Origin: Verrucomicrobiota bacterium
GTDB lineage: Bacteria > Verrucomicrobiota > Verrucomicrobiia > Limisphaerales > AAA164-E04
Direction: 5' to 3'
DNA length: 64,000 nt
NCBI GenBank assembly: GCA_047947115.1
Contig: CP170459.1
Span: forward strand, 1,824,001-1,888,000
Position 1 is the first letter of the stretch; every line of letters begins with the position of its first letter. The notes under the pieces are model-generated. The model was not told the DNA's origin, made no database searches, and saw only the letters and a list, made by a program, of their open reading frames with translations. Position numbers and translations under genes: made by a program. Positions 1 to 64,000 of this stretch are shown here, piece by piece.

Positions 1-136
1 TAATGACAAACGATCCTTCGGGTTGTTGAGTTTTGACACCACTGCCAAGGATCCCAAGCTGACCTATCATATTTATTCCGTGGATGATGAACCTGTTTAT
101 CAACACACTGTGCGGTTGAGTGAATTGACGTTTTGA
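1..136 (+). CDS. 3-prime end of a gene entering the window, resembles alkaline phosphatase D (PhoD) family C-terminus
   Basis: Open frame from base 2 to TGA 134-136: NDKRSFGLLSFDTTAKDPKLTYHIYSVDDEPVYQHTVRLSELTF; SFGLLxFDT..DP motif recalled from PhoD-like proteins. Confidence 0.5.
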   Translation, partial: NDKRSFGLLSFDTTAKDPKLTYHIYSVDDEPVYQHTVRLSELTF

Positions 137-216
137 AAAGCTGAATCGGCTTCTTGACCTGAAGGCTGTAGATGCATTGAATGGGGAGTGGCGTGTGAAC
201 TCTGAACGCGTGCGAT

Positions 217-384
217 ATGTTTTGGTCTAAGAAAAACAAGGAAGAACATCGGTATTACCTGCTGCCTGGGATGGGCCGCAGCAATCGTCGTCGTCATGCC
301 CAGTTTGTAAGATGGGCTGTCGGAGTGGGGATCATTGCTTCCGGGCTCTTTGGTTTTTTTATTTGGTATATGAATCAGATTTAG
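217..384 (+). CDS. Small single-pass membrane protein, 55 aa (not in ORF track)
   Basis: ATG 217 to TAG 382-384: MFWSKKNKEEHRYYLLPGMGRSNRRRHAQFVRWAVGVGIIASGLFGFFIWYMNQI; basic N-region then one TM helix; fills the gap between two + strand genes. Confidence 0.65.
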   Translation: MFWSKKNKEEHRYYLLPGMGRSNRRRHAQFVRWAVGVGIIASGLFGFFIWYMNQI

Positions 385-432
385 TTCCGAACCATCAATT
401 GGTTTAAAGGGCCATTGAACAACAAACAAGAC

Positions 433-1734
433 ATGAACAATCAACCATCCATTGAATCCAAATCGGATCGCCGTCAATTCCTGACACAACTTTCCGCAGT
501 TTTGGGTTCCGCCACGGTGGCCTCGCACCTCACGGCGCAAAGCGTCGGGAATCCGTTTACGGTTGCCGTTCCTGCCTCTGTCAATCGCCCGATTTTTGAT
601 GCTGACATGGGGTCCATCTGGCCATTGATTCGCCAGCAGGCCAATCGGACCTACTTTCCTTATTCCTTTACGCGTGATCGTTACACGGACCTGAAGCTAT
701 GGAAGCACCACACTCGGAATCGCCTTCTTGATTTGTTGCATCATAGCCCTGTTGCCTGGCCGGCCAATCCGACCAAGATCAAGGAGACAGATGCCGGTGA
801 TTACATGATCGAGGAAGTGGCCTTCAATACGACTCAGCATATTCGAGTGGCAGCGCATGTGCTGGTGCCCAAGACAGCCAAGAAGCGGGAAACCCCGGCC
901 ATTGTGCTGATGCATGATCACGGTGGGTTCTACATGTGGGGCAAGGAGAAGGTAGTACAGCTTGATGGGGAACACGATATTCTCGGGGAATATCGCCAGC
1001 GGTTTTATGATGGCACTTCCATCGGCACCGAACTTGTGCGCCAAGGCTATCTAGTGGTGGTGATTGATATGCTGTATTGGGGCACTCGTCGATATTTGAT
1101 GGATGGAGATTCCGATGGTTGGTGGGATCGCCCAGCTGATTTGGCTCCGGAACAGGTGAATGCCTTCAACGTAAGGGCATCCAACCATGAACATCTGCTT
1201 GATCGCACCTTGTTGGCTGCGGGAACGACCTGGACGGGGATCGCCGCGTGGGATGACATCCGAACGGTGGATTATTTGTGGTCACGTGATGAGGTGGATC
1301 GAAATCGTATCGGGTGTGTGGGGTTTTCGACCGGGGGTATGCGCGCTTTGATGTTGGCCGCATTGGATGAGCGGGTTAAAGCGACAGTGAATGCCTGCTG
1401 GATGACATCCATGATTCATCAGCTTCAGAATGATATCAAATACTCCATTGGATACTCCGTGCTGGTGCCCGGGATGTTTCGCTATATGGATCTTCCCGAT
1501 TTGGCGGCCTTGGCCATGCCAGGTGCCATGATGATCATGGGGGGCGGAAATGATCATTTCTTTAATGCCGAAGGTTCCAGACTTGCCTACGAAGAAGTCA
1601 AGCAGGCCTTCGCCAAAGGGGAATGTGGGGATCGTCTATACATCCAACAGTATGACACGGCACATGTATTCAACAAAGCCATGCAGGAGGCGGCTTGGGA
1701 TTTCCTCAAAAAACATTTGATGGATCGGGTGTGA
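433..1734 (+). CDS. Tat-exported alpha/beta hydrolase (dienelactone hydrolase / acetyl xylan esterase-like)
   Basis: Twin-Arg signal DRRQFL; HDHGG, nucleophile elbow GFSTGG, downstream Asp and His; ATG at 433 preferred. Confidence 0.8.
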   Translation: MNNQPSIESKSDRRQFLTQLSAVLGSATVASHLTAQSVGNPFTVAVPASVNRPIFDADMGSIWPLIRQQANRTYFPYSFTRDRYTDLKLWKHHTRNRLLDLLHHSPVAWPANPTKIKETDAGDYMIEEVAFNTTQHIRVAAHVLVPKTAKKRETPAIVLMHDHGGFYMWGKEKVVQLDGEHDILGEYRQRFYDGTSIGTELVRQGYLVVVIDMLYWGTRRYLMDGDSDGWWDRPADLAPEQVNAFNVRASNHEHLLDRTLLAAGTTWTGIAAWDDIRTVDYLWSRDEVDRNRIGCVGFSTGGMRALMLAALDERVKATVNACWMTSMIHQLQNDIKYSIGYSVLVPGMFRYMDLPDLAALAMPGAMMIMGGGNDHFFNAEGSRLAYEEVKQAFAKGECGDRLYIQQYDTAHVFNKAMQEAAWDFLKKHLMDRV

Positions 1735-1912
1735 ATCGCATGCCTGAAACGTCTTTTGAACCGGTGATTCCTTGGTTCGGGTAACGATAACATTAGCAGT
1801 TGGTTGTAACATGCTTGTTGCAATTTTGCTGTTGACAGTTCGGGGGAGTTACGTGCTTTATGCAAGCCAATACTTCTACTTCTAAACTATTATAGCCCAG
1901 TGAGTGCAGGGT

Positions 1913-1948
1913 GAACAGGCCCGGTGAAAGCCGGGTCTGTTCTTTTTT
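1913..1948 (+). terminator. Rho-independent terminator
   Basis: 12-bp stem GAACAGGCCCGG / CCGGGTCTGTTC (one G-U), loop TGAAAG, followed by TTTTTT. Confidence 0.8.
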
Positions 1949-2030
1949 GGGCCTGTTTTTGGTTGAATGGGATGTTTGGAGGCATCCTTGTTTTGCATTT
2001 CGTGGGTGGTATCAGTAAGAATGGGGCGTC

Positions 2031-3437
2031 ATGTTCTCGTTTGATTTTAATTCTTTTCGATTCTTTGGATGGATGTGTGGATTGGTTGCTCTAACGGCCG
2101 GTTATTCTCATGCACTGTCTCAATCCTTCCAGCCTGCCCGGATAAGTGAGCTTTATGGGGACAGTGCCGATCAACTCCTCAAGGCGGCCATGACGAGTCG
2201 GCATGGATTTAACCGTCTGGCTGAAATGTGCGACACTTTTGGGCCTCGTTTTACTGGATCGGAGAATCTGGAACGAGCCATCGATTGGGCTTTGGAAGAG
2301 ATGCAGGTCGATGGGTTTTCCAATGTCCGGGGGGAGGAAGTCGTAGTTCCCCGATGGGTCCGAGGGAATGAGTCGCTCACATTAATGAACCCGCGTCAAA
2401 AAAGTTGTCCCATGCTGGGGCTCGGCGGGAGTGTTGGGACTGGGCCAGAAGGGATCACTGCGGAGGTGCTCATTGTTGACAGTTTTGAAGATTTGAAGAC
2501 AAAAGCGGATCAGGCCAAAGGCAAAATTGTGTTGTTTAACGCTCCATTCGTTGAATACGGACAAACGGTTGTGTTTCGGGTTCGTGGCGCTACCGAGGCC
2601 GCCAAGGTGGGTGCGGTCGCCAGTTTGGTGCGATCCGTGGGGCCTTTTTCCATGCAGACACCTCATACGGGGATGATGGCGTATGAGGATAAGTCTGTTC
2701 CTGAAATACCCCATGCTGCGATCACCGTTGAGGATTCCCTGTTATTTGAACGCATGCAAAGCAGGGGGGAGTCGGTGAGAGTTCATTTGCAAATGGACGC
2801 GCAGAATCTTGAACCCGGACTTTCGCGAAATACGATCGCCGAAATTCCCGGCACCGAGAATCCCGATGAAATCGTCCTCGTCAGTGGTCATATGGATTCA
2901 TGGGATGTCGGTCAGGGAGCCATGGACGATGGCGGAGGGTGCCTCGCTATGTGGGAGGCTGCGCGGTTGATCTTGAAATCCGGATTGCGGCCTCGTCGGA
3001 CCATCCGTGTTGTTCTGTGGACCAATGAAGAAAACGGTATGGCAGGCGTGCGATCCTACCGTGATGGGCATGAAAAGGAGCTCGAAAACCATGTGCTGGC
3101 CATTGAATCGGATGCCGGGACCTTCAGACCTTACGGATTCAGCTTCACCGGCAGCGAGCAGGCCATGCCCTATTTGGAATCCATCGGCAAGCTTTTGAAA
3201 CCGCTGGAGGCCGACCGTCTCAAATGGGGTGCGGCCGCATCGGACATCATGCGACTGGTTCCCGACGGGGTGCCTGTCATGGGGCTGGATGTCGATCGAA
3301 CGCGGTATTTTTGGTATCATCATACCGATGCAGACACCATGGATAAGCTTGATCTGGATGAGTTCAACCGATGTGTGGCTGCTTCTGCGGTGATGATGTG
3401 GGTGGTGGCGGACATGCCGGTCCGATTGCCAAGATAG
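2031..3437 (+). CDS. M28 family metallopeptidase (carboxypeptidase Q-like) with PA domain
   Basis: Signal peptide; GHMDSWDVGQGAMDDGGG, TNEENG, ESDAG, YHHTDADT Zn-ligand motifs. Confidence 0.9.
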   Translation: MFSFDFNSFRFFGWMCGLVALTAGYSHALSQSFQPARISELYGDSADQLLKAAMTSRHGFNRLAEMCDTFGPRFTGSENLERAIDWALEEMQVDGFSNVRGEEVVVPRWVRGNESLTLMNPRQKSCPMLGLGGSVGTGPEGITAEVLIVDSFEDLKTKADQAKGKIVLFNAPFVEYGQTVVFRVRGATEAAKVGAVASLVRSVGPFSMQTPHTGMMAYEDKSVPEIPHAAITVEDSLLFERMQSRGESVRVHLQMDAQNLEPGLSRNTIAEIPGTENPDEIVLVSGHMDSWDVGQGAMDDGGGCLAMWEAARLILKSGLRPRRTIRVVLWTNEENGMAGVRSYRDGHEKELENHVLAIESDAGTFRPYGFSFTGSEQAMPYLESIGKLLKPLEADRLKWGAAASDIMRLVPDGVPVMGLDVDRTRYFWYHHTDADTMDKLDLDEFNRCVAASAVMMWVVADMPVRLPR

Positions 3438-3477
3438 GTGGAGTTCGGGGTCGTACAATCAGGCATGAGGTCCTTTC

Positions 3478-4323
3478 ATGATTTGGCAAACTGCCCATAA
3501 GAGTTGGTCGTTCAAAGCTTGCCCTATCGTCATGGGTATTCTGAACGTGACACCTGATTCTTTTTCGGATGGCGGTCACTTTACGCAGGTCGAGGTTGCC
3601 GTCGAACATGCCTTGCAAATGGTTTCGGAAGGGGCTGAAATCATTGATATCGGGGGCGAATCCACGCGTCCGAATGCCGATCCGGTTGGTCTGGAGGATG
3701 AATTGCAGCGGGTCATCCCTGTGATCGAGGCATTGGCCGCCCGGTCGGATGTTTCCATCAGTATCGACACTCGCAAAGTGGAGGTTGCGCGTCAGGCTGT
3801 TGATGCGGGTGCTTCGATCATCAATGATGTGGAAGCGAATCGTCAGGACAAAGCCATGTGGGAACTGGTTGCTCGGAGTGGTGTTGGATATGTTGCGATG
3901 CACATGCAGGGGCAACCCGGCACGATGCAACAGAACCCGGTTTACGAGGATGTGCTTGTCGAGATTCGGGCTTTTTTTGAACACAGTTTGAAGCGAATTG
4001 AGTGCTGTGGTGTGAAAAAGGAACAGGTTATGCTGGATGTTGGCATAGGATTCGGTAAAACCTTGGATCATAATTTGGCGTTGCTGAGATCATTGGATAC
4101 CTTCGGGTGCTTGAACAGGCCTCTTTTGTTGGGTGTTTCCCGTAAATCCATGTTTGGCAAACTGCTTGATGTGAAAAGTCCCAAAGACCGTATGCCTGCC
4201 GGTCTGGCTTGTGCTTGTTGGGCTTTTGAGAAAGGGGTTGCTGTCATCAGGACCCACGATGTGAGTGAAACCGTCCAGGCCTTGCGCATGTGGGATGCTT
4301 TGCGCCGGGTGTCGACTATATGA
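3478..4323 (+). CDS. folP: Dihydropteroate synthase
   Basis: MGILNVTPDSFSDGG, DIGGESTRP, DVGIGFGK, GVSRKS, IRTHDV. Confidence 0.97.
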   Translation: MIWQTAHKSWSFKACPIVMGILNVTPDSFSDGGHFTQVEVAVEHALQMVSEGAEIIDIGGESTRPNADPVGLEDELQRVIPVIEALAARSDVSISIDTRKVEVARQAVDAGASIINDVEANRQDKAMWELVARSGVGYVAMHMQGQPGTMQQNPVYEDVLVEIRAFFEHSLKRIECCGVKKEQVMLDVGIGFGKTLDHNLALLRSLDTFGCLNRPLLLGVSRKSMFGKLLDVKSPKDRMPAGLACACWAFEKGVAVIRTHDVSETVQALRMWDALRRVSTI

Positions 4324-5141
4324 ATTTTGATGCCTCATGGGAAAACCTCTGGCGTCCAGTTGTGGAGATTTCCATTCTGGCGGTGGGAATCTATTACATT
4401 CTCATGTTTGTTCGGCGGACTCATGGATGGGGGGTGTTGACCGGAATTTTGGTGTTACTCGGGATGCTGGTGGTGACCACCATTCTGGATCTCACCGTTC
4501 TGAACTGGATGCTGGTTCAGTTTTTTGGTTTCTCCGCTTATGCTGTCCTGATCCTTTTTCACCCTGAAATTCGGCGACTTTTGGCCCGTCTGGGGAACTT
4601 GCCCAATTTTTCGCAGATCCGTGAGCAACGTGAAACCATTGAGGTCATCGTGCAAACTGTAGACCGGTTGTCCGATGTCAAAATTGGGGCTCTGATCGCC
4701 ATCGAGCAAAACCATGACTTGTCGCAAACGGTCGAGGTGGGGGTGCCGGTTGATTGTGATGCCACACCTGAGATGCTGGAAACCATATTCTTTCCCAACA
4801 ATGCCATCCATGACGGTGGAGTGATCATTCATGGAGATCGCATTTCTTATGCTGCCTGTATTTTCCCGTTAACCCGTCGACAGGACTTGCAGAAATCCCT
4901 GGGCACGCGCCATCGTGCCGCCATTGGGTTGAGTGAGGAAACCGATGCGGTGGTGGTTTTGGTTTCGGAGGAAACGGGGATGATTTCCTATGCGCACCAA
5001 GGCAAACTGGTGCGTGGTCTGTCCTGCGAAGAATTAAGGTCCATTCTCAGTACATTGATCGTCAAAGCACCGCGATCGGTCAAACGGGCGGCGCGGCAAC
5101 AGGAACTGCAGAGAGTCATCAAAAAGAAGACCGTTGCCTAG
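4320..5141 (+). CDS. cdaA: Diadenylate cyclase (membrane-bound CdaA/DacA)
   Basis: N-terminal TM helices, HDGG and GTRHRAAIGLSEETDA motifs; ATGA overlap with folP stop. Confidence 0.93.
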   Translation: MNFDASWENLWRPVVEISILAVGIYYILMFVRRTHGWGVLTGILVLLGMLVVTTILDLTVLNWMLVQFFGFSAYAVLILFHPEIRRLLARLGNLPNFSQIREQRETIEVIVQTVDRLSDVKIGALIAIEQNHDLSQTVEVGVPVDCDATPEMLETIFFPNNAIHDGGVIIHGDRISYAACIFPLTRRQDLQKSLGTRHRAAIGLSEETDAVVVLVSEETGMISYAHQGKLVRGLSCEELRSILSTLIVKAPRSVKRAARQQELQRVIKKKTVA

Positions 5142-5156
5142 GTAACCCTGACAAGC

Positions 5157-5573
5157 ATGAAGGATTATTTGACTCTGTTATTTTCGAATCTGACCTGGAA
5201 AATCATTTCCTTGGTCATGGCCATTGGATTGTGGGGTTTGATTCATTTGGCGGTTATTCAGGAGGATGCGGCAAGCCGGGCGGATGATGGGCCATTGGCG
5301 AGTCGGGAAATACAAAACGTTCCCATTATTGTTCAAACGTCCTCGACGGATACAAATCGTTACCTTATTTCACCCCAGGTTGTGAAGGTCAGCATTCAGG
5401 GGCAGTGGGCATTGTTGGACACGGTGGATGCCAGCAGGATCCGTGTGGTGGCCGACATGACACAGCAGACCGGTGAGGATGCTTTTGCGGTGGCCCTGGA
5501 AGTGGTGGTCCCTCCGGAATTCCAATTCCAGCGTTGCATGCCACAAAGTATCCGTGTAGAAAAATCGAATTAG
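5157..5573 (+). CDS. cdaR: YbbR/CdaR-like protein (single YbbR domain)
   Basis: N-terminal WKIISLVMAIGLW anchor, P..V.V.I.G motif, located between cdaA and glmM. Confidence 0.75.
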   Translation: MKDYLTLLFSNLTWKIISLVMAIGLWGLIHLAVIQEDAASRADDGPLASREIQNVPIIVQTSSTDTNRYLISPQVVKVSIQGQWALLDTVDASRIRVVADMTQQTGEDAFAVALEVVVPPEFQFQRCMPQSIRVEKSN

Positions 5574-5702
5574 GAGGCAGGGTTTTGATCGAATTTCAGG
5601 ATCGTCCTTTTTGAGACACTGACAGCCAATGATAAAAATCAGGGCTTGGAGGTGAAGGAGGGTGAAGGTTCTAATCGAGTTTCTTCAGACAATCATTCTA
5701 TC

Positions 5703-7100
5703 ATGTCCAAAAAAGACAAAATCAAACGTATATTTGGAACCGATGGTGTTCGTGGTCGGGCCAATGTTGAGCCGGTAACCGCTGAAACCGCACTACGTCT
5801 CGGGCGTGCCGCGGGTCATGTTTTCAAGAATATGGAATCCAAGGCGCGCGGTCACGGGAAGCATAAGATCGTCATTGGAAAAGATACCCGTCTTTCGGGT
5901 TACATGTTGGAGAATGCCATTTCCTCCGGCATTCTTTCCATGGGAGTGGATGTGTTGTTTATCGGTCCGCTCCCTACGCCCGGTGTCGCTTATGTGACAC
6001 GCAGTCTGCGAGCCGATGCGGGGCTTGTGATCACCGCTTCCCACAATCCATTTGACGACAATGGCATCAAATTTTTCAGAGCGGACGGATTCAAGCTGGA
6101 CGATAACATTGAAAATGAAATCGAAGACCTGGTTTTCAGTGGCGACATCGAATCCATTGTGCCCAGCGCCCGCGAAATTGGAAAAGCGGTTCGTATCGAC
6201 GATGCTCTTGGCCGTTACATCGAATACGCCAAATCATCCTTTCCGCGGGGATTGACTTTGGATGGAATGCGTATCGTGATTGATTGCGCGCATGGAGCCG
6301 CCTACAAAGCCGCGCCTTGCATTTTGCGTGAACTGGGTGCCGAAGTGTTTGCCTACGGAGACAAACCCGACGGCTCAAATATCAACAAAGAATGTGGATC
6401 CATGCATCCCGACCTGATATGCCGCAAGGTTTGGGAACATCGGGCGCACATCGGCATCGCCCATGATGGAGATGCGGATCGCGTGCTTCTTTGTGATGAA
6501 AATGGCAAGTTAGTGGATGGCGATGACATCATGGCCATCGCTGGAATCCACATGCTCGAAACAGGCAGCCTGGCCAAGAAGACACTCGTGGCAACGGTCA
6601 TGAGCAATGCGGGACTGGATCAGGTCATACAAAAAGCGGGGGGCAAGGTCATTCGTACGGCTGTGGGAGACAAAAACGTCATCGATGAAATGCTCAAGAA
6701 GGATTTCAACTTCGGAGGAGAATCTAGCGGGCACATCATTTTCCGCGATTACGCCACCACTGGAGACGGTTTGATTGCCGCCTTACAAATCCTTTCCATC
6801 ATGAAGGAGAAAGATGCTTCTTTGCATCAGCTTACAGGAAAATGGCAGCGATTCCCTCAAATCATTACCAATATCCGAGTTGGATCCAAACCGCCATTTG
6901 AAGAGTTGGAGGGGGTGTTGGACTTGGTGAAAGAAGCAGAAAAGGCCCTTCAGTCACAAGGGGGGCGTGTTCTCCTGCGCTATTCCGGCACAGAACCCAA
7001 GGCGCGCCTGCTGCTGGAGGGGCCGGTGCTTTCCGATCTTGAGAAATGGAACCAACCTATCGCCGACTCCTTGAGGCAAAAGATTGGTGCAGCGAGTTGA
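5703..7100 (+). CDS. glmM: Phosphoglucosamine mutase
   Basis: FGTDGVRG, TASHNP, DGDADR, GGESSGH, RYSGTEP. Confidence 0.97.
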   Translation: MSKKDKIKRIFGTDGVRGRANVEPVTAETALRLGRAAGHVFKNMESKARGHGKHKIVIGKDTRLSGYMLENAISSGILSMGVDVLFIGPLPTPGVAYVTRSLRADAGLVITASHNPFDDNGIKFFRADGFKLDDNIENEIEDLVFSGDIESIVPSAREIGKAVRIDDALGRYIEYAKSSFPRGLTLDGMRIVIDCAHGAAYKAAPCILRELGAEVFAYGDKPDGSNINKECGSMHPDLICRKVWEHRAHIGIAHDGDADRVLLCDENGKLVDGDDIMAIAGIHMLETGSLAKKTLVATVMSNAGLDQVIQKAGGKVIRTAVGDKNVIDEMLKKDFNFGGESSGHIIFRDYATTGDGLIAALQILSIMKEKDASLHQLTGKWQRFPQIITNIRVGSKPPFEELEGVLDLVKEAEKALQSQGGRVLLRYSGTEPKARLLLEGPVLSDLEKWNQPIADSLRQKIGAAS

Positions 7101-7425
7101 AATTGGCGGTGGTGTTCTATGTCCGGAGCTTGTCGCATGATGGGGCGCATTCCCGTTTTCCTGCGGATAAGTCGTTTGATGGAGTAAAAATGGTTTGTGT
7201 AAGCTTCTGTTTGTGAAGGTGTAGTGGTGTTTTGGGACGGGGTGGGGGTGAATTAGCCCTTGCACTCAGGGACAAGTTTTCTATGGTGAATTGCCGAAGG
7301 AGCCATTTCGGTTTTGATCTTGCCCCTTCACCATTACTCAGAGAGTTCACCAATATTAATCCAGAGACATCAGGGGCTAGCTTATCTTTTTTCGAAACAA
7401 TGGTTCGAAAAGTGCGTCCGGGAAA

Positions 7426-7920
7426 GTGCTGCGTGGAACGTTTTTATTTCTAAGCTTTTGGCTTTCAGCCAATGGTATTCAGAGCGCCGCAGAACCTTCC
7501 CAGCCGCGATGGGTGTCTCCTGCTGAAAGTCCCTTTCTGGCGGATGAAGGAAAATGCCTGCTCCGTTGGGAACTCCCTGAATCCGAAAATTCATCCTTCA
7601 CATTTCAGGTCGAACAGGCGGATGAATCCAATTTTTCCAATCCCCGCGTGCGTTATGAAGGTCCCGACTCGGCCACCTGCATCTCCGGTTTGCCCGAAGG
7701 CATGCATCACTACCGAGTAAGGTTGGTTTCCGATGATGAAACAGGCCCCTGGTCCGAAAGCATGGAGATCAAGGTTGAATTTGTTTCGCGACAGCTTGTC
7801 ATTATACTCCTGCTGCTGGGATCCATTGTTTTTGTGGCGACCGTCTGGGCCATCTGGAAGGGGCATTACCAATACGCCGGACCGCCAGCCTCAAATTCTA
7901 ACACAGGGGGGAGCCAATGA
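7426..7920 (+). CDS. Fibronectin type III-like protein with signal peptide and C-terminal TM anchor
   Basis: N-terminal hydrophobic segment; LRW...F.VEQ...ISGLPEG.HHYRVR...GPWS Fn3 pattern; C-terminal TM; stop overlaps next start. Confidence 0.7.
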   Translation: MLRGTFLFLSFWLSANGIQSAAEPSQPRWVSPAESPFLADEGKCLLRWELPESENSSFTFQVEQADESNFSNPRVRYEGPDSATCISGLPEGMHHYRVRLVSDDETGPWSESMEIKVEFVSRQLVIILLLLGSIVFVATVWAIWKGHYQYAGPPASNSNTGGSQ

Positions 7921-9347
7921 GCGAGGCGGATGCGAACTCCATATTGAACCCGACCATCGGTTGGGTCTTGTTGCTTCTCTTTGGCGCTGCCTGGATCGGG
8001 TTGGGAATTTACTGGGGACGACGCGCCAAGTCCTTCGACGGATTCATGTTGGCCGGGCGCAACGTGGGCATGGCTCTCGGTTCCGCAACAGCCATGGCCA
8101 CCTGGGTGACTTCCAACACTGTCATGCTCGCGCCGGTGTTCGCTCTCGAAAAAGGTGTTTGGGGCATGCTGGCATATTCCACAGCCAGTTTTGGATTATT
8201 GTTGTTCGCTCCTCTCAGCGCTCGCATTCGTCAATTGATCCCCAAAGGCTACACCAGCGGTGATTTTATGCGATTGCGCTACGGCAAGCTTGCGTGGGTG
8301 TTGTTCCTGTTGATTACCGTGGTCTATTCCTTGGCCTGGCTGGTTAGCATGGGAACCGCAGGCGGCAAGTTGCTGCAAACCTTATCCGGCATTCCTTATG
8401 TCAATGGAATGAGCATGATTCTCTTTGTTTGCGTTGTTTACACACTCTTCGGGGGGCTTTATGCCGTCATTGGAACGGATTTCATCCAGAGTATCATCAT
8501 CCTGATCGGTGTGGTCCTGGTAGGAGGACTAGTATTGTTGAAGACGGATATGGCTGAGGTTTATCAATCGATGGAACGCCATCAACCCTCGCTGATCAAT
8601 GCCTTGATGCCGGTTGCCTTGCTTTCCTTGTTCAACAACATGTTCTTTGGGTTCGGAGAGGTGTTCCACAACAACGTCTGGTGGAGTCGGGCCTATGCCA
8701 TGCGAAAGGACGTGGCTCCCAAGGCATTTTTTGTCTCGGGTCTGCTCTGGTTTCCGATTCCCATTGCCGCCGGTTTCATCGCGTTGAGTGCTTCAGCTCT
8801 GGGTATCAATGTCATTGATCCCAACACCGTGGGGCCTTTGGTTGCCAGTTCGGTGCTGGGCAAATCGGGGGCCATTCTGGTGTTTGTCGTGGTGTTCTGT
8901 TCGCTGGCTTCCAGTATTGACAGTTTGCTGGCCGCTACTTCGGATCTACTTGTAGAGGATGTGGGTAGGAAAATGTTGGGCGTTGGCGGGAGCGAAGACC
9001 AATTGCGCACCTTCTCCAAACTCGTGATCTGCGGTCTGGGGATGTTGACCTGGATACTGTGTGCCCGGGAAATGAATCTTCTGGAAATACTGTTTTTGTC
9101 CGGTCCGTTGGTTGCCAGTGCCATATGGCCGGTTCTGGGCGGTTTATATTGGGAAAAAGCAAGCAGCTCAGGAGCCGTGCTGGCCATGATAACGGGAAGT
9201 GTGGTCGGTTTGGTTGCTTATTACAAATTGGGTTGGTACACCGCTTCTCTGATCAGTGCTGCCGTTTCCATGGTGGTGATGTTGGTTTTTGCGTCCTTTC
9301 AACGACAGGCTTTTGATTGGGAAACGATTTCCAAAGCTTCAAATTAA
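7917..9347 (+). CDS. Sodium:solute symporter family transporter (DUR3/PutP-like)
   Basis: About 13 TM helices; FMLAGRNVG, YTLFGGLYAVIGTDFIQ, SSIDSLL SSS motifs. Confidence 0.9.
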   Translation: MSEADANSILNPTIGWVLLLLFGAAWIGLGIYWGRRAKSFDGFMLAGRNVGMALGSATAMATWVTSNTVMLAPVFALEKGVWGMLAYSTASFGLLLFAPLSARIRQLIPKGYTSGDFMRLRYGKLAWVLFLLITVVYSLAWLVSMGTAGGKLLQTLSGIPYVNGMSMILFVCVVYTLFGGLYAVIGTDFIQSIIILIGVVLVGGLVLLKTDMAEVYQSMERHQPSLINALMPVALLSLFNNMFFGFGEVFHNNVWWSRAYAMRKDVAPKAFFVSGLLWFPIPIAAGFIALSASALGINVIDPNTVGPLVASSVLGKSGAILVFVVVFCSLASSIDSLLAATSDLLVEDVGRKMLGVGGSEDQLRTFSKLVICGLGMLTWILCAREMNLLEILFLSGPLVASAIWPVLGGLYWEKASSSGAVLAMITGSVVGLVAYYKLGWYTASLISAAVSMVVMLVFASFQRQAFDWETISKASN

Positions 9348-9350
9348 GAT

Positions 9351-9485
9351 ATGACAATGCATTTACCCATACCTGCTTTCATTGTGACCTTGATCGTCTA
9401 TGGCTCCCTTCTGGGAGTCAGTCTTGGTGTCATCGTATTACTACGCATGTTTTGGAAAGATTGGAAAAAAGGGGAATTATGGTAG
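9351..9485 (+). CDS. Small single-pass membrane protein, 44 aa (not in ORF track)
   Basis: MTMHLPIPAFIVTLIVYGSLLGVSLGVIVLLRMFWKDWKKGELW; starts 3 nt after the symporter stop and overlaps the next ATG (9479). Confidence 0.75.
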   Translation: MTMHLPIPAFIVTLIVYGSLLGVSLGVIVLLRMFWKDWKKGELW

Positions 9486-10591
9486 ATGAATCTCAGCAGT
9501 CGGAAGAGTTAAAGCCGAATCAGGTCGCTCAGTATATTGAGCCACCCGCCGATTCGGACACACTGAACCCCGAACCGGGACCGCTCTTCGAGTCCAATCC
9601 CATTCGATTGAAAGTCCTGCGCGAACTTAAAGGGAAATCCGTTCTCTCAGCGCGACAGTTTACCAGGGAGCAGGTCATCGAATTGGCCAAACTCGCGGCA
9701 TTTCTGGAGAAAGTGGAGATCGCTTCGTGTCACCCGCTGGATGGTAAAATGGCGATCACGGCCTTTTTTGAAGCGAGTACCCGAACGCGCATTTCTTTTG
9801 AAAGTGCCGTGTTGCGCCTGGACGGGAAAATCATCAGCATCCCTGAAGGGGGTACTACCGGGGCCAAAAAAGGCGAATCGCTTTCGGACATGGCCGAAAT
9901 GTTCAATGCTTATGGGGATATGGTCATCATGCGGCATACCGAAACCGATTCGGTGGATCAAATCATGCGTAATCTCCGAGTCCCGCTGATCAATGCCGGA
10001 AATGGAAGCGGAGAACACCCAACACAAGCTCTTGCGGATTGGTATGCTCTTTTGAAATGGCGACCCGATCTGATCGATACCCAACCCACCCGGGGAAAAT
10101 CCTTGAATCTCGGAATTCTCGGCACTCCGGGCAGCATGCGTGCGGTGAAAAGCTTTCTACTGATGTCACTTCTGTTCCAGGCCAATATCGGAAGGGTAAC
10201 TGTTATTTCTGAAATGGCCGATCCTTTCGGTGCAGATGTGATCGATGATCTTAAACAGGCTGGCATCAATTATGAAGTGACTCATGATATACAACAGCAC
10301 CTTGCCCAGTTGGACGTCATTTACATGAACAGTATCGCATTTTTAGGCGACAGTTATCGCAAACTCGATTCGCGTTATAAGTTGAACAGGAAAAGTGCGC
10401 TTAAAAAGGAGGCGGTCATTCTTCATCCGCTCGCACGTGCGGATGAGCTGGATCCGGATCTGGATGACACCCCTCACAATCTTTACTTTGCACAAGCTCA
10501 CGGCGCGGTCTTTATAAGGCAAGCCTTGCTGATTTCGATTTTTGGGCGACTCGATCGATTGCCCTCACAAATTCCATCGATCGAATCCTGA
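9479..10591 (+). CDS. Aspartate/ornithine carbamoyltransferase family protein with divergent acceptor site (PyrB-like paralog)
   Basis: FFEASTRTRISFE, KGES, MRH, NAGNG.GEHPTQAL, HPL.R present; ATCase YMTRxQxER loop replaced by YMNSIAFLG. Confidence 0.88.
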   Translation: MVDESQQSEELKPNQVAQYIEPPADSDTLNPEPGPLFESNPIRLKVLRELKGKSVLSARQFTREQVIELAKLAAFLEKVEIASCHPLDGKMAITAFFEASTRTRISFESAVLRLDGKIISIPEGGTTGAKKGESLSDMAEMFNAYGDMVIMRHTETDSVDQIMRNLRVPLINAGNGSGEHPTQALADWYALLKWRPDLIDTQPTRGKSLNLGILGTPGSMRAVKSFLLMSLLFQANIGRVTVISEMADPFGADVIDDLKQAGINYEVTHDIQQHLAQLDVIYMNSIAFLGDSYRKLDSRYKLNRKSALKKEAVILHPLARADELDPDLDDTPHNLYFAQAHGAVFIRQALLISIFGRLDRLPSQIPSIES

Positions 10592-10601
10592 TTCTGATAT
10601 T

Positions 10602-12560
10602 ATGTGTGGTATAGCGGGTATATTCTCAGGGCAAAGCCTTCCGGATGTCACCGGTGAGCATGTCGCCAACATGTTGAAAGTCATCCGGCATCGTGGACCG
10701 GATGGGGAACGCATGCACCTCGATATGAACAAGGGGGTTGCGATGGGGCATGCACGATTGTCGATCAACGATCTTCAAAACGGGCATCAACCATTGGTGT
10801 CCACCGACAAGAAGATGGTGCTGACGGTCAACGGCGAGTTCTACGATTTCAAGAAGTGCCGATCCATGGCCATGGCCGAAGGTTATCGATTCGCCACGCA
10901 TTCCGACAGCGAAATCGCCATGTTTCTTTACAGGAAACATGGACTCGATTTCATGAGTCGATTGCGGGGTGAGTTTGCTTTTACTTTGTTCGATGAAAAC
11001 AAAGATCAATTTCTCCTGGTGCGTGATCGGTGGGGAATCAGGCCTTTATTTTATACAATCGTCAAAGATACGCTTTATTACGCTTCCGAGGTCAAAGCCT
11101 TGCTCGCGCATCCCGAGGTCGAGGCGCGCCTATGTCCACAATCCGCTCTCAACCAACTCATGCAGACCATGGTGCCGGGGCGGACGGCATTCAAGGATGT
11201 GCATGCCCTTCATCCGGGACGCATGTTGGTGGTGACCCGCACGGGCGGACGTCTGCAGATCAATGAGCAGACTTACTGGGATGTCGATTTCCCAACCCAC
11301 GAAGAGGGTCATAGCAAGGCTGAACCGCGTGAATTGATCAGGCAAGTTCGTGAAAAGCTCGTGGAATCGATTGTCCTGCGATTGGAAGCGGATGTCCCCG
11401 TTGGATGCTATCTTTCGGGGGGAATTGACAGTTGTTCCATTCTGGGGTTGGCAACCGGAGCCATGCAAAGCGCAGTGAAGGCCTTTACCATCAGCTTTGA
11501 TGATGATAAGTTCGATGAATCCCACATCGCCCGTGAAATGGCCGTGAGCATGCAGGCCGATCAGGAAGTGATCCATCTCAAGGCGGATGATCTTTACGGT
11601 GATAACTTCATCCAAACCGTTTGGCATGCGGAACGTACTTTCTACAACACTCTTGGTGTGGCCAAAAACCTCATGAGCCGACGCGTGCATGAATGCGGAT
11701 ACAAAACCGTTATCACCGGTGAGGGTTCCGATGAATTGTTTGCCGGTTACCCTTCTTTCAAGCGGGACATGATCCTGCATGGACTGGATGATGAACCCGA
11801 AGAGGTCCGCCGGGAGTATCAAGCGCAAATGCGGCAGTCAAACAAGTTGTTCACGGGATCCATTCTCTCTGAAAATCCCGAAACACATCCAGCATTTGAA
11901 GCATTATGCGGATTCACTCCCTCATGGATTCAACCATGGATCGCCACTCTGCGTCATGCCCGGCCATTGATGCATCCTGATTTGAAGGAGCTGAAGTCCT
12001 ATGATCCCATCGCAGCCATCGCGGATCAAATCCGGCCAAATCGTGTGGAACATCGTCATGCCGTGGACAAGGCGCAATACACGTGGAGCAAGACACAATT
12101 GGAAGGGCAGATTTTAAGTTGGGGGGGGGATCGCGTCGATATGGCCAACAGCATGGAATCACGACCTGCATTCCTGGATCACCATTTGGCCGAAGTAGCA
12201 TTTACAATTCCACCACATTATCGCATTCGTAATAACATCGAGAAATGGGTGCTGCGTGAAGCGGTGCGAGGCGTGTTGCCCGAGGTGTTGTATCAGCGCG
12301 AGAAGTTTGCCTTCATGGCTCCGCCCGCTCACACGGATGAACACAAGGCGCGCAAGTTGAACGATCTGATCGAAACCTATCTGTCACCGGACAAGGTCAG
12401 CGACGCCGGGCTTTTCGAATGCTCGAAGGTTGCCCAGTTCCTGACTGATTATCGCGCCGATAAAGATCCTGTTTCTCTTACAAGAAAGGATACCTTGATC
12501 AATCACTTGCTGTGTCTGCAAATCATGCACCACCTCTTTGTTAAAGGTCATGGATTCTAA
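10602..12560 (+). CDS. asnB: Asparagine synthetase B-type glutamine amidotransferase
   Basis: MCGIAG (Ntn Cys2), HRGPDG, NGEFY, SGGIDS PP-loop, TGEGSDELFAGY, DRVDMANSMESR. Confidence 0.92.
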   Translation: MCGIAGIFSGQSLPDVTGEHVANMLKVIRHRGPDGERMHLDMNKGVAMGHARLSINDLQNGHQPLVSTDKKMVLTVNGEFYDFKKCRSMAMAEGYRFATHSDSEIAMFLYRKHGLDFMSRLRGEFAFTLFDENKDQFLLVRDRWGIRPLFYTIVKDTLYYASEVKALLAHPEVEARLCPQSALNQLMQTMVPGRTAFKDVHALHPGRMLVVTRTGGRLQINEQTYWDVDFPTHEEGHSKAEPRELIRQVREKLVESIVLRLEADVPVGCYLSGGIDSCSILGLATGAMQSAVKAFTISFDDDKFDESHIAREMAVSMQADQEVIHLKADDLYGDNFIQTVWHAERTFYNTLGVAKNLMSRRVHECGYKTVITGEGSDELFAGYPSFKRDMILHGLDDEPEEVRREYQAQMRQSNKLFTGSILSENPETHPAFEALCGFTPSWIQPWIATLRHARPLMHPDLKELKSYDPIAAIADQIRPNRVEHRHAVDKAQYTWSKTQLEGQILSWGGDRVDMANSMESRPAFLDHHLAEVAFTIPPHYRIRNNIEKWVLREAVRGVLPEVLYQREKFAFMAPPAHTDEHKARKLNDLIETYLSPDKVSDAGLFECSKVAQFLTDYRADKDPVSLTRKDTLINHLLCLQIMHHLFVKGHGF

Positions 12561-13833
12561 AGATTCTCCACGCCATAATTCACCGCTTCCCGAAGGGATA
12601 AAAGTGGATTTGGAACGTATCAAACGTCACGTCCTGGCCCTGGCTGACATCGGCAAAAACACCCAGGATCACGGCGTCTACCGGATGGCGTTTTCCGATG
12701 CCGACATGGAGGCCAAGCGTTGGTTGTTGGAACAAATTGACGCCGCAGGGTTGGAATCCCGTTCCGATGGCGCCGCCAACATCTTTGGTGTGCTCAAGTC
12801 CGGCAACGATCTGCCGAGCTTGTTGGTTGGATCGCACATTGATACTGTTCCTTGTGCCGGAACCTTGGATGGATCGCTGGGTGTGGTGGTGGGTTTGGAA
12901 TGCCTGCGAGTCATGCATGATACGGGACTCGCCATTGAGCGAGATGTGGAACTGGTCGCGTTCAGCGACGAGGAGGGTCGCTTCGGAGGTATGCTGGGGT
13001 CCGAATCGTTTTGTGGATTGACCACACCCCAGACCGTTCAATCGGCCGTTGATTCCAATGGCGTTTCCTTGAAAGACGCCATGTTGCGACAAGGTCTGGA
13101 TCCCATGAAGATCCTGGAGGCACATCGCGATCCGAAGTCGGTGAGTCGGTACATTGAACTGCACATTGAGCAGGGGCCGGTGCTTGATCGTAAACAATTG
13201 CAAATCGGCATTGTTGATGAAATTACCGGACTCTTCCGTTGGAACATGCGGATTCAGGGCGAATCAAATCACGCCGGGACGACCCCGATGGACATGAGAC
13301 GCGATGCCTTCATGGGGTTGGCTGATTTTGCCCACGAGATACCTCGTGTTCTTGAAGAGATTGGTTCAGAACGAAGCCGTGCCACGATTGGGACTGCAGA
13401 GATTCTGCCTGGTGCGGCCAATACGGTTCCAGGGACCGTTGAGTTCACGCTTGATGTGAGGGATACCAGTGAGGAGATTTTGTCTGCATTGAAAGACGCG
13501 TTGCGTCGTGCCCTTTCCGTCATTTGCCGTCGCCGTTCCCTGACGTTTGATTTTGAAGAACCCAGTTTTATTCATCCGGTGAAGTGTGATGGAGACATCG
13601 TTGGTTTGATCGAGCAACATTCCCGGTCGTTGGACTATTCCTATCTGATCATGCCCAGCGGAGCGGCGCACGATGCCCAGATCATGGGGAGACTTTGGCC
13701 AGTGGGGATGATCTTTGTGCCGAGTCGTGGTGGGGTGAGTCATTCGCCTGCCGAATGGAGCCCGTGGACGGATATCGAAGCTGGCGCAAATGTTTTACTC
13801 AAAACCTTGGTATCACTGGCTCAGTCTGCTTAG
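12550..13833 (+). CDS. M20 Zn-dependent N-carbamoyl-L-amino-acid amidohydrolase (allantoate amidohydrolase / beta-ureidopropionase family)
   Basis: GSHIDTV, LDG.LGV, DEEGRFG, ELHIEQGPVL, NHAGTTPM, SGAAHDAQ, GVSHSPAE. Confidence 0.92.
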   Translation: MDSKDSPRHNSPLPEGIKVDLERIKRHVLALADIGKNTQDHGVYRMAFSDADMEAKRWLLEQIDAAGLESRSDGAANIFGVLKSGNDLPSLLVGSHIDTVPCAGTLDGSLGVVVGLECLRVMHDTGLAIERDVELVAFSDEEGRFGGMLGSESFCGLTTPQTVQSAVDSNGVSLKDAMLRQGLDPMKILEAHRDPKSVSRYIELHIEQGPVLDRKQLQIGIVDEITGLFRWNMRIQGESNHAGTTPMDMRRDAFMGLADFAHEIPRVLEEIGSERSRATIGTAEILPGAANTVPGTVEFTLDVRDTSEEILSALKDALRRALSVICRRRSLTFDFEEPSFIHPVKCDGDIVGLIEQHSRSLDYSYLIMPSGAAHDAQIMGRLWPVGMIFVPSRGGVSHSPAEWSPWTDIEAGANVLLKTLVSLAQSA

Positions 13834-13846
13834 TTTTCTCAATAAA

Positions 13847-14587
13847 ATGAATCAATCAACAACCCCTGAGCGACAGGATCCGCTGCGCGATACATACCGA
13901 GAAGGATTTGTCACCAACCCGGCACATTACGAATTCCTGCTTCAGAAGGATGTGGCTCTCCTTTGTATTGATATGCAGTACCTTGACGCCGCAGAAGGAT
14001 ACGGAGTGTTCAAGGAACCTGAAGACGGGAGCGCGCATCCCATTCCGGCCGAAGCCAAACGGTACTATTTCGACTCGCTGAACAAACGTGTGATTCCCAA
14101 CATGCATGTGCTACAGAATTGTTTTCGCTCCCACAAGCTGGAAGTCATACACACACGCATCCAATCCCTCACCCAGAACGGTCGTGATCGGGGTAAAGGG
14201 CACAAACGACTCAAACTGCTTGCCCGGCCCGGATCTGCTGAAGCTTGTTTTCTGGAAGAAGTGGCGCCCATGGGAGACGAAATCGTGATCAACAAAACGG
14301 CCAGCGGGGTGTTTTCATCCACCAATATTCATTACGTTCTCAAAAACATAGGCATCCAGTCACTTTATGTGTGTGGTGTTTACACAAATGAGTGTGTGGA
14401 AACGACCGTTCGAGATGCCTGCGATCTGGGTTATCTGGTGACCATGGTGGAGGATGCCTGTACCACCGTGACGCAGGAACTTCAGGACGCCAGTATCAAA
14501 ACGCTTAAAGACCGTTATGCACGTATCCTGAAAACCCAGGAAGTCATCGACGAAATCCATCAACTCGTCGGAGACCGGTTTCCATGA
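13847..14587 (+). CDS. Isochorismatase-family cysteine hydrolase (amidase)
   Basis: Asp-Lys-Cys triad IDMQ / INKT / TNECVETTVRDACDLGY. Confidence 0.9.
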   Translation: MNQSTTPERQDPLRDTYREGFVTNPAHYEFLLQKDVALLCIDMQYLDAAEGYGVFKEPEDGSAHPIPAEAKRYYFDSLNKRVIPNMHVLQNCFRSHKLEVIHTRIQSLTQNGRDRGKGHKRLKLLARPGSAEACFLEEVAPMGDEIVINKTASGVFSSTNIHYVLKNIGIQSLYVCGVYTNECVETTVRDACDLGYLVTMVEDACTTVTQELQDASIKTLKDRYARILKTQEVIDEIHQLVGDRFP

Positions 14588-14631
14588 ATGGGGTCTTCGG
14601 GATGAAGAGATTTTGCTGTACGGTAGCTGTT

Positions 14632-14873
14632 CACCTTCTGGCGAAGGGGCTACTTCAGGTGGAACGTGACGTCCCGCCGCGTCCCTTGTGGTGTTCTAAT
14701 TTCTTTTGCTGCCCGTTTTGGGAGGCCCAGAAATGATCGATGCCCCATCGTCCTATTAGACTCACCCCGGACAGATCGAGATCAAGAAGTCGTATGGGGT
14801 TAATGTGCGCCGATCCACCTTCTGGCGAAGGCTGCTACTTGATCGTGGTGTAGCCGCGCTTGCCAAAGCGTGG
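14632..14873. repeat. Cluster of short REP-like palindromes
   Basis: CACCTTCTGGCGAAGG(G/CT)GCTAC at 14632-14653 and 14816-14838; GTAGCCGCGCTTGCCAAAGCGTGG at 14850-14873; GTAG-ended hairpins. Confidence 0.7.
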
Positions 14874-14916
14874 CAGCTTCCCTCAGAATGAGTTCGTTCC
14901 ATTCATAGGCTGATTG

Positions 14917-16290
14917 ATGTTCGATATCGTGAAAAAACAACAAACAAACTGGGTGTCCAGTGTTCTTGCTATATGGGTGTTTTATCTGTCAGGAATCGTT
15001 GCATGCACCGCAGATACCCGCCCCAACGTGGTCTTGATCATCAGTGATGATCAGGCTTGGTCCGATTATGGGTTCATGGGGCATGAGGTGCTCGTCACGC
15101 CTCATCTGGATCGATTGGCCGCTCGCAGTTTGGTGTTTGAGCATGGGTATGTGGCGGCACCTCTGTGCCGTCCTTCTCTGGCTACGATGATCACCGGGAG
15201 GTTCCCGCAGCATCATGGCGTGGTGGGCAACGATGTGGATGGCATGAATCAACGCGCTGCTTTGGACGTTCCATTGCGTGAAGCGTTTCATCGACACCCC
15301 AGTTTGGTTCGGCTTCTGAGTGATAGCGGTTATCTGACACATCAATCCGGCAAGTGGTGGGAAGGTTCGTGGCAGGATGGTGGTTTCACGCATGGCATGA
15401 CACATGGTGATCCCAAGCGAGGTGGGCGTCACGGAGATGAAGGGCTCAAGATTGGTCGTGAAGGCATGCAACCGGTGACGGATTTCATCGATCAAGCCGT
15501 ATCGGAGCAGAAGCCGTTTTTCATCTGGTATGCGCCGTTCCTGCCTCACACGCCTCACAATCCACCAAAGCGGTTATTGAGCAAGTATACCGGCCGTGGG
15601 TTGGCTTTGGACATTGCGAGTTACTACGCCATGTGCGAATGGTTCGACGAAACTTGTGGCGCGGTGCTGAATCATATCGACCACAAGGGTCAACGCGAAA
15701 ACACAATCGTTATCTACATCGCCGACAATGGGTGGGCGGCGACCAGCACCAACGCCGAGGATCCGAATCAGGATCAATGGAAAGGGTACGCGCTGCGATC
15801 CAAAGGTTCTCCCTACGAGATGGGGATCCGAACACCGATCCTTGTTTCCTGGCCAACAAAGGTTGTGCCGGACCGTGTGGATCATTTCGCGCATGCGATC
15901 GATTTGTTCCCCACCATCGCCCAAGCGACCGGCATCGACGCCCCGGACGATCTTCCTGGTGTCAACCTGATGGACCCTGTTGCCAGGTCCGGTCGGGAAC
16001 GCGTTTTCGGTGTGACACATTCCATTCATAATCTCACCGTGGGGAATCCCGACGATACCCTTCAATACCTCTGGTGTGTCGAAGGTGACTGGAAACTGAT
16101 TCTGCGATACTCTGGCGAAGATACCACTCGTTACCGCAATGTGCACCTTTGGGACAAAGTGCCATTGCGGCTTTACAACCTGAAGAATGACCCTCACGAG
16201 ACGACCGACCTTGCTTTGCAACACCCCGAGAGAAGCGATCGTTTGCGCCGTGTAATCGAAGCTTGGTATTCGGTCAGCAAGGAGCACTGA
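14917..16290 (+). CDS. Formylglycine-dependent sulfatase (S1)
   Basis: PNVVLIISDD, LCRPSL..MITG, GKWW, PHTPH, DNG, KG..YE.G.RTP, LYNLKNDPHE. Confidence 0.9.
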   Translation: MFDIVKKQQTNWVSSVLAIWVFYLSGIVACTADTRPNVVLIISDDQAWSDYGFMGHEVLVTPHLDRLAARSLVFEHGYVAAPLCRPSLATMITGRFPQHHGVVGNDVDGMNQRAALDVPLREAFHRHPSLVRLLSDSGYLTHQSGKWWEGSWQDGGFTHGMTHGDPKRGGRHGDEGLKIGREGMQPVTDFIDQAVSEQKPFFIWYAPFLPHTPHNPPKRLLSKYTGRGLALDIASYYAMCEWFDETCGAVLNHIDHKGQRENTIVIYIADNGWAATSTNAEDPNQDQWKGYALRSKGSPYEMGIRTPILVSWPTKVVPDRVDHFAHAIDLFPTIAQATGIDAPDDLPGVNLMDPVARSGRERVFGVTHSIHNLTVGNPDDTLQYLWCVEGDWKLILRYSGEDTTRYRNVHLWDKVPLRLYNLKNDPHETTDLALQHPERSDRLRRVIEAWYSVSKEH

Positions 16291-16302
16291 TCGGTGTCGA
16301 AC

Positions 16303-16346
16303 ATTCTGGCGAAGGCGCCTGCGTAGCTGCGCTTGCGAAAGCGTGG
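16303..16346. repeat. Degenerate REP-like pair between convergent genes
   Basis: ATTCTGGCGAAGG...GTAGCTGCGCTTGCGAAAGCGTGG, matches the units at 14816-14873. Confidence 0.6.
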
Positions 16347-16358
16347 TGATGTTTGTGT

Positions 16359-17354
16359 TTATCCTCGGCTGAGATTCACAGCAAGGTGGATGGCGCTGTA
16401 GAGGCTGCTTGGGTTGGCCTTGCCTTGCCAGGCGATGTCCAGTGCGGTGCCGTGGTCGACACTGGTTCGGATGATGGGCAAGCCGAGAGTTGTGTTGACC
16501 GCGTTGTCGAAGGCAAGTGCTTTGACCGGGATATGGCCCTGATCGTGATACATGCAGACGAAGACATCGGTTGACTCACGTTTCCAGGGCAGGAAGGCGG
16601 TGTCGGGTGGGAGCGGGCCTTCCACGTCGATCCCTTTTTCGCGTGCTGATTCAATGGCTGGTATAATGATGTTCTCTTCTTCTCGATTGCCAAACAATCC
16701 GTGCTCCCCGGCATGTGGGTTGAGACCACAAACGACCACTTTGGCTTTTCGTTTGCGAATGCGTTCGAGGTTTTCGGCAGAGAGTTCGATGACTTCCAGA
16801 ATGCGTTCTTTTGTCAGTAAACCCGGGACTTCGGCGTAGCCGACATGTACCGTGACAAAAGTGCATGTGATTTCCTTCGAATATTGCATCATGCACCATC
16901 GGTCCGATCCGGCTCTGGCGGCAAACATTTCGGTATGGCCGGGGAAGGGGATCTTTGCCTGATGGAGCGCCTCTTTGTTAATAGGCGCCGTGGTGACAGC
17001 TGCAACCTTGCCAGCAAGGGCTGCATCAATGGCTTTCTGGATGTAATCGAAACTGGCCTTGCCGGTGTTGGCGCTGACGGTTCCCGGTTGGAAGTTTAAG
17101 TGATCCAATGAAGGGACTTGGACAATGGAGGGTAAGTCAGGTTGATTCCCCGATGACGCATCTTCCAAGGAAAGGATGGCCACGTCCCTGGGGAGGTCGA
17201 GCTTTTCGGCGCATTGTCGCAGGACCTCAACATCTCCGAAAATCACCGGAATGCAACTTTCAAGCACGCCGGGTTCCCTCAAAGCTCGCAAGCAGATCTC
17301 CGGCCCAACCCCGGCCGGATCTCCCATGGTAATGGCGATAACAGGTTTATTCAT
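16359..17354 (-). CDS. pdxA: 4-hydroxythreonine-4-phosphate dehydrogenase (PdxA / PdxA2 family)
   Basis: TMGDPAGVGPE, GHTE, GLNPHAGE, MYHDQGHIP, RTSVDHGTA. Confidence 0.93.
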   Translation of the reverse strand: MNKPVIAITMGDPAGVGPEICLRALREPGVLESCIPVIFGDVEVLRQCAEKLDLPRDVAILSLEDASSGNQPDLPSIVQVPSLDHLNFQPGTVSANTGKASFDYIQKAIDAALAGKVAAVTTAPINKEALHQAKIPFPGHTEMFAARAGSDRWCMMQYSKEITCTFVTVHVGYAEVPGLLTKERILEVIELSAENLERIRKRKAKVVVCGLNPHAGEHGLFGNREEENIIIPAIESAREKGIDVEGPLPPDTAFLPWKRESTDVFVCMYHDQGHIPVKALAFDNAVNTTLGLPIIRTSVDHGTALDIAWQGKANPSSLYSAIHLAVNLSRG

Positions 17355-17583
17355 TTTTCGCGCTCCAAACTAAGACGCGCCCATATGAATTGCCAATGTG
17401 AATTTCAGAATTAAAACGACAGATTCCATCTCAGTAGTCAGAAAAGCTTTCAAAGGGAAATCCTGTCATTCCAGTAAATCCTGTCTATAAATCATTTCAG
17501 TCCAAACTCTCGAAAGGATAGCTCATTGACGAATCAGAAGGTGTTGCGAATAATCGGTGGGAGTGAAAAAGACGGATTGAGGA

Positions 17584-19767
17584 GTGGATTTTGATTTTAT
17601 GCTGGACAAGCTTCTACAAGCACTGAAGACGAATCGGGGGCTAGGCGAAATGCACGCTGGCGCAGTAAATGGCGGAGTAAACGTCATGGCTGCCGATACC
17701 GAAAACCTCCCAGGTAACCGTGCCATTGTCGAAACTCCTTTTTCACTACTTCGCTCGGTGCAGCAGTTCCTGCTTTTCTGGGGGATGTTATGGTGCATTT
17801 TTTATTTAGGAGCGGTTCATGGCGAAACGATTGATGGGCCTACCCATTGGTCTCTGGTTCCAATACGGGATGTTTCTTTGTTCAAGGTGGATGATCATGA
17901 GTGGAATGAACATCCTATCGATCGCCTGGTTTATCGACAACTGGATCAACGCCATTTGCAGCCTTCTCCTGAAGCGGACGCCCGGACTTTGATACGTCGA
18001 TTGAGTTTCGATCTGACCGGTTTGCCGCCTTCACTCGAGGAGGTGGACTTGTTTCTAGATGATGCTTGCGGTGGAGTCTACGAACGCCTGGTTGAGCGTC
18101 TGTTGGAGAGCCCTCACTATGGGGAGCACATGGCCCGCTATTGGCTGGATCTGGTGCGGTATGCCGATACGCACGGGTTGCACGCGGACGATTACAGGGA
18201 GATGTTCAAATACAGGGATTGGCTGATCGATGCTTTCAATCGTAATCAATCTTTCGACTCTTTCATTTTGGAACAAGTTGCGGGAGATTTATTGCCTGAC
18301 CCAAGCAATGATCAATTGGTCGCCAGTGGATTCAACCGCCTGCATTTGTCCAATAGCGCCGGGTCCGCCCTGGAGGAGGAATTGTATTATAATAATGTGG
18401 TCGATCGGGTGAATGCTGTCGGGACCGTTTTCCTGGGTCTTACCTTGGGTTGCGCTCAGTGCCACGATCATAAGTCCGATCCGATCACCATGCGCGAGTA
18501 TTACCAGATCTTTGCCTTCTTCAACAACCTCGACGGACTCTCCCACACGCAACGCAAGAAGAGTCCGCCTCCGTTCCTGAGTTTTCCTTCAAACGAGCAA
18601 TCGGTTTTGATGTCGGAATTAAAAGCAAAGTTGGATGCGAATTCGGCGGATAAAGATGAGGTGGATAAACTGAAGAAGGAATTGGCATCCCTCGAAAGAG
18701 CGATCCCGACCACCATGATCATGCGCGAGCGGTCCGAGATGAGACCCGCCCATATTTATCGACGCGGGCTCTACGATCAAGCAGGAGTCGAAGTTCAACG
18801 TTGCACTCCACAGGCGTTGCCTCCGATGAAACCGGATCATCCCCTCAATCGCCTGGGTTTTGGCCAATGGTTGATCGATCGCGATCACCCACTGACCGCT
18901 CGGGTGGCCGTGAATCGATTCTGGCAACAGTTGTTCGGTGTGGGGTTGGTCAAGACCTCCGAGGATTTTGGTGTATTGGGGAGTGCTCCATCTCACCCCG
19001 AATTGCTGGATCATCTGGCTCATCGTTTTGTTGAGTCGGGTTGGGACGTCAAAGCACTGCTCAAATACATCGTGACCAGTCGTACCTATCGTCAAACTTC
19101 CAACGCCAGTGAAGAGGTCTACCGGCAGGATCCGGAGAATCGTTGGTTGAGCCGTGGATCGCGCTTCCGTCTGGATGCGGAAATGTTGCGTGACCAAGCC
19201 CTTGCCGTTTCCGGTTTGCTGGACCGGACTTTGTTCGGGCGAAGCGTCAAGCCACCTCAACCCGATGGGCTTTGGAAATCGGTGGCGTTGGCCGTTTCCA
19301 ACACGCGGGTTTATGAGCCCGATCAAGGAGCGGACATTTACCGGCGCAGCATTTACACCTTTTGGAAACGATCCATTCCGCACCCCGTCATGACCATTTT
19401 TGATGCGCCCACGCGCGAAGTGTGCACCGCTCGTCGCGAACGCACCAATACGCCATTGCAAGCGTTGGTTCTGATGAACGAACCTCAATTTGTTGAATGT
19501 GCCGTCACCCTTGCTAAAAGAACCCTTATTGAAGGAGGGACGACTGATATGGATCGGATGCGTTACGTGTGGGAGATAACGACCAGCCGGACCATTGATG
19601 CGGATGAAATGGAGATGATGCTCAATGGGCTGCGCTTCTTTCGTGATGCATACGCCGAACGATCATCCATTCCATTCGGGGATACGGAACTCAATCAGGA
19701 AGAAGCCGCCTGGACGATGGTGGTGCACACACTTTTGAATCTGGACATTGTGAAAACGCGACCATGA
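17584..19767 (+). CDS. DUF1549/DUF1553 (PSD1) domain protein; true start probably downstream (near 17785)
   Basis: [64 protein letters not shown]. Confidence 0.9.
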
Positions 19768-21176
19768 ACCGAATGAAAATCGATCGCCGAACCTTTTTAG
19801 GTAGCCTGGCCTCAGGTCTGAGCGGATTGGGATCGCTGTCGCTCAAGGGGCAATCCGTGGGGCTTGATTATCAGATTCCCGCGACAGCCAAGCGCGTCAT
19901 CTATCTCTTCATGGCAGGAGGTCCGAGTCAGTTGGAGACCTTTGACTACAAACCGGCGATGAAGGACCAGTTTGATCGGGATCTGCCGGATTCCATTCGC
20001 AGGGGGCAACGTGTTACCAACATGACCGCCAAACAAACCAGGTTTCCCATCGCTTCACCCTTCACCTCGTTTCAACAATATGGACAATTCGGCGCATGGG
20101 TGAGCGAGTTGCTCCCTTACACCGCTCGCATGGTGGACGATCTTGCGATCATCAAGACGCTTCACACTGAGGCCATTAACCATGATCCTGCCAAAACGCT
20201 TCTCTGTACGGGAAGTCAGTTGCCAGGCCAGGCGAGTCTGGGCGCCTGGCTGAGTTATGCATTGGGAAGCGGTAATCCGAATCTGCCGGATTTTGTGGTG
20301 CTGAATACTTCCCGTTGGACGGCCAATGTTTCCACTCAGGCTCTGTTTGCTCGCCTTTGGGGTTCGGGATTCTTGCCGTCCCGATATCAAGGAGTCACCT
20401 TTCAAAACAGCGGCGATCCGGTTCTTTATCTTTCCAACCCCGAGGGTATCGGTTCGGTAACCCGTGGGAAAATGATCGACCTGACCCGTGCACTCAATCG
20501 CAAACATTTGATTGAAATAGGGGACCCCGAAATAAGCACCACCATCGCGCAACAGGAAATGGCGTACCGCATGCAGGCATCCATTCCTGAATTGGCTGAC
20601 ATGTCACATGAACCTGCCTCCGTCAAAAGGCTATACGGACCGGACGTGGAAATTCCGGGTTCCTTCGCCTACAACTGCCTCCTCGCGCGACGTATGGCCG
20701 AGCGAAATGTTCGATGCGTCCAACTCTTCCATCGTGGCTGGGACCAGCACTCCGACCTGCCCGATCGGATCAAGGGTCAATGCCTCGACACCGATCAGGC
20801 CAGCTACGCTCTCATCACCGATCTGAAACAGCGGGGCTTGCTCGACGACACCCTCGTCGTCTGGGCAGGCGAATTCGGACGCACCATCTACTGCCAGGGG
20901 AAACTGACCCAAACCAACTTCGGCCGCGATCATCATCCACGATGCTTTTCCGTCTGGATGGCGGGTGGCGGAGTGAAAGGCGGCATCACGCACGGTGAAA
21001 CCGACGAGTTCAGTTACAACATCGTCCGCGACCCCGTTCACATCCACGACTTGAATGCCACCATCCTCCATTGCCTCGGTATCAACCACCGCAAACTTAC
21101 ATTTCCATTTCGCGGGCTGGATGCGAGATTGACGGGAGTGGAGCCTGCGAGGGTGGTTCGACCGGTGCTTGCATAG
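19764..21176 (+). CDS. DUF1501 domain protein (Tat signal)
   Basis: [45 protein letters not shown]. Confidence 0.92.
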
Positions 21177-21314
21177 AAATTTCCCATATTTCCAGGAGTG
21201 TTCATGTGGGGTTGTAGTCTCGTGTGTTGACAATGGTATAGCTAAACTTTCAACATCGGCACATGCAAAGGAGACGTCCATGGACCAAGTGTCGAGGTAC
21301 AACAATGAGGCCAT

Positions 21315-24300
21315 ATGAACAAAAACAAAGCATTTGACTGCATTCACTTTTTAAGACCGTCCTTGCTTATTGGCTGCCTGTTGGTGTTTGTGCTGTCGAT
21401 TTCCCGGGTGGTGGCTGTCGATTGGCCGACCTATCGCGGTGGCAGCGAGCGACACGGATTTGTTCAAGAGAATATAGCAAATCGTTATGATCTCCTATGG
21501 ACTCATACGCCTCGAGTTGCGCCACATCCTGCCTGGCCTGCTCCGGCTCGAAGAAGTTATTGGCAACGCTTGGAAAGCATCTTGCCGCGGGTGAGTGATG
21601 ATGCAACGTTTCAGCCAGTGATCGCCAACGGCAGGGTGTATTTTGGTTCTTCTGCGGATGACCATTTGTATTGTTTAAATTCAGCTACAGGGCAAGAACT
21701 CTGGTCCTTTTGTTCCGATGGTCCGATTCGATTCGCTCCGTTCGTTACAGATGATTGCGTTTATGTCGGTAGTGATGACGGTAAACTCTATTGCCTGAAT
21801 CCCAGGAATGGCAAGGTTCGCTGGAGTCGGCGTATAGCGGATGAGGATCGGCGAATTTCTGGCAACGGGAGACTGATCTCCGCGTGGCCCGTACGCACAG
21901 GTTGTGTGGTTCAAGATGGTTCGGTCTTTGCTACGGCTGGATTGTTTCCTCAGCAAGGAACCTGGGCTGTTTCGCTGGATGCGACATCCGGCGAATTGCA
22001 TTGGAAACAGACTTTGGATGCTTCGCCGCAGGGTTATTTGCTTGCATCCGATGAAATGCTTTATGTGCCCACTGGACGCGGGAATCCGATTGCGCTGGAT
22101 CTTTCTACAGGTCAGATTCGAAAGCAGTTCAACGGCGTTGGCGGGACCTTTGCCGTGGTAAGCGACGGAGCTTTGCTGGCCGGTCGTGGCAACGATGGTA
22201 CGCTGGAAGTATCTGAAGTTGCGTCGGGTGAGCGGATTGTTCAAATCAAAGGCACACAATTGGTGATCACGGCACAACATTCAGTGTTTTATGATCAGCC
22301 GAATCTAACTGTCATTGATCGCAAACAACATTTCCAATTAAACCGAAGGATTCAACGTTTGAATGCGGAATCGGCTTCGGTGAATCGTCGGTTACTATCC
22401 CTCAAAACAAACGATGAAGCTGCTCCCCTCTTGAGAAATCGTGCCGTTGATTTGGCGCAACAACTGGATGTGACCAAGCGTCAGCTGCTCGACTGTCTAC
22501 TTTTGAAAACTGAGATTGGATCCTGCACATCGATGTTGGCTTCAAACCAAAAAGTTGTTGTTGGGCGTTCGGGAGGCTTCGATATTTACGATTTGACCAA
22601 CGGTTCCAGAGTCTTCACGCATGAAATCGATGGATCGGTTTTGGGACTGGCATTTTCCAATGGGCGGCTATATGCGGTTGATGATCAAGGTCGGGTGTGC
22701 TGCTTTGGCGAACAAGGCGAATCAAAAGCGCTCCATGATCCGGTTGATGTGATTGAGCCCAAGAGCCCGGTCCATCCGAAACAGTTTGGGCTGATCATTG
22801 GTATTCCTGTGGAACCAGTAATTAAGAAACTGGTTGAACAAGCTGAAATACATTGGACGATCATTGGACCAGATGAGACGTCCATCCAGCTGTTCAGAAA
22901 ATTTTGCCAACAGGAGGGGATCTACGGTTCCCATGTTGGAGCACATTGCATTCCGGCGGGTCTTTTGCCCTTCACCCATTTCATCTTCAATGAAGTCAGG
23001 TTGATGCCGGGGAGTGAGACTCTTTTTCCAATGAAGGAACTCCGGCGATTGCTTCGTCCGCATGGAGGGAAGTTGAAGTCTCATGATGGAGAGGTTCGCT
23101 ATGAAAAAGGAGGTTTGCCAGGGGAGGGAACATGGACTCATTTGTATGGTAATCCCGGTAACACGAGTCACAGCGGTGATGATTGGACGGACGATGAACT
23201 GAAACTTCAATGGTTTGGCGGGCCAGGACCGAGAAGAATGGTGGATCGGCATTTGCGTGGGCCGGCTCCATTGTCTGAGGATGGCGTGATGATCATTCCC
23301 GGCGAAAATGTATTGATCGGGATGGATCCCTATCATGGAGGTGAACTATGGCAACTGGATCTGCCTCCTTCACAGCGTTACTCCATGCCCTATGACGCCG
23401 GGTACATGAGCTTGTCGAACGGTACGCTGGCCATTGCTGTGAATGACGTGTGTTGGATGGTGGATGCAAATTCCGGAAAACGTAAGGAGGTGTTTACTTT
23501 GCCAGGCAGTCCGGTCAATAAACATTGGGGTTATGTTGTGCTTCAAGATGATTACTTGATCGGTTCCATACAAAAGGCCTCGGCATCCCGTACGTCCCCG
23601 AGTTATGAGCAGATCGATCAGGATTACCGAAATGCTCAACCGATCGTGACCAGTGAATCCTTGTTCCGTTTGGACCCGAAGACAGGGCACTTGGATTGGA
23701 GGTATGAAGGAGGTGTTATCTTGAATCCTACCTTGACGATGTCTGAATCGGCGGTGTGCTTCATTGAGACCCAAAACAGTCGGGCAAAAGTCAGCCCCGA
23801 CGGACGTGTTCCGTTGGGAGACTGCCTTGTGGATGGAGCCCAAGTCGTCGCTTTGTCGATTGAAACAGGTGAGCCCATGTGGAGGCGCCCGGTGCCGGAG
23901 TTTCTGATGGAATCACGTAATATCGTCTATCTTTCGACGTTTGATAATCGTCTAGTTATTTGCGGTTCCTACCTCAATGGTCAGTTGGATTCCACATATT
24001 TGGTTGCCTGTCTTGATACGAACGATGGGAGCGTTATCTGGAATGCTTCACACGACAAGGGCAAACCAGGGGAATCTTTTCACGGGGAACAACTGCATCA
24101 TCCGGTGATCATGGAGCCCTACCTCATCACTGAGCCGGTAATCTACCAATTATCCGATGGACGACCAGTAAGTGCATTCGACACATCGGAACCTTGGATG
24201 CTTCAACGTCCCGGGCATAGTTGCGGGACCTTGTCTGCGGGTGGTGCGTGCTTGTTTTTTCGCGCCACCAATCCGACGGCATTGGATCTATCCGCTAATC

Positions 24301-24476
24301 TCCAACAGGGAGATGCCCCGACCAAGTTATCTCCGAGTCGAACCGGTTGCTGGATCAATATTATCCCCGCTTGCGGCCTGGTTCTCATCCCTGAAGCAAG
24401 TGCTGGTTGTGTCTGTCATTTTTCGCTGCAGACGTCGATGGGATTCCTTCCGTCGAGCCATTGGAAATCTCGGTGA
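21315..24476 (+). CDS. Large secreted PQQ-like beta-propeller repeat protein
   Basis: Signal peptide, DWPTYRG, repeated LYCL...TG..LW units, second WTHLYG..N unit, Cys-rich C-terminus RTGCWIN...SAGCVC. Confidence 0.8.
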   Translation: MNKNKAFDCIHFLRPSLLIGCLLVFVLSISRVVAVDWPTYRGGSERHGFVQENIANRYDLLWTHTPRVAPHPAWPAPARRSYWQRLESILPRVSDDATFQPVIANGRVYFGSSADDHLYCLNSATGQELWSFCSDGPIRFAPFVTDDCVYVGSDDGKLYCLNPRNGKVRWSRRIADEDRRISGNGRLISAWPVRTGCVVQDGSVFATAGLFPQQGTWAVSLDATSGELHWKQTLDASPQGYLLASDEMLYVPTGRGNPIALDLSTGQIRKQFNGVGGTFAVVSDGALLAGRGNDGTLEVSEVASGERIVQIKGTQLVITAQHSVFYDQPNLTVIDRKQHFQLNRRIQRLNAESASVNRRLLSLKTNDEAAPLLRNRAVDLAQQLDVTKRQLLDCLLLKTEIGSCTSMLASNQKVVVGRSGGFDIYDLTNGSRVFTHEIDGSVLGLAFSNGRLYAVDDQGRVCCFGEQGESKALHDPVDVIEPKSPVHPKQFGLIIGIPVEPVIKKLVEQAEIHWTIIGPDETSIQLFRKFCQQEGIYGSHVGAHCIPAGLLPFTHFIFNEVRLMPGSETLFPMKELRRLLRPHGGKLKSHDGEVRYEKGGLPGEGTWTHLYGNPGNTSHSGDDWTDDELKLQWFGGPGPRRMVDRHLRGPAPLSEDGVMIIPGENVLIGMDPYHGGELWQLDLPPSQRYSMPYDAGYMSLSNGTLAIAVNDVCWMVDANSGKRKEVFTLPGSPVNKHWGYVVLQDDYLIGSIQKASASRTSPSYEQIDQDYRNAQPIVTSESLFRLDPKTGHLDWRYEGGVILNPTLTMSESAVCFIETQNSRAKVSPDGRVPLGDCLVDGAQVVALSIETGEPMWRRPVPEFLMESRNIVYLSTFDNRLVICGSYLNGQLDSTYLVACLDTNDGSVIWNASHDKGKPGESFHGEQLHHPVIMEPYLITEPVIYQLSDGRPVSAFDTSEPWMLQRPGHSCGTLSAGGACLFFRATNPTALDLSANLQQGDAPTKLSPSRTGCWINIIPACGLVLIPEASAGCVCHFSLQTSMGFLPSSHWKSR

Positions 24477-24788
24477 CTGGTTGTATGTAGTATCAGATCG
24501 CAAGGTGATTCACTCCTAAGCCGGTGCCTTTGTCTGGATCCTTCCATCAATCAAATGAAATTTAAAATCACCAATACTGAATTTTAAAAGTTGGTTTCAA
24601 ATGACGGTTCGGGTATATATGGGCCCGAACGCGAGGAGGTTCATAGGTAGGTTTTCCCTAAATGGCGGGGGGTATCTTTGGTATTCATCCAAAGCGAATT
24701 ATCCGCCAAATTGGATGGCCTTATGTCTCATGTTGCCTGGGGCGAAGGGTGATGTTGAAGACCCTGTTGACCAAGAAGAATTACCAAA

Positions 24789-26123
24789 ATGACAAACATT
24801 CCAAATACTCACATGACCAAGCTTTCAGTCTTCAGATCCTACAATGATTGTTCCGTTGCAAATTATCTGCACCGTCCAGCCAACCTGATTTTATTGGGCA
24901 TCCTGACACTTTTGCTCAATGTACCGTCAATTGTTCGGGCGCAGGAATATGAACCTGTGACGGCCTTAAATGTTGAAATCGAAGTCGAATCCTTGAAACT
25001 CAAGGTGATTCCACTCGAGAAAAGCGAGTTGCTTGTTGAAACCGAAGCTTGGCAGGAATTGTTGAAAGCCAAGGCAACAGAAATTGTTGATCTGGAAATT
25101 CAGGAACGCTCCGCGGAGGGAACGGACAGGGCATCCATTTCTCAAAGCATACAGGATTTGATACGGGAGCGGACCCTCCTTGCTGACCGGATGATCGTGG
25201 TCATGAACGCCTATGCTGCCAAAGGCGGAGAAGTTGCTGATTACAAAAATTACATTCGCAGTGTGACCGGCATTTCATTTGACATTAAAGATGTCGGAAA
25301 AACCAGTTCCCGAGCTTTGTTTTGGTTGAAATCCGAAGAGGGTGGCATGAGGTGGGCTGGGAACCTCGTTTCCTTTTTCCTGATACTGGTGGTTTTTTGG
25401 TTTCTTTCTCTTGTGATGGGGAATATTTCCCGAAAAACCATGAACCGCCTTGCAAGTCGATCATCCGAATTGCTCAAAGACTTTTTTGGCGGAGCGGTTC
25501 GTAAACTTGTTTTTCTGATCGGCATCATCGTAGCGTTGGATGTCATCGGGATAGAAAGCGGACCTTTTCTCGCAACCTTTGGAGCGGTGGGGTTCATTCT
25601 CGGATTTGCATTGCAGGGAACTCTGGGCAATTTGGCTGCCGGTATTATGATTCTGCTTCATCGTCCCTATGACATTGGAAATTTTGTCACTGCGGGAGGT
25701 GTGACGGGAAAGGTTACGAGCATGAATTTGGCGTCCACCACTTTCTTAACCGGAGACAATCAGGTGGTTATTGTCCCAAATGGCACCATATGGGGTGATG
25801 TGATTACCAATGTGACCGGGAGTGAAACCCGTCGAGTTGATATGGTTTTTGGTATTGGTTACGGGGATGATATGGACAGGGCGGAGGCACTGCTCGCAGA
25901 AATAACATCCCAGCACCCGAAGGTGCTCAAAGACCCATCTCCCACCATCAAAACAAACGAATTGGCCGATTCTTCAGTCAATATCATCTGCCGTCCCTGG
26001 GCTAAAACTTCCGATTACTGGGAGGTTTACTGGGATATTACCAAACAGGTCAAAAAACGCTTTGATGCGGAGGGGATTTCAATTCCTTATCCTCAGCGTG
26101 ACATTCATCTTCACCAACAGTGA
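24789..26123 (+). CDS. mscS: Small-conductance mechanosensitive channel with N-terminal extension
   Basis: GFALQGTLGNLAAG, RPYDIG, VPNG, RRVD..FGIGY.DD, ELADSSVN, GISIPYPQRDIH. Confidence 0.9.
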   Translation: MTNIPNTHMTKLSVFRSYNDCSVANYLHRPANLILLGILTLLLNVPSIVRAQEYEPVTALNVEIEVESLKLKVIPLEKSELLVETEAWQELLKAKATEIVDLEIQERSAEGTDRASISQSIQDLIRERTLLADRMIVVMNAYAAKGGEVADYKNYIRSVTGISFDIKDVGKTSSRALFWLKSEEGGMRWAGNLVSFFLILVVFWFLSLVMGNISRKTMNRLASRSSELLKDFFGGAVRKLVFLIGIIVALDVIGIESGPFLATFGAVGFILGFALQGTLGNLAAGIMILLHRPYDIGNFVTAGGVTGKVTSMNLASTTFLTGDNQVVIVPNGTIWGDVITNVTGSETRRVDMVFGIGYGDDMDRAEALLAEITSQHPKVLKDPSPTIKTNELADSSVNIICRPWAKTSDYWEVYWDITKQVKKRFDAEGISIPYPQRDIHLHQQ

Positions 26124-26197
26124 TCCGAAGTTGCTGGAACGAGCTGGTAAATCACCGAAGGAATGGAACCTTCGAAACATGATCGATTGGGCTCAGC

Positions 26198-27085
26198 TCA
26201 AGGTTCAATCCATCCCGATAGCTCCACCACCACCGGGTAGTGATCCGATATCGTTTCAATTTGTTTCGCCAGTAAAATGGTGCCCGACGTGGAATATTTG
26301 GCAAGGAGTGGATCAGAGAAGATGAAATCGATGCGGTAACGTTTTAATTGCAACTCCTCCCAGTCCTTTGACCATTCGGGAATGGTAATGGGCGAAGGGC
26401 AGGAGATTTTGGCCATCGGGTCATGCTTGTGAACCAGATCCACGAAACCCTTGGCTTCAACCAGGTCAACAAACGTGTAATCGGGGTTTCTTTTTGTCGC
26501 ATTCGCGGTGAGAAAGGCTTCGTCTTTCCGCGAGCAACCGTTGAAATCTCCCAGAATAATGACTCGTTCCTTTTGATCTACCAGTTGGGTGGCTCGATAG
26601 AGAATTTCGTTTACATCCTCAAACTTTCCTGGCCAAAAGTGGACGACGAAGAAGTGGATTCCATGTGATTTACAGTGAAGGAATCCGTGATGATACGCCT
26701 TGAATTCGCGGGCTATTACGTCTATGGGTTCATTTGATGTCAGTCCAACGGGGAATCCATCCTCCTTATGCGTCACAGCATGGAAATGGTCCCATAATCC
26801 GGCTTGCTCCCCGAGACGTGCCTCGGAGATTCCATTCAATTCCTGAAAAGCTATGACATCGGGGTGCTGGGTATTTAACCATTCGCTTGCTTCTTCAATG
26901 GATTGATGGTGATTGAAGCCATAAAGGACATTCCAATTGATGATCTTCAATGAAGAATCTTCGGCAGCTTGAGAGATGCCCGGCAGCATAACCGATAATA
27001 GAGTCAGGACAATTGTTGCGATGCGAGATGTGTGTCGGACGCCTTGCCTGGAGACATCCAAATTCCGGCTAGTTGGCTCATTCAT
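26198..27085 (-). CDS. Secreted endonuclease/exonuclease/phosphatase family protein
   Basis: WNV, DVIAFQE, ILGDFN, RIDFIF, SDHYPV; signal peptide. Confidence 0.88.
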   Translation of the reverse strand: MNEPTSRNLDVSRQGVRHTSRIATIVLTLLSVMLPGISQAAEDSSLKIINWNVLYGFNHHQSIEEASEWLNTQHPDVIAFQELNGISEARLGEQAGLWDHFHAVTHKEDGFPVGLTSNEPIDVIAREFKAYHHGFLHCKSHGIHFFVVHFWPGKFEDVNEILYRATQLVDQKERVIILGDFNGCSRKDEAFLTANATKRNPDYTFVDLVEAKGFVDLVHKHDPMAKISCPSPITIPEWSKDWEELQLKRYRIDFIFSDPLLAKYSTSGTILLAKQIETISDHYPVVVELSGWIEP

Positions 27086-27333
27086 CAGGGAAAATACAAA
27101 TCAAGTTGCGAGTGCCATTCGTCAAGTGGACTGAATATGAAGAAGTTTCTCTTGGCCGCGCCTGACTCTTTCAAGCATGTCCATAGCGGTGTTCGTCCTG
27201 ACACATGGCGTAGGATTCTGGTTGTGATGAGTCATGTGCATTTTGGCGGTGCGGGTCAAATCCTCAATATGATGGGAAACGTCACCTTTGATGTTGTTGG
27301 CCATCAGGTCTTGATGAAACCGTTTGCTTATGT

Positions 27334-29718
27334 TCAATCCTTCCGGCTGATGGCGAATGCTTCCTCTGATTGGACCGGGAGTTTGAGCAGTCGCACGGAT
27401 TCTTTCAGGAGAAAATCGGGATCGTTGAAGGGTTCGCAACTGATGTCCTGCCAGCGGACCAGGCCGTCACGGTCGATCAGAAAGGTTCCGTGCAATGGTT
27501 GATTCTCAAAGTCGTCGAAGGCTCGGTAGGCTTTGAAAATATCAAGTTTGGAGTCGGATATCAAGGGGAAGGGGAACCCGCCTGCAAGTGGATTTTCGTC
27601 CAGAAATTTCTTCAAGTCTGCATCCGGTTCATATCCGTTTACTTTCCCCTTCAATTGACTGACTTCATCAGTGCTAACCGCAACCAGTGAGATGCCAGCG
27701 TCGAGAAAGTCCTTCGTTTTCGGAGCAAAGGAGGTGAGCTGTTCGGCGCAATGAAGGCAGCCGTGGCCGAGGTAAAAGATCACCACGACGGGTTTCCCTT
27801 TGTATTGATTCAGGCCCACGGATTCGCCGTCGGCATTCGGCAAACTCCAATCTGGAGCTGGTTGTGGTGTGTAGCGAAGCGGGCCTATGCTGTCCAGTGA
27901 GGGGCGTTCCCCGACATCCGGGGAAAGCTGCTTGGCGACCCGCCAATCCGTAGGGAAATCGAGAGCCGCGGCGACTTCTGATAGCCTTTGGAATGGGGGA
28001 TGTGTCAGGTCGTCGATATCACTGGAAATCTCACGCAATTTGGCGAATGCTTCGCCGGCTTCTTCTGTCTTTCCGACGCCTTTCACCTGATCAAGGAGGA
28101 TTTTGGCGGTTTCGCTTGTGCCGACCAATAGCCCTGAGTAGGCGGTCAGTTCGGTGACAGCTTCGTTGAGTGACTTGATCCGGTTATCGAATTTTTTTCC
28201 GGCGTCTGCCTTGGCTTTGTCAATTTCTTCTGCCGGTTTCTTGGCATCCCTGGCTTCTTTTTCCGCGTTGTTACTTGCTGTCGTTTGCTCGGTTTGCACT
28301 TGCGCCAACCGCCCCTGCAGCTCGACGAGCTGGGCCAGAAGTTGGGCGGAATTTTCTTTCTCAAAATGAGCGATTCCCAGAGCGCGGATCCGTTTGTCCT
28401 GTTCTTCCGGCAGATCTGTGGGTTCCAGATACATGGTCTCGCTGAGATGGATCAGCTTGTCCCACATCTCGAAACGCTGGAGCACTTGAAACAACCTTTC
28501 GCGTCCATACGATGCGCTGCGTCCGCGCCGGGCAGCCGTGTTGTACTGGGGATGCCGCGGATGCTCGACCAAATTGGCAGCGATGGCGAGCGCGTCGCCC
28601 GATCGGCCAATATGAATCAAATTGCGGGTCATCCACTCCTGGTTGTGCGCATAGTTGTGGATCTGGTCCGGCATGACGCGATCACGCTCCATGTGGGCGT
28701 GATCAGCTCGCGAAGAGGCTTCCTGTTGCCATACGGCGTCGCTGTATCGTTTCAAGCGGGAATAGATATGTCCGGGCATGTGCCAAAGATGAGCAATGCT
28801 GGGACCAGACTGGCCACCTCGCGCCGCTGAACCAAGAGCGCGTTCTGGTTTCTCGCGATCCCATAGGTGAATCCGATAATGATGGGCCGGGTGCATGGGG
28901 TTCAAGTCAAACACCTGATCCAGGATCGCATCGACCGCCTGGTGGCTGACGATGGGGAGATTGCGGTTGAATTGATACAGTCGCACGGTCAAAAACGCTT
29001 TGGCTTCGATGTCATCAGGGTATTCGGGGATGATTTCTTCCAGACTTCGGATGTAGTTTTGTTCGGCGGTCTTGGCATTGTCCTTTTTGGATTTCAGGTA
29101 GGCATCGAGTCCGTCGATCCAAAGGTGTTCGCGTTTGCCGGCGTTTTCCTTTTTTTCAACAGCTTTCTCGATGAAGCCTGTTGCACGTTTTTCGTTTTCG
29201 AAGTTGGCCATCGCCATGCCCCAGTACGCCATGGCGCATTCGGGATCGAGCTTGGCGACCTGACGGAAGGATCGTTCCGCCTCGAAATACCAAAAACCGT
29301 GTAGCTGGCCGATTCCCTGATTGAAGAACTGTTGAGCGAGAGCAACGTTTGTCGAGACCGGAAAACTGACATTCCCAGTGCCACCCATAAGGTAAGCCTT
29401 TTGCCTGGGACCTTCGTTGAAGGCTTCCCCGTGGAAGGAGTGTCCTTCGAGTATATCCTTCGGACCGCTAGTCTGGTCTGTCGATTCGGTTGCTGACTTC
29501 TCTTGAAGATCCGCACCATTCTGCGCAAGGACCTTTTGAGGTGCCAGAACAGCAGTGAGGCCGAAGGCGATGATGATCATGGTTGCGGCCGTTGACAGTG
29601 GTGGACATGTCCGCGGTCTGATATTTGCGGTTCCTGACTTTTTCAAAATTCTTTTCATTTCGGTTTCCATTGGCTTATCGACGGGCTGAATAAGTCGATC
29701 CTTTCCTTTTCGGTGCAC
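27334..29718 (-). CDS. Secreted TPR-repeat protein fused to C-terminal redoxin (AhpC/TSA-like) domain; start uncertain
   Basis: AQQFFNQG...F...EA.RSF TPR-like unit; His-rich motifs; C-terminal APDWSL...GKPVVVIFYLGHGCLHC...HGTFLID. Confidence 0.8.
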   Translation of the reverse strand: MHRKGKDRLIQPVDKPMETEMKRILKKSGTANIRPRTCPPLSTAATMIIIAFGLTAVLAPQKVLAQNGADLQEKSATESTDQTSGPKDILEGHSFHGEAFNEGPRQKAYLMGGTGNVSFPVSTNVALAQQFFNQGIGQLHGFWYFEAERSFRQVAKLDPECAMAYWGMAMANFENEKRATGFIEKAVEKKENAGKREHLWIDGLDAYLKSKKDNAKTAEQNYIRSLEEIIPEYPDDIEAKAFLTVRLYQFNRNLPIVSHQAVDAILDQVFDLNPMHPAHHYRIHLWDREKPERALGSAARGGQSGPSIAHLWHMPGHIYSRLKRYSDAVWQQEASSRADHAHMERDRVMPDQIHNYAHNQEWMTRNLIHIGRSGDALAIAANLVEHPRHPQYNTAARRGRSASYGRERLFQVLQRFEMWDKLIHLSETMYLEPTDLPEEQDKRIRALGIAHFEKENSAQLLAQLVELQGRLAQVQTEQTTASNNAEKEARDAKKPAEEIDKAKADAGKKFDNRIKSLNEAVTELTAYSGLLVGTSETAKILLDQVKGVGKTEEAGEAFAKLREISSDIDDLTHPPFQRLSEVAAALDFPTDWRVAKQLSPDVGERPSLDSIGPLRYTPQPAPDWSLPNADGESVGLNQYKGKPVVVIFYLGHGCLHCAEQLTSFAPKTKDFLDAGISLVAVSTDEVSQLKGKVNGYEPDADLKKFLDENPLAGGFPFPLISDSKLDIFKAYRAFDDFENQPLHGTFLIDRDGLVRWQDISCEPFNDPDFLLKESVRLLKLPVQSEEAFAISRKD

Positions 29719-30055
29719 TTGTCAAGATCACAAATGCTGCAAATCTATGAAAGAGGTATGGTTCAGAGTGGTGGGATATCGACACGATCCCGATCGTAAG
29801 TGCAATGGTGTATCCGCACAACGCAACGGTCGTTTGAACGCCTCACCACGCTCGCGGACCCGCGGCAGCGGATCCCTGCCTTTAACGGATGCCACTCTCA
29901 TGGAAGAATATTGCCCGATCGTCCCTGCGTGCTATGGTGTGTCTATCTTCTCATTCCGGTGGGACCAGTTATTCGAAGAACTGAAAGATCATTGGGACGA
30001 AAAGCATTATTGGATGGGAATTCTTGAATTGGAAAAATTGAAAGACAAAAAAGTG

Positions 30056-31417
30056 ATGAAAAACGTATGGCTTTTATTTTGTGTCGTTGCCACTTTCTCT
30101 GTATCAGCAGGAACAATCAGGGTGATCGAAGATTTCGAATACGCTAGTGAGGGCGATTTGCTTCTCCATTACGAACCCAGCACAGGAGCGGTGCCTTCTT
30201 TATCGACAGATGTCGCCGACGGTTCGGGAGGGGAAACGAGCATGAAAATTGACTTGAGCTTTCCTTCGGGTGCCTGGGTGACGCAGACTGTAACCGGTCC
30301 CTTGTTGGATGAGGTTTTTTCGATCGAACCCGAGCAGTATATCAGTTTTCGTCTGAAGGGGGATCCTGCTTTTGAATCTGCTGACTTCAGGAATATTTAT
30401 CTTTATGTCTACGATGACTGGGGTGACTTCGCGCGTTGGGGCGCTGAGGTTCCCATTACCGATGGCTGGCAGGTGATCAATTTCGGTGGTGGGGATTATC
30501 AATTTCCATGGAATGCCTCCGGTGAAATCGACATGACCTTTCTCTCGAAAATCGCCATTTTTCAATATGGCAGTCAGGCCGCCATCGATCCTTATGAAGC
30601 AACTATCTATATCGATGATATTGAAATTCGAGACGAACCTCTTATTGATTTTGCGGCTCCTTCCGCGTCACGATCGGTGATCGATGACTTCGAAGGGTAT
30701 GCGACGAGTGAGGCGTTGCGTGAGTATTACACCTATGAAAACAGCTGGCATCCCGCGACTACTGTTGCTTCCATTGAATCCCCAGCGCCAGAAGGAGAAA
30801 ATTGCCTGAGGCTTGATATCGATTTTCCTGAGGGACAATATCCCTGGGGAAGCGTTCGCTCACCCATCCTTGAACCGTTTTCTTTGCCGGATGACGGAGT
30901 GATTACACTAAAAATGAAAGGGGATGCCGGCCTTTCAAAAGTGGCAGACGGAGGCACGAATTTCTGGCTTTCATTCTACGATGCCGCAGGTAATCGCATG
31001 AACTACATCACGGACATTGCTCCCGTGATTTCGAGTGAATGGACCACTCTTACCATCGCCATGGAGGATTTCGGAGATACGAGCACGATCGACACCGGAA
31101 ACCTCGTGCAATGGCGGATCCTGGTTGAAGGATGGGCGGAGCCCAATCCGGCCTTGTCCGGAACGTTTTTTGTCGATGATATCCGGGTTTCAACACAACC
31201 CGAGCTGCGACCGGTATTGGAAGCTACCCGTGAAGGACAGCAGGTTCGAATCCGGATGAGTCAACTGACTCCTGGTAGCGAATATGAACTGGCCAAGTCG
31301 GAAAACCTCACAGATTGGGCTATTGTTATGACCATCGCTGCCGATGCGGACACAGCCGATCATCTTGTCGATGCCGACCAGAAAATGGCCTGCTATCAGT
31401 TGATCGAAAAACCCTGA
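30056..31417 (+). CDS. Secreted protein with two tandem carbohydrate-binding-like (CBM11/CIA30-like) domains
   Basis: Signal peptide MKNVWLLF; internal repeat I(E/D)DFE.Y...(L/M)KGD...W..(I/L)...(I/V)DDI; short C-terminal domain with SENLTDW. Confidence 0.6.
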   Translation: MKNVWLLFCVVATFSVSAGTIRVIEDFEYASEGDLLLHYEPSTGAVPSLSTDVADGSGGETSMKIDLSFPSGAWVTQTVTGPLLDEVFSIEPEQYISFRLKGDPAFESADFRNIYLYVYDDWGDFARWGAEVPITDGWQVINFGGGDYQFPWNASGEIDMTFLSKIAIFQYGSQAAIDPYEATIYIDDIEIRDEPLIDFAAPSASRSVIDDFEGYATSEALREYYTYENSWHPATTVASIESPAPEGENCLRLDIDFPEGQYPWGSVRSPILEPFSLPDDGVITLKMKGDAGLSKVADGGTNFWLSFYDAAGNRMNYITDIAPVISSEWTTLTIAMEDFGDTSTIDTGNLVQWRILVEGWAEPNPALSGTFFVDDIRVSTQPELRPVLEATREGQQVRIRMSQLTPGSEYELAKSENLTDWAIVMTIAADADTADHLVDADQKMACYQLIEKP

Positions 31418-31463
31418 CCGTACCAACGCTGCAGGGTGAAATGGCAATGATACTTGGTTTAAC

Positions 31464-31967
31464 ATGAAAGGGTGTTTCAAAGGCTGCGCAGCCATCGCGC
31501 TGATGATGATCTTCCTCTCGGTGGTGGCGGGCTATTTCCTCTGGCTGGCAAAACCCAAAATCATACAAGCTGTCCGAACCGTTTTTGACATGCCGGAACA
31601 CGGCAAGAGGGAATACATCGATCAACACTATGGAGAGTTTATTGATGCCTTCATTGAAATCGAAGCCAACGCGGATTCGGTCGAAGAAATCGTCGAGTCC
31701 GTTGAAAAAATGGATGTTTCGGATCAAATCGGGTTCTTCAAAATCAATGCAGAAGGCAAGGAATGGGCACCTGTCAATCAGTCGGGATGGTCGGGGGTGT
31801 CATCCACCGTCATCAATGGATACAGAGCCGGGCACCTTACGATCGACGGAGAAAGCCAACCCATTTCCATTTATAAGCGAGACAGAGGCTGGTCTCACAT
31901 AGAAGAGGTAATCATTTATTTTGTGCACCCGCCTTCGGTCTCTACGGATCAAAAGTTTGTAGAATGA
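31464..31967 (+). CDS. Hypothetical membrane-anchored protein
   Basis: GCFKGC-type N-terminal TM, 167 aa, same strand as neighbours. Confidence 0.6.
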   Translation: MKGCFKGCAAIALMMIFLSVVAGYFLWLAKPKIIQAVRTVFDMPEHGKREYIDQHYGEFIDAFIEIEANADSVEEIVESVEKMDVSDQIGFFKINAEGKEWAPVNQSGWSGVSSTVINGYRAGHLTIDGESQPISIYKRDRGWSHIEEVIIYFVHPPSVSTDQKFVE

Positions 31968-32062
31968 CATCCGCGTATGTTTCAGTCCGAAGCGATATGG
32001 ATGTTTAAGAAGACCATGTCTGTCCTGGTTTCCCCCGCAGATATGATCAAATGGAATAAAAT

Positions 32063-33556
32063 ATGAATGAATCTGAATCAAATCAAACATGGCTCGGACA
32101 CCCTTTGAGCCTTTCCACTTTGTTTTTTACCGAGCTTTGGGAGCGGTTCAGTTATTACGGGATGCGGGCGCTACTCGTGCTCTTCATGGTGGATAAGATT
32201 CAGAATGGCGGCATGTCACTATATGATGAGATGGCTACCGCGATTTATGGCCTTTATACCGCATTTGTGTATCTTGCCTGTTTGCCGGGTGGATGGATGG
32301 CAGATCGATTGTTGGGAGCCCGGAAGGCGGTTTGGGTAGGCGGCTTAGTGATTGCGGCAGGACATTTTACCCTGGCCATTCCAAATCAAACGGCGTTCTT
32401 CAGCGGTTTGATCCTGGTGGTTCTCGGCACCGGGTTGTTGAAACCAAATGTCAGCGCCATGGTGGGACAACTCTACCCGGAGGGAGGAGCTCGACGGGAC
32501 GCTGGCTTCACTTTGTTTTATATGGGCATCAACATGGGAGCGTTCCTCGGCCCGCTTGTCTGCAGCTATTTGGGAGAAAATGTGAATTGGCACATGGGCT
32601 TTGCGGCCGCGGGTGTGGGGATGATTTTTGGCGTTATCCAATTTTGGCGGACGGGGCATCGGTTGGGAGATGCCGGGTTGATCGTCAAACGATCAGGTGA
32701 TTCCAACATTTCCGGTTCCAGGTTCGATCGGGCCTGGTTCCCGGTGGTAGGGTTTTTGGCTGCGCTGGTTCTATTGATCGTCCTGATTGTTTCGGGTGCT
32801 TTGCAGGTGAATGCTTTGTCCCTGGCTCAGCACACTACCTATGTCATTGTTGGTTTGGCTGTCGCCTTCTTTGTCTATTTATTTGTCTTTGGCAAACTGA
32901 ATCCGGCCGAGTTCAAGCAAACTCTGGTCATCGTCGTTTTGTTCATTTCCTCAGCTGTTTTTTGGTCAGGCTTTGAGCAGGCAGGTTCGTCGTTGAATCT
33001 GTTTGCCGAACGTTACACGGACCGTCTGTTTTTTGGTTTTGAAATACCGGCTGGATGGTTTCAATCCTTGGGCCCGCTGTTCATCGTTACTTTGGCTCCC
33101 GTTTTTGCTTCGTTATGGGTGCGCTTGGCAACGAGACAATTGGATCCTTCCATGCCTGCTAAATTTGCGCTCGGTCTCCTGCTTCTCGGTCTAGGTTTTC
33201 TGGTGATGGTTGGTGCGGCAAATTTCGTCGTGACCGGACAAAAAGCCGCGCCTTATTGGTTGGTTCTCACTTACCTGATTCACACCATGGGAGAACTCTG
33301 TGTGAGTCCCGTCGGCTTAAGTTCGGTTACCAAACTGGCGCCCAAGCGTTTCATGGGCCAAATGATGGGAATCTGGTTTCTGGCAACCTCATTGGGAAAT
33401 CTGATCGCAGGGCTGATGGCCGGACGTTTCGATCCTGAATCCCTCAACGAAATGCCGGACATATTCCTGCAAATTGTCCTGACAACATTAGGGGCGTCGG
33501 TGATTCTGTTCGTGTGCAATCGACCCATTAAAAAACTGATGGCCCATGAGGGTTGA
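32063..33556 (+). CDS. Proton-dependent oligopeptide transporter (POT/PTR family)
   Basis: ELWERFSYYGMR (ExxERFxYY), GLLKPN, FYMGINMG, GELCVSPVGLS. Confidence 0.95.
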   Translation: MNESESNQTWLGHPLSLSTLFFTELWERFSYYGMRALLVLFMVDKIQNGGMSLYDEMATAIYGLYTAFVYLACLPGGWMADRLLGARKAVWVGGLVIAAGHFTLAIPNQTAFFSGLILVVLGTGLLKPNVSAMVGQLYPEGGARRDAGFTLFYMGINMGAFLGPLVCSYLGENVNWHMGFAAAGVGMIFGVIQFWRTGHRLGDAGLIVKRSGDSNISGSRFDRAWFPVVGFLAALVLLIVLIVSGALQVNALSLAQHTTYVIVGLAVAFFVYLFVFGKLNPAEFKQTLVIVVLFISSAVFWSGFEQAGSSLNLFAERYTDRLFFGFEIPAGWFQSLGPLFIVTLAPVFASLWVRLATRQLDPSMPAKFALGLLLLGLGFLVMVGAANFVVTGQKAAPYWLVLTYLIHTMGELCVSPVGLSSVTKLAPKRFMGQMMGIWFLATSLGNLIAGLMAGRFDPESLNEMPDIFLQIVLTTLGASVILFVCNRPIKKLMAHEG

Positions 33557-33673
33557 ATCGTATGTCGACCCACAATATCTCCGTACCAAGTGTATTGATT
33601 TCAGGTATCTATTCGTGTCAATTTGGAACACCTGCGGATAAACTTTTTGGTTCTTCCGTGTTGGGTGAATGTT

Positions 33674-34939
33674 ATGCGTAACTCAAAATTAAAGAACACC
33701 ACGCGGCGAGATTTCTTGCTCCAATGCGCCACCGCCGTTTCTTCCACTGTCGCTTTGGGGGGATGTCATGGTATGGGGCGAACGGCGCATGTGACCGCCC
33801 ATTCCACAAAGTTATTGTTCACTTCACAAGGTCGTACCGGGATGATCCGGTCCGATGGGTCCGGCCTGCATTATTTCGACTTTAAAGTTCCGGATCAGGT
33901 GACTTGGCAGCCGGGGCCCGTGATTTCGGGTGGTCGTCGAATGATTTTTCTGAGCATGGAGGCACGTCGTGACGGACCGGGACGTCCTTTTGATCAATAC
34001 TATCACCACACTCCGACACACATCTGGCTTTATGATTTCGAGACCGATGACCTGACGGAAATTTGCACGCGTAATCGGTTGAGTGTCTTTTACACCCCAG
34101 CGCTGGTGTTATCTGACGAGCGGTTGTTGGTGCAAGTGGTCAGGGATTCGGGGGGGCAGATTTTCAGCATGAACTATGATGGTTCGGATGAGCGTGAATT
34201 CACCCGGCTCGGTGAAGGTTTGCCCTACGGTCTCAGTCTGCATCCGGATGGTCAAAGGGTAGCCTATCATTTGGCAAGTCCAAAGGGATATCAGATCTGG
34301 ACCAGCGATATTGATGGTGTTAATCGGGTGCAAGTCGCCGCTCATCCAGATTACCTTTACTTCGGTCCTACCTGGTCTCCTGATGGTTCGTGGTTGGTTT
34401 TTCAGGCTTGTCGGTTCAAGGATGACCCGGGGCACGACTGGAGCGATGTGTGTGTGGCTCGGACGGATGGCAGCGAATTTCGTATGTTGACCAAAGGGCA
34501 GTCCATGTGGTTCGGGGCCACTTATGGCTCACCGGAAAATCGAGGAGGTGGTTCGAATCTTGCAGGATGGACCCGGGACGGAAAGATTCTATTTCCGCGC
34601 CGATTGCCTGACTCGAAAGTGCCCTGGGAGTACCAGTCCCAACGACCGGATGTAGATCATTTTAATCGTGACTTCCGACCCGATCTCGCCCGGGGAGGCA
34701 CCGAGATATGCCGCCTCGATCCCGCAACTGGTGCGACTGAATCGCTCACCCAAAGCCATCCTCCCGTCTGGGATTTCCGCGCCAGCGAGTCACCTGATGG
34801 AAAGCGGATCGTTTTCTGTCGAGCCGGGACAGGCGGAGTTCCGGCGCTTTTTAGCTCGGATGCTGACGGGAGTTCGCCCCTTTTGTTGACAGGCGGTTGG
34901 GAGGAACTTGGTGTCGATCATCCACGCTGGCTGATGTGA
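33674..34939 (+). CDS. Tat-exported TolB-like / PD40 beta-propeller protein
   Basis: TRRDFL signal; repeated SPDG..LVF / HPDG..VAY units, DGS..R.LT. Confidence 0.8.
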   Translation: MRNSKLKNTTRRDFLLQCATAVSSTVALGGCHGMGRTAHVTAHSTKLLFTSQGRTGMIRSDGSGLHYFDFKVPDQVTWQPGPVISGGRRMIFLSMEARRDGPGRPFDQYYHHTPTHIWLYDFETDDLTEICTRNRLSVFYTPALVLSDERLLVQVVRDSGGQIFSMNYDGSDEREFTRLGEGLPYGLSLHPDGQRVAYHLASPKGYQIWTSDIDGVNRVQVAAHPDYLYFGPTWSPDGSWLVFQACRFKDDPGHDWSDVCVARTDGSEFRMLTKGQSMWFGATYGSPENRGGGSNLAGWTRDGKILFPRRLPDSKVPWEYQSQRPDVDHFNRDFRPDLARGGTEICRLDPATGATESLTQSHPPVWDFRASESPDGKRIVFCRAGTGGVPALFSSDADGSSPLLLTGGWEELGVDHPRWLM

Positions 34940-35013
34940 GGTGCGGACTACACATCAAACTTCCTATCATTGCAGGTTTGAAAATATCTCAAATCAAATT
35001 TATCTTTAGTTCG

Positions 35014-36045
35014 ATGCTTAAACGAATCAACATTGAATGTTACCTCGCAGAAGTAGGCTTATTGCCTGTTGTGGATGTGCGTTCGCCGGCTGAATATGCA
35101 AAGGGGCATATCCCGAACGCCGTCAATATTCCAATATTCAGTGATGAAGAACGGGCGATGGTGGGAACTGCCTATAAGCAAGTGTCCAGGGAGCGGGCCA
35201 TCGAAATTGGGATGGAATTCGTTCAGCCCAAGCTTCAACGTTTTATTGATGATACACTTCGCATTGCTCCGAATAAAACGGTTGTCGTGCATTGCTGGCG
35301 AGGTGGCATGCGGAGTCAATCATTCGCGCAGCATCTGTTGGACAATGGGTTCGAGCAGGTTTACGTCATTGAAAAAGGTTATAAAGCTTACCGGACTCAA
35401 GTCCTGAATGGATTCAATAACGATGCTCAGTTGGTTGTCATCGGGGGGTTCACTGGGAGCGCTAAAACTGACTTGCTCAAACACATCAAAAATTCAGGGG
35501 ATCAGCAGGTGATTGATTTGGAATGTCTGGCCAATCACAGGGGGTCCGCCTTTGGGGGGATTGATCAAGGCCCTCAACCTACTACAGAGCAGTTTGAAAA
35601 CAACCTGTTCTGGGAATGGAAGGATTTGGACCTTGATCAACCAATATGGATTGAAGATGAAAGTCGAGCGATTGGTTCCGTTGTGATTCCGCAAGGTTTA
35701 TTTGAAAATATGAGAACATGTCGTTTGTATTTTCTGGACATACCTCTCCAAGAAAGGGCCAAGCATCTAGTAAAGGACTATGGTGGGGCCGATAAAGCGG
35801 CGTTGGAGGATTCAATTATTCGGATCTCATCTCGGTTGGGAGGTTTGACGACTCGTCGTGCATTAGATTATCTGGAGCAGGGAGATATGTATGAAGTGGC
35901 AAAAATCATGCTTGTCTATTACGATAAATATTACTCCAAAGGTGTTGCCAATCGAGATCCTGAAAGGGTGACAACCATCCCCTTGAAAACAGCCAACCCC
36001 ATGCAAAATGCCGCTGAAGTCAAGAAATGGCTCAATGGGTTTTGA
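35014..36045 (+). CDS. mnmH: tRNA 2-selenouridine synthase
   Basis: Rhodanese DVRSPAEY..GHIP, HCWRGGMRS; P-loop GFTGSAKT; DLE.LANHRGSAFG; EDESRAIG; YYDKYY. Confidence 0.93.
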   Translation: MLKRINIECYLAEVGLLPVVDVRSPAEYAKGHIPNAVNIPIFSDEERAMVGTAYKQVSRERAIEIGMEFVQPKLQRFIDDTLRIAPNKTVVVHCWRGGMRSQSFAQHLLDNGFEQVYVIEKGYKAYRTQVLNGFNNDAQLVVIGGFTGSAKTDLLKHIKNSGDQQVIDLECLANHRGSAFGGIDQGPQPTTEQFENNLFWEWKDLDLDQPIWIEDESRAIGSVVIPQGLFENMRTCRLYFLDIPLQERAKHLVKDYGGADKAALEDSIIRISSRLGGLTTRRALDYLEQGDMYEVAKIMLVYYDKYYSKGVANRDPERVTTIPLKTANPMQNAAEVKKWLNGF

Positions 36046-36169
36046 TCAAATATTGGCGACGCCAACAACACGGTCACGGAATATCGCAGCGTCAGGTATG
36101 GAATGCTGCAGAATCCCCGTTGGTAACAAATCATGACTCCCTGGCAGCCAATCAAAGGATTCTTTAACC

Positions 36170-36271
36170 TTTGCCAAATGCAATTTCAGAAAAGCTTCTG
36201 CGTCACTGCGTCTGGCGCACCGGCCTTGAGAACGAGAAGCATCAGCGAGCCCTTATTCGTCAGTACTTTTG
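36170..36271. repeat. ~100-bp dispersed repeat, copy 1
   Basis: TTTGCCAAA..AATTTCAGAAAA..TCTGCGT.ACTGC...AGAAGCATCAGCGAGCCCTTAT...TACTTTTG shared with 50742-50845. Confidence 0.7.
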
Positions 36272-36499
36272 CCAATCAGTATAACAAGCAAATGGTTCGC
36301 CTTTCAAAGTCGTTATCCGAGTCACCTTGAGCATGGACTCTTCAATGTTCCCGAAAAATTCTGCCGGCACCTTGGCAAGGTCTCCTGCATTGGTTTGCTG
36401 TTGTCGCCCAAACGCTCCTACCGGGTCACCAAGTAACCGGTAATGCGTGGTGCCAATGTGAGCGTTGGCCCACTTGATAATTCATCCGTGGCGTGACCG

Positions 36500-37830
36500 T
36501 TCAGGTTGAGTGGTGTGAAGTTGGCTTCTTGTTGGAACCGGACAAATCCTTCTAACCCGCGAACACATCAAGAATCACGTCCAATATTGATGATTCGATG
36601 TAATCCACTTTCCGGGGTTCAGTTTTGAATTGAGTGGTTTTTCCTCGTTTATGATCTGTACTATCATGCGTTTGCTGTCGGAGATTGGGCGGTTATCCAG
36701 GGAAACGAGAACAACATGAGCGAGATTCATGGGGGAAACAATGCTGATATCGCGCAGTGCAATCGATTGACCAGAAGCCAGGTTCCCGGAAACGCCTTGG
36801 ACCTTGTCGGCGTTGATCAATAGAAGACCGTTCTAATAATCGAGATCCAATTGAGGGTGGCTCGAGGTAACCGTTTTCCGAGGTCGCTGGTGTACTCCTG
36901 GAAATTCTCAAGATGCACTTCACCGGCCTTGTCATTGAACTCGACTTTTGTGCGCCCGACAAAATGAATCAGCGGATCAATCACCGTATCCGACGGAAGA
37001 GGGGAGGCATCCGGGACGTCCAGAAGGCGGAGCACGTCGAAAGAACCGTCTTGAGGTAGTGGGGTTCCTTCAAGCGAAAACAAATCATCACGCGACAAGT
37101 GAAGCTCTGCCATCACCTTGCCTGGATCGATCAGACCCTTCCGATAAATCAGGGCGGCAGCCGAAAACTCTCCTGCCATGGTGGGTGCCATGAGGGTCCA
37201 GTGTTGTATCCAAAAACCTGGCTTTACAGACCGCCTCGAACCGTCAAAAGCGAAATGGACGATGGCGTTTGTCAGGGATCCATATCGTTCGATGAGCGAT
37301 CTGGCAAATTGTCCTTCCAGCACGGCCAGCTGTGGTTCCGGAATATTTTCTTCGGGAAATGTCCAGAAAAAGAACGAATCCTTATTTTGAATTACAGCGC
37401 CAAAGAGTGCTGGTTCATCAACGAGTCGTCTGCCAGTCTCAGGACTCGGGGTTTGAAGGAGCACGCGCCACCATTCCCGGTATTTTTCCTGAAAGGCCTC
37501 ATTGAGCATCAAAGCGGCAAATGGATGTTTGTCTCCGTTGTAACCTTTCAACCAGTCCTATGAATGTGGTTTCCATGTCATCTGTGGCATCATCCTGACT
37601 TTTACGAATGTTTCCAAAAATTTCTTTCAGACCATGCTCCATTGTAAAACTTGGATCGGTGATGCCTGTTTTCGATCTCAAGGGTGAATCCAGGCCATTT
37701 TCGAAGCCATTCTCGGGGAGATATGGGGCTTTAAGCATCACGGCCGCCATCACTACTTGTCCGGGAGAGTCGGGGTGTAGTGAATCCTGATACTGGGTCT
37801 TTCGTAGCAAGGACTGAGGATTCCGCAAAA
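36500..37830 (-). pseudogene. Fragmented gene(s): glycoside-hydrolase-like protein remnant plus a short SGNH-like DxxHP fragment
   Basis: Consecutive protein-like pieces in different frames (37499-37828, 36817-37551, 36575-36820), separated by frameshifts. Confidence 0.55.
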
Positions 37831-37942
37831 GGACAACAGTTGGTGAAAGGATCTCATGACACGACCTTCGCCTGGTGGGTCTGACTTGTTGATTTCGAAC
37901 GGAGGCACTCTTGAATGTGCAAGCATCAGGATGCGGGGTAAC

Positions 37943-38332
37943 TCAATCCCTTGAGTCCATGCTGCGATTGAAGGCCTTGCGTAACCGCTCAACCCGGCGT
38001 CGGTTCGTTCCCAAATCCCAATAGCCTACTCTTGAGGCTGATCGAATGTGTATCAACTGATGGGATGAATCCAATCGGCTTTGGAAGTCATCCTCAAATT
38101 TAAGGAGCGGAGTTCGAAACGTAGCTCGCAAAGAGGCATCGTTGCTTTCGATGATCGTCCCCGTTTTTTCTTCCTTGATGATGTTCAGCCACTTTGCCCA
38201 GGCAACTTTTGCGGATCCTGTAAAACGAATGGGAGAAATCCAATGACCGTTCTGTTGCCCATCACTGCATACGCAGTTGGGTGAATTGGGGCAGGGCGGC
38301 AGCTCATTGAGACTATTGGATGTTTGATTCAT
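37943..38332 (-). CDS. DUF1499 family protein
   Basis: LPPCPNSPNCVCS, F.DD, IHIRSASRVGYWDLGTNRRRVE. Confidence 0.88.
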   Translation of the reverse strand: MNQTSNSLNELPPCPNSPNCVCSDGQQNGHWISPIRFTGSAKVAWAKWLNIIKEEKTGTIIESNDASLRATFRTPLLKFEDDFQSRLDSSHQLIHIRSASRVGYWDLGTNRRRVERLRKAFNRSMDSRD

Positions 38333-38604
38333 TTTTTTTACCTTTGGATTGATTGATAAGTAACCAGAGCGGTTCCTACGCATGGAAACACGCAGTTCCG
38401 AGCAGGTCCCACGATGGGCTACCGTTTGGAATGAAATGAGATGCATGCAACCTAGCAAATCCCAACCATTCACTCTTGCCAAGTTCATTGCTTAGTCTTT
38501 AGCATTTGAGTTCAGCTTGAGGTTACGGGGTTTCGGCCCGCCTCGTTGTATTACAACAGATTGAAAACATTGTAAATTTATCAACTCAACTAAGATCATC
38601 GCCC

Positions 38605-39933
38605 ATGGCTGCTTCATCGTCAATTCTCCCGGATAAACTGCACGAGTACCCTCAACAAGATGTGATCGACGGATCCGGTGTAGGACCGGATTCGGTTCTC
38701 GATGATTGCATTAACAAAAGCGGTGGGGTATTGCAACTTCTGCACCGTTATGCGGGACGGACATTTTGTACGCCCGGTAAGCGTATTCGCCTTGATGCGG
38801 AGTCATACTATCCGGATTACATGGGCGGGACGGGGCTGGATGAGCTTTGGATGTGCTGCACTGTGCCCATCGTGACCGGAGTCATTGATACCCGCACGAA
38901 CAAGGCGCCGTTTCGCGAAGGGGAATCGCATGTCCTCACCCCGAATGGCCAGGTCATTTCGCTGCAGGATTTGATTGTCGCCAGCCCGGAAACGGTCATT
39001 GGAGAGAAAATGACGGCTTTTTCAAAATCGATGTTTGGTGATCCGACTTGGCCGATCGTGTCCAAGAAATTCGACAATCTGAATCCAATTCCGCATCATC
39101 TCCATTGGGCAAAGTGGGAAGTGTACGACATCAACTCATACGACAACCCCGGAGTCAGTCCGTCGCATTATCACACCACGGCCATGGGGTTGTACCCGTT
39201 TGTGACAAAGGATCAGTTTCTCGCCTGCATGAAGCGCTTCGGGCAGGGTGAGTATAACGGCGTTCGGCATTTGTCGCCGCATACGATGATGCACATTGAT
39301 AACGGCTTCGTGATGCCGAATGGCGTGCTGCATTCACCGACCGACCTTTGCACCCACGAACTGCACGTCACGATGGACGAGCACTTCCTGGCTGAAGATC
39401 TGACACTGGATGGACGTATCGGAGCAGCCGATGCGTTTTACGCCTGCCGGGAAGAAGACTATCCCAAGGCCAAGCACGAAGATTGGGAATTCCTGGTGGA
39501 TACCTTCGACTTCGAAGCGAATCAGGATCCTGACTTCGTGATGAAGAATTCACGTCCTGCCATCACTGCCCAGGAATTTACAGGCGATGGAGTGGACGCT
39601 AAGTGGATTGTATACGGTGATTTCCTTGGCGACCAGAAGTGTTCCATTCTTCGTCTCATCGTGGCGCCCGGAGCCAAGACGAATTTCTGTCCCGAAAGTC
39701 CCGCGCTGTTCCACACGAATGGCGGAAATGGCCGTGTCGGACAACTCGAGGTGCGCTATCACCAGAATATGAAACTCGGTGAAATCTATCCCGAGATTGG
39801 ATTCATCACACAGGCTGCACTTAACAACGGCGGCGTCGAAATCAAGAACACGGGAACCGAACCCCTCGTCCTGACCTTCGACTTCCCGCAGCAGGCGCAT
39901 TCTCAAACGCCCGGTGTTGTCGTTGCAAATTAG
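38605..39933 (+). CDS. Uncharacterised cupin protein, distantly like type I phosphomannose isomerase
   Basis: DELW near N-terminus, KKFD...IPHHLH..KWE, GVLHSP metal-ligand pattern; clean 442-aa frame. Confidence 0.6.
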   Translation: MAASSSILPDKLHEYPQQDVIDGSGVGPDSVLDDCINKSGGVLQLLHRYAGRTFCTPGKRIRLDAESYYPDYMGGTGLDELWMCCTVPIVTGVIDTRTNKAPFREGESHVLTPNGQVISLQDLIVASPETVIGEKMTAFSKSMFGDPTWPIVSKKFDNLNPIPHHLHWAKWEVYDINSYDNPGVSPSHYHTTAMGLYPFVTKDQFLACMKRFGQGEYNGVRHLSPHTMMHIDNGFVMPNGVLHSPTDLCTHELHVTMDEHFLAEDLTLDGRIGAADAFYACREEDYPKAKHEDWEFLVDTFDFEANQDPDFVMKNSRPAITAQEFTGDGVDAKWIVYGDFLGDQKCSILRLIVAPGAKTNFCPESPALFHTNGGNGRVGQLEVRYHQNMKLGEIYPEIGFITQAALNNGGVEIKNTGTEPLVLTFDFPQQAHSQTPGVVVAN

Positions 39934-40009
39934 GGCACTTCCCAGGGCGCTTCTGTTGAATCTTAGCCAGCCTACCGGGGCGTGTTTGACGTCAGTCAAA
40001 AGGTGTGGA

Positions 40010-40933
40010 TCATCTTTTTATTGGGCCGATATAGCGGTTTGCAATCACCAGGTTGTCGAAGTAGACGATGTTGGTTGGATTCTTTGTCCATCGATCGGTC
40101 ACGTAGCTTTCAAGTGTCAGTGCATTGGCACGGAGCTCCGATGAAGTGCGCCATTGAAAGCCCTTCCAATGGCCTCGCAACTCGCCATTGATCCAGAAAG
40201 CCTGTTCTCCATCCGCTTTGCCGGGTCTGTTGTGCTTCAGCATGAACTCGGCGCAGATCCATTCGCCCTTTGGGATGTTTGGTTGTGAGTCGGGACGGAA
40301 ACTGTTGCCCCAGAATTTTCCGTCTCCGCTCGCTTTCATTTCGTGCCAGTAACTGTAGAAGTTCCATCGTCCCGGAGCTTCCCATCTTCCCCAGTTACCC
40401 CAGGGCTCCAATGCGGTCGAAAATCGTTCGTTGCCTTCAGGCTTGAGTCCGGCGCCGCCAAATCCTGACCAACGGTCACTGCCCGTCAGTCCTTTGTTCG
40501 CTCGCAGAGTGACAAAATGGTGTATGTAATCACTGTCCTGGTCGAAACGTACGTAAAGCCTGATGAAAAGGGTGTCGGCCGATTCGAACCATTTGGTCAG
40601 GCCGCCTCCGGTGTTTTTTCCAAGCGTGGCCGTCACTTTCAGGCTTTGACCGATGCCATTGGTTTCGTCCGGGCCAACCAGTGAGAGCACCTTGCCATCG
40701 CTGTCCCGACTTTCATCCCAGTTCTTCTTGTATGGCTCCGATTCGAAGTCTTCAGAAAAGATTACCTCCGGCGCCTCGTTGATTCCTTTATCCCTGACGT
40801 AGTCAGAAGCCAGTCCGGCTCCCTCATGTAACTGAGAGTTCTCTATCGATATGATTTCCAGGGAAAAGACTGGGTTCGAAATCGAACTCACGGCGAGTGT
40901 CAAAGCTGATAAGAAAAGGGTGCGTATATCCAT
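40010..40933 (-). CDS. Secreted beta-sandwich protein (polysaccharide-lyase/lectin-like)
   Basis: Signal peptide; VIFSEDFE, LFIRLYVRF, GEWICAEFMLK.N.PG..DG...FWING, YFDNLVIA..YIGP. Confidence 0.6.
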   Translation of the reverse strand: MDIRTLFLSALTLAVSSISNPVFSLEIISIENSQLHEGAGLASDYVRDKGINEAPEVIFSEDFESEPYKKNWDESRDSDGKVLSLVGPDETNGIGQSLKVTATLGKNTGGGLTKWFESADTLFIRLYVRFDQDSDYIHHFVTLRANKGLTGSDRWSGFGGAGLKPEGNERFSTALEPWGNWGRWEAPGRWNFYSYWHEMKASGDGKFWGNSFRPDSQPNIPKGEWICAEFMLKHNRPGKADGEQAFWINGELRGHWKGFQWRTSSELRANALTLESYVTDRWTKNPTNIVYFDNLVIANRYIGPIKR

Positions 40934-41027
40934 GAGCGTTTTTGAAAATTTTGCGAGAACCTCCGGCCTCTGTGTTTTGATTGTAACTAAGAATTCAAAC
41001 TGTAATGACTGAAACGCGTGGAGGATC

Positions 41028-41327
41028 TTATCCAAGCCGAGACAAAGCGATGGTCTCAATGGCTTTGGCAAGATTCAAATCTTTTTCGGTCACCTTGTTG
41101 CCGGCGTCATGTGTCGTTAGTTGAATTTGGACGCTGTTGTAAACGTTGAACAGCTTGGGGTGGTGGTTCATTCTTTCACAGGCGAATGCCATTTCGGTGA
41201 TGAAGCCCATAGCTTCAGTGAAACAGGAAAAATGATATTCACGGTGAATGGCATTTTCCTCAAACCTCCAACCGGGCAGGGCGACCAAAGCCGCTTGAAC
41301 GGCATCTTCAGTTAATATTGCTTGCAT
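41028..41327 (-). CDS. phhB: Pterin-4-alpha-carbinolamine dehydratase
   Basis: LPGW, F..F.EAMGF, NHHP, YNSV.I.LTTHDAG.VTEKD..LA. Confidence 0.9.
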   Translation of the reverse strand: MQAILTEDAVQAALVALPGWRFEENAIHREYHFSCFTEAMGFITEMAFACERMNHHPKLFNVYNSVQIQLTTHDAGNKVTEKDLNLAKAIETIALSRLG

Positions 41328-41331
41328 ATGT

Positions 41332-41818
41332 CTACTCCACGTTCAAGTAACCTTCTAACCAGCCACGTGAACCCTGTGGCGATATCTTGTCGGCGATGTC
41401 ACTTCCGTCGGCGAGGGTGAACAATATGGCCAGGAGAAATTTGCCTTTGGGTGCGTCGCGTGTGTAGCGTCCTTCTCCCTTGAAATCTCCTTGGGCGACA
41501 AGATCAAAGCTTGTCACTTTCTCTCCATCAGTTTCCACGGTTCCACTGAGTTGGGCATCGAATGTTCGATCTCCCGATTCTGTAGATAGCTTAGCTTTGC
41601 CCGAAACCCTGTCTTGATCCAGTTTGAAATCCACTTCGCGCAATTCCTTTGAACGCCACATGGGTGGTTCGCCCCGGGTATTGTCAACCAGATGAAATCT
41701 GGCCATTCGGAGCTGCAGACTGCGGGGGAATTCTCCGCGAACCAGTAATTCATGCTCCTTTTTAGTTATCCAGAGATTGTCTCTGGAAATGGATTGTTGA
41801 AAGTTGAGATTCATATCA
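41332..41818 (-). pseudogene. 3-prime part of a conserved hypothetical gene, 5-prime end replaced by the duplicated block
   Basis: Protein-like DNLWIT...RFHLVDNTRGEPPMW...RGWLEGYL; upstream sequence switches at 41819 to the duplication. Confidence 0.6.
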
Positions 41819-41938
41819 CATGCTCCCGGGCTCCAGCTCAAAAGAGACATTCTTCAAAACGCTGGTTTGTCCATATCGCATTTGAAGGCCCTTGACCCGT
41901 TCGATGCTGCTTGGTTTATCTGTGTTGTTGGATGGCAC
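41816..41938 (-). pseudogene. 5-prime remnant (40 codons) of the ABC ATPase found intact at 59286-59972
   Basis: Reads [40 protein letters not shown] then TGA at the duplication junction. Confidence 0.85.
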
Positions 41939-44617
41939 ATCGGAGAATATGCCTTATGGGCAGCAGAAGGCAACACGTGCTTGCCATTTCAACGGAGGAA
42001 AGACACTCATCCGGCTCTATTTAGAATCACTATTTTCGCGCCAGCCTTTGTTGGAATCAAGTGGTCATGTCTTGGAATACGAATCTTAATCTGGCGAATC
42101 CCGCCTGCCCGGCAGAAGTGCAAATTTCATGTTTATTACATTTTGTCCCTTGACCCGCATTCCACACGGGTGTCTTTTACTGCCATCGTCGGAAACAAAA
42201 CTAATTTATTTTTAAAAAGGACCCGCAATAAAGTATGAATGAGCGCATGCTATCAAATGATTTTTGGATATTAAGGCCAAGTTCACAATGACAGACAGTT
42301 CAGCAAAAGAAATGTTACAATTATTCTCCACGGTCACTCGCGTCTATCTCACATCAAAGCATTTAGTCACGGGGCTTCATGCTGGCGGACCCTTGGAAGC
42401 TTTCGGAGACTGACACGGATATCTTTGGCCACCAGGATTCATATGTCTGAGTTAGACTGCAAAAGAGGTGAGCGCTTCGCTTCCATGTTGTTGGGAACCT
42501 TCATCGGGGATGCGCATGCGATGCCTGCCCATTGGTATTATGATCGCAATGCTCTGCGGCAGGATTATGGATGGATAACTGATTTCCTCGCACCCCGAAA
42601 TCCCCATCCAGACAGCATTCTTTGGCGCAGTCATTACAAGCCTCTGAATGCAAAGGGAGACATCCTCCACCAGGAATCAGTTTATTGGGGAAAAAGAGGG
42701 GTACATTACCACCAACACCTCGAACCAGGAGAAAACACTCTCAGTCTTCAATTGGCTTGTCTTTTACTGGAAACCTTGAAGCAGTCAGGAAAATATGACG
42801 CGGATGCATACCTGATGCGCTACCGAGATTACATGCTCACACCAGGTAATCATCGTGATACTTACATAGAAGAATGTCATCGTCAGTTTTTTACCAATTA
42901 CGCGAGAGGTAAGAAATTAAGGTCCTGTGGTGGACCCGATAATCACATCGGAGGTCTCGCTTCCGCAGCTATTTTGCTGGTTGGAGGGAATCAGGATCTT
43001 GAAACCGCCAGAGCTGTCGTGAAAGAACACATCAGGTTGACACATCATCATGCTTATTTGGATCGTGCGGCGGATTCATACATCCAAATATTGTGGCATG
43101 TGCTGAACGGACAAGACTTGAGAAATGCCATAGAAGCGCATGCCAAAGAATTTTTTTCAAAACGAAAAGCTCAAACTTGGGAAGCTACTGAGGATGGAGA
43201 GGTAGTTGATCATCATTTCAGTTCAGCTTGTTACATCGATAAAGCCTTTCCAGCTTCTTTGTATTTGGCATGGAAATACGCTGACTCTTTTCGCGAAGGC
43301 ATCATCGCAAACACAAACATAGGCGGCGATAATTGCCACCGTGGAGCAGTAGTAGGAGCCCTCTTGGGAGCAGCTGCAGGTTTGAACAAGATTCCTGAGC
43401 AGTGGATAAATCGCCTTAAATTGAGCCCACGCCTGACAGATCTTCAGGGCCAGAAACGATACTCCAGCACATGAAGCGAACGCTCTGCTGGAAGGTTGCT
43501 AAAAAAATAGGGAAACTGTCGCCTATCATTTTCAGAACCATCTTGGAAACAACTCAAATGCAATCGAATCATTCTAACAATGTAAAGCCGACCAGCTTTT
43601 TGCCCGAAGATCGAAAAGCGGCTGCGTTCCCCCCAACTTATCCCACCGCAAGATTGTTATCAGGTATTTCAGCAGTGGGGGTAATGAACCTCCTTTGCCT
43701 AGCCCTGTTAGCCACGGGGGTCTTCCACACTTTGATCCCAATGGTCTCCGACAACGCATTGACAGATTTACTTGTTGTTTTGGCCTTCGTTCTTGCATAT
43801 GCGATGATCATGTCGCCCTTGGATTTTATCACCGGTCATTGGATTCCCGGGCAATATGGCCGTCCAGTCACCCTGAAACTAAGAACCTATTTGAAGGGAA
43901 GCCTCCTGCACTGCCTCGTGCTGGGTAGTTCCATTTTAATTTTGCATGGAGCCGGTCAAATTGGAGGACTGTCCTTAGCTGCCCTGTTGCTGATCTTAAT
44001 CTTCATCTTTGCGATTCGTTTTCAACTGCATACCGCAATTTGTGTCGGAGTCCTCCAGAAGATGGATGGTCCTTGTCATATTCTTCCAGACTTGGAGGCG
44101 ATTTGGGTTGAAAGCAAAGATCCCTGTTTTTCGGGAGGCATTGTGGGATTGCCGGGACGAGAGCAAATCATCTTGCCGTCCAAATGGTATCATGCTTATG
44201 GTGCCGACTTCATGAGGTATCTTCACATGCGTCGCCAAAAGGCCACACACTCAGGTTGGCGCAGTCGAGGGATGATATTTGCTGGTGCTTGGGTGTTGAT
44301 GAGTTTCCTCCTTTCGGCTTACTTGGTTGGCTTTCCAGAGGGCGGGCTGATTTCCACATTGCATCTCAGTTTACTATCGTCTGTCTTTCATTTCCTGGGG
44401 CTCCTAATACTTCCCACACCCAGCCGACGTGCGACATTGGCCATCGATCACTGGATGCAACAAAGCATCGGCTCTGAACATGCTTTTAAAGATTGGATTC
44501 AGAAATTTTCCAACATGACAGATGGAGAGGTTCAGCGTGGTCGATGGATTGAAAGAATTTTCCATCCTATCCCAGCAGTGCAAAACCGACTTCATCAATA
44601 CCGATCAACTCATTTGA
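41819..44617. repeat. Diverged direct duplication, copy 1
   Basis: Colinear with 59853-62391 from CATGCT.CCGGGCTC to GATCAACTCATTTGA. Confidence 0.95.
42443..43474 (+). CDS. ADP-ribosylglycohydrolase family protein, copy 1
   Basis: IGDAHAMPAHWYY, GENT, NTNIGGDNCHRGAVVGALLGA, IPEQWI. Confidence 0.85.
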   Translation: MSELDCKRGERFASMLLGTFIGDAHAMPAHWYYDRNALRQDYGWITDFLAPRNPHPDSILWRSHYKPLNAKGDILHQESVYWGKRGVHYHQHLEPGENTLSLQLACLLLETLKQSGKYDADAYLMRYRDYMLTPGNHRDTYIEECHRQFFTNYARGKKLRSCGGPDNHIGGLASAAILLVGGNQDLETARAVVKEHIRLTHHHAYLDRAADSYIQILWHVLNGQDLRNAIEAHAKEFFSKRKAQTWEATEDGEVVDHHFSSACYIDKAFPASLYLAWKYADSFREGIIANTNIGGDNCHRGAVVGALLGAAAGLNKIPEQWINRLKLSPRLTDLQGQKRYSST

Positions 44618-44739
44618 TCGGGTGGAATTCAAATCGAATGATGCTTTACTTTTCGATTTTTTCAGGAGGTCTCATGTCTCGAGCGGTTCACTGTAACATC
44701 GGCAAGCCCGAACTGTGGATAATGGCACCAGCTGATTAA
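43558..44739 (+). CDS. Multi-pass membrane protein, M48/Ste24-like architecture without HExxH
   Basis: About 6 TM; GGIVGLPGREQIILP, SRRATLAIDH, IFHPIP..QNRL mirror M48 motifs. Confidence 0.6.
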   Translation: MQSNHSNNVKPTSFLPEDRKAAAFPPTYPTARLLSGISAVGVMNLLCLALLATGVFHTLIPMVSDNALTDLLVVLAFVLAYAMIMSPLDFITGHWIPGQYGRPVTLKLRTYLKGSLLHCLVLGSSILILHGAGQIGGLSLAALLLILIFIFAIRFQLHTAICVGVLQKMDGPCHILPDLEAIWVESKDPCFSGGIVGLPGREQIILPSKWYHAYGADFMRYLHMRRQKATHSGWRSRGMIFAGAWVLMSFLLSAYLVGFPEGGLISTLHLSLLSSVFHFLGLLILPTPSRRATLAIDHWMQQSIGSEHAFKDWIQKFSNMTDGEVQRGRWIERIFHPIPAVQNRLHQYRSTHLIGWNSNRMMLYFSIFSGGLMSRAVHCNIGKPELWIMAPAD

Positions 44740-44853
44740 CCTCCATTCTGAGAAATACCTCTTTTCATCCATTTTGTCTCAGCTTTTGGTTATCATGCCT
44801 GCCAACCTCAAACATTCCCACTAACTCGATCTTACTCTATCATTCCTGCCAGC

Positions 44854-45912
44854 ATGTATCTTCTATCTGCATCTCACGCCGTACCTGAACGATCTTACAC
44901 ACAGGGGGATTGCTTGAAGGCATTTCAAGCGTCCACTCACTACGATCAACTATCGCGCAGTTCACAGACGCTTCTGAAAAAAGTCCTTGCGGCAGACAAT
45001 GGTATACGTACTCGTAGACTAGCCCTCTCATCCATCGAGGATGCCTTTGTTTTGAATCCGGATGTCCTTCACCAAAGATTTGTGCAATACGCTCCCAGGC
45101 TTGCCTCCGATTCGATTCTAAAAGCCATTGAGCAAGCTGGACTGCATACGGGTGATATAGATGGTTTGATCGTGAGTACTTGCACCGGATATTTGTGTCC
45201 AGGGCTGACCAGTTACATCAGTGAAAGGACCGGTATCAGGCGAAACGCCATTATGCTTGATCTGGTCGGTCACGGATGTGGTGCTGCCATACCTAACCTA
45301 CGAACGGCGCATGCTCTGATCAAATCAGGACAGGCAGCCAAAGTTGTTTCGGTTTGTGTTGAAGTCTGTAGTGCCGCATTCTACATAGACAATGATCCAG
45401 GTGTACTGATAAGTGCCTGCTTGTTCGGGGATGGGGCAGGGGCGGTTGTTTGTTCTGATGCCCCCGCGGGAGATCGGCGTCTTGTGGAGTGGGTTGATGC
45501 CTCCTCATTCCTCAGAACAGAGAAACGTGACAGTTTACGATTTGAGCATCGAAATGGAATGTTAAGAAACATTCTTTCTTCGGAGACTCCAGTTATTGCT
45601 GCTGAAAGTGCACAATATGATCTCGAGCACATGTTGGAAAAAGCAGGTCTGGAAAAGGGAATGATACAGGCTTGGATCACTCATGCAGGCGGTAAACGTG
45701 TGCTGGAAGCCTTGACGGATCGAATGGGCTTGAAGGATGCCGATCTTTCAATAAGCCGGACATTGCTGAGAGACTATGGCAATATCAGCAGTCCATTTGT
45801 GCTCCTTGCGCTGGAGCATCACCTTCAACTTCCTTCCCCCTCCGGTTTCTGGTGGATGAATTCATTTGGGGCGGGATTCAGCAGCCATGGTATCTTACTC
45901 AAAGCATATTAA
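44854..45912 (+). CDS. Type III polyketide synthase (chalcone/stilbene synthase family)
   Basis: Cys-His-Asn triad GHGC / THAGG / YGNISS; STCTG, EVCS, LFGDGA, FGAGF. Confidence 0.93.
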   Translation: MYLLSASHAVPERSYTQGDCLKAFQASTHYDQLSRSSQTLLKKVLAADNGIRTRRLALSSIEDAFVLNPDVLHQRFVQYAPRLASDSILKAIEQAGLHTGDIDGLIVSTCTGYLCPGLTSYISERTGIRRNAIMLDLVGHGCGAAIPNLRTAHALIKSGQAAKVVSVCVEVCSAAFYIDNDPGVLISACLFGDGAGAVVCSDAPAGDRRLVEWVDASSFLRTEKRDSLRFEHRNGMLRNILSSETPVIAAESAQYDLEHMLEKAGLEKGMIQAWITHAGGKRVLEALTDRMGLKDADLSISRTLLRDYGNISSPFVLLALEHHLQLPSPSGFWWMNSFGAGFSSHGILLKAY

Positions 45913-46624
45913 ACCATTTTTCAGTCCGATACCTCGAAAGGTAGAGCCTGAAATACTCGATGAATTATCGCCACTGGATGAAGGTGCGAAACAATCGCGC
46001 AAGGATCTGGTATTGATCAATAAGATAATGGGGCATGCCCGATTGTTGAGCAATGCACTCTCCGAAGTAATGCAAAAGCGAGGTCCCATTCGAATTGCCG
46101 AAATGGGTGCGGGTGATGGAATTCTCGCAACAAGAATTTTCAAAACGTTTGGGCAAGTAAATGCCGGGAGCACACTGCATTTCATAGATCGTAGCCAGAC
46201 ACTTGCGAAGGAAGCAAGACAGCCGCTCGAGCGACAAGGGTGGCAAGTGGTCGAACATGTGCGAGATATTCAAGATTGGCTTGATGAATCCACGGAGTTG
46301 TTGGATGCCTGCTATGCGAATCTTTTTTTACATCATTTTGATGATGCATCATTAAAGCACTTGATGCATCCACTTATGCGTCGGACTCGCCAGTTTGTGT
46401 GTTGTGAACCGCGTCGTCATCGTATGGGATTACTCGGTGCGGCCGGTTTACGGCTGCTTGGTTGTCATGACGTGACTCTGCATGACGCTTATGTGAGTGT
46501 GAAAGCCGGATTTCGAGCAACCGAATTGTCCTCCATTTGGAATTCCGGGGCCAAAGAACAATGGATACTTTCCGAACGTTCTTCCGGCTTATTCTCTCAC
46601 TTTTTTAAAGCCAGTGCTCCATGA
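45887..46624 (+). CDS. SAM-dependent methyltransferase (T3PKS-associated type)
   Basis: PEILD, EMGAGDG motif I, NLFLHHF, CEPRR, HDA..SV.AGF. Confidence 0.88.
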   Translation: MVSYSKHIKPFFSPIPRKVEPEILDELSPLDEGAKQSRKDLVLINKIMGHARLLSNALSEVMQKRGPIRIAEMGAGDGILATRIFKTFGQVNAGSTLHFIDRSQTLAKEARQPLERQGWQVVEHVRDIQDWLDESTELLDACYANLFLHHFDDASLKHLMHPLMRRTRQFVCCEPRRHRMGLLGAAGLRLLGCHDVTLHDAYVSVKAGFRATELSSIWNSGAKEQWILSERSSGLFSHFFKASAP

Positions 46625-47667
46625 AATGTCGCAAAATCCACATCATTGGAGGTGGGGTCAGTGGTTTGGCACTTGGGATCAAGCTTCAGCAAATAGGAGT
46701 TGATTCACTCATATCGGAGGCTGGAACGTATCCTCGGCATCGTGTCTGTGGCGAGTTCCTCAGCGGTAAGGGAATTCAGTTACTTCACCTCCTTGGCTTA
46801 TACGACCCATTCATGACGGAAGGGGCAGTCCTCGCACACACGATTAAATGTTATACAAGCGAATCAGAATCTCCAATCTTGCCTCTTAATGAGCCTGCTC
46901 TATGCCTTTCCCGATACTCAATGGACGAGATAATGGCATCTCGTTATCGAGCGCTTGGCGGTGAGTTGAAACTCAAGCAAAGATGCCCCATGCGACTACA
47001 TACCAGAGAAACGGGCACTGTTTTTGCAACGGGTAGACTTCCAAACTTGAAACGTGAAACGGCACTTCTCGGATATAAATGGCACGTCGAAAACTTAACA
47101 CTTGAAGCGGACTTGGAGATGCATTTCACACCTCTAGGTTACGTTGGTCTATGTCGTGTGGAGCATAACAAGGTCAACATCTGTGGGTTAACGAAAGTTA
47201 AAGGCACGTCGATGAACATCAAGAAGGAGTGGAGACATTTCTTGAACCAAAACCTTCATCATAGAAGGCGAGAAGCTGTCATGAACTCAGAAATTGTTCC
47301 GACCAGTGTTTGCTTCACTTCAGGCTTGAGTTATCCGATCACCACTCCGCGCATTGCTGACGGAGCTATACAAATTGGAGATCTGGGCGCCTGCATACCT
47401 CCCTTAACGGGCAACGGCATGTCTATGGCTATGGAGTCGGCTATGATGAGTGCACAGATTCTCAAAAGCTATCATGAGGGAAGCACTAATTGGCAGAATG
47501 CCGTTTTCACTATCCAAAGACAATCCCAGAAACATTTTCGAAGACGACTTATTTGTGCCAACCCGATGCATCATTTACTCATGTCAAGCCGTCTGCATGG
47601 TTTGCGTAGGTGGTTGGTGGAACATTTGCCTTATTATCATCAACCTCTATTCTCACTAACACGCTAA
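46621..47667 (+). CDS. FAD-dependent oxidoreductase / monooxygenase (geranylgeranyl reductase-like)
   Basis: IIGGGVSG, YPRHRVCGEFLS, ATGR, GYVGL, IGD....PPLTGNGMSMA. Confidence 0.88.
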   Translation: MKCRKIHIIGGGVSGLALGIKLQQIGVDSLISEAGTYPRHRVCGEFLSGKGIQLLHLLGLYDPFMTEGAVLAHTIKCYTSESESPILPLNEPALCLSRYSMDEIMASRYRALGGELKLKQRCPMRLHTRETGTVFATGRLPNLKRETALLGYKWHVENLTLEADLEMHFTPLGYVGLCRVEHNKVNICGLTKVKGTSMNIKKEWRHFLNQNLHHRRREAVMNSEIVPTSVCFTSGLSYPITTPRIADGAIQIGDLGACIPPLTGNGMSMAMESAMMSAQILKSYHEGSTNWQNAVFTIQRQSQKHFRRRLICANPMHHLLMSSRLHGLRRWLVEHLPYYHQPLFSLTR

Positions 47668-47985
47668 CGCGCCTTGGTAATCGACATTGAACTGGCGGAT
47701 AACTGATAGCGGAAAATTTCCGGTGCTTCCGTCATCAACTGTTAATTTGGGGAACGTTGCCCGAGAATCCTGGTTGTGAAGGGCGGCCGAAAAGTGCAGC
47801 GGGGGGCAGTTGAAAAGTGCGGCACTTGATTGTTGTTTAGTTCCATTGGTGGTTGGGGTCAAGATTTCAGTAGGGCTACGTTCGGCTGAGGTTCGCAGGG
47901 ATTGACGGAGCCGGAGCGTAGCGGAGGCGGAGGAAAGCCCTGCGGGGCGCCCCCCCCATCTCTACCATTCGTTCCTGATTGGGAT

Positions 47986-48750
47986 TCATGATTTCCTATT
48001 CTTTCGTTTCTTGGAGTCCTTCAGGCGATAACTCTCCCCATTGGCTTCAAGGATATGAACGCGATGTGTCAGGAGATCAAGCATGGCTCCCGTGAGGCGT
48101 TCGCTTCCCATGACTTCTGTCCATTGTTCAAAGGGCAAATTGGTCGTTACTACCAGACTTGTTCGTTCGTAGGCCCGACTGACAACATCAAATAGCAGTT
48201 CGGCTCCTGTTTTTGAAAACGGGACGTATCCCAGTTCATCTAAAATGATCAAGTGGTGACGCTCCAACTGCTTTTTGAAACGCTGCAAAGTTCGTTCCTC
48301 TCGATGTTCCAGAAGCGTCGTCACCAGTCCGGCAACACTGAAAAACTTTACCTTGAGTCCCTGCATGCAGGCAGCGTGTCCCAATGCTGTCGCCAAGTGG
48401 GATTTTCCTGTGCCAGGATTGCCCACCAATAGGACATTTTCTTTACGTTGCACAAACTCACCCCTTATCAACTCTCGGACACTGGCTTCATTGATTGAGG
48501 GCTGCATCGTAAAATCAAAGCTGTCCAGGGTCTTTAAAATCGGGAACATCGCTTGCCGGATACGTCTTTCAGAAGCACGTTGCTCACGTTCGATCAATTC
48601 ACGTTCGGTTAATCGCAACAAAAACTCGGCATATCCACTACGTTCCTTCGCGCACAACTGAGCCATCGATTCATATTCCCTTAAAATCGTTGGCAGTTTG
48701 AGCGCCTTGAGATGGTGAGCGAGCAGAACATTTGGTACATCCTTGTTCAT
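47986..48750 (-). CDS. istB: IS21 helper ATPase
   Basis: GNPGTGKSHLA Walker A, LIILDELGY Walker B, TTNLPF, GESYR. Confidence 0.95.
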   Translation of the reverse strand: MNKDVPNVLLAHHLKALKLPTILREYESMAQLCAKERSGYAEFLLRLTERELIEREQRASERRIRQAMFPILKTLDSFDFTMQPSINEASVRELIRGEFVQRKENVLLVGNPGTGKSHLATALGHAACMQGLKVKFFSVAGLVTTLLEHREERTLQRFKKQLERHHLIILDELGYVPFSKTGAELLFDVVSRAYERTSLVVTTNLPFEQWTEVMGSERLTGAMLDLLTHRVHILEANGESYRLKDSKKRKNRKS

Positions 48751-50244
48751 CGTTCACCTCCCACCAATTGGGCATACTCACTCAAGTCCGGTGCTTTGAC
48801 CCAAACATGTTTCAAATGAGGATGCCCATCCAGGTTGAAGGTTTGTTCACACCATGTCTCTTGAGGATAAAAAATGAGCCACCGCATCTCGGGTGATAGC
48901 TCCATACTCCAGAGCCTTGGATAATGCGCGCACCAACGCTGGCATGGAATGCTTCTCCAGTAAGCGAAGGATTTTGATATACTCTCGAACACCTTCACCC
49001 CCGTATTGGTTTTCCAGGCGTTTTCGCAGAGTGGTGAACGTTTCCGGTAGTTCCCATTTATCCAGCGGTAACGCGTGATCTAATGCACCAGGTTTACGTT
49101 CCAACAACGCCAAGTAATGCACTGGTTCAAACTTAACTTTTTCCTTGTCCCAAATCCGCGAATGACGAGCAACTTCTTGTCCTTGTGCATAAAGGAATAC
49201 TTCCCAGCAAAATCCTTTGGCAACGATGGGATGATGCGCCCAGCAGACCGGAACAGAATAATCATTGCAATCAAAACGCACCAAAGACAGGGAATTAGCT
49301 GTGGTAGACACTTTTCGAGCTGCTTCAAATGGGCTGGCAGGCAATGGAATCATGGCTGCCTGATCTTCAGTTAGGAGAACCTCTTTAGAATCGGATTTAC
49401 CCCTGAGTCGACGTTTAAGTTCTTCCTGACATTGTTGCCTGAGTTGTGCATTGAGCTCTTCAAAATCCCGCACTTGAGGCACTGGAACCATGAAGTTGAG
49501 TCGAGTGTATTTGACCAATCCTTCCACCACACCTTTTTCATTACCACGAGCCGGAAGGCAAAAGTGATGATCAAAAAGATAATGGCTTTTGAGTTGGAGA
49601 AAACCATGTGTCAGACGCCGTTGTCTCGATCCGATAATCTTGGATACAGCAATCCTGGTGTTGTCGTAGGTGATGCGTTTGGGAACACCGTTGAAAAACT
49701 CGAAAGCTTGAACATGCCCTTCTTGGAATGTCTCTGTGTTCTCACGCTCAAAGGCCATTACAAAAACGGCGTCACTGTGAGGCAATGACATCACAAAGAA
49801 TGGGATCTTTCGAAGCTGGCCTCCTACGCAAGCAAGAGCATGCCCAAAATCGACCTGAGCCTCTCCAGGAGGATGTTTGAGGGGGATGAAGACTTCCTGA
49901 TTCTTTTGGGTAAGACGTCTTACAGCCTCCCTGACAGTAGAATAGGCCCCTTGATAACCATTTTCATCTCGAAGCCGCTCCCAGATGCGCTTGGCTGTGT
50001 GCCTCTGTTTTTTGTGAATTTTGAGATCATCCTCAAGGATTTGCTTAATCCGGTCCTCAAAAGGACCAATTTTGGGACGTTCACGCGGTTTGGTTAATTG
50101 ATAACCAGGAGGTTCACTATGAGTTAGGATCTTGTTCAGGGTTCGCCAATGCATCCCTGTTTCCCGTAGTATGCTGCGCTTGCTGACTCCATCAACAAGC
50201 ACCCTTCTTCTTATGTTATTCCATTGTTCCATATCGGCATACAT
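48747..50244 (-). CDS. istA: IS21 transposase with a frameshift near the C-terminus
   Basis: EAQVDFG, YDN, EKGVVE DDE pattern; C-terminal tail continues in another frame after the A6 run at about 48869-48874. Confidence 0.9.
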
Positions 50245-50741
50245 GCTCCTTTCTTAGCATGATGCCGCACTTTTCGACTGTCACTTTCCTGACCCCAACC
50301 CGCCGCACTTTTCGACTGGCGCCCACACATATTGTTGCGCAGTGCAGCTGCTTGCACTGAAGGTTGGGGAGTCGCAAACAGGTTAAGTAAGGAAACGTTT
50401 TGCATAAGCAAGGGGCACGCCGTTGATTTCACTGAATTCCATAAACCGATTTCAATCGTGCGGTAGAAAATCAGTTCAAAAATCATGGCATTTAAGGTGG
50501 ATGTCTGATTGCTTTCAGGGCTCATATTTACTTCCTTCCATGTTCAAGAGAAGCTTTTTCTTCTGCCTTTTGCCAAACTCCATGTTTAGGATTACGACTT
50601 GACCTTGTTTGCAGGAAAATAGTTGGAATGCAATGTATTAGCTTTTTGAATTTCCTGCATTATGGCGTTTTCCAGCAGCGCATCGCCACTCATGATTAGC
50701 AAGGGACTCTTGCCGCGGGATAACTGGGGATGGTTATGACG

Positions 50742-50845
50742 TTTGCCAAAAGTAATTTCAGAAAAAACTCTGCGTTACTGCTTCTCTAGCGCAGCGGGCG
50801 TGAGAATAAGAAGCATCAGCGAGCCCTTATGCGCAAATACTTTTG
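50742..50845. repeat. ~100-bp dispersed repeat, copy 2
   Basis: Matches 36170-36271. Confidence 0.7.
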
Positions 50846-51495
50846 GCAGCACGCAACCATTTGTGATTCATCAGGAGATAATACAATTCCAGAAACAGGG
50901 CTCGTGAAGCTATGGAAATGTTTATCTTCTTGGCCTGACTCAATATCAAATCGAGTGAGTTTTGCATGATTGCTTCCAACATAAAGATGAGTCTTTCGTC
51001 TGCGAACTCTAAAGTCGTTACTAATCGACCAGGTGTCGCCAAGACCTGAATAGGGTGAAGACTCTCCGTATTTAATATCGCGATTCTTGCTGTGTCAAAA
51101 ATCGCCAAAAGGTTGGTCTCTGGATTCACTGAGAACGTTCGAAGATCGGTTGTAAGTGGGATCTCGGTTTCGAGGAATCCTGTCAATAGGTTCCAGGTCC
51201 GAATAGCTTTTTTGAAGTCCTTTAAGGATGGGGTTCCCGTTTCATTAACTGCAGTGTCCCATGGAAATGCCTCTATGGTCTGCTGAGTTGTCCAAGTCTC
51301 ACTCGGATTTTCTGTCACATTAAAATGAACATCTCGACGCCGTTCGTGGATCAGGACAACAAAGACATAGAGCGCGCGGAAGGTGGCTGTAGGAACTGTG
51401 AAGAAGTCGATGGATGCCACCACTTTGGCTTCATTGGTGAGAAAGGCTTCAGCTTTGTTGAGTTCTTGCTCATGGCGGGCCATTCTTTTAATCAT
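50827..51495 (-). pseudogene. Chimeric remnant: integrase-core (rve-like) fragment joined to unrelated sequence
   Basis: DFFTVPTATFRALYVFVVL.HERR..VHFNVT.NP...WT.QQ..EAFPW is transposase-like; the rest is unrelated. Confidence 0.7.
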
Positions 51496-51511
51496 TTGTG
51501 AGTTGGTAAAC

Positions 51512-51793
51512 TCATGTTTCTCGTTCTGAAAGGCGATGCAACTGATCGAGGTTTCTTTCGGCCAAGGCGAGATTCTTTGCCCGGGACCATTTTTTGAGCT
51601 GGCGTTGCCTGAGTATGGCCGACGACCAGTCGGGGTGGGATTCGGAATATATCATGGCTACGGGTTTTGAATCCCGCGTCGTTTTGCATCCTGTGCCGTT
51701 AAAGTGCTCCTGATAGCGTCTTTGCAGATTGTCTGTAGAACCGACGTAGACTTGGTCATTCTGCAATCGAAGCATGTAGGAGAAGAATTCCAT
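51512..51793 (-). CDS. Stand-alone GIY-YIG nuclease family protein, possibly degenerate
   Basis: YML...YVGST.NL.RR..EH..G, A..RQ.QLKKWSRAK (usual RE is RQ here). Confidence 0.82.
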   Translation of the reverse strand: MEFFSYMLRLQNDQVYVGSTDNLQRRYQEHFNGTGCKTTRDSKPVAMIYSESHPDWSSAILRQRQLKKWSRAKNLALAERNLDQLHRLSERET

Positions 51794-51867
51794 GAGGTTT
51801 GAAAAATGGTTTTCAATAATGGCCTGCCATGAGCAAGGCGCTGAGCAAAGCGAAGGGCCGAGTCGAA

Positions 51868-51888
51868 TGGCGCCAGTGGTTGGGCTTG
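51868..51888 (-). other. Degenerate tRNA 3-prime-end fragment (att-like scar)
   Basis: TGGCGCCAGTGGTTGGGCTTG, 18/21 identical to 62858-62878. Confidence 0.5.
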
Positions 51889-52524
51889 TGCGAATTGACT
51901 TCAACATTACCAATAGTTTACAAAAAAAACTCTGGTAATATTCAAGCGTAATCTCCCAATACTAGCGCGTACACCCCCGGTAGTTTTTAAGTTGCTGTTT
52001 TCGTAATGCTGAACGATAGATCTAATATTGATTTAATCCATTTCCAACACTCGCATGCAGAGCAGAATGCGTCGTCAGAATTGACTGTCATTCACAGTTG
52101 ATGGCAGAAGCACCACCCTAGAAACCAGCATTTGCTTCATCATTTTAATCTTGGCAGGTTGAGTGCTTTGGTTGGCGTGTTAAGTTCAATCTCATGATGC
52201 AAAGCAAGTCTGCTGGCCGCTGGCTCAGCCTTGAGGAGCGTAATTTTGATGCATCTTTAGAAACAGCAATCAACTAAACTCGATGTTATTCGGGCTTCGA
52301 AGTCCGCTCTTTAAATTATTGGCTCACATAAAATGTCTAACTTATGGCTGGTTATGTCTAAAATTTAGAAAAAGTATGTTTTAATGGGTTTTTGCAAAAA
52401 ATTAGTTTTATTGCGCGTTGGAGATCATCATTATTTCACGAAAATTTTATCAATCTCTACCTGGGAGCCATTTTAAGGATACTTCGGCTCAAGAAAGCTG
52501 CGCCAAAAATAAGTAAACAAAACG

Positions 52525-52552
52525 TTGACAAAAAGGCTACACGCAGTAGGTT
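52525..52552 (+). promoter_or_regulatory. Possible sigma70 promoter for the two small membrane genes
   Basis: TTGACA, 16-nt spacer, TAGGTT, with A-rich upstream tract. Confidence 0.35.
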
Positions 52553-52656
52553 TCAGTCAACAATGATGTCGCTCATTTAAATGTGGTCAGTATCTAACAC
52601 AGTCTTGAGACGGTTCTCAACTTCATTACCCAGATCAAACAAAACAAGAACGCACC

Positions 52657-52881
52657 ATGGAAAAAGAAAGAGTTTCGCCTCTAAACGACCAGCTACCATC
52701 ATTTAGAAGCATCGACATACCATTTGGTGTTGCAGCCTTCGCCAGCCTGGTCGTTAGCGTGTATCTGTGGTTCCTGGTGGATCGAAATGCCGGCCTGTTT
52801 GTCGGAATGTGGGTTCCAAGCATCATTGGGTTGTGGGGCGTGGTTCGTCTCATACTTCTCACCCATATCATACGAAATTAA
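52657..52881 (+). CDS. Small two-TM membrane protein
   Basis: 74 aa, ASLVVSVYLW...GLFVGMWVPSI. Confidence 0.7.
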   Translation: MEKERVSPLNDQLPSFRSIDIPFGVAAFASLVVSVYLWFLVDRNAGLFVGMWVPSIIGLWGVVRLILLTHIIRN

Positions 52882-52893
52882 TAATTAACGTTT

Positions 52894-53106
52894 ATGACAC
52901 TATTCCCAATATTCGCTTTCGGACTCGTCATCACTGGCATCGTCATCAAGGGTATTCTCAACGCTCGGTTGATGTTTCAAGCGGAAATACACGCTCAAAC
53001 CATTCGTCAACAACATCAGCTGAAATGGAGAGAGCATTCCGAAAACCTGGCTCTTAACCCCGTATATCTGGAGCCGCGCCGCCGTCGCCATTCAAAGGCA
53101 TCCTAA
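52894..53106 (+). CDS. Small single-TM membrane protein
   Basis: 70 aa, N-terminal IFAFGLVITGIVIKG, 12 nt after the previous stop. Confidence 0.6.
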   Translation: MTLFPIFAFGLVITGIVIKGILNARLMFQAEIHAQTIRQQHQLKWREHSENLALNPVYLEPRRRRHSKAS

Positions 53107-53367
53107 CACACCCTCACATGATTCCTCCCACAATTTCAATGCATGGTCATCTAATTTGGCCCCCCACAATTAAATATGGTTTGCACCTCCGGGATGTGCG
53201 TTTCCGCAGTATTTCTTGGAGTTGATTGCATGAACAGTTTGGCTGTTTTATCGCCGATTAGGAGTATTCTTTTACGGTCCACACAATGAGCTCTTGATTT
53301 ATCGGGTTTGTTGATACCATTCGGTTACTCTGCGTCAGGGGTTTGTTTGAAAAGCCAACTTGTGAAG

Positions 53368-54363
53368 ATGAATAAAAAAATTGCAATTTTGGGCGCTGGG
53401 ATTGCGGGTGTTTCGACTGCACGGTTATTAAGTGGTGTCGCAGACACGGTTCTCTTTGACAAAGCGCGTGGAGTTGGCGGCCGAATGTCTGTTCGGCGCA
53501 CAGAGCCCTATTGTTATGATCACGGCGCTCAGTACTTTACAGCCCGAACCGTCGATTTTCAGAATTTCATACGGCCTGCCATTGACTCAGGTTTGATCAA
53601 ACGATGGGATGCCAGACATGTTTCATTTGATAGGGACTCTATCGTTTCCAGAAGAAATTGGCTCGATGATGAGCCGAGATATGTCGGAGTGCCCGGCATG
53701 AACAGCTTGGTCAAGCACCTTTCTGAAGGTTTGACCATTCATACAAAAACCAAGATAACCTCACTGAAGCGGCAGAAGGAATTTTGGGAGCTCCTGGACG
53801 AACAAGGCAATATTCACCGAGGTTATGACTGGGTCATCACCACCGTGCCCTCGCCCCAAGCGGCGGAGCTTCTCACCCCGTTTTTCAAGCATTACGAAGA
53901 TATACGAAGCATACAGATGCGCCCCTGCTTTTCATTGATGCTGGGTTTTTCCGAGAAATTCCCTCTTGAATTTGACGCTGCACACGTTGCTAACACCGAT
54001 GTCAGTTGGATTGGTGTAAACAGCTCCAAACCCGGGCGATCGAATCTTCCAGCGCTCGTTGTACATTCAACAGAACGCTACGCTGAAGAACATCTGGAGT
54101 CAGACCGTGATCTCATCATGAAAGCCCTATGTGCCGAGACCAGTCGTATCATCGGGCGAGATGTCAGTGGAGCGGACTCAAAGGTCTTACACGCATGGCA
54201 TTTTGCAAACAATCACAGACATGTATCGTCGCCTTGCTTTATTGATCAGGGACTTAAACTTGCTGCATGTGGCGACTGGTGTCAGGGGGGGCGCGTTGAG
54301 GGCGCTTTCAGCTCAGCTGCCAACCTTGTGGTCAAATTAAAAGAATCCCTTAAAGAAATTTAA
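53368..54363 (+). CDS. Renalase-like NAD/FAD-dependent oxidoreductase
   Basis: GAGIAG, FDKARGVGGRMS.RR, DHGAQYFTAR, YVGVPGMN, CGDWC.GGRVEGAF.S. Confidence 0.9.
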   Translation: MNKKIAILGAGIAGVSTARLLSGVADTVLFDKARGVGGRMSVRRTEPYCYDHGAQYFTARTVDFQNFIRPAIDSGLIKRWDARHVSFDRDSIVSRRNWLDDEPRYVGVPGMNSLVKHLSEGLTIHTKTKITSLKRQKEFWELLDEQGNIHRGYDWVITTVPSPQAAELLTPFFKHYEDIRSIQMRPCFSLMLGFSEKFPLEFDAAHVANTDVSWIGVNSSKPGRSNLPALVVHSTERYAEEHLESDRDLIMKALCAETSRIIGRDVSGADSKVLHAWHFANNHRHVSSPCFIDQGLKLAACGDWCQGGRVEGAFSSAANLVVKLKESLKEI

Positions 54364-54554
54364 GAGCACCAAACTGTTGTGGTGGGAATGATGGTCTGAA
54401 ACTGGTGTAAAGCGAATCTTAAACAACGAAAAGATTTCGAAGCAAATCATCAGCCATCATTTCAGGATTGTGGGTAACTATTGAAGCAAAGGTTGGCTAC
54501 GCAAACTCTGTGACCCCGTTCCGACATTTTTTCAAAACGTTTCAACTTTTTAAT

Positions 54555-55274
54555 ATGCTAAAAAACATATCAGTCATCGGTGCTTCTGGCGCCATTGGTA
54601 GTGCTTTCATAGAGCATCTGCCATCATTTTTTCCAGATGCAATGGTGCACGCGTTTTCCCGTCAACCATCCCGGAACTCTACCCCCAATGTGGAGTGGCA
54701 TATAATGGACTACCAAAGCGAAGATTCCATTCGCTCCTGCGCCGAGCTTGCTTCCCTGGGAGCCCCACTCGATCTGGTTCTTGTGGCTACCGGAATGTTG
54801 CATGACACAAATTTAAGACCTGAAAAGTCTCTGCGTGAATTGTCATTTGAAAAATTCCAACGTTTATTTGCGGTCAACACTATTGTGCCTGCTTTGGTCG
54901 CAAAGCACTTCCTGCCCAGGTTAAACAGGGACACACCTTCATTGTTTGCCACTCTTTCGGCGAGGGTGGGTAGCATCAGTGATAATCAACTGGGAGGTTG
55001 GTATGCTTATCGGATGTCAAAAGCGGCGCTCAACATGTTCATCAGGAATTCAGCGATTGAAATTGCGAAGCGTAACCAGCAGGCCATCATCGTCGGCTTG
55101 TATCCGGGCATGGTGGATAGTTCGTTATCAAAACCGTACCAGAAAAATGTTCCCAGATCTAATATCCTTTCCCCAAAAATGGCGGTTCTAAACATGGTCG
55201 CGGTCTTGAAATCCTTAACTCCCGAGCAAACCGGCAGGTGTTTTGATTGGGATGGACAAGAAATACTTCCTTAA
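54555..55274 (+). CDS. Short-chain dehydrogenase, CsgA (C-factor)-like
   Basis: GASGAIG, PEKSL, SARVGSISDN.LGGWYAYRMSKAALN, WDG..LP. Confidence 0.9.
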   Translation: MLKNISVIGASGAIGSAFIEHLPSFFPDAMVHAFSRQPSRNSTPNVEWHIMDYQSEDSIRSCAELASLGAPLDLVLVATGMLHDTNLRPEKSLRELSFEKFQRLFAVNTIVPALVAKHFLPRLNRDTPSLFATLSARVGSISDNQLGGWYAYRMSKAALNMFIRNSAIEIAKRNQQAIIVGLYPGMVDSSLSKPYQKNVPRSNILSPKMAVLNMVAVLKSLTPEQTGRCFDWDGQEILP

Positions 55275-55495
55275 ATGCAACTAGTTTGGTTTTGATTTAA
55301 ATACTGCCCGTCTCGACGGAGATCAATACTGTTCGAATTTACAATCCAATCAAACAATGCATGGATCCTTGCCATGGGAACTCCGAAATTTTCAAAAGGA
55401 AGTGTGCACTCCATTTGGAGTGGTTGCCCTCATTTCTCCGAATGGTTTCCCGCCAACCCACGTATTCAACCCTGAAGCACCGACTCAGGTGTGCA

Positions 55496-56671
55496 TTACT
55501 TCAATGCGCTCAAATCGCTCTCCCCGCCGTATCCTGTCAATTCCATGTAGGCTTCCCCGATTTGATTGCCCTCCGGGTCGAGTACCTCACAGGCTCCTTC
55601 CCAGTATTCAATACCACTGATGTGCCCCAACATTTCCTGGTTGTCAAACAGAGGTACCAGATGGGCCCGGAATACAGTGTTCTCTTTTTGATCAGGAAGA
55701 GAGAGTTCGATCTCAACAGGGTAGGTGTTTTTAGTTTCAGGGCTGGTCCAGCGCCTTACGACACGCCACATGTCATCCTGCAAAGGTTGATGTGAGGCGT
55801 TTCCTTTGATGTCCACCCAGGCTACGGTCGAATACGGATCCGCCTTTTCATCGGAAGTTCTCATGCGATAGGCCATGATATCTCTCCCGTCATTCAGTCG
55901 TATGCTTATCCAATCCCAGCCGACTTGGTCTTGTTCAAGTTGGCTCGAACTGACTTCATGATCCATCCACGACCATCCTTGAACCTGAAATGACTTTCCT
56001 TTCAGTCTCAGCGTCCCCGTTGTTTGCAGCCGTGTAAATGTCATGTAATAACTGGCCGCTTTTGGGTCCGCCCCTTTTCTGGAATAACCATTTTCACCAA
56101 AAAGTGTGAGGGGTTTCACCGCGGCCAGCTTCAGATCCAGACTGACGTCTGCAAGAATGCTGCCCTTTAATTCAAATTCAGGTGTCTTGATCCCTTCCAG
56201 GCGACGTAGTTTCCAGTTGCCGTTCTTCAGATCCATGTCTCCTGTTTTTGCAAAAGCCATCCAGGGACTTCTTTGCAAACGTTCCTGATGGGAAAATGTT
56301 TTGTTCTTCAGATCCAGTAATGCCATATGCGCCAGGTGAAGGTCTCTAGAAGCATGCTGGTAGCTATTGGTTGGAGCTTCCGGATCAGGTGACAATCGAA
56401 AAAATGTAGCCTGGTAACCATATCTATGCCCGTCTTCTGATGTCAGGTGACCGGTGATATACCACCATTCGATTTTGAATTCCGGGTGACTTCCGAAATC
56501 GCGCGGATACTCGAACTGATGCCCTGCCTTGGGTATCGCGTGGTCCTTGATCGCCCCCTCCACTGCCTGAAAACCGTGCAGCAGGCAAATCATCAGTAAG
56601 GCCACGGTGCATGGAAAGATCCTTCTTCCACTGGGTAGCTTTTTCAACCTAAGATCTGATTTTCCGTTCAT
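55496..56671 (-). CDS. AttH / CrtC-like lipocalin-domain secreted protein
   Basis: YPRDFGSHP.F.IEWWY.TG, G.Q.TFFR, SYY.T.TRL, WMDHE.SS, GWDW, YWEG, YMELTGY. Confidence 0.88.
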   Translation of the reverse strand: MNGKSDLRLKKLPSGRRIFPCTVALLMICLLHGFQAVEGAIKDHAIPKAGHQFEYPRDFGSHPEFKIEWWYITGHLTSEDGHRYGYQATFFRLSPDPEAPTNSYQHASRDLHLAHMALLDLKNKTFSHQERLQRSPWMAFAKTGDMDLKNGNWKLRRLEGIKTPEFELKGSILADVSLDLKLAAVKPLTLFGENGYSRKGADPKAASYYMTFTRLQTTGTLRLKGKSFQVQGWSWMDHEVSSSQLEQDQVGWDWISIRLNDGRDIMAYRMRTSDEKADPYSTVAWVDIKGNASHQPLQDDMWRVVRRWTSPETKNTYPVEIELSLPDQKENTVFRAHLVPLFDNQEMLGHISGIEYWEGACEVLDPEGNQIGEAYMELTGYGGESDLSALK

Positions 56672-59331
56672 TCTTCCTTATGCATGCGTTTTGTGGAAAC
56701 CCACCATCCGACCGGGATCGTGCTTGCCAGAACAAACAGCGAAAGAATCACAAGCAAACTGACATGATCTTTCCACGGGATGGCGCTTTGGAGGGTCCAT
56801 CCAAAGGCCTGTTTGTTGATGACCACGACCAACAACCATCCCAGGCATGCACTCAGGATGGTTCCAAAAATAAATCCTGTCCATGCACATGCCAGCCCTT
56901 CCATTCCCGTGGCCATTGCCATTCCAAACCTCGTCATACCCAGATTCTTCATCACTTGGAATTCAAGCTGCCTTTCAACCAGAGAGGTGATCATTGCCAT
57001 GGTTAATCCAGCAATGGCCACGGCTATTGCGATCCATTGCAGCACATGTGTCACCGAAAATGTCTGGTGAAAAATTTCCAGCACTTCTTCCCGCAAGACA
57101 CGATTAGTACGTATTGAAATGCCCGTTTGACGGCTCAAGATTTCGTTGCGAACCTCCTCGGGATCCGCTCCGGGGTTCAGATATACTGCGATGTTGACCG
57201 CGCGTTCATCCTGAAACCAATCGCTGACATGATTCCGGTCAACCGCAACCGTTCCCTGTTCATTTCCATATTCAGCAAATACTCCCGCAATTCGCACTGT
57301 CTTATAACCTTTGGGTGTTGGTATCTTGATTAGGTCATCGATTTTTACATCAAACCTGGATTGGAAACTCTCGTTCACAACAGCCACTGGCATGTTCGTA
57401 TTCGAGCTCGCAGATGGACTTGACGATGGTTTCTGGATCCACAGGGCATACTCCCAGTCCAATGGATTCGAGACGGGCATGCTGGTGAGAAAGGTTTTTC
57501 GGCCCTGATAATCAATGGGGAAAATCTGCCCTACATCCGCTCGCTTGATATCAGTATGGTTGGAGATGCTCTGCCAGGTAGCTTTTGACATTCGGTTTTG
57601 ACTGGAAGCGCTGCCAAACCCCTGGCTGGCGACGTAAAGATCTGCATTGAGCGATTGTGAAATCCAATGGATCATGGTCGTTTCAAAACTGTGGATCATG
57701 AAGGTCATGCCTCCAGCCATGCCAACGGCGACGGTCAATGCCGCTACGCTCAGCAGATGGCGTCCCGTAGGACGTCTAAGTTGACTGAAAGCATACATGA
57801 ACACAGCATGGTAACCTGTCAAAGGTTGTAGGAGAGGGGCCATCCACCGAAGGCCTGCCGGCGCAATGAGAGTGGCTGCCAATACCCATAGGAATGCCGC
57901 AGTGTAACCGCCCAAGGGAATCCATCCATGCTCATCCGGATACGGCGGCATATAGGCGGCCACCCAGCCCATGATTGCAATACCGGCACCGAGCAGGGGC
58001 TTGTTCAGCGCCGTCATAAACCCTCCCTGTCTTCCCTGTTTGAATATTTCAGCGGGTTGTGTTTCGGCACTTTCACGCGCGGGAAACCAACCAGCCGCCA
58101 GACTGGCCATGCAGCCAAGACTCAAAGCAAGGACAGCTTCTGAGTGATTCCAGTCGGCCGATTCCGATGCGCTTTGAAGGTAAAGTGCATTCACCGTGGA
58201 GGCGACCAGCCGCACCGCCCATTGTGCCCCGGCCCATCCCAGAATCAATCCGCCACCACTCCCCAGCAATCCATACCAAAGGCTTTCCAATAACCACGCT
58301 GTTTTCACTGCTCCCGGTGTGATTCCCAAAGAACGCAGTGTCGCAATTTCCATTCTTCCCCTGACAATCGCAGCATCCATGCCCTGCATGATGAGATACA
58401 TGCCAACGACCAGTGCCAACATGGAAAGAATGGTCAAATTCAGGCGGAACGCGCGCGTCACGGAAGCGTTGCTGTTTAGTGATGTTTGAGGAGTATCCAC
58501 TGTCCAGCGCTGGTTGTTCTCCAGGTTCCCTTGCGCCTTGTCCATGAGGATTGACTTGTCCCGTCCCGGAGGAAAATAGAGTTCCACACGATGACTCAAT
58601 CCGGTTTGTTGCATGGCGCGCTGCAGGTCGACGATGTTCATGAACAGGATTGTTGACGGATGTGATACTTTGAAAACCTCGTCTCGACTCACATGCAAGA
58701 TTGAAAGAATGGTGTTGCGATCATCCATGATGACTTCCATTTGATCACCGGTTTTCAGATTGCGCTTGTTTGCCAGTGCTTGGGACACGACGACTCCGTA
58801 GGAGGCTTCACCGGGCTCTCCCTGTGAATGATGGGATGTTTCCTTCCATGCGTGATATGCTGATTCATTGCTGCTGTCCGGGTCATAATAAATCAGATTG
58901 GACATGGCGAAAGTATCGAGGCCCACCACGAGGAATTGATGCAGGTTGAGGCTGTCTCCTTTTTGAGCGGCGTCCGTGGCGGTAGTCTCCAGCACTGGTG
59001 CCATGACACAAGGAATTGAATCTAGCTGGTTTTGAATCGAGTAAAGGTCTTCCTCTGAGAATTGACCTGATGGAGACGTCAAGACCAGATCCGGACGAAG
59101 TCCCAGAGTCCGGTCAAAGTAGGTGAATCCACTGATCGCGGCGCGGTTTGCCAGTCTGATGGAAAAAAATGCGGCAACACCCACCGCAATGATGCTGCAG
59201 AACGCCAAAGTAGACAACGGATGACGTGTCCAGTGGCGCATGTGGATAATCCTCAACAGGATCAGGACTTGTTGGATATGATGTTTCAAACGATCAGATT
59301 TCCATCCTGCATCTTCCAGGTTGTGTTGCAA
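56668..59331 (-). CDS. ABC transporter permease, double FtsX/MacB-type (AttFG-like); start uncertain
   Basis: Two MacB-like periplasmic/TM units, EIATLRSLG, IFHQTF.VT, VINKQAFGW. Confidence 0.9.
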   Translation of the reverse strand: MQHNLEDAGWKSDRLKHHIQQVLILLRIIHMRHWTRHPLSTLAFCSIIAVGVAAFFSIRLANRAAISGFTYFDRTLGLRPDLVLTSPSGQFSEEDLYSIQNQLDSIPCVMAPVLETTATDAAQKGDSLNLHQFLVVGLDTFAMSNLIYYDPDSSNESAYHAWKETSHHSQGEPGEASYGVVVSQALANKRNLKTGDQMEVIMDDRNTILSILHVSRDEVFKVSHPSTILFMNIVDLQRAMQQTGLSHRVELYFPPGRDKSILMDKAQGNLENNQRWTVDTPQTSLNSNASVTRAFRLNLTILSMLALVVGMYLIMQGMDAAIVRGRMEIATLRSLGITPGAVKTAWLLESLWYGLLGSGGGLILGWAGAQWAVRLVASTVNALYLQSASESADWNHSEAVLALSLGCMASLAAGWFPARESAETQPAEIFKQGRQGGFMTALNKPLLGAGIAIMGWVAAYMPPYPDEHGWIPLGGYTAAFLWVLAATLIAPAGLRWMAPLLQPLTGYHAVFMYAFSQLRRPTGRHLLSVAALTVAVGMAGGMTFMIHSFETTMIHWISQSLNADLYVASQGFGSASSQNRMSKATWQSISNHTDIKRADVGQIFPIDYQGRKTFLTSMPVSNPLDWEYALWIQKPSSSPSASSNTNMPVAVVNESFQSRFDVKIDDLIKIPTPKGYKTVRIAGVFAEYGNEQGTVAVDRNHVSDWFQDERAVNIAVYLNPGADPEEVRNEILSRQTGISIRTNRVLREEVLEIFHQTFSVTHVLQWIAIAVAIAGLTMAMITSLVERQLEFQVMKNLGMTRFGMAMATGMEGLACAWTGFIFGTILSACLGWLLVVVINKQAFGWTLQSAIPWKDHVSLLVILSLFVLASTIPVGWWVSTKRMHKEE

Positions 59332-59972
59332 ATGGCAGATGCTTCCTGGCTGTGAGTGACAAGCAGCAGAGCAATTCCCTTTGCGCAGATAAGATTTTGC
59401 ATCAGATCCAGAATACGTCGGCCGTTCTGACTATCCAGATTACCGGTCGGTTCATCTGCCAGAATGACTTTCGGGCTCGTGATCAAAGCTCTTGCGATGG
59501 CGGTTCGCTGTTGCTCGCCTCCACTCAATTGGTTCGGGAATGCCTGCTTCCTGTTTGTCATGCCCACCTGTTTCAAGATAGAGGCCACACTGTCCCTGCG
59601 TTTATCCTGCGGTATTGATTGAATTTGAAGAGGGAATTCGATGTTTTCCTCTACGGTCAAGGTTGGCAGCAGGTAGAAAAACTGAAAAATGGAAGCGATC
59701 TGAGTACGTCTCAACCCGGCGATTTCACTGGGAAGCATCTGCATCATATCACGTTCACGAAAAAATAATCTTCCTGAATCAGCTTTGTCGACACCTCCCA
59801 GGCAATGGAGCAGGGTGCTCTTGCCGGAGCCCGAGGGCCCCATAATGGCGGTCATGCTTCCGGGCTCGAGCTCAAAGGAAACATTTTTCAAAACGCTGGT
59901 TTGTCCATATCGCTTTTGAAGGCCCTCGACCCGGTAGATGCTGCTTGGTTTATCTGTGTTGTTGGATGACAC
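59286..59972 (-). CDS. ABC transporter ATP-binding protein (LolD-like)
   Basis: [31 protein letters not shown]. Confidence 0.95.
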
Positions 59973-62391
59973 ATCCGAGAATATGCCTTATGGGCAGCGG
60001 AAGGCAACACGTGCTTGGCATTTCAATGGAGGAAAGACACTCATCCGGCTCTATTTCGAATCATCCGTTTTCGCGCCAGCCTTTGTTGGAATCAAGTGGT
60101 CATGTCTTTGAAGGAGAATCTCAATTTGGCGCATCCCGCCTGCCTGGCAGAAGTGCGAATTTCATGTTCATTACATTTTGTCCCTTGACCCGGGTTCCCC
60201 ACGGGTGTCTTTTACTGCCATCGTCGGAAACATAACTGATTTATGTTCAAAATGACCGCTAAAAAAGTATGAATGAGCGCATGCTTTCAAATGATGTTTG
60301 GATATTAGGGCCAAGTTCACAATGACAGATAGATCAGCAAAAGAAATGTTACAATTATTCCCCACAGTCACACGCGTTTATCTCACATCAAAGCATTTAG
60401 TCACGGGGCTTCATGCTGGCGGACCCTTCGAAGCTTTGGGAGACTGACACGGATATCTTCGGCCATCAAGATTCATATGTCTGAGTTAGATTGCAAAAGA
60501 GGTGAGCGCGTTGCTTCCATGTTGTTGGGAACCTTCATCGGGGATGCGCATGCGATGCCTGCGCATTGGTATTATGACCGCAATGCTCTGCGGAAGGATT
60601 ATGGATGGATAACTGATTTCCTCGCACCCCGAAATCCCCATCCAGACAGCATTCTTTGGCGCAGTCATTACAAGCCTCTGAATGCAAAGGGAGACATCCT
60701 TCACCAGGAATCAGTTTACTGGGGAAAAAGAGGGGTACACTACCATCAACACCTCGAACCAGGAGAAAACACCCTCAGTCTTCAATTGGCTTGTCTTTTA
60801 CTGGAAACCTTGAAGCAATCAGGGAAATATGACGCGGATGCATACCTGATGCGCTACCGAGATTACATGCTCACACCAGGGAATCATCGTGATACCTACA
60901 TAGAAGAATGTCATCCTCAGTTTTTTACCAATTACGCGAGAGGTAAGAAATTAAGGTCCTGTGGTGGACCCGATAATCACATCGGAGGTCTCGCTTCCGC
61001 AGCTATTTTGCTGGTTGGAGGGAATCAGGATCTCGAAACCACCAGAGCTGTCGTAAAAGAACACATCAGCTTGACACATCATCATGCTTATCTGGATCGT
61101 GCGGCGGATTCTTACATCCAAATATTGTGGCATGTGCTGAACGGACAAGACTTGAGAAATGCCATAGAGGCACATGCCAAAGAATTTTTTTCAAAACGAA
61201 AAGCTCAAACTTGGGAAGCTACTGAGGATGGAGAGGTAGTTGATCATCATTTCAGTTCAGCTTGCTACATCGATAAAGCATTTCCAGCTTCTTTGTATTT
61301 GGCCTGGAAATACGCCCACTCTTTTCGCGAAGGCATCATCGCAAACACAAATATAGGCGGCGATAATTGCCACCGTGGAGCAGTAGTTGGAGCCCTCTTG
61401 GGAGCAGCTGCAGGTTTGAACGCTATTCCTGAGCAATGGATAAACCGCCTCAAATTGAGCCCTCGGTTGGCAGATCTTCAGGGCCAGAAACAATACTCCA
61501 GTACATGAAGTGAACGCTTTGCTGCAAGTTTTCTACAAAAAAACAGGGGAACTGTGGCTTTCGTTCAGGCATATGCGATGATCATGTCGCCTCTGGATTT
61601 TATAACCGGTCATTGGATTCCCGAGCAATATGGCCGTCCAGTCACCCTGAAACTCAGAACCTATTTGAAGTGAAGTCTCATGCACCGCTTCGTGCTGGAA
61701 AGTTCCATTTTACTTTTGCATGGAGCCGGTCAAATTGGAGGACTGTCCTTAGCTGCCCTGTTGCTGATCTTGATGTTCATCTTTGCGATTCGTTTTCAAT
61801 TGCATACCGCAATTTGTGTCGGAGTCCTCCAGAAGATGGATGATCCTTGTGATATTCGTCCAGACTTGGAGGCGATTTGGGTTGAATGCAAAGATCCCTG
61901 TTTTTCCTGATGTATTGTGGGATTGCCGGGACGATAGCAAATCATCTTACCGTCCAAATGGTACCATGCTTATGGTGCCGACTTCATGAGGTATCTTCAC
62001 ATGCGACGCCAAAAGCCCATACACGCAGGTTGGCGCAGTCGAGGGATGATTTTTGCTTGTGCTTGGGTGTTGATGAGTTTCTTCCTTTCGGCTCACTTGG
62101 TTGGCTTTCCAGAGGGCGGGCTGATTTCCACATTACATCTGAGTTTACTATCGTCTGTTTTTCATTTCCTGGGGCTCCTATTACTACCTACACCGGGCCG
62201 CCGTGCGACATTGGCCATCGATCAGTGGGTGCAACAAAGCATCGGCTCTGAACATGCTTTTAAAGATTGGATTCAGAAATTTTCCAACATGACAGATGGA
62301 GAGGTTCAGCGTGGTCGATGGATTGAAAGAATTTTCCATCCTATCCCAGCACTGCAAAACCGACTTCATCATTACCGATCAACTCATTTGA
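59853..62391. repeat. Diverged direct duplication, copy 2
   Basis: Colinear with 41819-44617, about 260 nt shorter (deletion near 61555). Confidence 0.95.
60477..61508 (+). CDS. ADP-ribosylglycohydrolase family protein, copy 2
   Basis: 343 aa; 9 amino-acid differences from copy 1 by eye. Confidence 0.85.
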   Translation: MSELDCKRGERVASMLLGTFIGDAHAMPAHWYYDRNALRKDYGWITDFLAPRNPHPDSILWRSHYKPLNAKGDILHQESVYWGKRGVHYHQHLEPGENTLSLQLACLLLETLKQSGKYDADAYLMRYRDYMLTPGNHRDTYIEECHPQFFTNYARGKKLRSCGGPDNHIGGLASAAILLVGGNQDLETTRAVVKEHISLTHHHAYLDRAADSYIQILWHVLNGQDLRNAIEAHAKEFFSKRKAQTWEATEDGEVVDHHFSSACYIDKAFPASLYLAWKYAHSFREGIIANTNIGGDNCHRGAVVGALLGAAAGLNAIPEQWINRLKLSPRLADLQGQKQYSST

Positions 62392-62396
62392 ATTGA
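61505..62396 (+). pseudogene. Pseudogene copy of the M48-like membrane protein
   Basis: 5-prime deletion, in-frame stops at 61671, 61908 and 61935, 3-prime truncation. Confidence 0.9.
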
Positions 62397-62857
62397 CACT
62401 ATTGGCCAGTGTCATAACATCAACGTTATCAACTGCTGAGAGTTTTCAGGAACGAATAGTGTAACAAGAGAGTTATTCCAATCGTATGCAAAAAATGGCG
62501 GTTATGACTCCTCTGAATCATGACCAACGTAAACCCATATGAGTCTTGAACTGCCTGGTGTCAGGGAGAACGATCGGGAACACTTGGCAAGCGTGCAATA
62601 TCCTCAGAATGGGGACGTCTGACTTTTGAGACACTACGCCAATAGCGTGTCTTCATTGTCTTCTGTCATTTTGGAGCAGAATAGAAGACTCGAGTCGGTA
62701 AGTGTTAGGGTGTACTGGCGGAGTACTGAAGGAGTATGCACGATTAGTGAAAATAAACCTTCGAAAACAGGGTGTACACTGGCAGTTTCCCTGGCACTTG
62801 GGGTGTTTTATTGGGGGCGTGAAGTTATAAGCTATTTGCAATCACAGTGTTTCAAAA

Positions 62858-62879
62858 TGGCTCCAGAGGTTGGGCTCGA
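62858..62879 (-). other. tRNA 3-prime-end fragment (tRNA-Asn-like), probable att site
   Basis: Minus strand TCGAGC CCAAC CTCTGGA G CCA = T-loop part, T-stem, acceptor strand, G discriminator, CCA; the 5-prime part of the tRNA is absent. Confidence 0.7.
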
Positions 62880-63029
62880 TTTTTTTACCCCGGTTTTTCG
62901 GCCGAATTTGGGACAAAATAACCCATATCTTCAAGTCCCTCAAGCCAACTCTTCGCGAGCTCGAACCAGCTCGCCTTCTCCTGGTACCTGACAGTTAGCC
63001 TGACAGTTGTGAGCGTTGGTAAGAGATGC

Positions 63030-63212
63030 TCAGCTTGATGCTGCTTTGGTTTCCGGTGGTAAAAGGATGGTCCTTCCGGATTTATTTTGGTTTTCAATCG
63101 CAGAATCGATAATGCGATCGATATCAAAATCAAAGCGCTGCCCTAGCGTTTCTTTGATTCTTCTGGTTTCTTTCAGGACTTCGTCCGTTGTTTGTTCTTC
63201 AATGGTTTTCAT
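63030..63212 (-). CDS. Small protein coupled to the PIN gene (putative antitoxin)
   Basis: DEVLKETRRIKE.L...FDFDIDRI; ATGA overlap with the PIN stop. Confidence 0.7.
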   Translation of the reverse strand: MKTIEEQTTDEVLKETRRIKETLGQRFDFDIDRIIDSAIENQNKSGRTILLPPETKAASS

Positions 63213-63691
63213 GATTGAATACCCTCCAACAGTTCATCAGGTGTACACAAAATTGGCAAGTCACATTGGAATCTGCCAACAACTTCCTCAAGTTCCTTCA
63301 TGATAGCTGCATTGGCAATGTGTTTGCAGTTCCATGTTAACAAAATGTCCACCTGATGCACGGCAGATACGGCGATATGGATGGCATCTTGAGTCGCTTT
63401 TTCTGGCAGCAATCCTGAATTCATGATGCCCTTGGTAATATCTCGCGCTTTGTCTGTGAGGCTTAAGAGTGGAATGCCATTTACAAATTCTAATCTCCTT
63501 CTGGCTGCTTCTGGATCGCCTTCACTTATTTCCTCGAGGACAATTTCGGAAATACACATTTCATACTGATGCCGCGATTTTTCCCACCAAGTATGAGTGA
63601 GTTGTTGACGGGCCATTTGGATTAAATCGCGACAAGGCCTTGCCGCGAGATAACTGGGGATGGTTGTCTCAATGTAAACGCGTTTCTTCAT
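63209..63691 (-). CDS. PIN-domain (VapC-like) protein
   Basis: VYIETTIPSY, S..V.EE...GD, DAIHIA, LLTWNCKHIAN, P.LCTP.EL. Confidence 0.88.
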   Translation of the reverse strand: MKKRVYIETTIPSYLAARPCRDLIQMARQQLTHTWWEKSRHQYEMCISEIVLEEISEGDPEAARRRLEFVNGIPLLSLTDKARDITKGIMNSGLLPEKATQDAIHIAVSAVHQVDILLTWNCKHIANAAIMKELEEVVGRFQCDLPILCTPDELLEGIQS

Positions 63692-64000
63692 GATTGGCAG
63701 TGGCATCAGGAGTTGTCATGCAATTTGTGCCCATGACTCCCTTCATACTTATAGATGATTGGTTCCCAAATTAGAATAACAAAATGGTTGGGCCCACAGC
63801 ACAGGATTGAAGGCTGGGCTGATTCGTGATCAAAATACTTGGACATCGCAGTGTTGGTCGCATTCATCACCCAAGTTGAGAGAAGGAGAAGGTTCCGGTG
63901 TGAACCTGATTCTCAGGTTAACGGGGACATCGCCACGAGGAGGGCAAGGCGTTTGAATGTTTAGCCCGGATATTTCATTAAATTAAAAAAAATTAGCGAA

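Follow-up and report, generated by a model that had tools for sequence, protein, structure and literature searches.

A candidate operon for making, recapturing and recycling N-carbamoyl-L-glutamine 1-amide or a related solute in a Verrucomicrobiota genome

Introduction

Why would a bacterium keep a carbamoyltransferase, an AsnB-type amidotransferase, a symporter and two hydrolases in a single operon? The question is raised by a locus in a 64,000-nucleotide stretch of a Verrucomicrobiota genome (contig CP170459.1), referred to here as the window. An earlier note on this DNA had proposed that the operon makes N-carbamoyl-L-glutamine 1-amide (CGA) or a relative of it. CGA is an osmolyte that was isolated from Ectothiorhodospira marismortui and described in 1991. 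In the literature it appears as a minor solute of this one organism only, and no genes for its biosynthesis were assigned in the papers found. The analysis presented here suggests, with a probability of roughly 0.6, that the operon makes, re-imports and breaks down CGA. At the genomic level the proposal held up, as gene content, linkage and co-occurrence, active-site residues and presence in the producer species were all observed directly; the identity of the product is a putative, genome-based assignment.

Organization and distribution of the operon

Seven ORFs lie on the + strand at positions 7426-14587 of the window, with spacings of -4, +3, -7, +10, -11 and +13 nt; the tight packing described in the earlier note was confirmed, the gaps ranging from -11 to +13 nt. 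Pfam matches along the operon are SSF, OTCace_N and OTCace, GATase_7 and Asn_synthase, Peptidase_M20, and Isochorismatase. The genes are assigned as follows.

7426..7920, +, protein combining an Fn3 fold with a hydrophobic C-terminal helix, likely a transporter accessory (AF2/Foldseek, linkage)
7917..9347, +, DUR3-related sodium:solute symporter, predicted to take up a ureido compound that exceeds urea in size (Pfam SSF, residues)
9351..9485, +, 44-aa membrane micro-protein, predicted small symporter subunit (locus conservation, complex prediction)
9479..10591, +, carbamoyltransferase with the ATCase fold but in a family of its own; the predicted acceptor is an alpha-amino acid other than aspartate, likely Gln (residues, tree)
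10602..12560, +, amidotransferase of the AsnB type, dependent on ATP and glutamine; the predicted amidation site is the alpha-carboxylate of a carbamoylated amino acid (residues, linkage)
12550..13833, +, Peptidase_M20 enzyme, predicted to remove the carbamoyl group (Pfam)
13847..14587, +, Isochorismatase-family cysteine hydrolase, predicted terminal-amide amidase (Asp-Lys-Cys, Pfam)

No Rfam match was found in window positions 5000-18000, and a promoter scan at the operon returned promoter-like sites at no more than chance level. Contigs from RNA libraries (estuary, sea water) cover the operon, one of 8.2 kb spanning 7296-15446 and one of 12.5 kb spanning 2644-15173; they also cover the flanks, cannot show transcription and were given no evidential weight.

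Of the 52 loci flanked by 7 kb or more on each side, 22 combine the symporter, the four enzymes and the Fn3 gene, and the linkage is therefore not due to chance. These synteny counts leave out 40 short loci (L210-L249) with too little flank. Among the 52 loci asnB is found in 49, the symporter and the M20 gene in 40 each, and the cysteine hydrolase in 33, and asnB lies immediately 3' of the carbamoyltransferase gene in 63/67 loci. The synthetic pair of carbamoyltransferase and AsnB is the most constant part of the cassette. The carbamoyltransferase was found in 24/400 Gammaproteobacteria and 3/300 members of the window's phylum, Verrucomicrobiota, and it is near-core in the family of Ectothiorhodospira (49/55). 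The earlier note had staked its proposal on the genes co-occurring elsewhere, and the set does recur across many phyla (at least eight for the cassette family). Members from Streptomyces lie amid other biosynthetic genes without asnB. None of the 120 pattern matches came from Halorhodospira or Halomonas, though the pattern is exact and GC-biased, so absence is not implied. The carbamoyltransferase had no match on plasmids at 1e-50, its family pattern had 0 matches in viral contigs, and the 40 plasmid matches listed for AsnB were distant paralogs of <40% identity.

The asnB-pyrB2-hydrolase cluster that the earlier note had mentioned for marine cyanobacteria exists, and in gene content and gene order it is the cassette described here. 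This picocyanobacterial pyrB2-asnB-pydC island (Syn_GI119, Pro_GI020) has been suggested to provide an alternative pyrimidine route, and in Synechococcus it is associated with warm, N- and P-depleted water (PMC10119275).

The synthetic pair

In 5/5 genomes the carbamoyltransferase gene is present in addition to pyrB and argF, as a third paralog. The enzyme scores under the pyrB NCBIfam equivalog cut-offs (178.8 vs 263 bits and 178 vs 237 bits), and in a quick tree its family forms a clade of its own (SH-aLRT 100). With residues mapped onto E. coli PyrB, the carbamoyl-phosphate site (S52, T53, R54, T55, K84, R105, H134, Q137) is kept in 81/81 relatives, as is Arg167 (Arg221 here), which we take to contact the alpha-carboxylate. 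Arg229 and Gln231, which presumably contact the side chain of aspartate, are lost in 81/81; the window copy has Ser285 and Ala287, and across the relatives position 229 is Ala, Ser or Thr in all 81 and position 231 is Ala in 67. Position 228 is an invariant Asn. The canonical pyrB of the same genome retains both Arg229 and Gln231. A structure model confirmed the ATCase fold and carried no ligand information.

The glutaminase and adenylation residues of the AsnB-type enzyme are intact (C1, R49, N74, G75, D98, the PP-loop, E348, Y357 and K449). However, Arg324 of E. coli asparagine synthetase B, which we assume to be required in aspartyl-AMP formation, is replaced by Gly or Ala in 18/18 sampled relatives. 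The enzyme passes the broad TIGR01536 cut-off and falls below those of PRK09431 (278 vs 499 bits) and the AsnO equivalog TIGR03104 (282 vs 570 bits). The Asp384/Arg387 region contains insertions and could not be aligned reliably. Both enzymes are missing residues on which ordinary ATCase or E. coli-type asparagine synthetase activity depends; such activity is what the earlier note had named as counting against its proposal.

The transporter and the hydrolases

DUR3 is the closest solved structure to the symporter (E 1e-29). The symporter keeps W93, T98, Y117 and W338 but has W95>T, Q124>G, N305>G/S, D312>S/N and E402>L/V, the replacements at W95, Q124 and N305 being smaller. Of the Trp dyad W95/W338 and the acidic pair D312/E402, only W338 is kept. 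The symporter is nearly confined to genomes that carry the carbamoyltransferase (21/22). Between the two genes a hydrophobic ORF is present in 62/62 symporter loci, and in every one of the 62 the last residue is Trp, a feature that played no part in selecting them. This comparison marks the 44-aa ORF as a genuine gene. A complex of its product with the symporter was predicted at 0.85, compared with 0.00 for the best control; the mark used was reached by 116/157 solved pairs and 2/215 mismatched pairs. The runs agreed in at least 97% of contacts, and the pLDDT of the partner was at least 84. The micro-protein is thus a predicted small subunit of the symporter. The first ORF, whose GTG start is uncertain, has no Pfam match; its AF2 model (pLDDT 88) gave Foldseek matches to fibronectin type III domains and shows a long helix close to the C-terminus. 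Its gene is found in 32/52 loci, the symporter always being present there.

The Asp-Lys-Cys triad of the cysteine hydrolase is invariant in 44/44 relatives, and the protein scores far under the BiuH and RutB cut-offs. Cyanobacterial loci lack this hydrolase, and five of them have DUF1028 in its place. The cyanobacterial M20 enzymes are more distant (36-38%).

The producer species and osmolyte-type neighbors

The earlier note had asked that the carbamoyltransferase and AsnB pair be sought in Ectothiorhodospira, and the CGA-producing species was found to carry it. E. mobilis DSM 4180, listed as the type strain of E. marismortui, has all seven genes at two loci (L190 and L257). The enzyme locus reads marR-M20-hydrolase-carbamoyltransferase-asnB with sucrose synthase adjoining, and its products are 45-59% identical to those of the window (52-59% for the partners of the carbamoyltransferase). 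The Fn3 gene travels with the symporter and the peptide gene to the separate locus. TrkH adjoins the symporter in E. mobilis and E. haloalkaliphila and was left uncounted. E. mobilis has three genes of the ATCase/OTCase family (argF-like, pyrB-like and the cassette gene), and no NodU-type carbamoyltransferase was found in it, which leaves the cassette enzyme as the only spare candidate found.

A MarR gene neighbors 31/83 related loci, and 12 of these are EctR-like at E<=1e-20; all three plasmid matches that were checked are divergent and lie before ectABC. The MarR protein of E. mobilis is a mere 23-28% identical to EctR. Betaine methyltransferase genes occur in 5 and 6 of the 83 loci, BCCT in 5, sucrose synthase in 9 and MscS in 5, but these neighbors belong to a small number of lineages and do not count as independent cases. 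In the window genome, no osmolyte gene adjoining the operon and no EctR-like/MarR gene at E<=1e-6 were found. Two Thioalkalivibrio strains transcribe the cluster in mineral thiosulfate-nitrate medium without organic nitrogen; the cluster is not cold-induced, in contrast to betaine content. In some Thioalkalivibrio, glnA lies beside the cluster on the opposite strand, and this was left uncounted. For T. versutus D301, betaine has been reported as the main solute; the main text of that report mentions no carbamoyl compounds, nor these genes in the salt transcriptome (PMC9062515).

Proposed function and alternatives

We infer the substrates, the order of the steps and the direction of transport as follows. 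The carbamoyltransferase would use carbamoyl phosphate to carbamoylate glutamine (or glutamate) at the alpha-amino group, and it would act first because it retains the arginine for binding a free alpha-carboxylate. The AsnB-type enzyme would then adenylate this carboxylate and amidate it, with glutamine supplying the nitrogen, in the manner of AsnO in NAGGN synthesis. Leaked solute may be recaptured by the symporter together with the small subunit and the Fn3 protein. The cysteine hydrolase would strip off the amide, and the M20 enzyme would cleave off the carbamoyl group, giving glutamine and ammonium. The residues do not discriminate between Gln and Glu, Asn or another acceptor; Gln is likely.

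The same chemistry may serve another N-carbamoyl amino-acid amide (of Asn, Glu, Ala or similar), or mainly a nitrogen store or overflow, a reading that we consider unlikely but serious. The window carbamoyltransferase lies on a different branch from the Ectothiorhodospira enzyme, with 45% identity and differences near the active site (His153/Asp and Phe288/Trp), so its substrate may differ. Against CGA itself stands its report from a single organism when the genes are widespread, and against an osmolyte the cost of a four-nitrogen compound in the N- and P-depleted water that the Synechococcus island tracks (PMC10119275), an association that also favors the present reading. The Streptomyces members suggest that the family can serve other products. 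However, Asn284, Arg221 and small residues at positions 229/231 are common to both branches, the partner genes are 52-59% identical between the window and E. mobilis, and osmolyte-type regulators and neighbors are found on both branches.

A catabolic or salvage role, in which the symporter imports urea or a ureido compound, the hydrolases free ammonium, the carbamoyltransferase runs in reverse to carbamoyl phosphate and AsnB fixes the nitrogen, is improbable. It would agree with the annotation of the DUR3-related symporter as urea transporter or ureP, the two hydrolases, the association with N-depleted water (PMC10119275) and a near-cut-off carbamate kinase elsewhere in one Thioalkalivibrio genome (331 vs 358 bits). 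However, no carbamate kinase scores over the cut-off in any of five genomes, and at this cut-off the absence claimed in the earlier note extends to the whole window genome. The transporter and hydrolases vary while the synthetic pair is constant, the symporter is tied to the carbamoyltransferase, W95, reportedly required for urea transport, is Thr in 56/57, and the Thioalkalivibrio cluster is transcribed without organic nitrogen.

A second aspartate carbamoyltransferase and asparagine synthetase in an alternative pyrimidine or asparagine route, as the pyrB2, asnB and pydC labels and the published suggestion have it (PMC10119275), is very improbable: the AsnB score over TIGR01536 and a window genome with AsnRS but no AsnA or other strong AsnB favor it, but three carriers have GatB and no AsnRS match over the cut-off, 4/5 cluster-free relatives have AsnRS and no AsnB over the cut-off, and Arg229, Gln231 and Arg324 are replaced.

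If the CGA reading is correct, these are the first candidate genes for this osmolyte, and the reading bears on what the niche-linked island does in marine Synechococcus, an abundant group. The pyrB, asnB, urea transporter and allantoate amidohydrolase labels would be wrong for this cassette family, urea-uptake capacity deduced from ureP would have to be reconsidered, and marine metabolomics would have a mass to look for. The ATCase fold would gain a new substrate and solute symporters a new type of small subunit. It is possible, at somewhat less than even odds, that CGA is a four-nitrogen solute that has been overlooked although it is widespread, being found in marine Synechococcus, some Prochlorococcus, Verrucomicrobia, Planctomycetes and saline Gammaproteobacteria, with a new carbamoyltransferase specificity and a three-part transporter now labeled as a urea transporter.

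Comparison with known systems

The carbamoyltransferase resembles PyrB (TM-score by target length 0.85-0.89, with E. coli and archaeal chains at the top) and has all the PyrB residues from Ser52 to Arg167 listed above, but it differs in the loss of Arg229 and Gln231, a shorter 230s loop, the invariant Asn228 and its separate, long-branch clade. The symporter differs from DUR3 in its predicted small subunit as well as in its residues.

The picocyanobacterial island shares ureP/DUR3, a small membrane protein, pyrB2, asnB, pydC and an Ntn hydrolase with the cassette, a likeness of content and order and not of those strains' sequences. Synechococcus MIT S9452 has the gene order of the cassette. 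The island differs in lacking the cysteine hydrolase and the Fn3 gene, and some Prochlorococcus have pyrB2-asnB-pydC and no transporter.

The NAGGN system (asnO-ngg, PA3458-PA3461) is similar in that a glutamine-derived solute has a capped amino group and a carboxylate amidated by an AsnB paralog, and in that a hydrolase is present; it also has a divergent MarR repressor (PMC8070244). The cap in the cassette would be a carbamoyl group added by an ATCase-fold enzyme and not an acetyl group added by Ngg; none of the seven genes is Ngg-like, AsnB scores below the AsnO equivalog, and the cassette adds a dedicated three-part symporter and two hydrolases.

The two groups added in the CGA of Ectothiorhodospira correspond to the two synthetic enzymes of the cassette. 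CGA is known from one organism whereas the genes are widespread, and the link between them is putative.

The operon and its surroundings

The earlier note described a tight seven-gene operon, and this is confirmed. All seven ORFs are present, with spacings of -4, +3, -7, +10, -11 and +13 nt. The features of the window are as follows.

3478-7100: folP, diadenylate cyclase CdaA, YbbR-like and glmM genes, directly upstream of the operon
7426-14587, + strand: Fn3 gene, symporter, 44-aa peptide, carbamoyltransferase, asnB, M20, cysteine hydrolase (isochorismatase family)
Downstream of the operon: sulfatase gene
14588-14913: intergenic short repeats, weakly matched about 30 times across the genome, a REP-like family
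24789-26123: MscS channel gene about 10 kb downstream, probably unlinked
42425-47667: consecutive genes for an ADP-ribosylglycohydrolase, an unknown protein, a type III polyketide synthase and a methyltransferase
47986-50244: IS21-like pair
60477-61508: second ADP-ribosylglycohydrolase gene

The host genome is a single contig of 6.08 Mb, and the close homologs that carry names are from Verrucomicrobia. Pfam finds SSF, ATCase/OTCase, AsnB, M20 and isochorismatase domains in the operon and assigns no family to ORFs 1 and 3. For ORF 1, structure prediction suggests a fibronectin type III (Fn3) domain and a C-terminal helix. Cyclic di-AMP is connected with osmotic control; the flanking genes (folP, diadenylate cyclase, YbbR-like, glmM, sulfatase) are not among the common neighbours of related loci.

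Conservation of the gene set

An exact, GC-biased pattern searched over 185,579 genomes returned at least 120 stretches, and the loci analysed are 80 flanked ones of the matches listed plus 3 from the phylum of the window. Among the matches listed, asnB directly follows the carbamoyltransferase gene in 63 of 67 loci with sufficient downstream DNA, so the pair does recur elsewhere as had been proposed. The four exceptions are two Streptomyces, one Bacteroidota and one gammaproteobacterium. In the Bacteroidota locus the two genes are separated by an ORF of 965 aa without a Pfam match (L166:6008-8905). In metagenome loci retrieved with other motifs (L262-L278), asnB is directly behind in 15 of 17 family members, and the contig stops there in the remaining 2. 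Gene content was counted at the 52 loci, among the matches listed, with at least 7 kb on either side: asnB is found at 49, the symporter and M20 at 40 each, the cysteine hydrolase at 33, Fn3 at 32 and the complete set at 22. The cysteine hydrolase is located elsewhere in three of five genomes that have no nearby copy, as is the symporter in all three Ectothiorhodospira tested.

The carbamoyltransferase occurs in 3 of 300 genomes of the window's phylum, 2 of 40 relatives, 24 of 400 Gammaproteobacteria and 49 of 55 genomes in the taxonomic family of E. mobilis. The set of 400 counts the survey's centre genome, two of its family and the unpublished genome G652, with one genome unscored; in this same set 22 genomes have the symporter, 21 of them together with the carbamoyltransferase.

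A methyltransferase gene adjoins the Fn3 gene in L209 (14475-15332), where asnB was not found within 9 kb, and in L259 (genome G538). In the latter, a short contig, the Fn3-symporter pair is beside a different, distant AsnB, and a genome-wide search of G538 for the carbamoyltransferase gave no match.

Ectothiorhodospira and the proposed product of the operon

E. marismortui accumulates N-carbamoyl-L-glutamine 1-amide (CGA) (PMC1224877, in part). It is filed under E. mobilis in the NCBI taxonomy, and its type strain is DSM 4180 (PMC7824335, in part). The earlier note predicted, ahead of the search, that Ectothiorhodospira should carry the carbamoyltransferase and AsnB pair, and DSM 4180 bears this out. 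Its marR, M20, cysteine hydrolase, carbamoyltransferase and asnB genes are consecutive and divergent from a sucrose synthase gene, and the enzymes have 45-59% identity to those of the window. The Fn3, symporter and peptide genes are on a separate contig. A NodU-type carbamoyltransferase was looked for in DSM 4180 and not found. The class-wide base rate for the carbamoyltransferase is about 6%, and the contrast with DSM 4180 is truly smaller than this figure implies because saline lineages are enriched in the family.

The synthesis and recycling of CGA is the best explanation of the operon, with a probability of roughly 0.6. A related carbamoyl amide, or a storage role, ranks next and is rather unlikely. 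In a quick tree 47 rows form one clade (SH-aLRT 100) separate from PyrB and ArgF, divided into a PVC-rich branch and a proteobacterial-cyanobacterial group; the window carbamoyltransferase is in the former, on another branch than that of Ectothiorhodospira, which favors a related product. Other points also weigh against CGA. The cluster is near-core in the E. mobilis family, though CGA is a minor solute reported from one organism (PMC3857566, in part). T. versutus D301 is said to depend on betaine (PMC9062515, in part), and a four-nitrogen solute is not the obvious choice in N-depleted water. CGA may have been overlooked, its production may be low, or different carriers may make different products. 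No gene assignment for CGA or for the cluster was found in the literature within reach, which excludes most subscription papers and theses. The operon is real and conserved, and uncharacterised within the searchable literature.

AsnB and the hydrolases

The operon AsnB has intact catalytic residues; it passes the broad family model and fails the E. coli-type and AsnO cut-offs. The position of E. coli AsnB Arg324 is Gly or Ala in all 18 operon-type AsnB sampled. There is room for a role of this AsnB in supplying asparagine in the window genome, which has AsnRS and lacks AsnA, and whose one other AsnB-like gene is weak and belongs to a polysaccharide-type cluster. However, AsnRS without an AsnB over the cut-off is the pattern in four of five relatives that lack the cluster, and the operon asnB therefore seems unnecessary for asparagine synthesis. 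E. mobilis DSM 4180, Synechococcus MIT S9452 and Thioalkalivibrio halophilus all carry the cluster and have GatB, with no AsnRS over the cut-off.

The top named equivalog of M20 is the N-carbamyl-glutamate amidohydrolase ErtE, with a score of 364, below the cut-off of 520. In cyanobacterial loci a DUF1028 protein occupies the place held by the cysteine hydrolase in others, which fits an interchangeable amidase step.

The carbamoyltransferase

Three ATCase/OTCase genes are present in all five genomes tested, and of these the operon type scores lowest against the substrate-domain model. The other two in the window genome are a pyrB that retains Arg229 and Gln231 (E. coli PyrB numbering) and an argF-like gene. 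Among the matches listed, the carbamoyl-phosphate residues and Arg167 are conserved in 81 of 81 relatives; the same 81 all carry Asn at position 228 and Ala, Ser or Thr at position 229, and 67 of them carry Ala at position 231. This count is not circular because the loci were retrieved with another motif. In ATCase, Arg167 binds the alpha-carboxylate, and Arg229 and Gln231 bind the aspartate side chain. With these two residues lost and scores below the pyrB cut-offs, the enzyme is not PyrB. The residues suggest an alpha-amino acid substrate whose carboxylate is free and whose side chain is not that of aspartate but probably longer or neutral. The present evidence does not separate Gln, Glu and Asn as acceptors.

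Within the clade, proteins of about 355 aa form a sister subfamily (P0136, P0141, P0143 and kin; L260:5577-6719, L261) from which the STRT carbamoyl-phosphate motif and a large part of the C-terminal site have disappeared; in the two loci seen, its gene is solitary and away from the operon. The subfamily is possibly a pseudo-enzyme or ligand sensor. In Streptomyces L163 and L168, a family carbamoyltransferase without asnB adjoins a PLP decarboxylase, an iron redox enzyme and an oxidoreductase; L168 also has thymidylate-synthase-like, thioesterase and PKS-like genes. These surroundings look like an uncharacterised natural-product cluster.

The transporter and the 44-aa protein

The nearest solved relative of the symporter is DUR3, whose urea site includes W93, W95, T98, Y117, Q124, N305, D312, W338, E402 and Y461 (PMC11840088, in part). 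The operon symporters retain W93, T98, Y117 and W338. Unlike DUR3, among the matches listed they have Thr for W95 in 56 of 57 and Gly for Q124 in 57; N305 is Gly or Ser, the D312 and E402 positions are non-acidic, and Y461 is within a badly aligned stretch. The alignment suggests a roomier, sodium-driven site for a ureido solute.

The 44-aa protein is alongside the symporter at 62 of 62 loci among the matches listed. Complex prediction scores the pair 0.85, with 0.00 for the best control; 116 of 157 solved pairs and 2 of 215 mismatched pairs attain the mark. The runs share at least 97% of contacts, with partner pLDDT of at least 84. This supports a predicted binding of the 44-aa protein to the symporter.

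Osmotic context and expression

Among the matches listed, a MarR gene is present at 31 of 83 loci, and 12 of these MarR proteins resemble EctR-position proteins (E <= 1e-20). One EctR-like MarR matched 39 plasmid records, and all three inspected stand divergently before ectABC. With 23-28% identity, the MarR of E. mobilis is further from EctR, and an EctR-like gene was sought in the window genome and none was found. Genes for glycine/sarcosine and dimethylglycine methyltransferases (5 and 6 of 83 loci), BCCT (5), MscS (5) and sucrose synthase (9, all Ectothiorhodospira) are also neighbours among the matches listed, with ectA and ectC at 0 of 83. These osmolyte-type neighbours derive from few lineages.

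In Thioalkalivibrio versutus AL2 and T. nitratis ALJ2 on thiosulfate and nitrate, consecutive genes equated with the cluster by product names and gene order rather than by sequence show transcription (PMC8092127, supplement 2). The AL2 carbamoyltransferase has 658-1068 raw reads vs 410-789 for pyrB, and slightly fewer at 10 C (same supplement). Such transcription speaks against a cluster that is induced by imported substrate; stress induction is not seen.

Comparison with known systems

The marine cyanobacterial asnB-pyrB2-hydrolase cluster that the earlier note mentioned does exist. An asnB-pyrB2-pydC cluster, common in Synechococcus of warm, Fe-replete, N-/P-depleted water, has been interpreted as a possible alternative pyrimidine route (PMC10119275, in part). 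One island contains ureP, a small membrane protein, pyrB2, asnB, pydC and an Ntn hydrolase, and ureP is missing in Prochlorococcus columns with pyrB2 (PMC10119275 supplement). Synechococcus MIT S9452 has the same content, built from the gene families of the operon. The NAGGN operon, which combines a MarR repressor, AsnO and a peptidase, has a comparable layout (PMC8070244, in part). The seven-gene operon would function like the NAGGN system, yet it is outside its membership.
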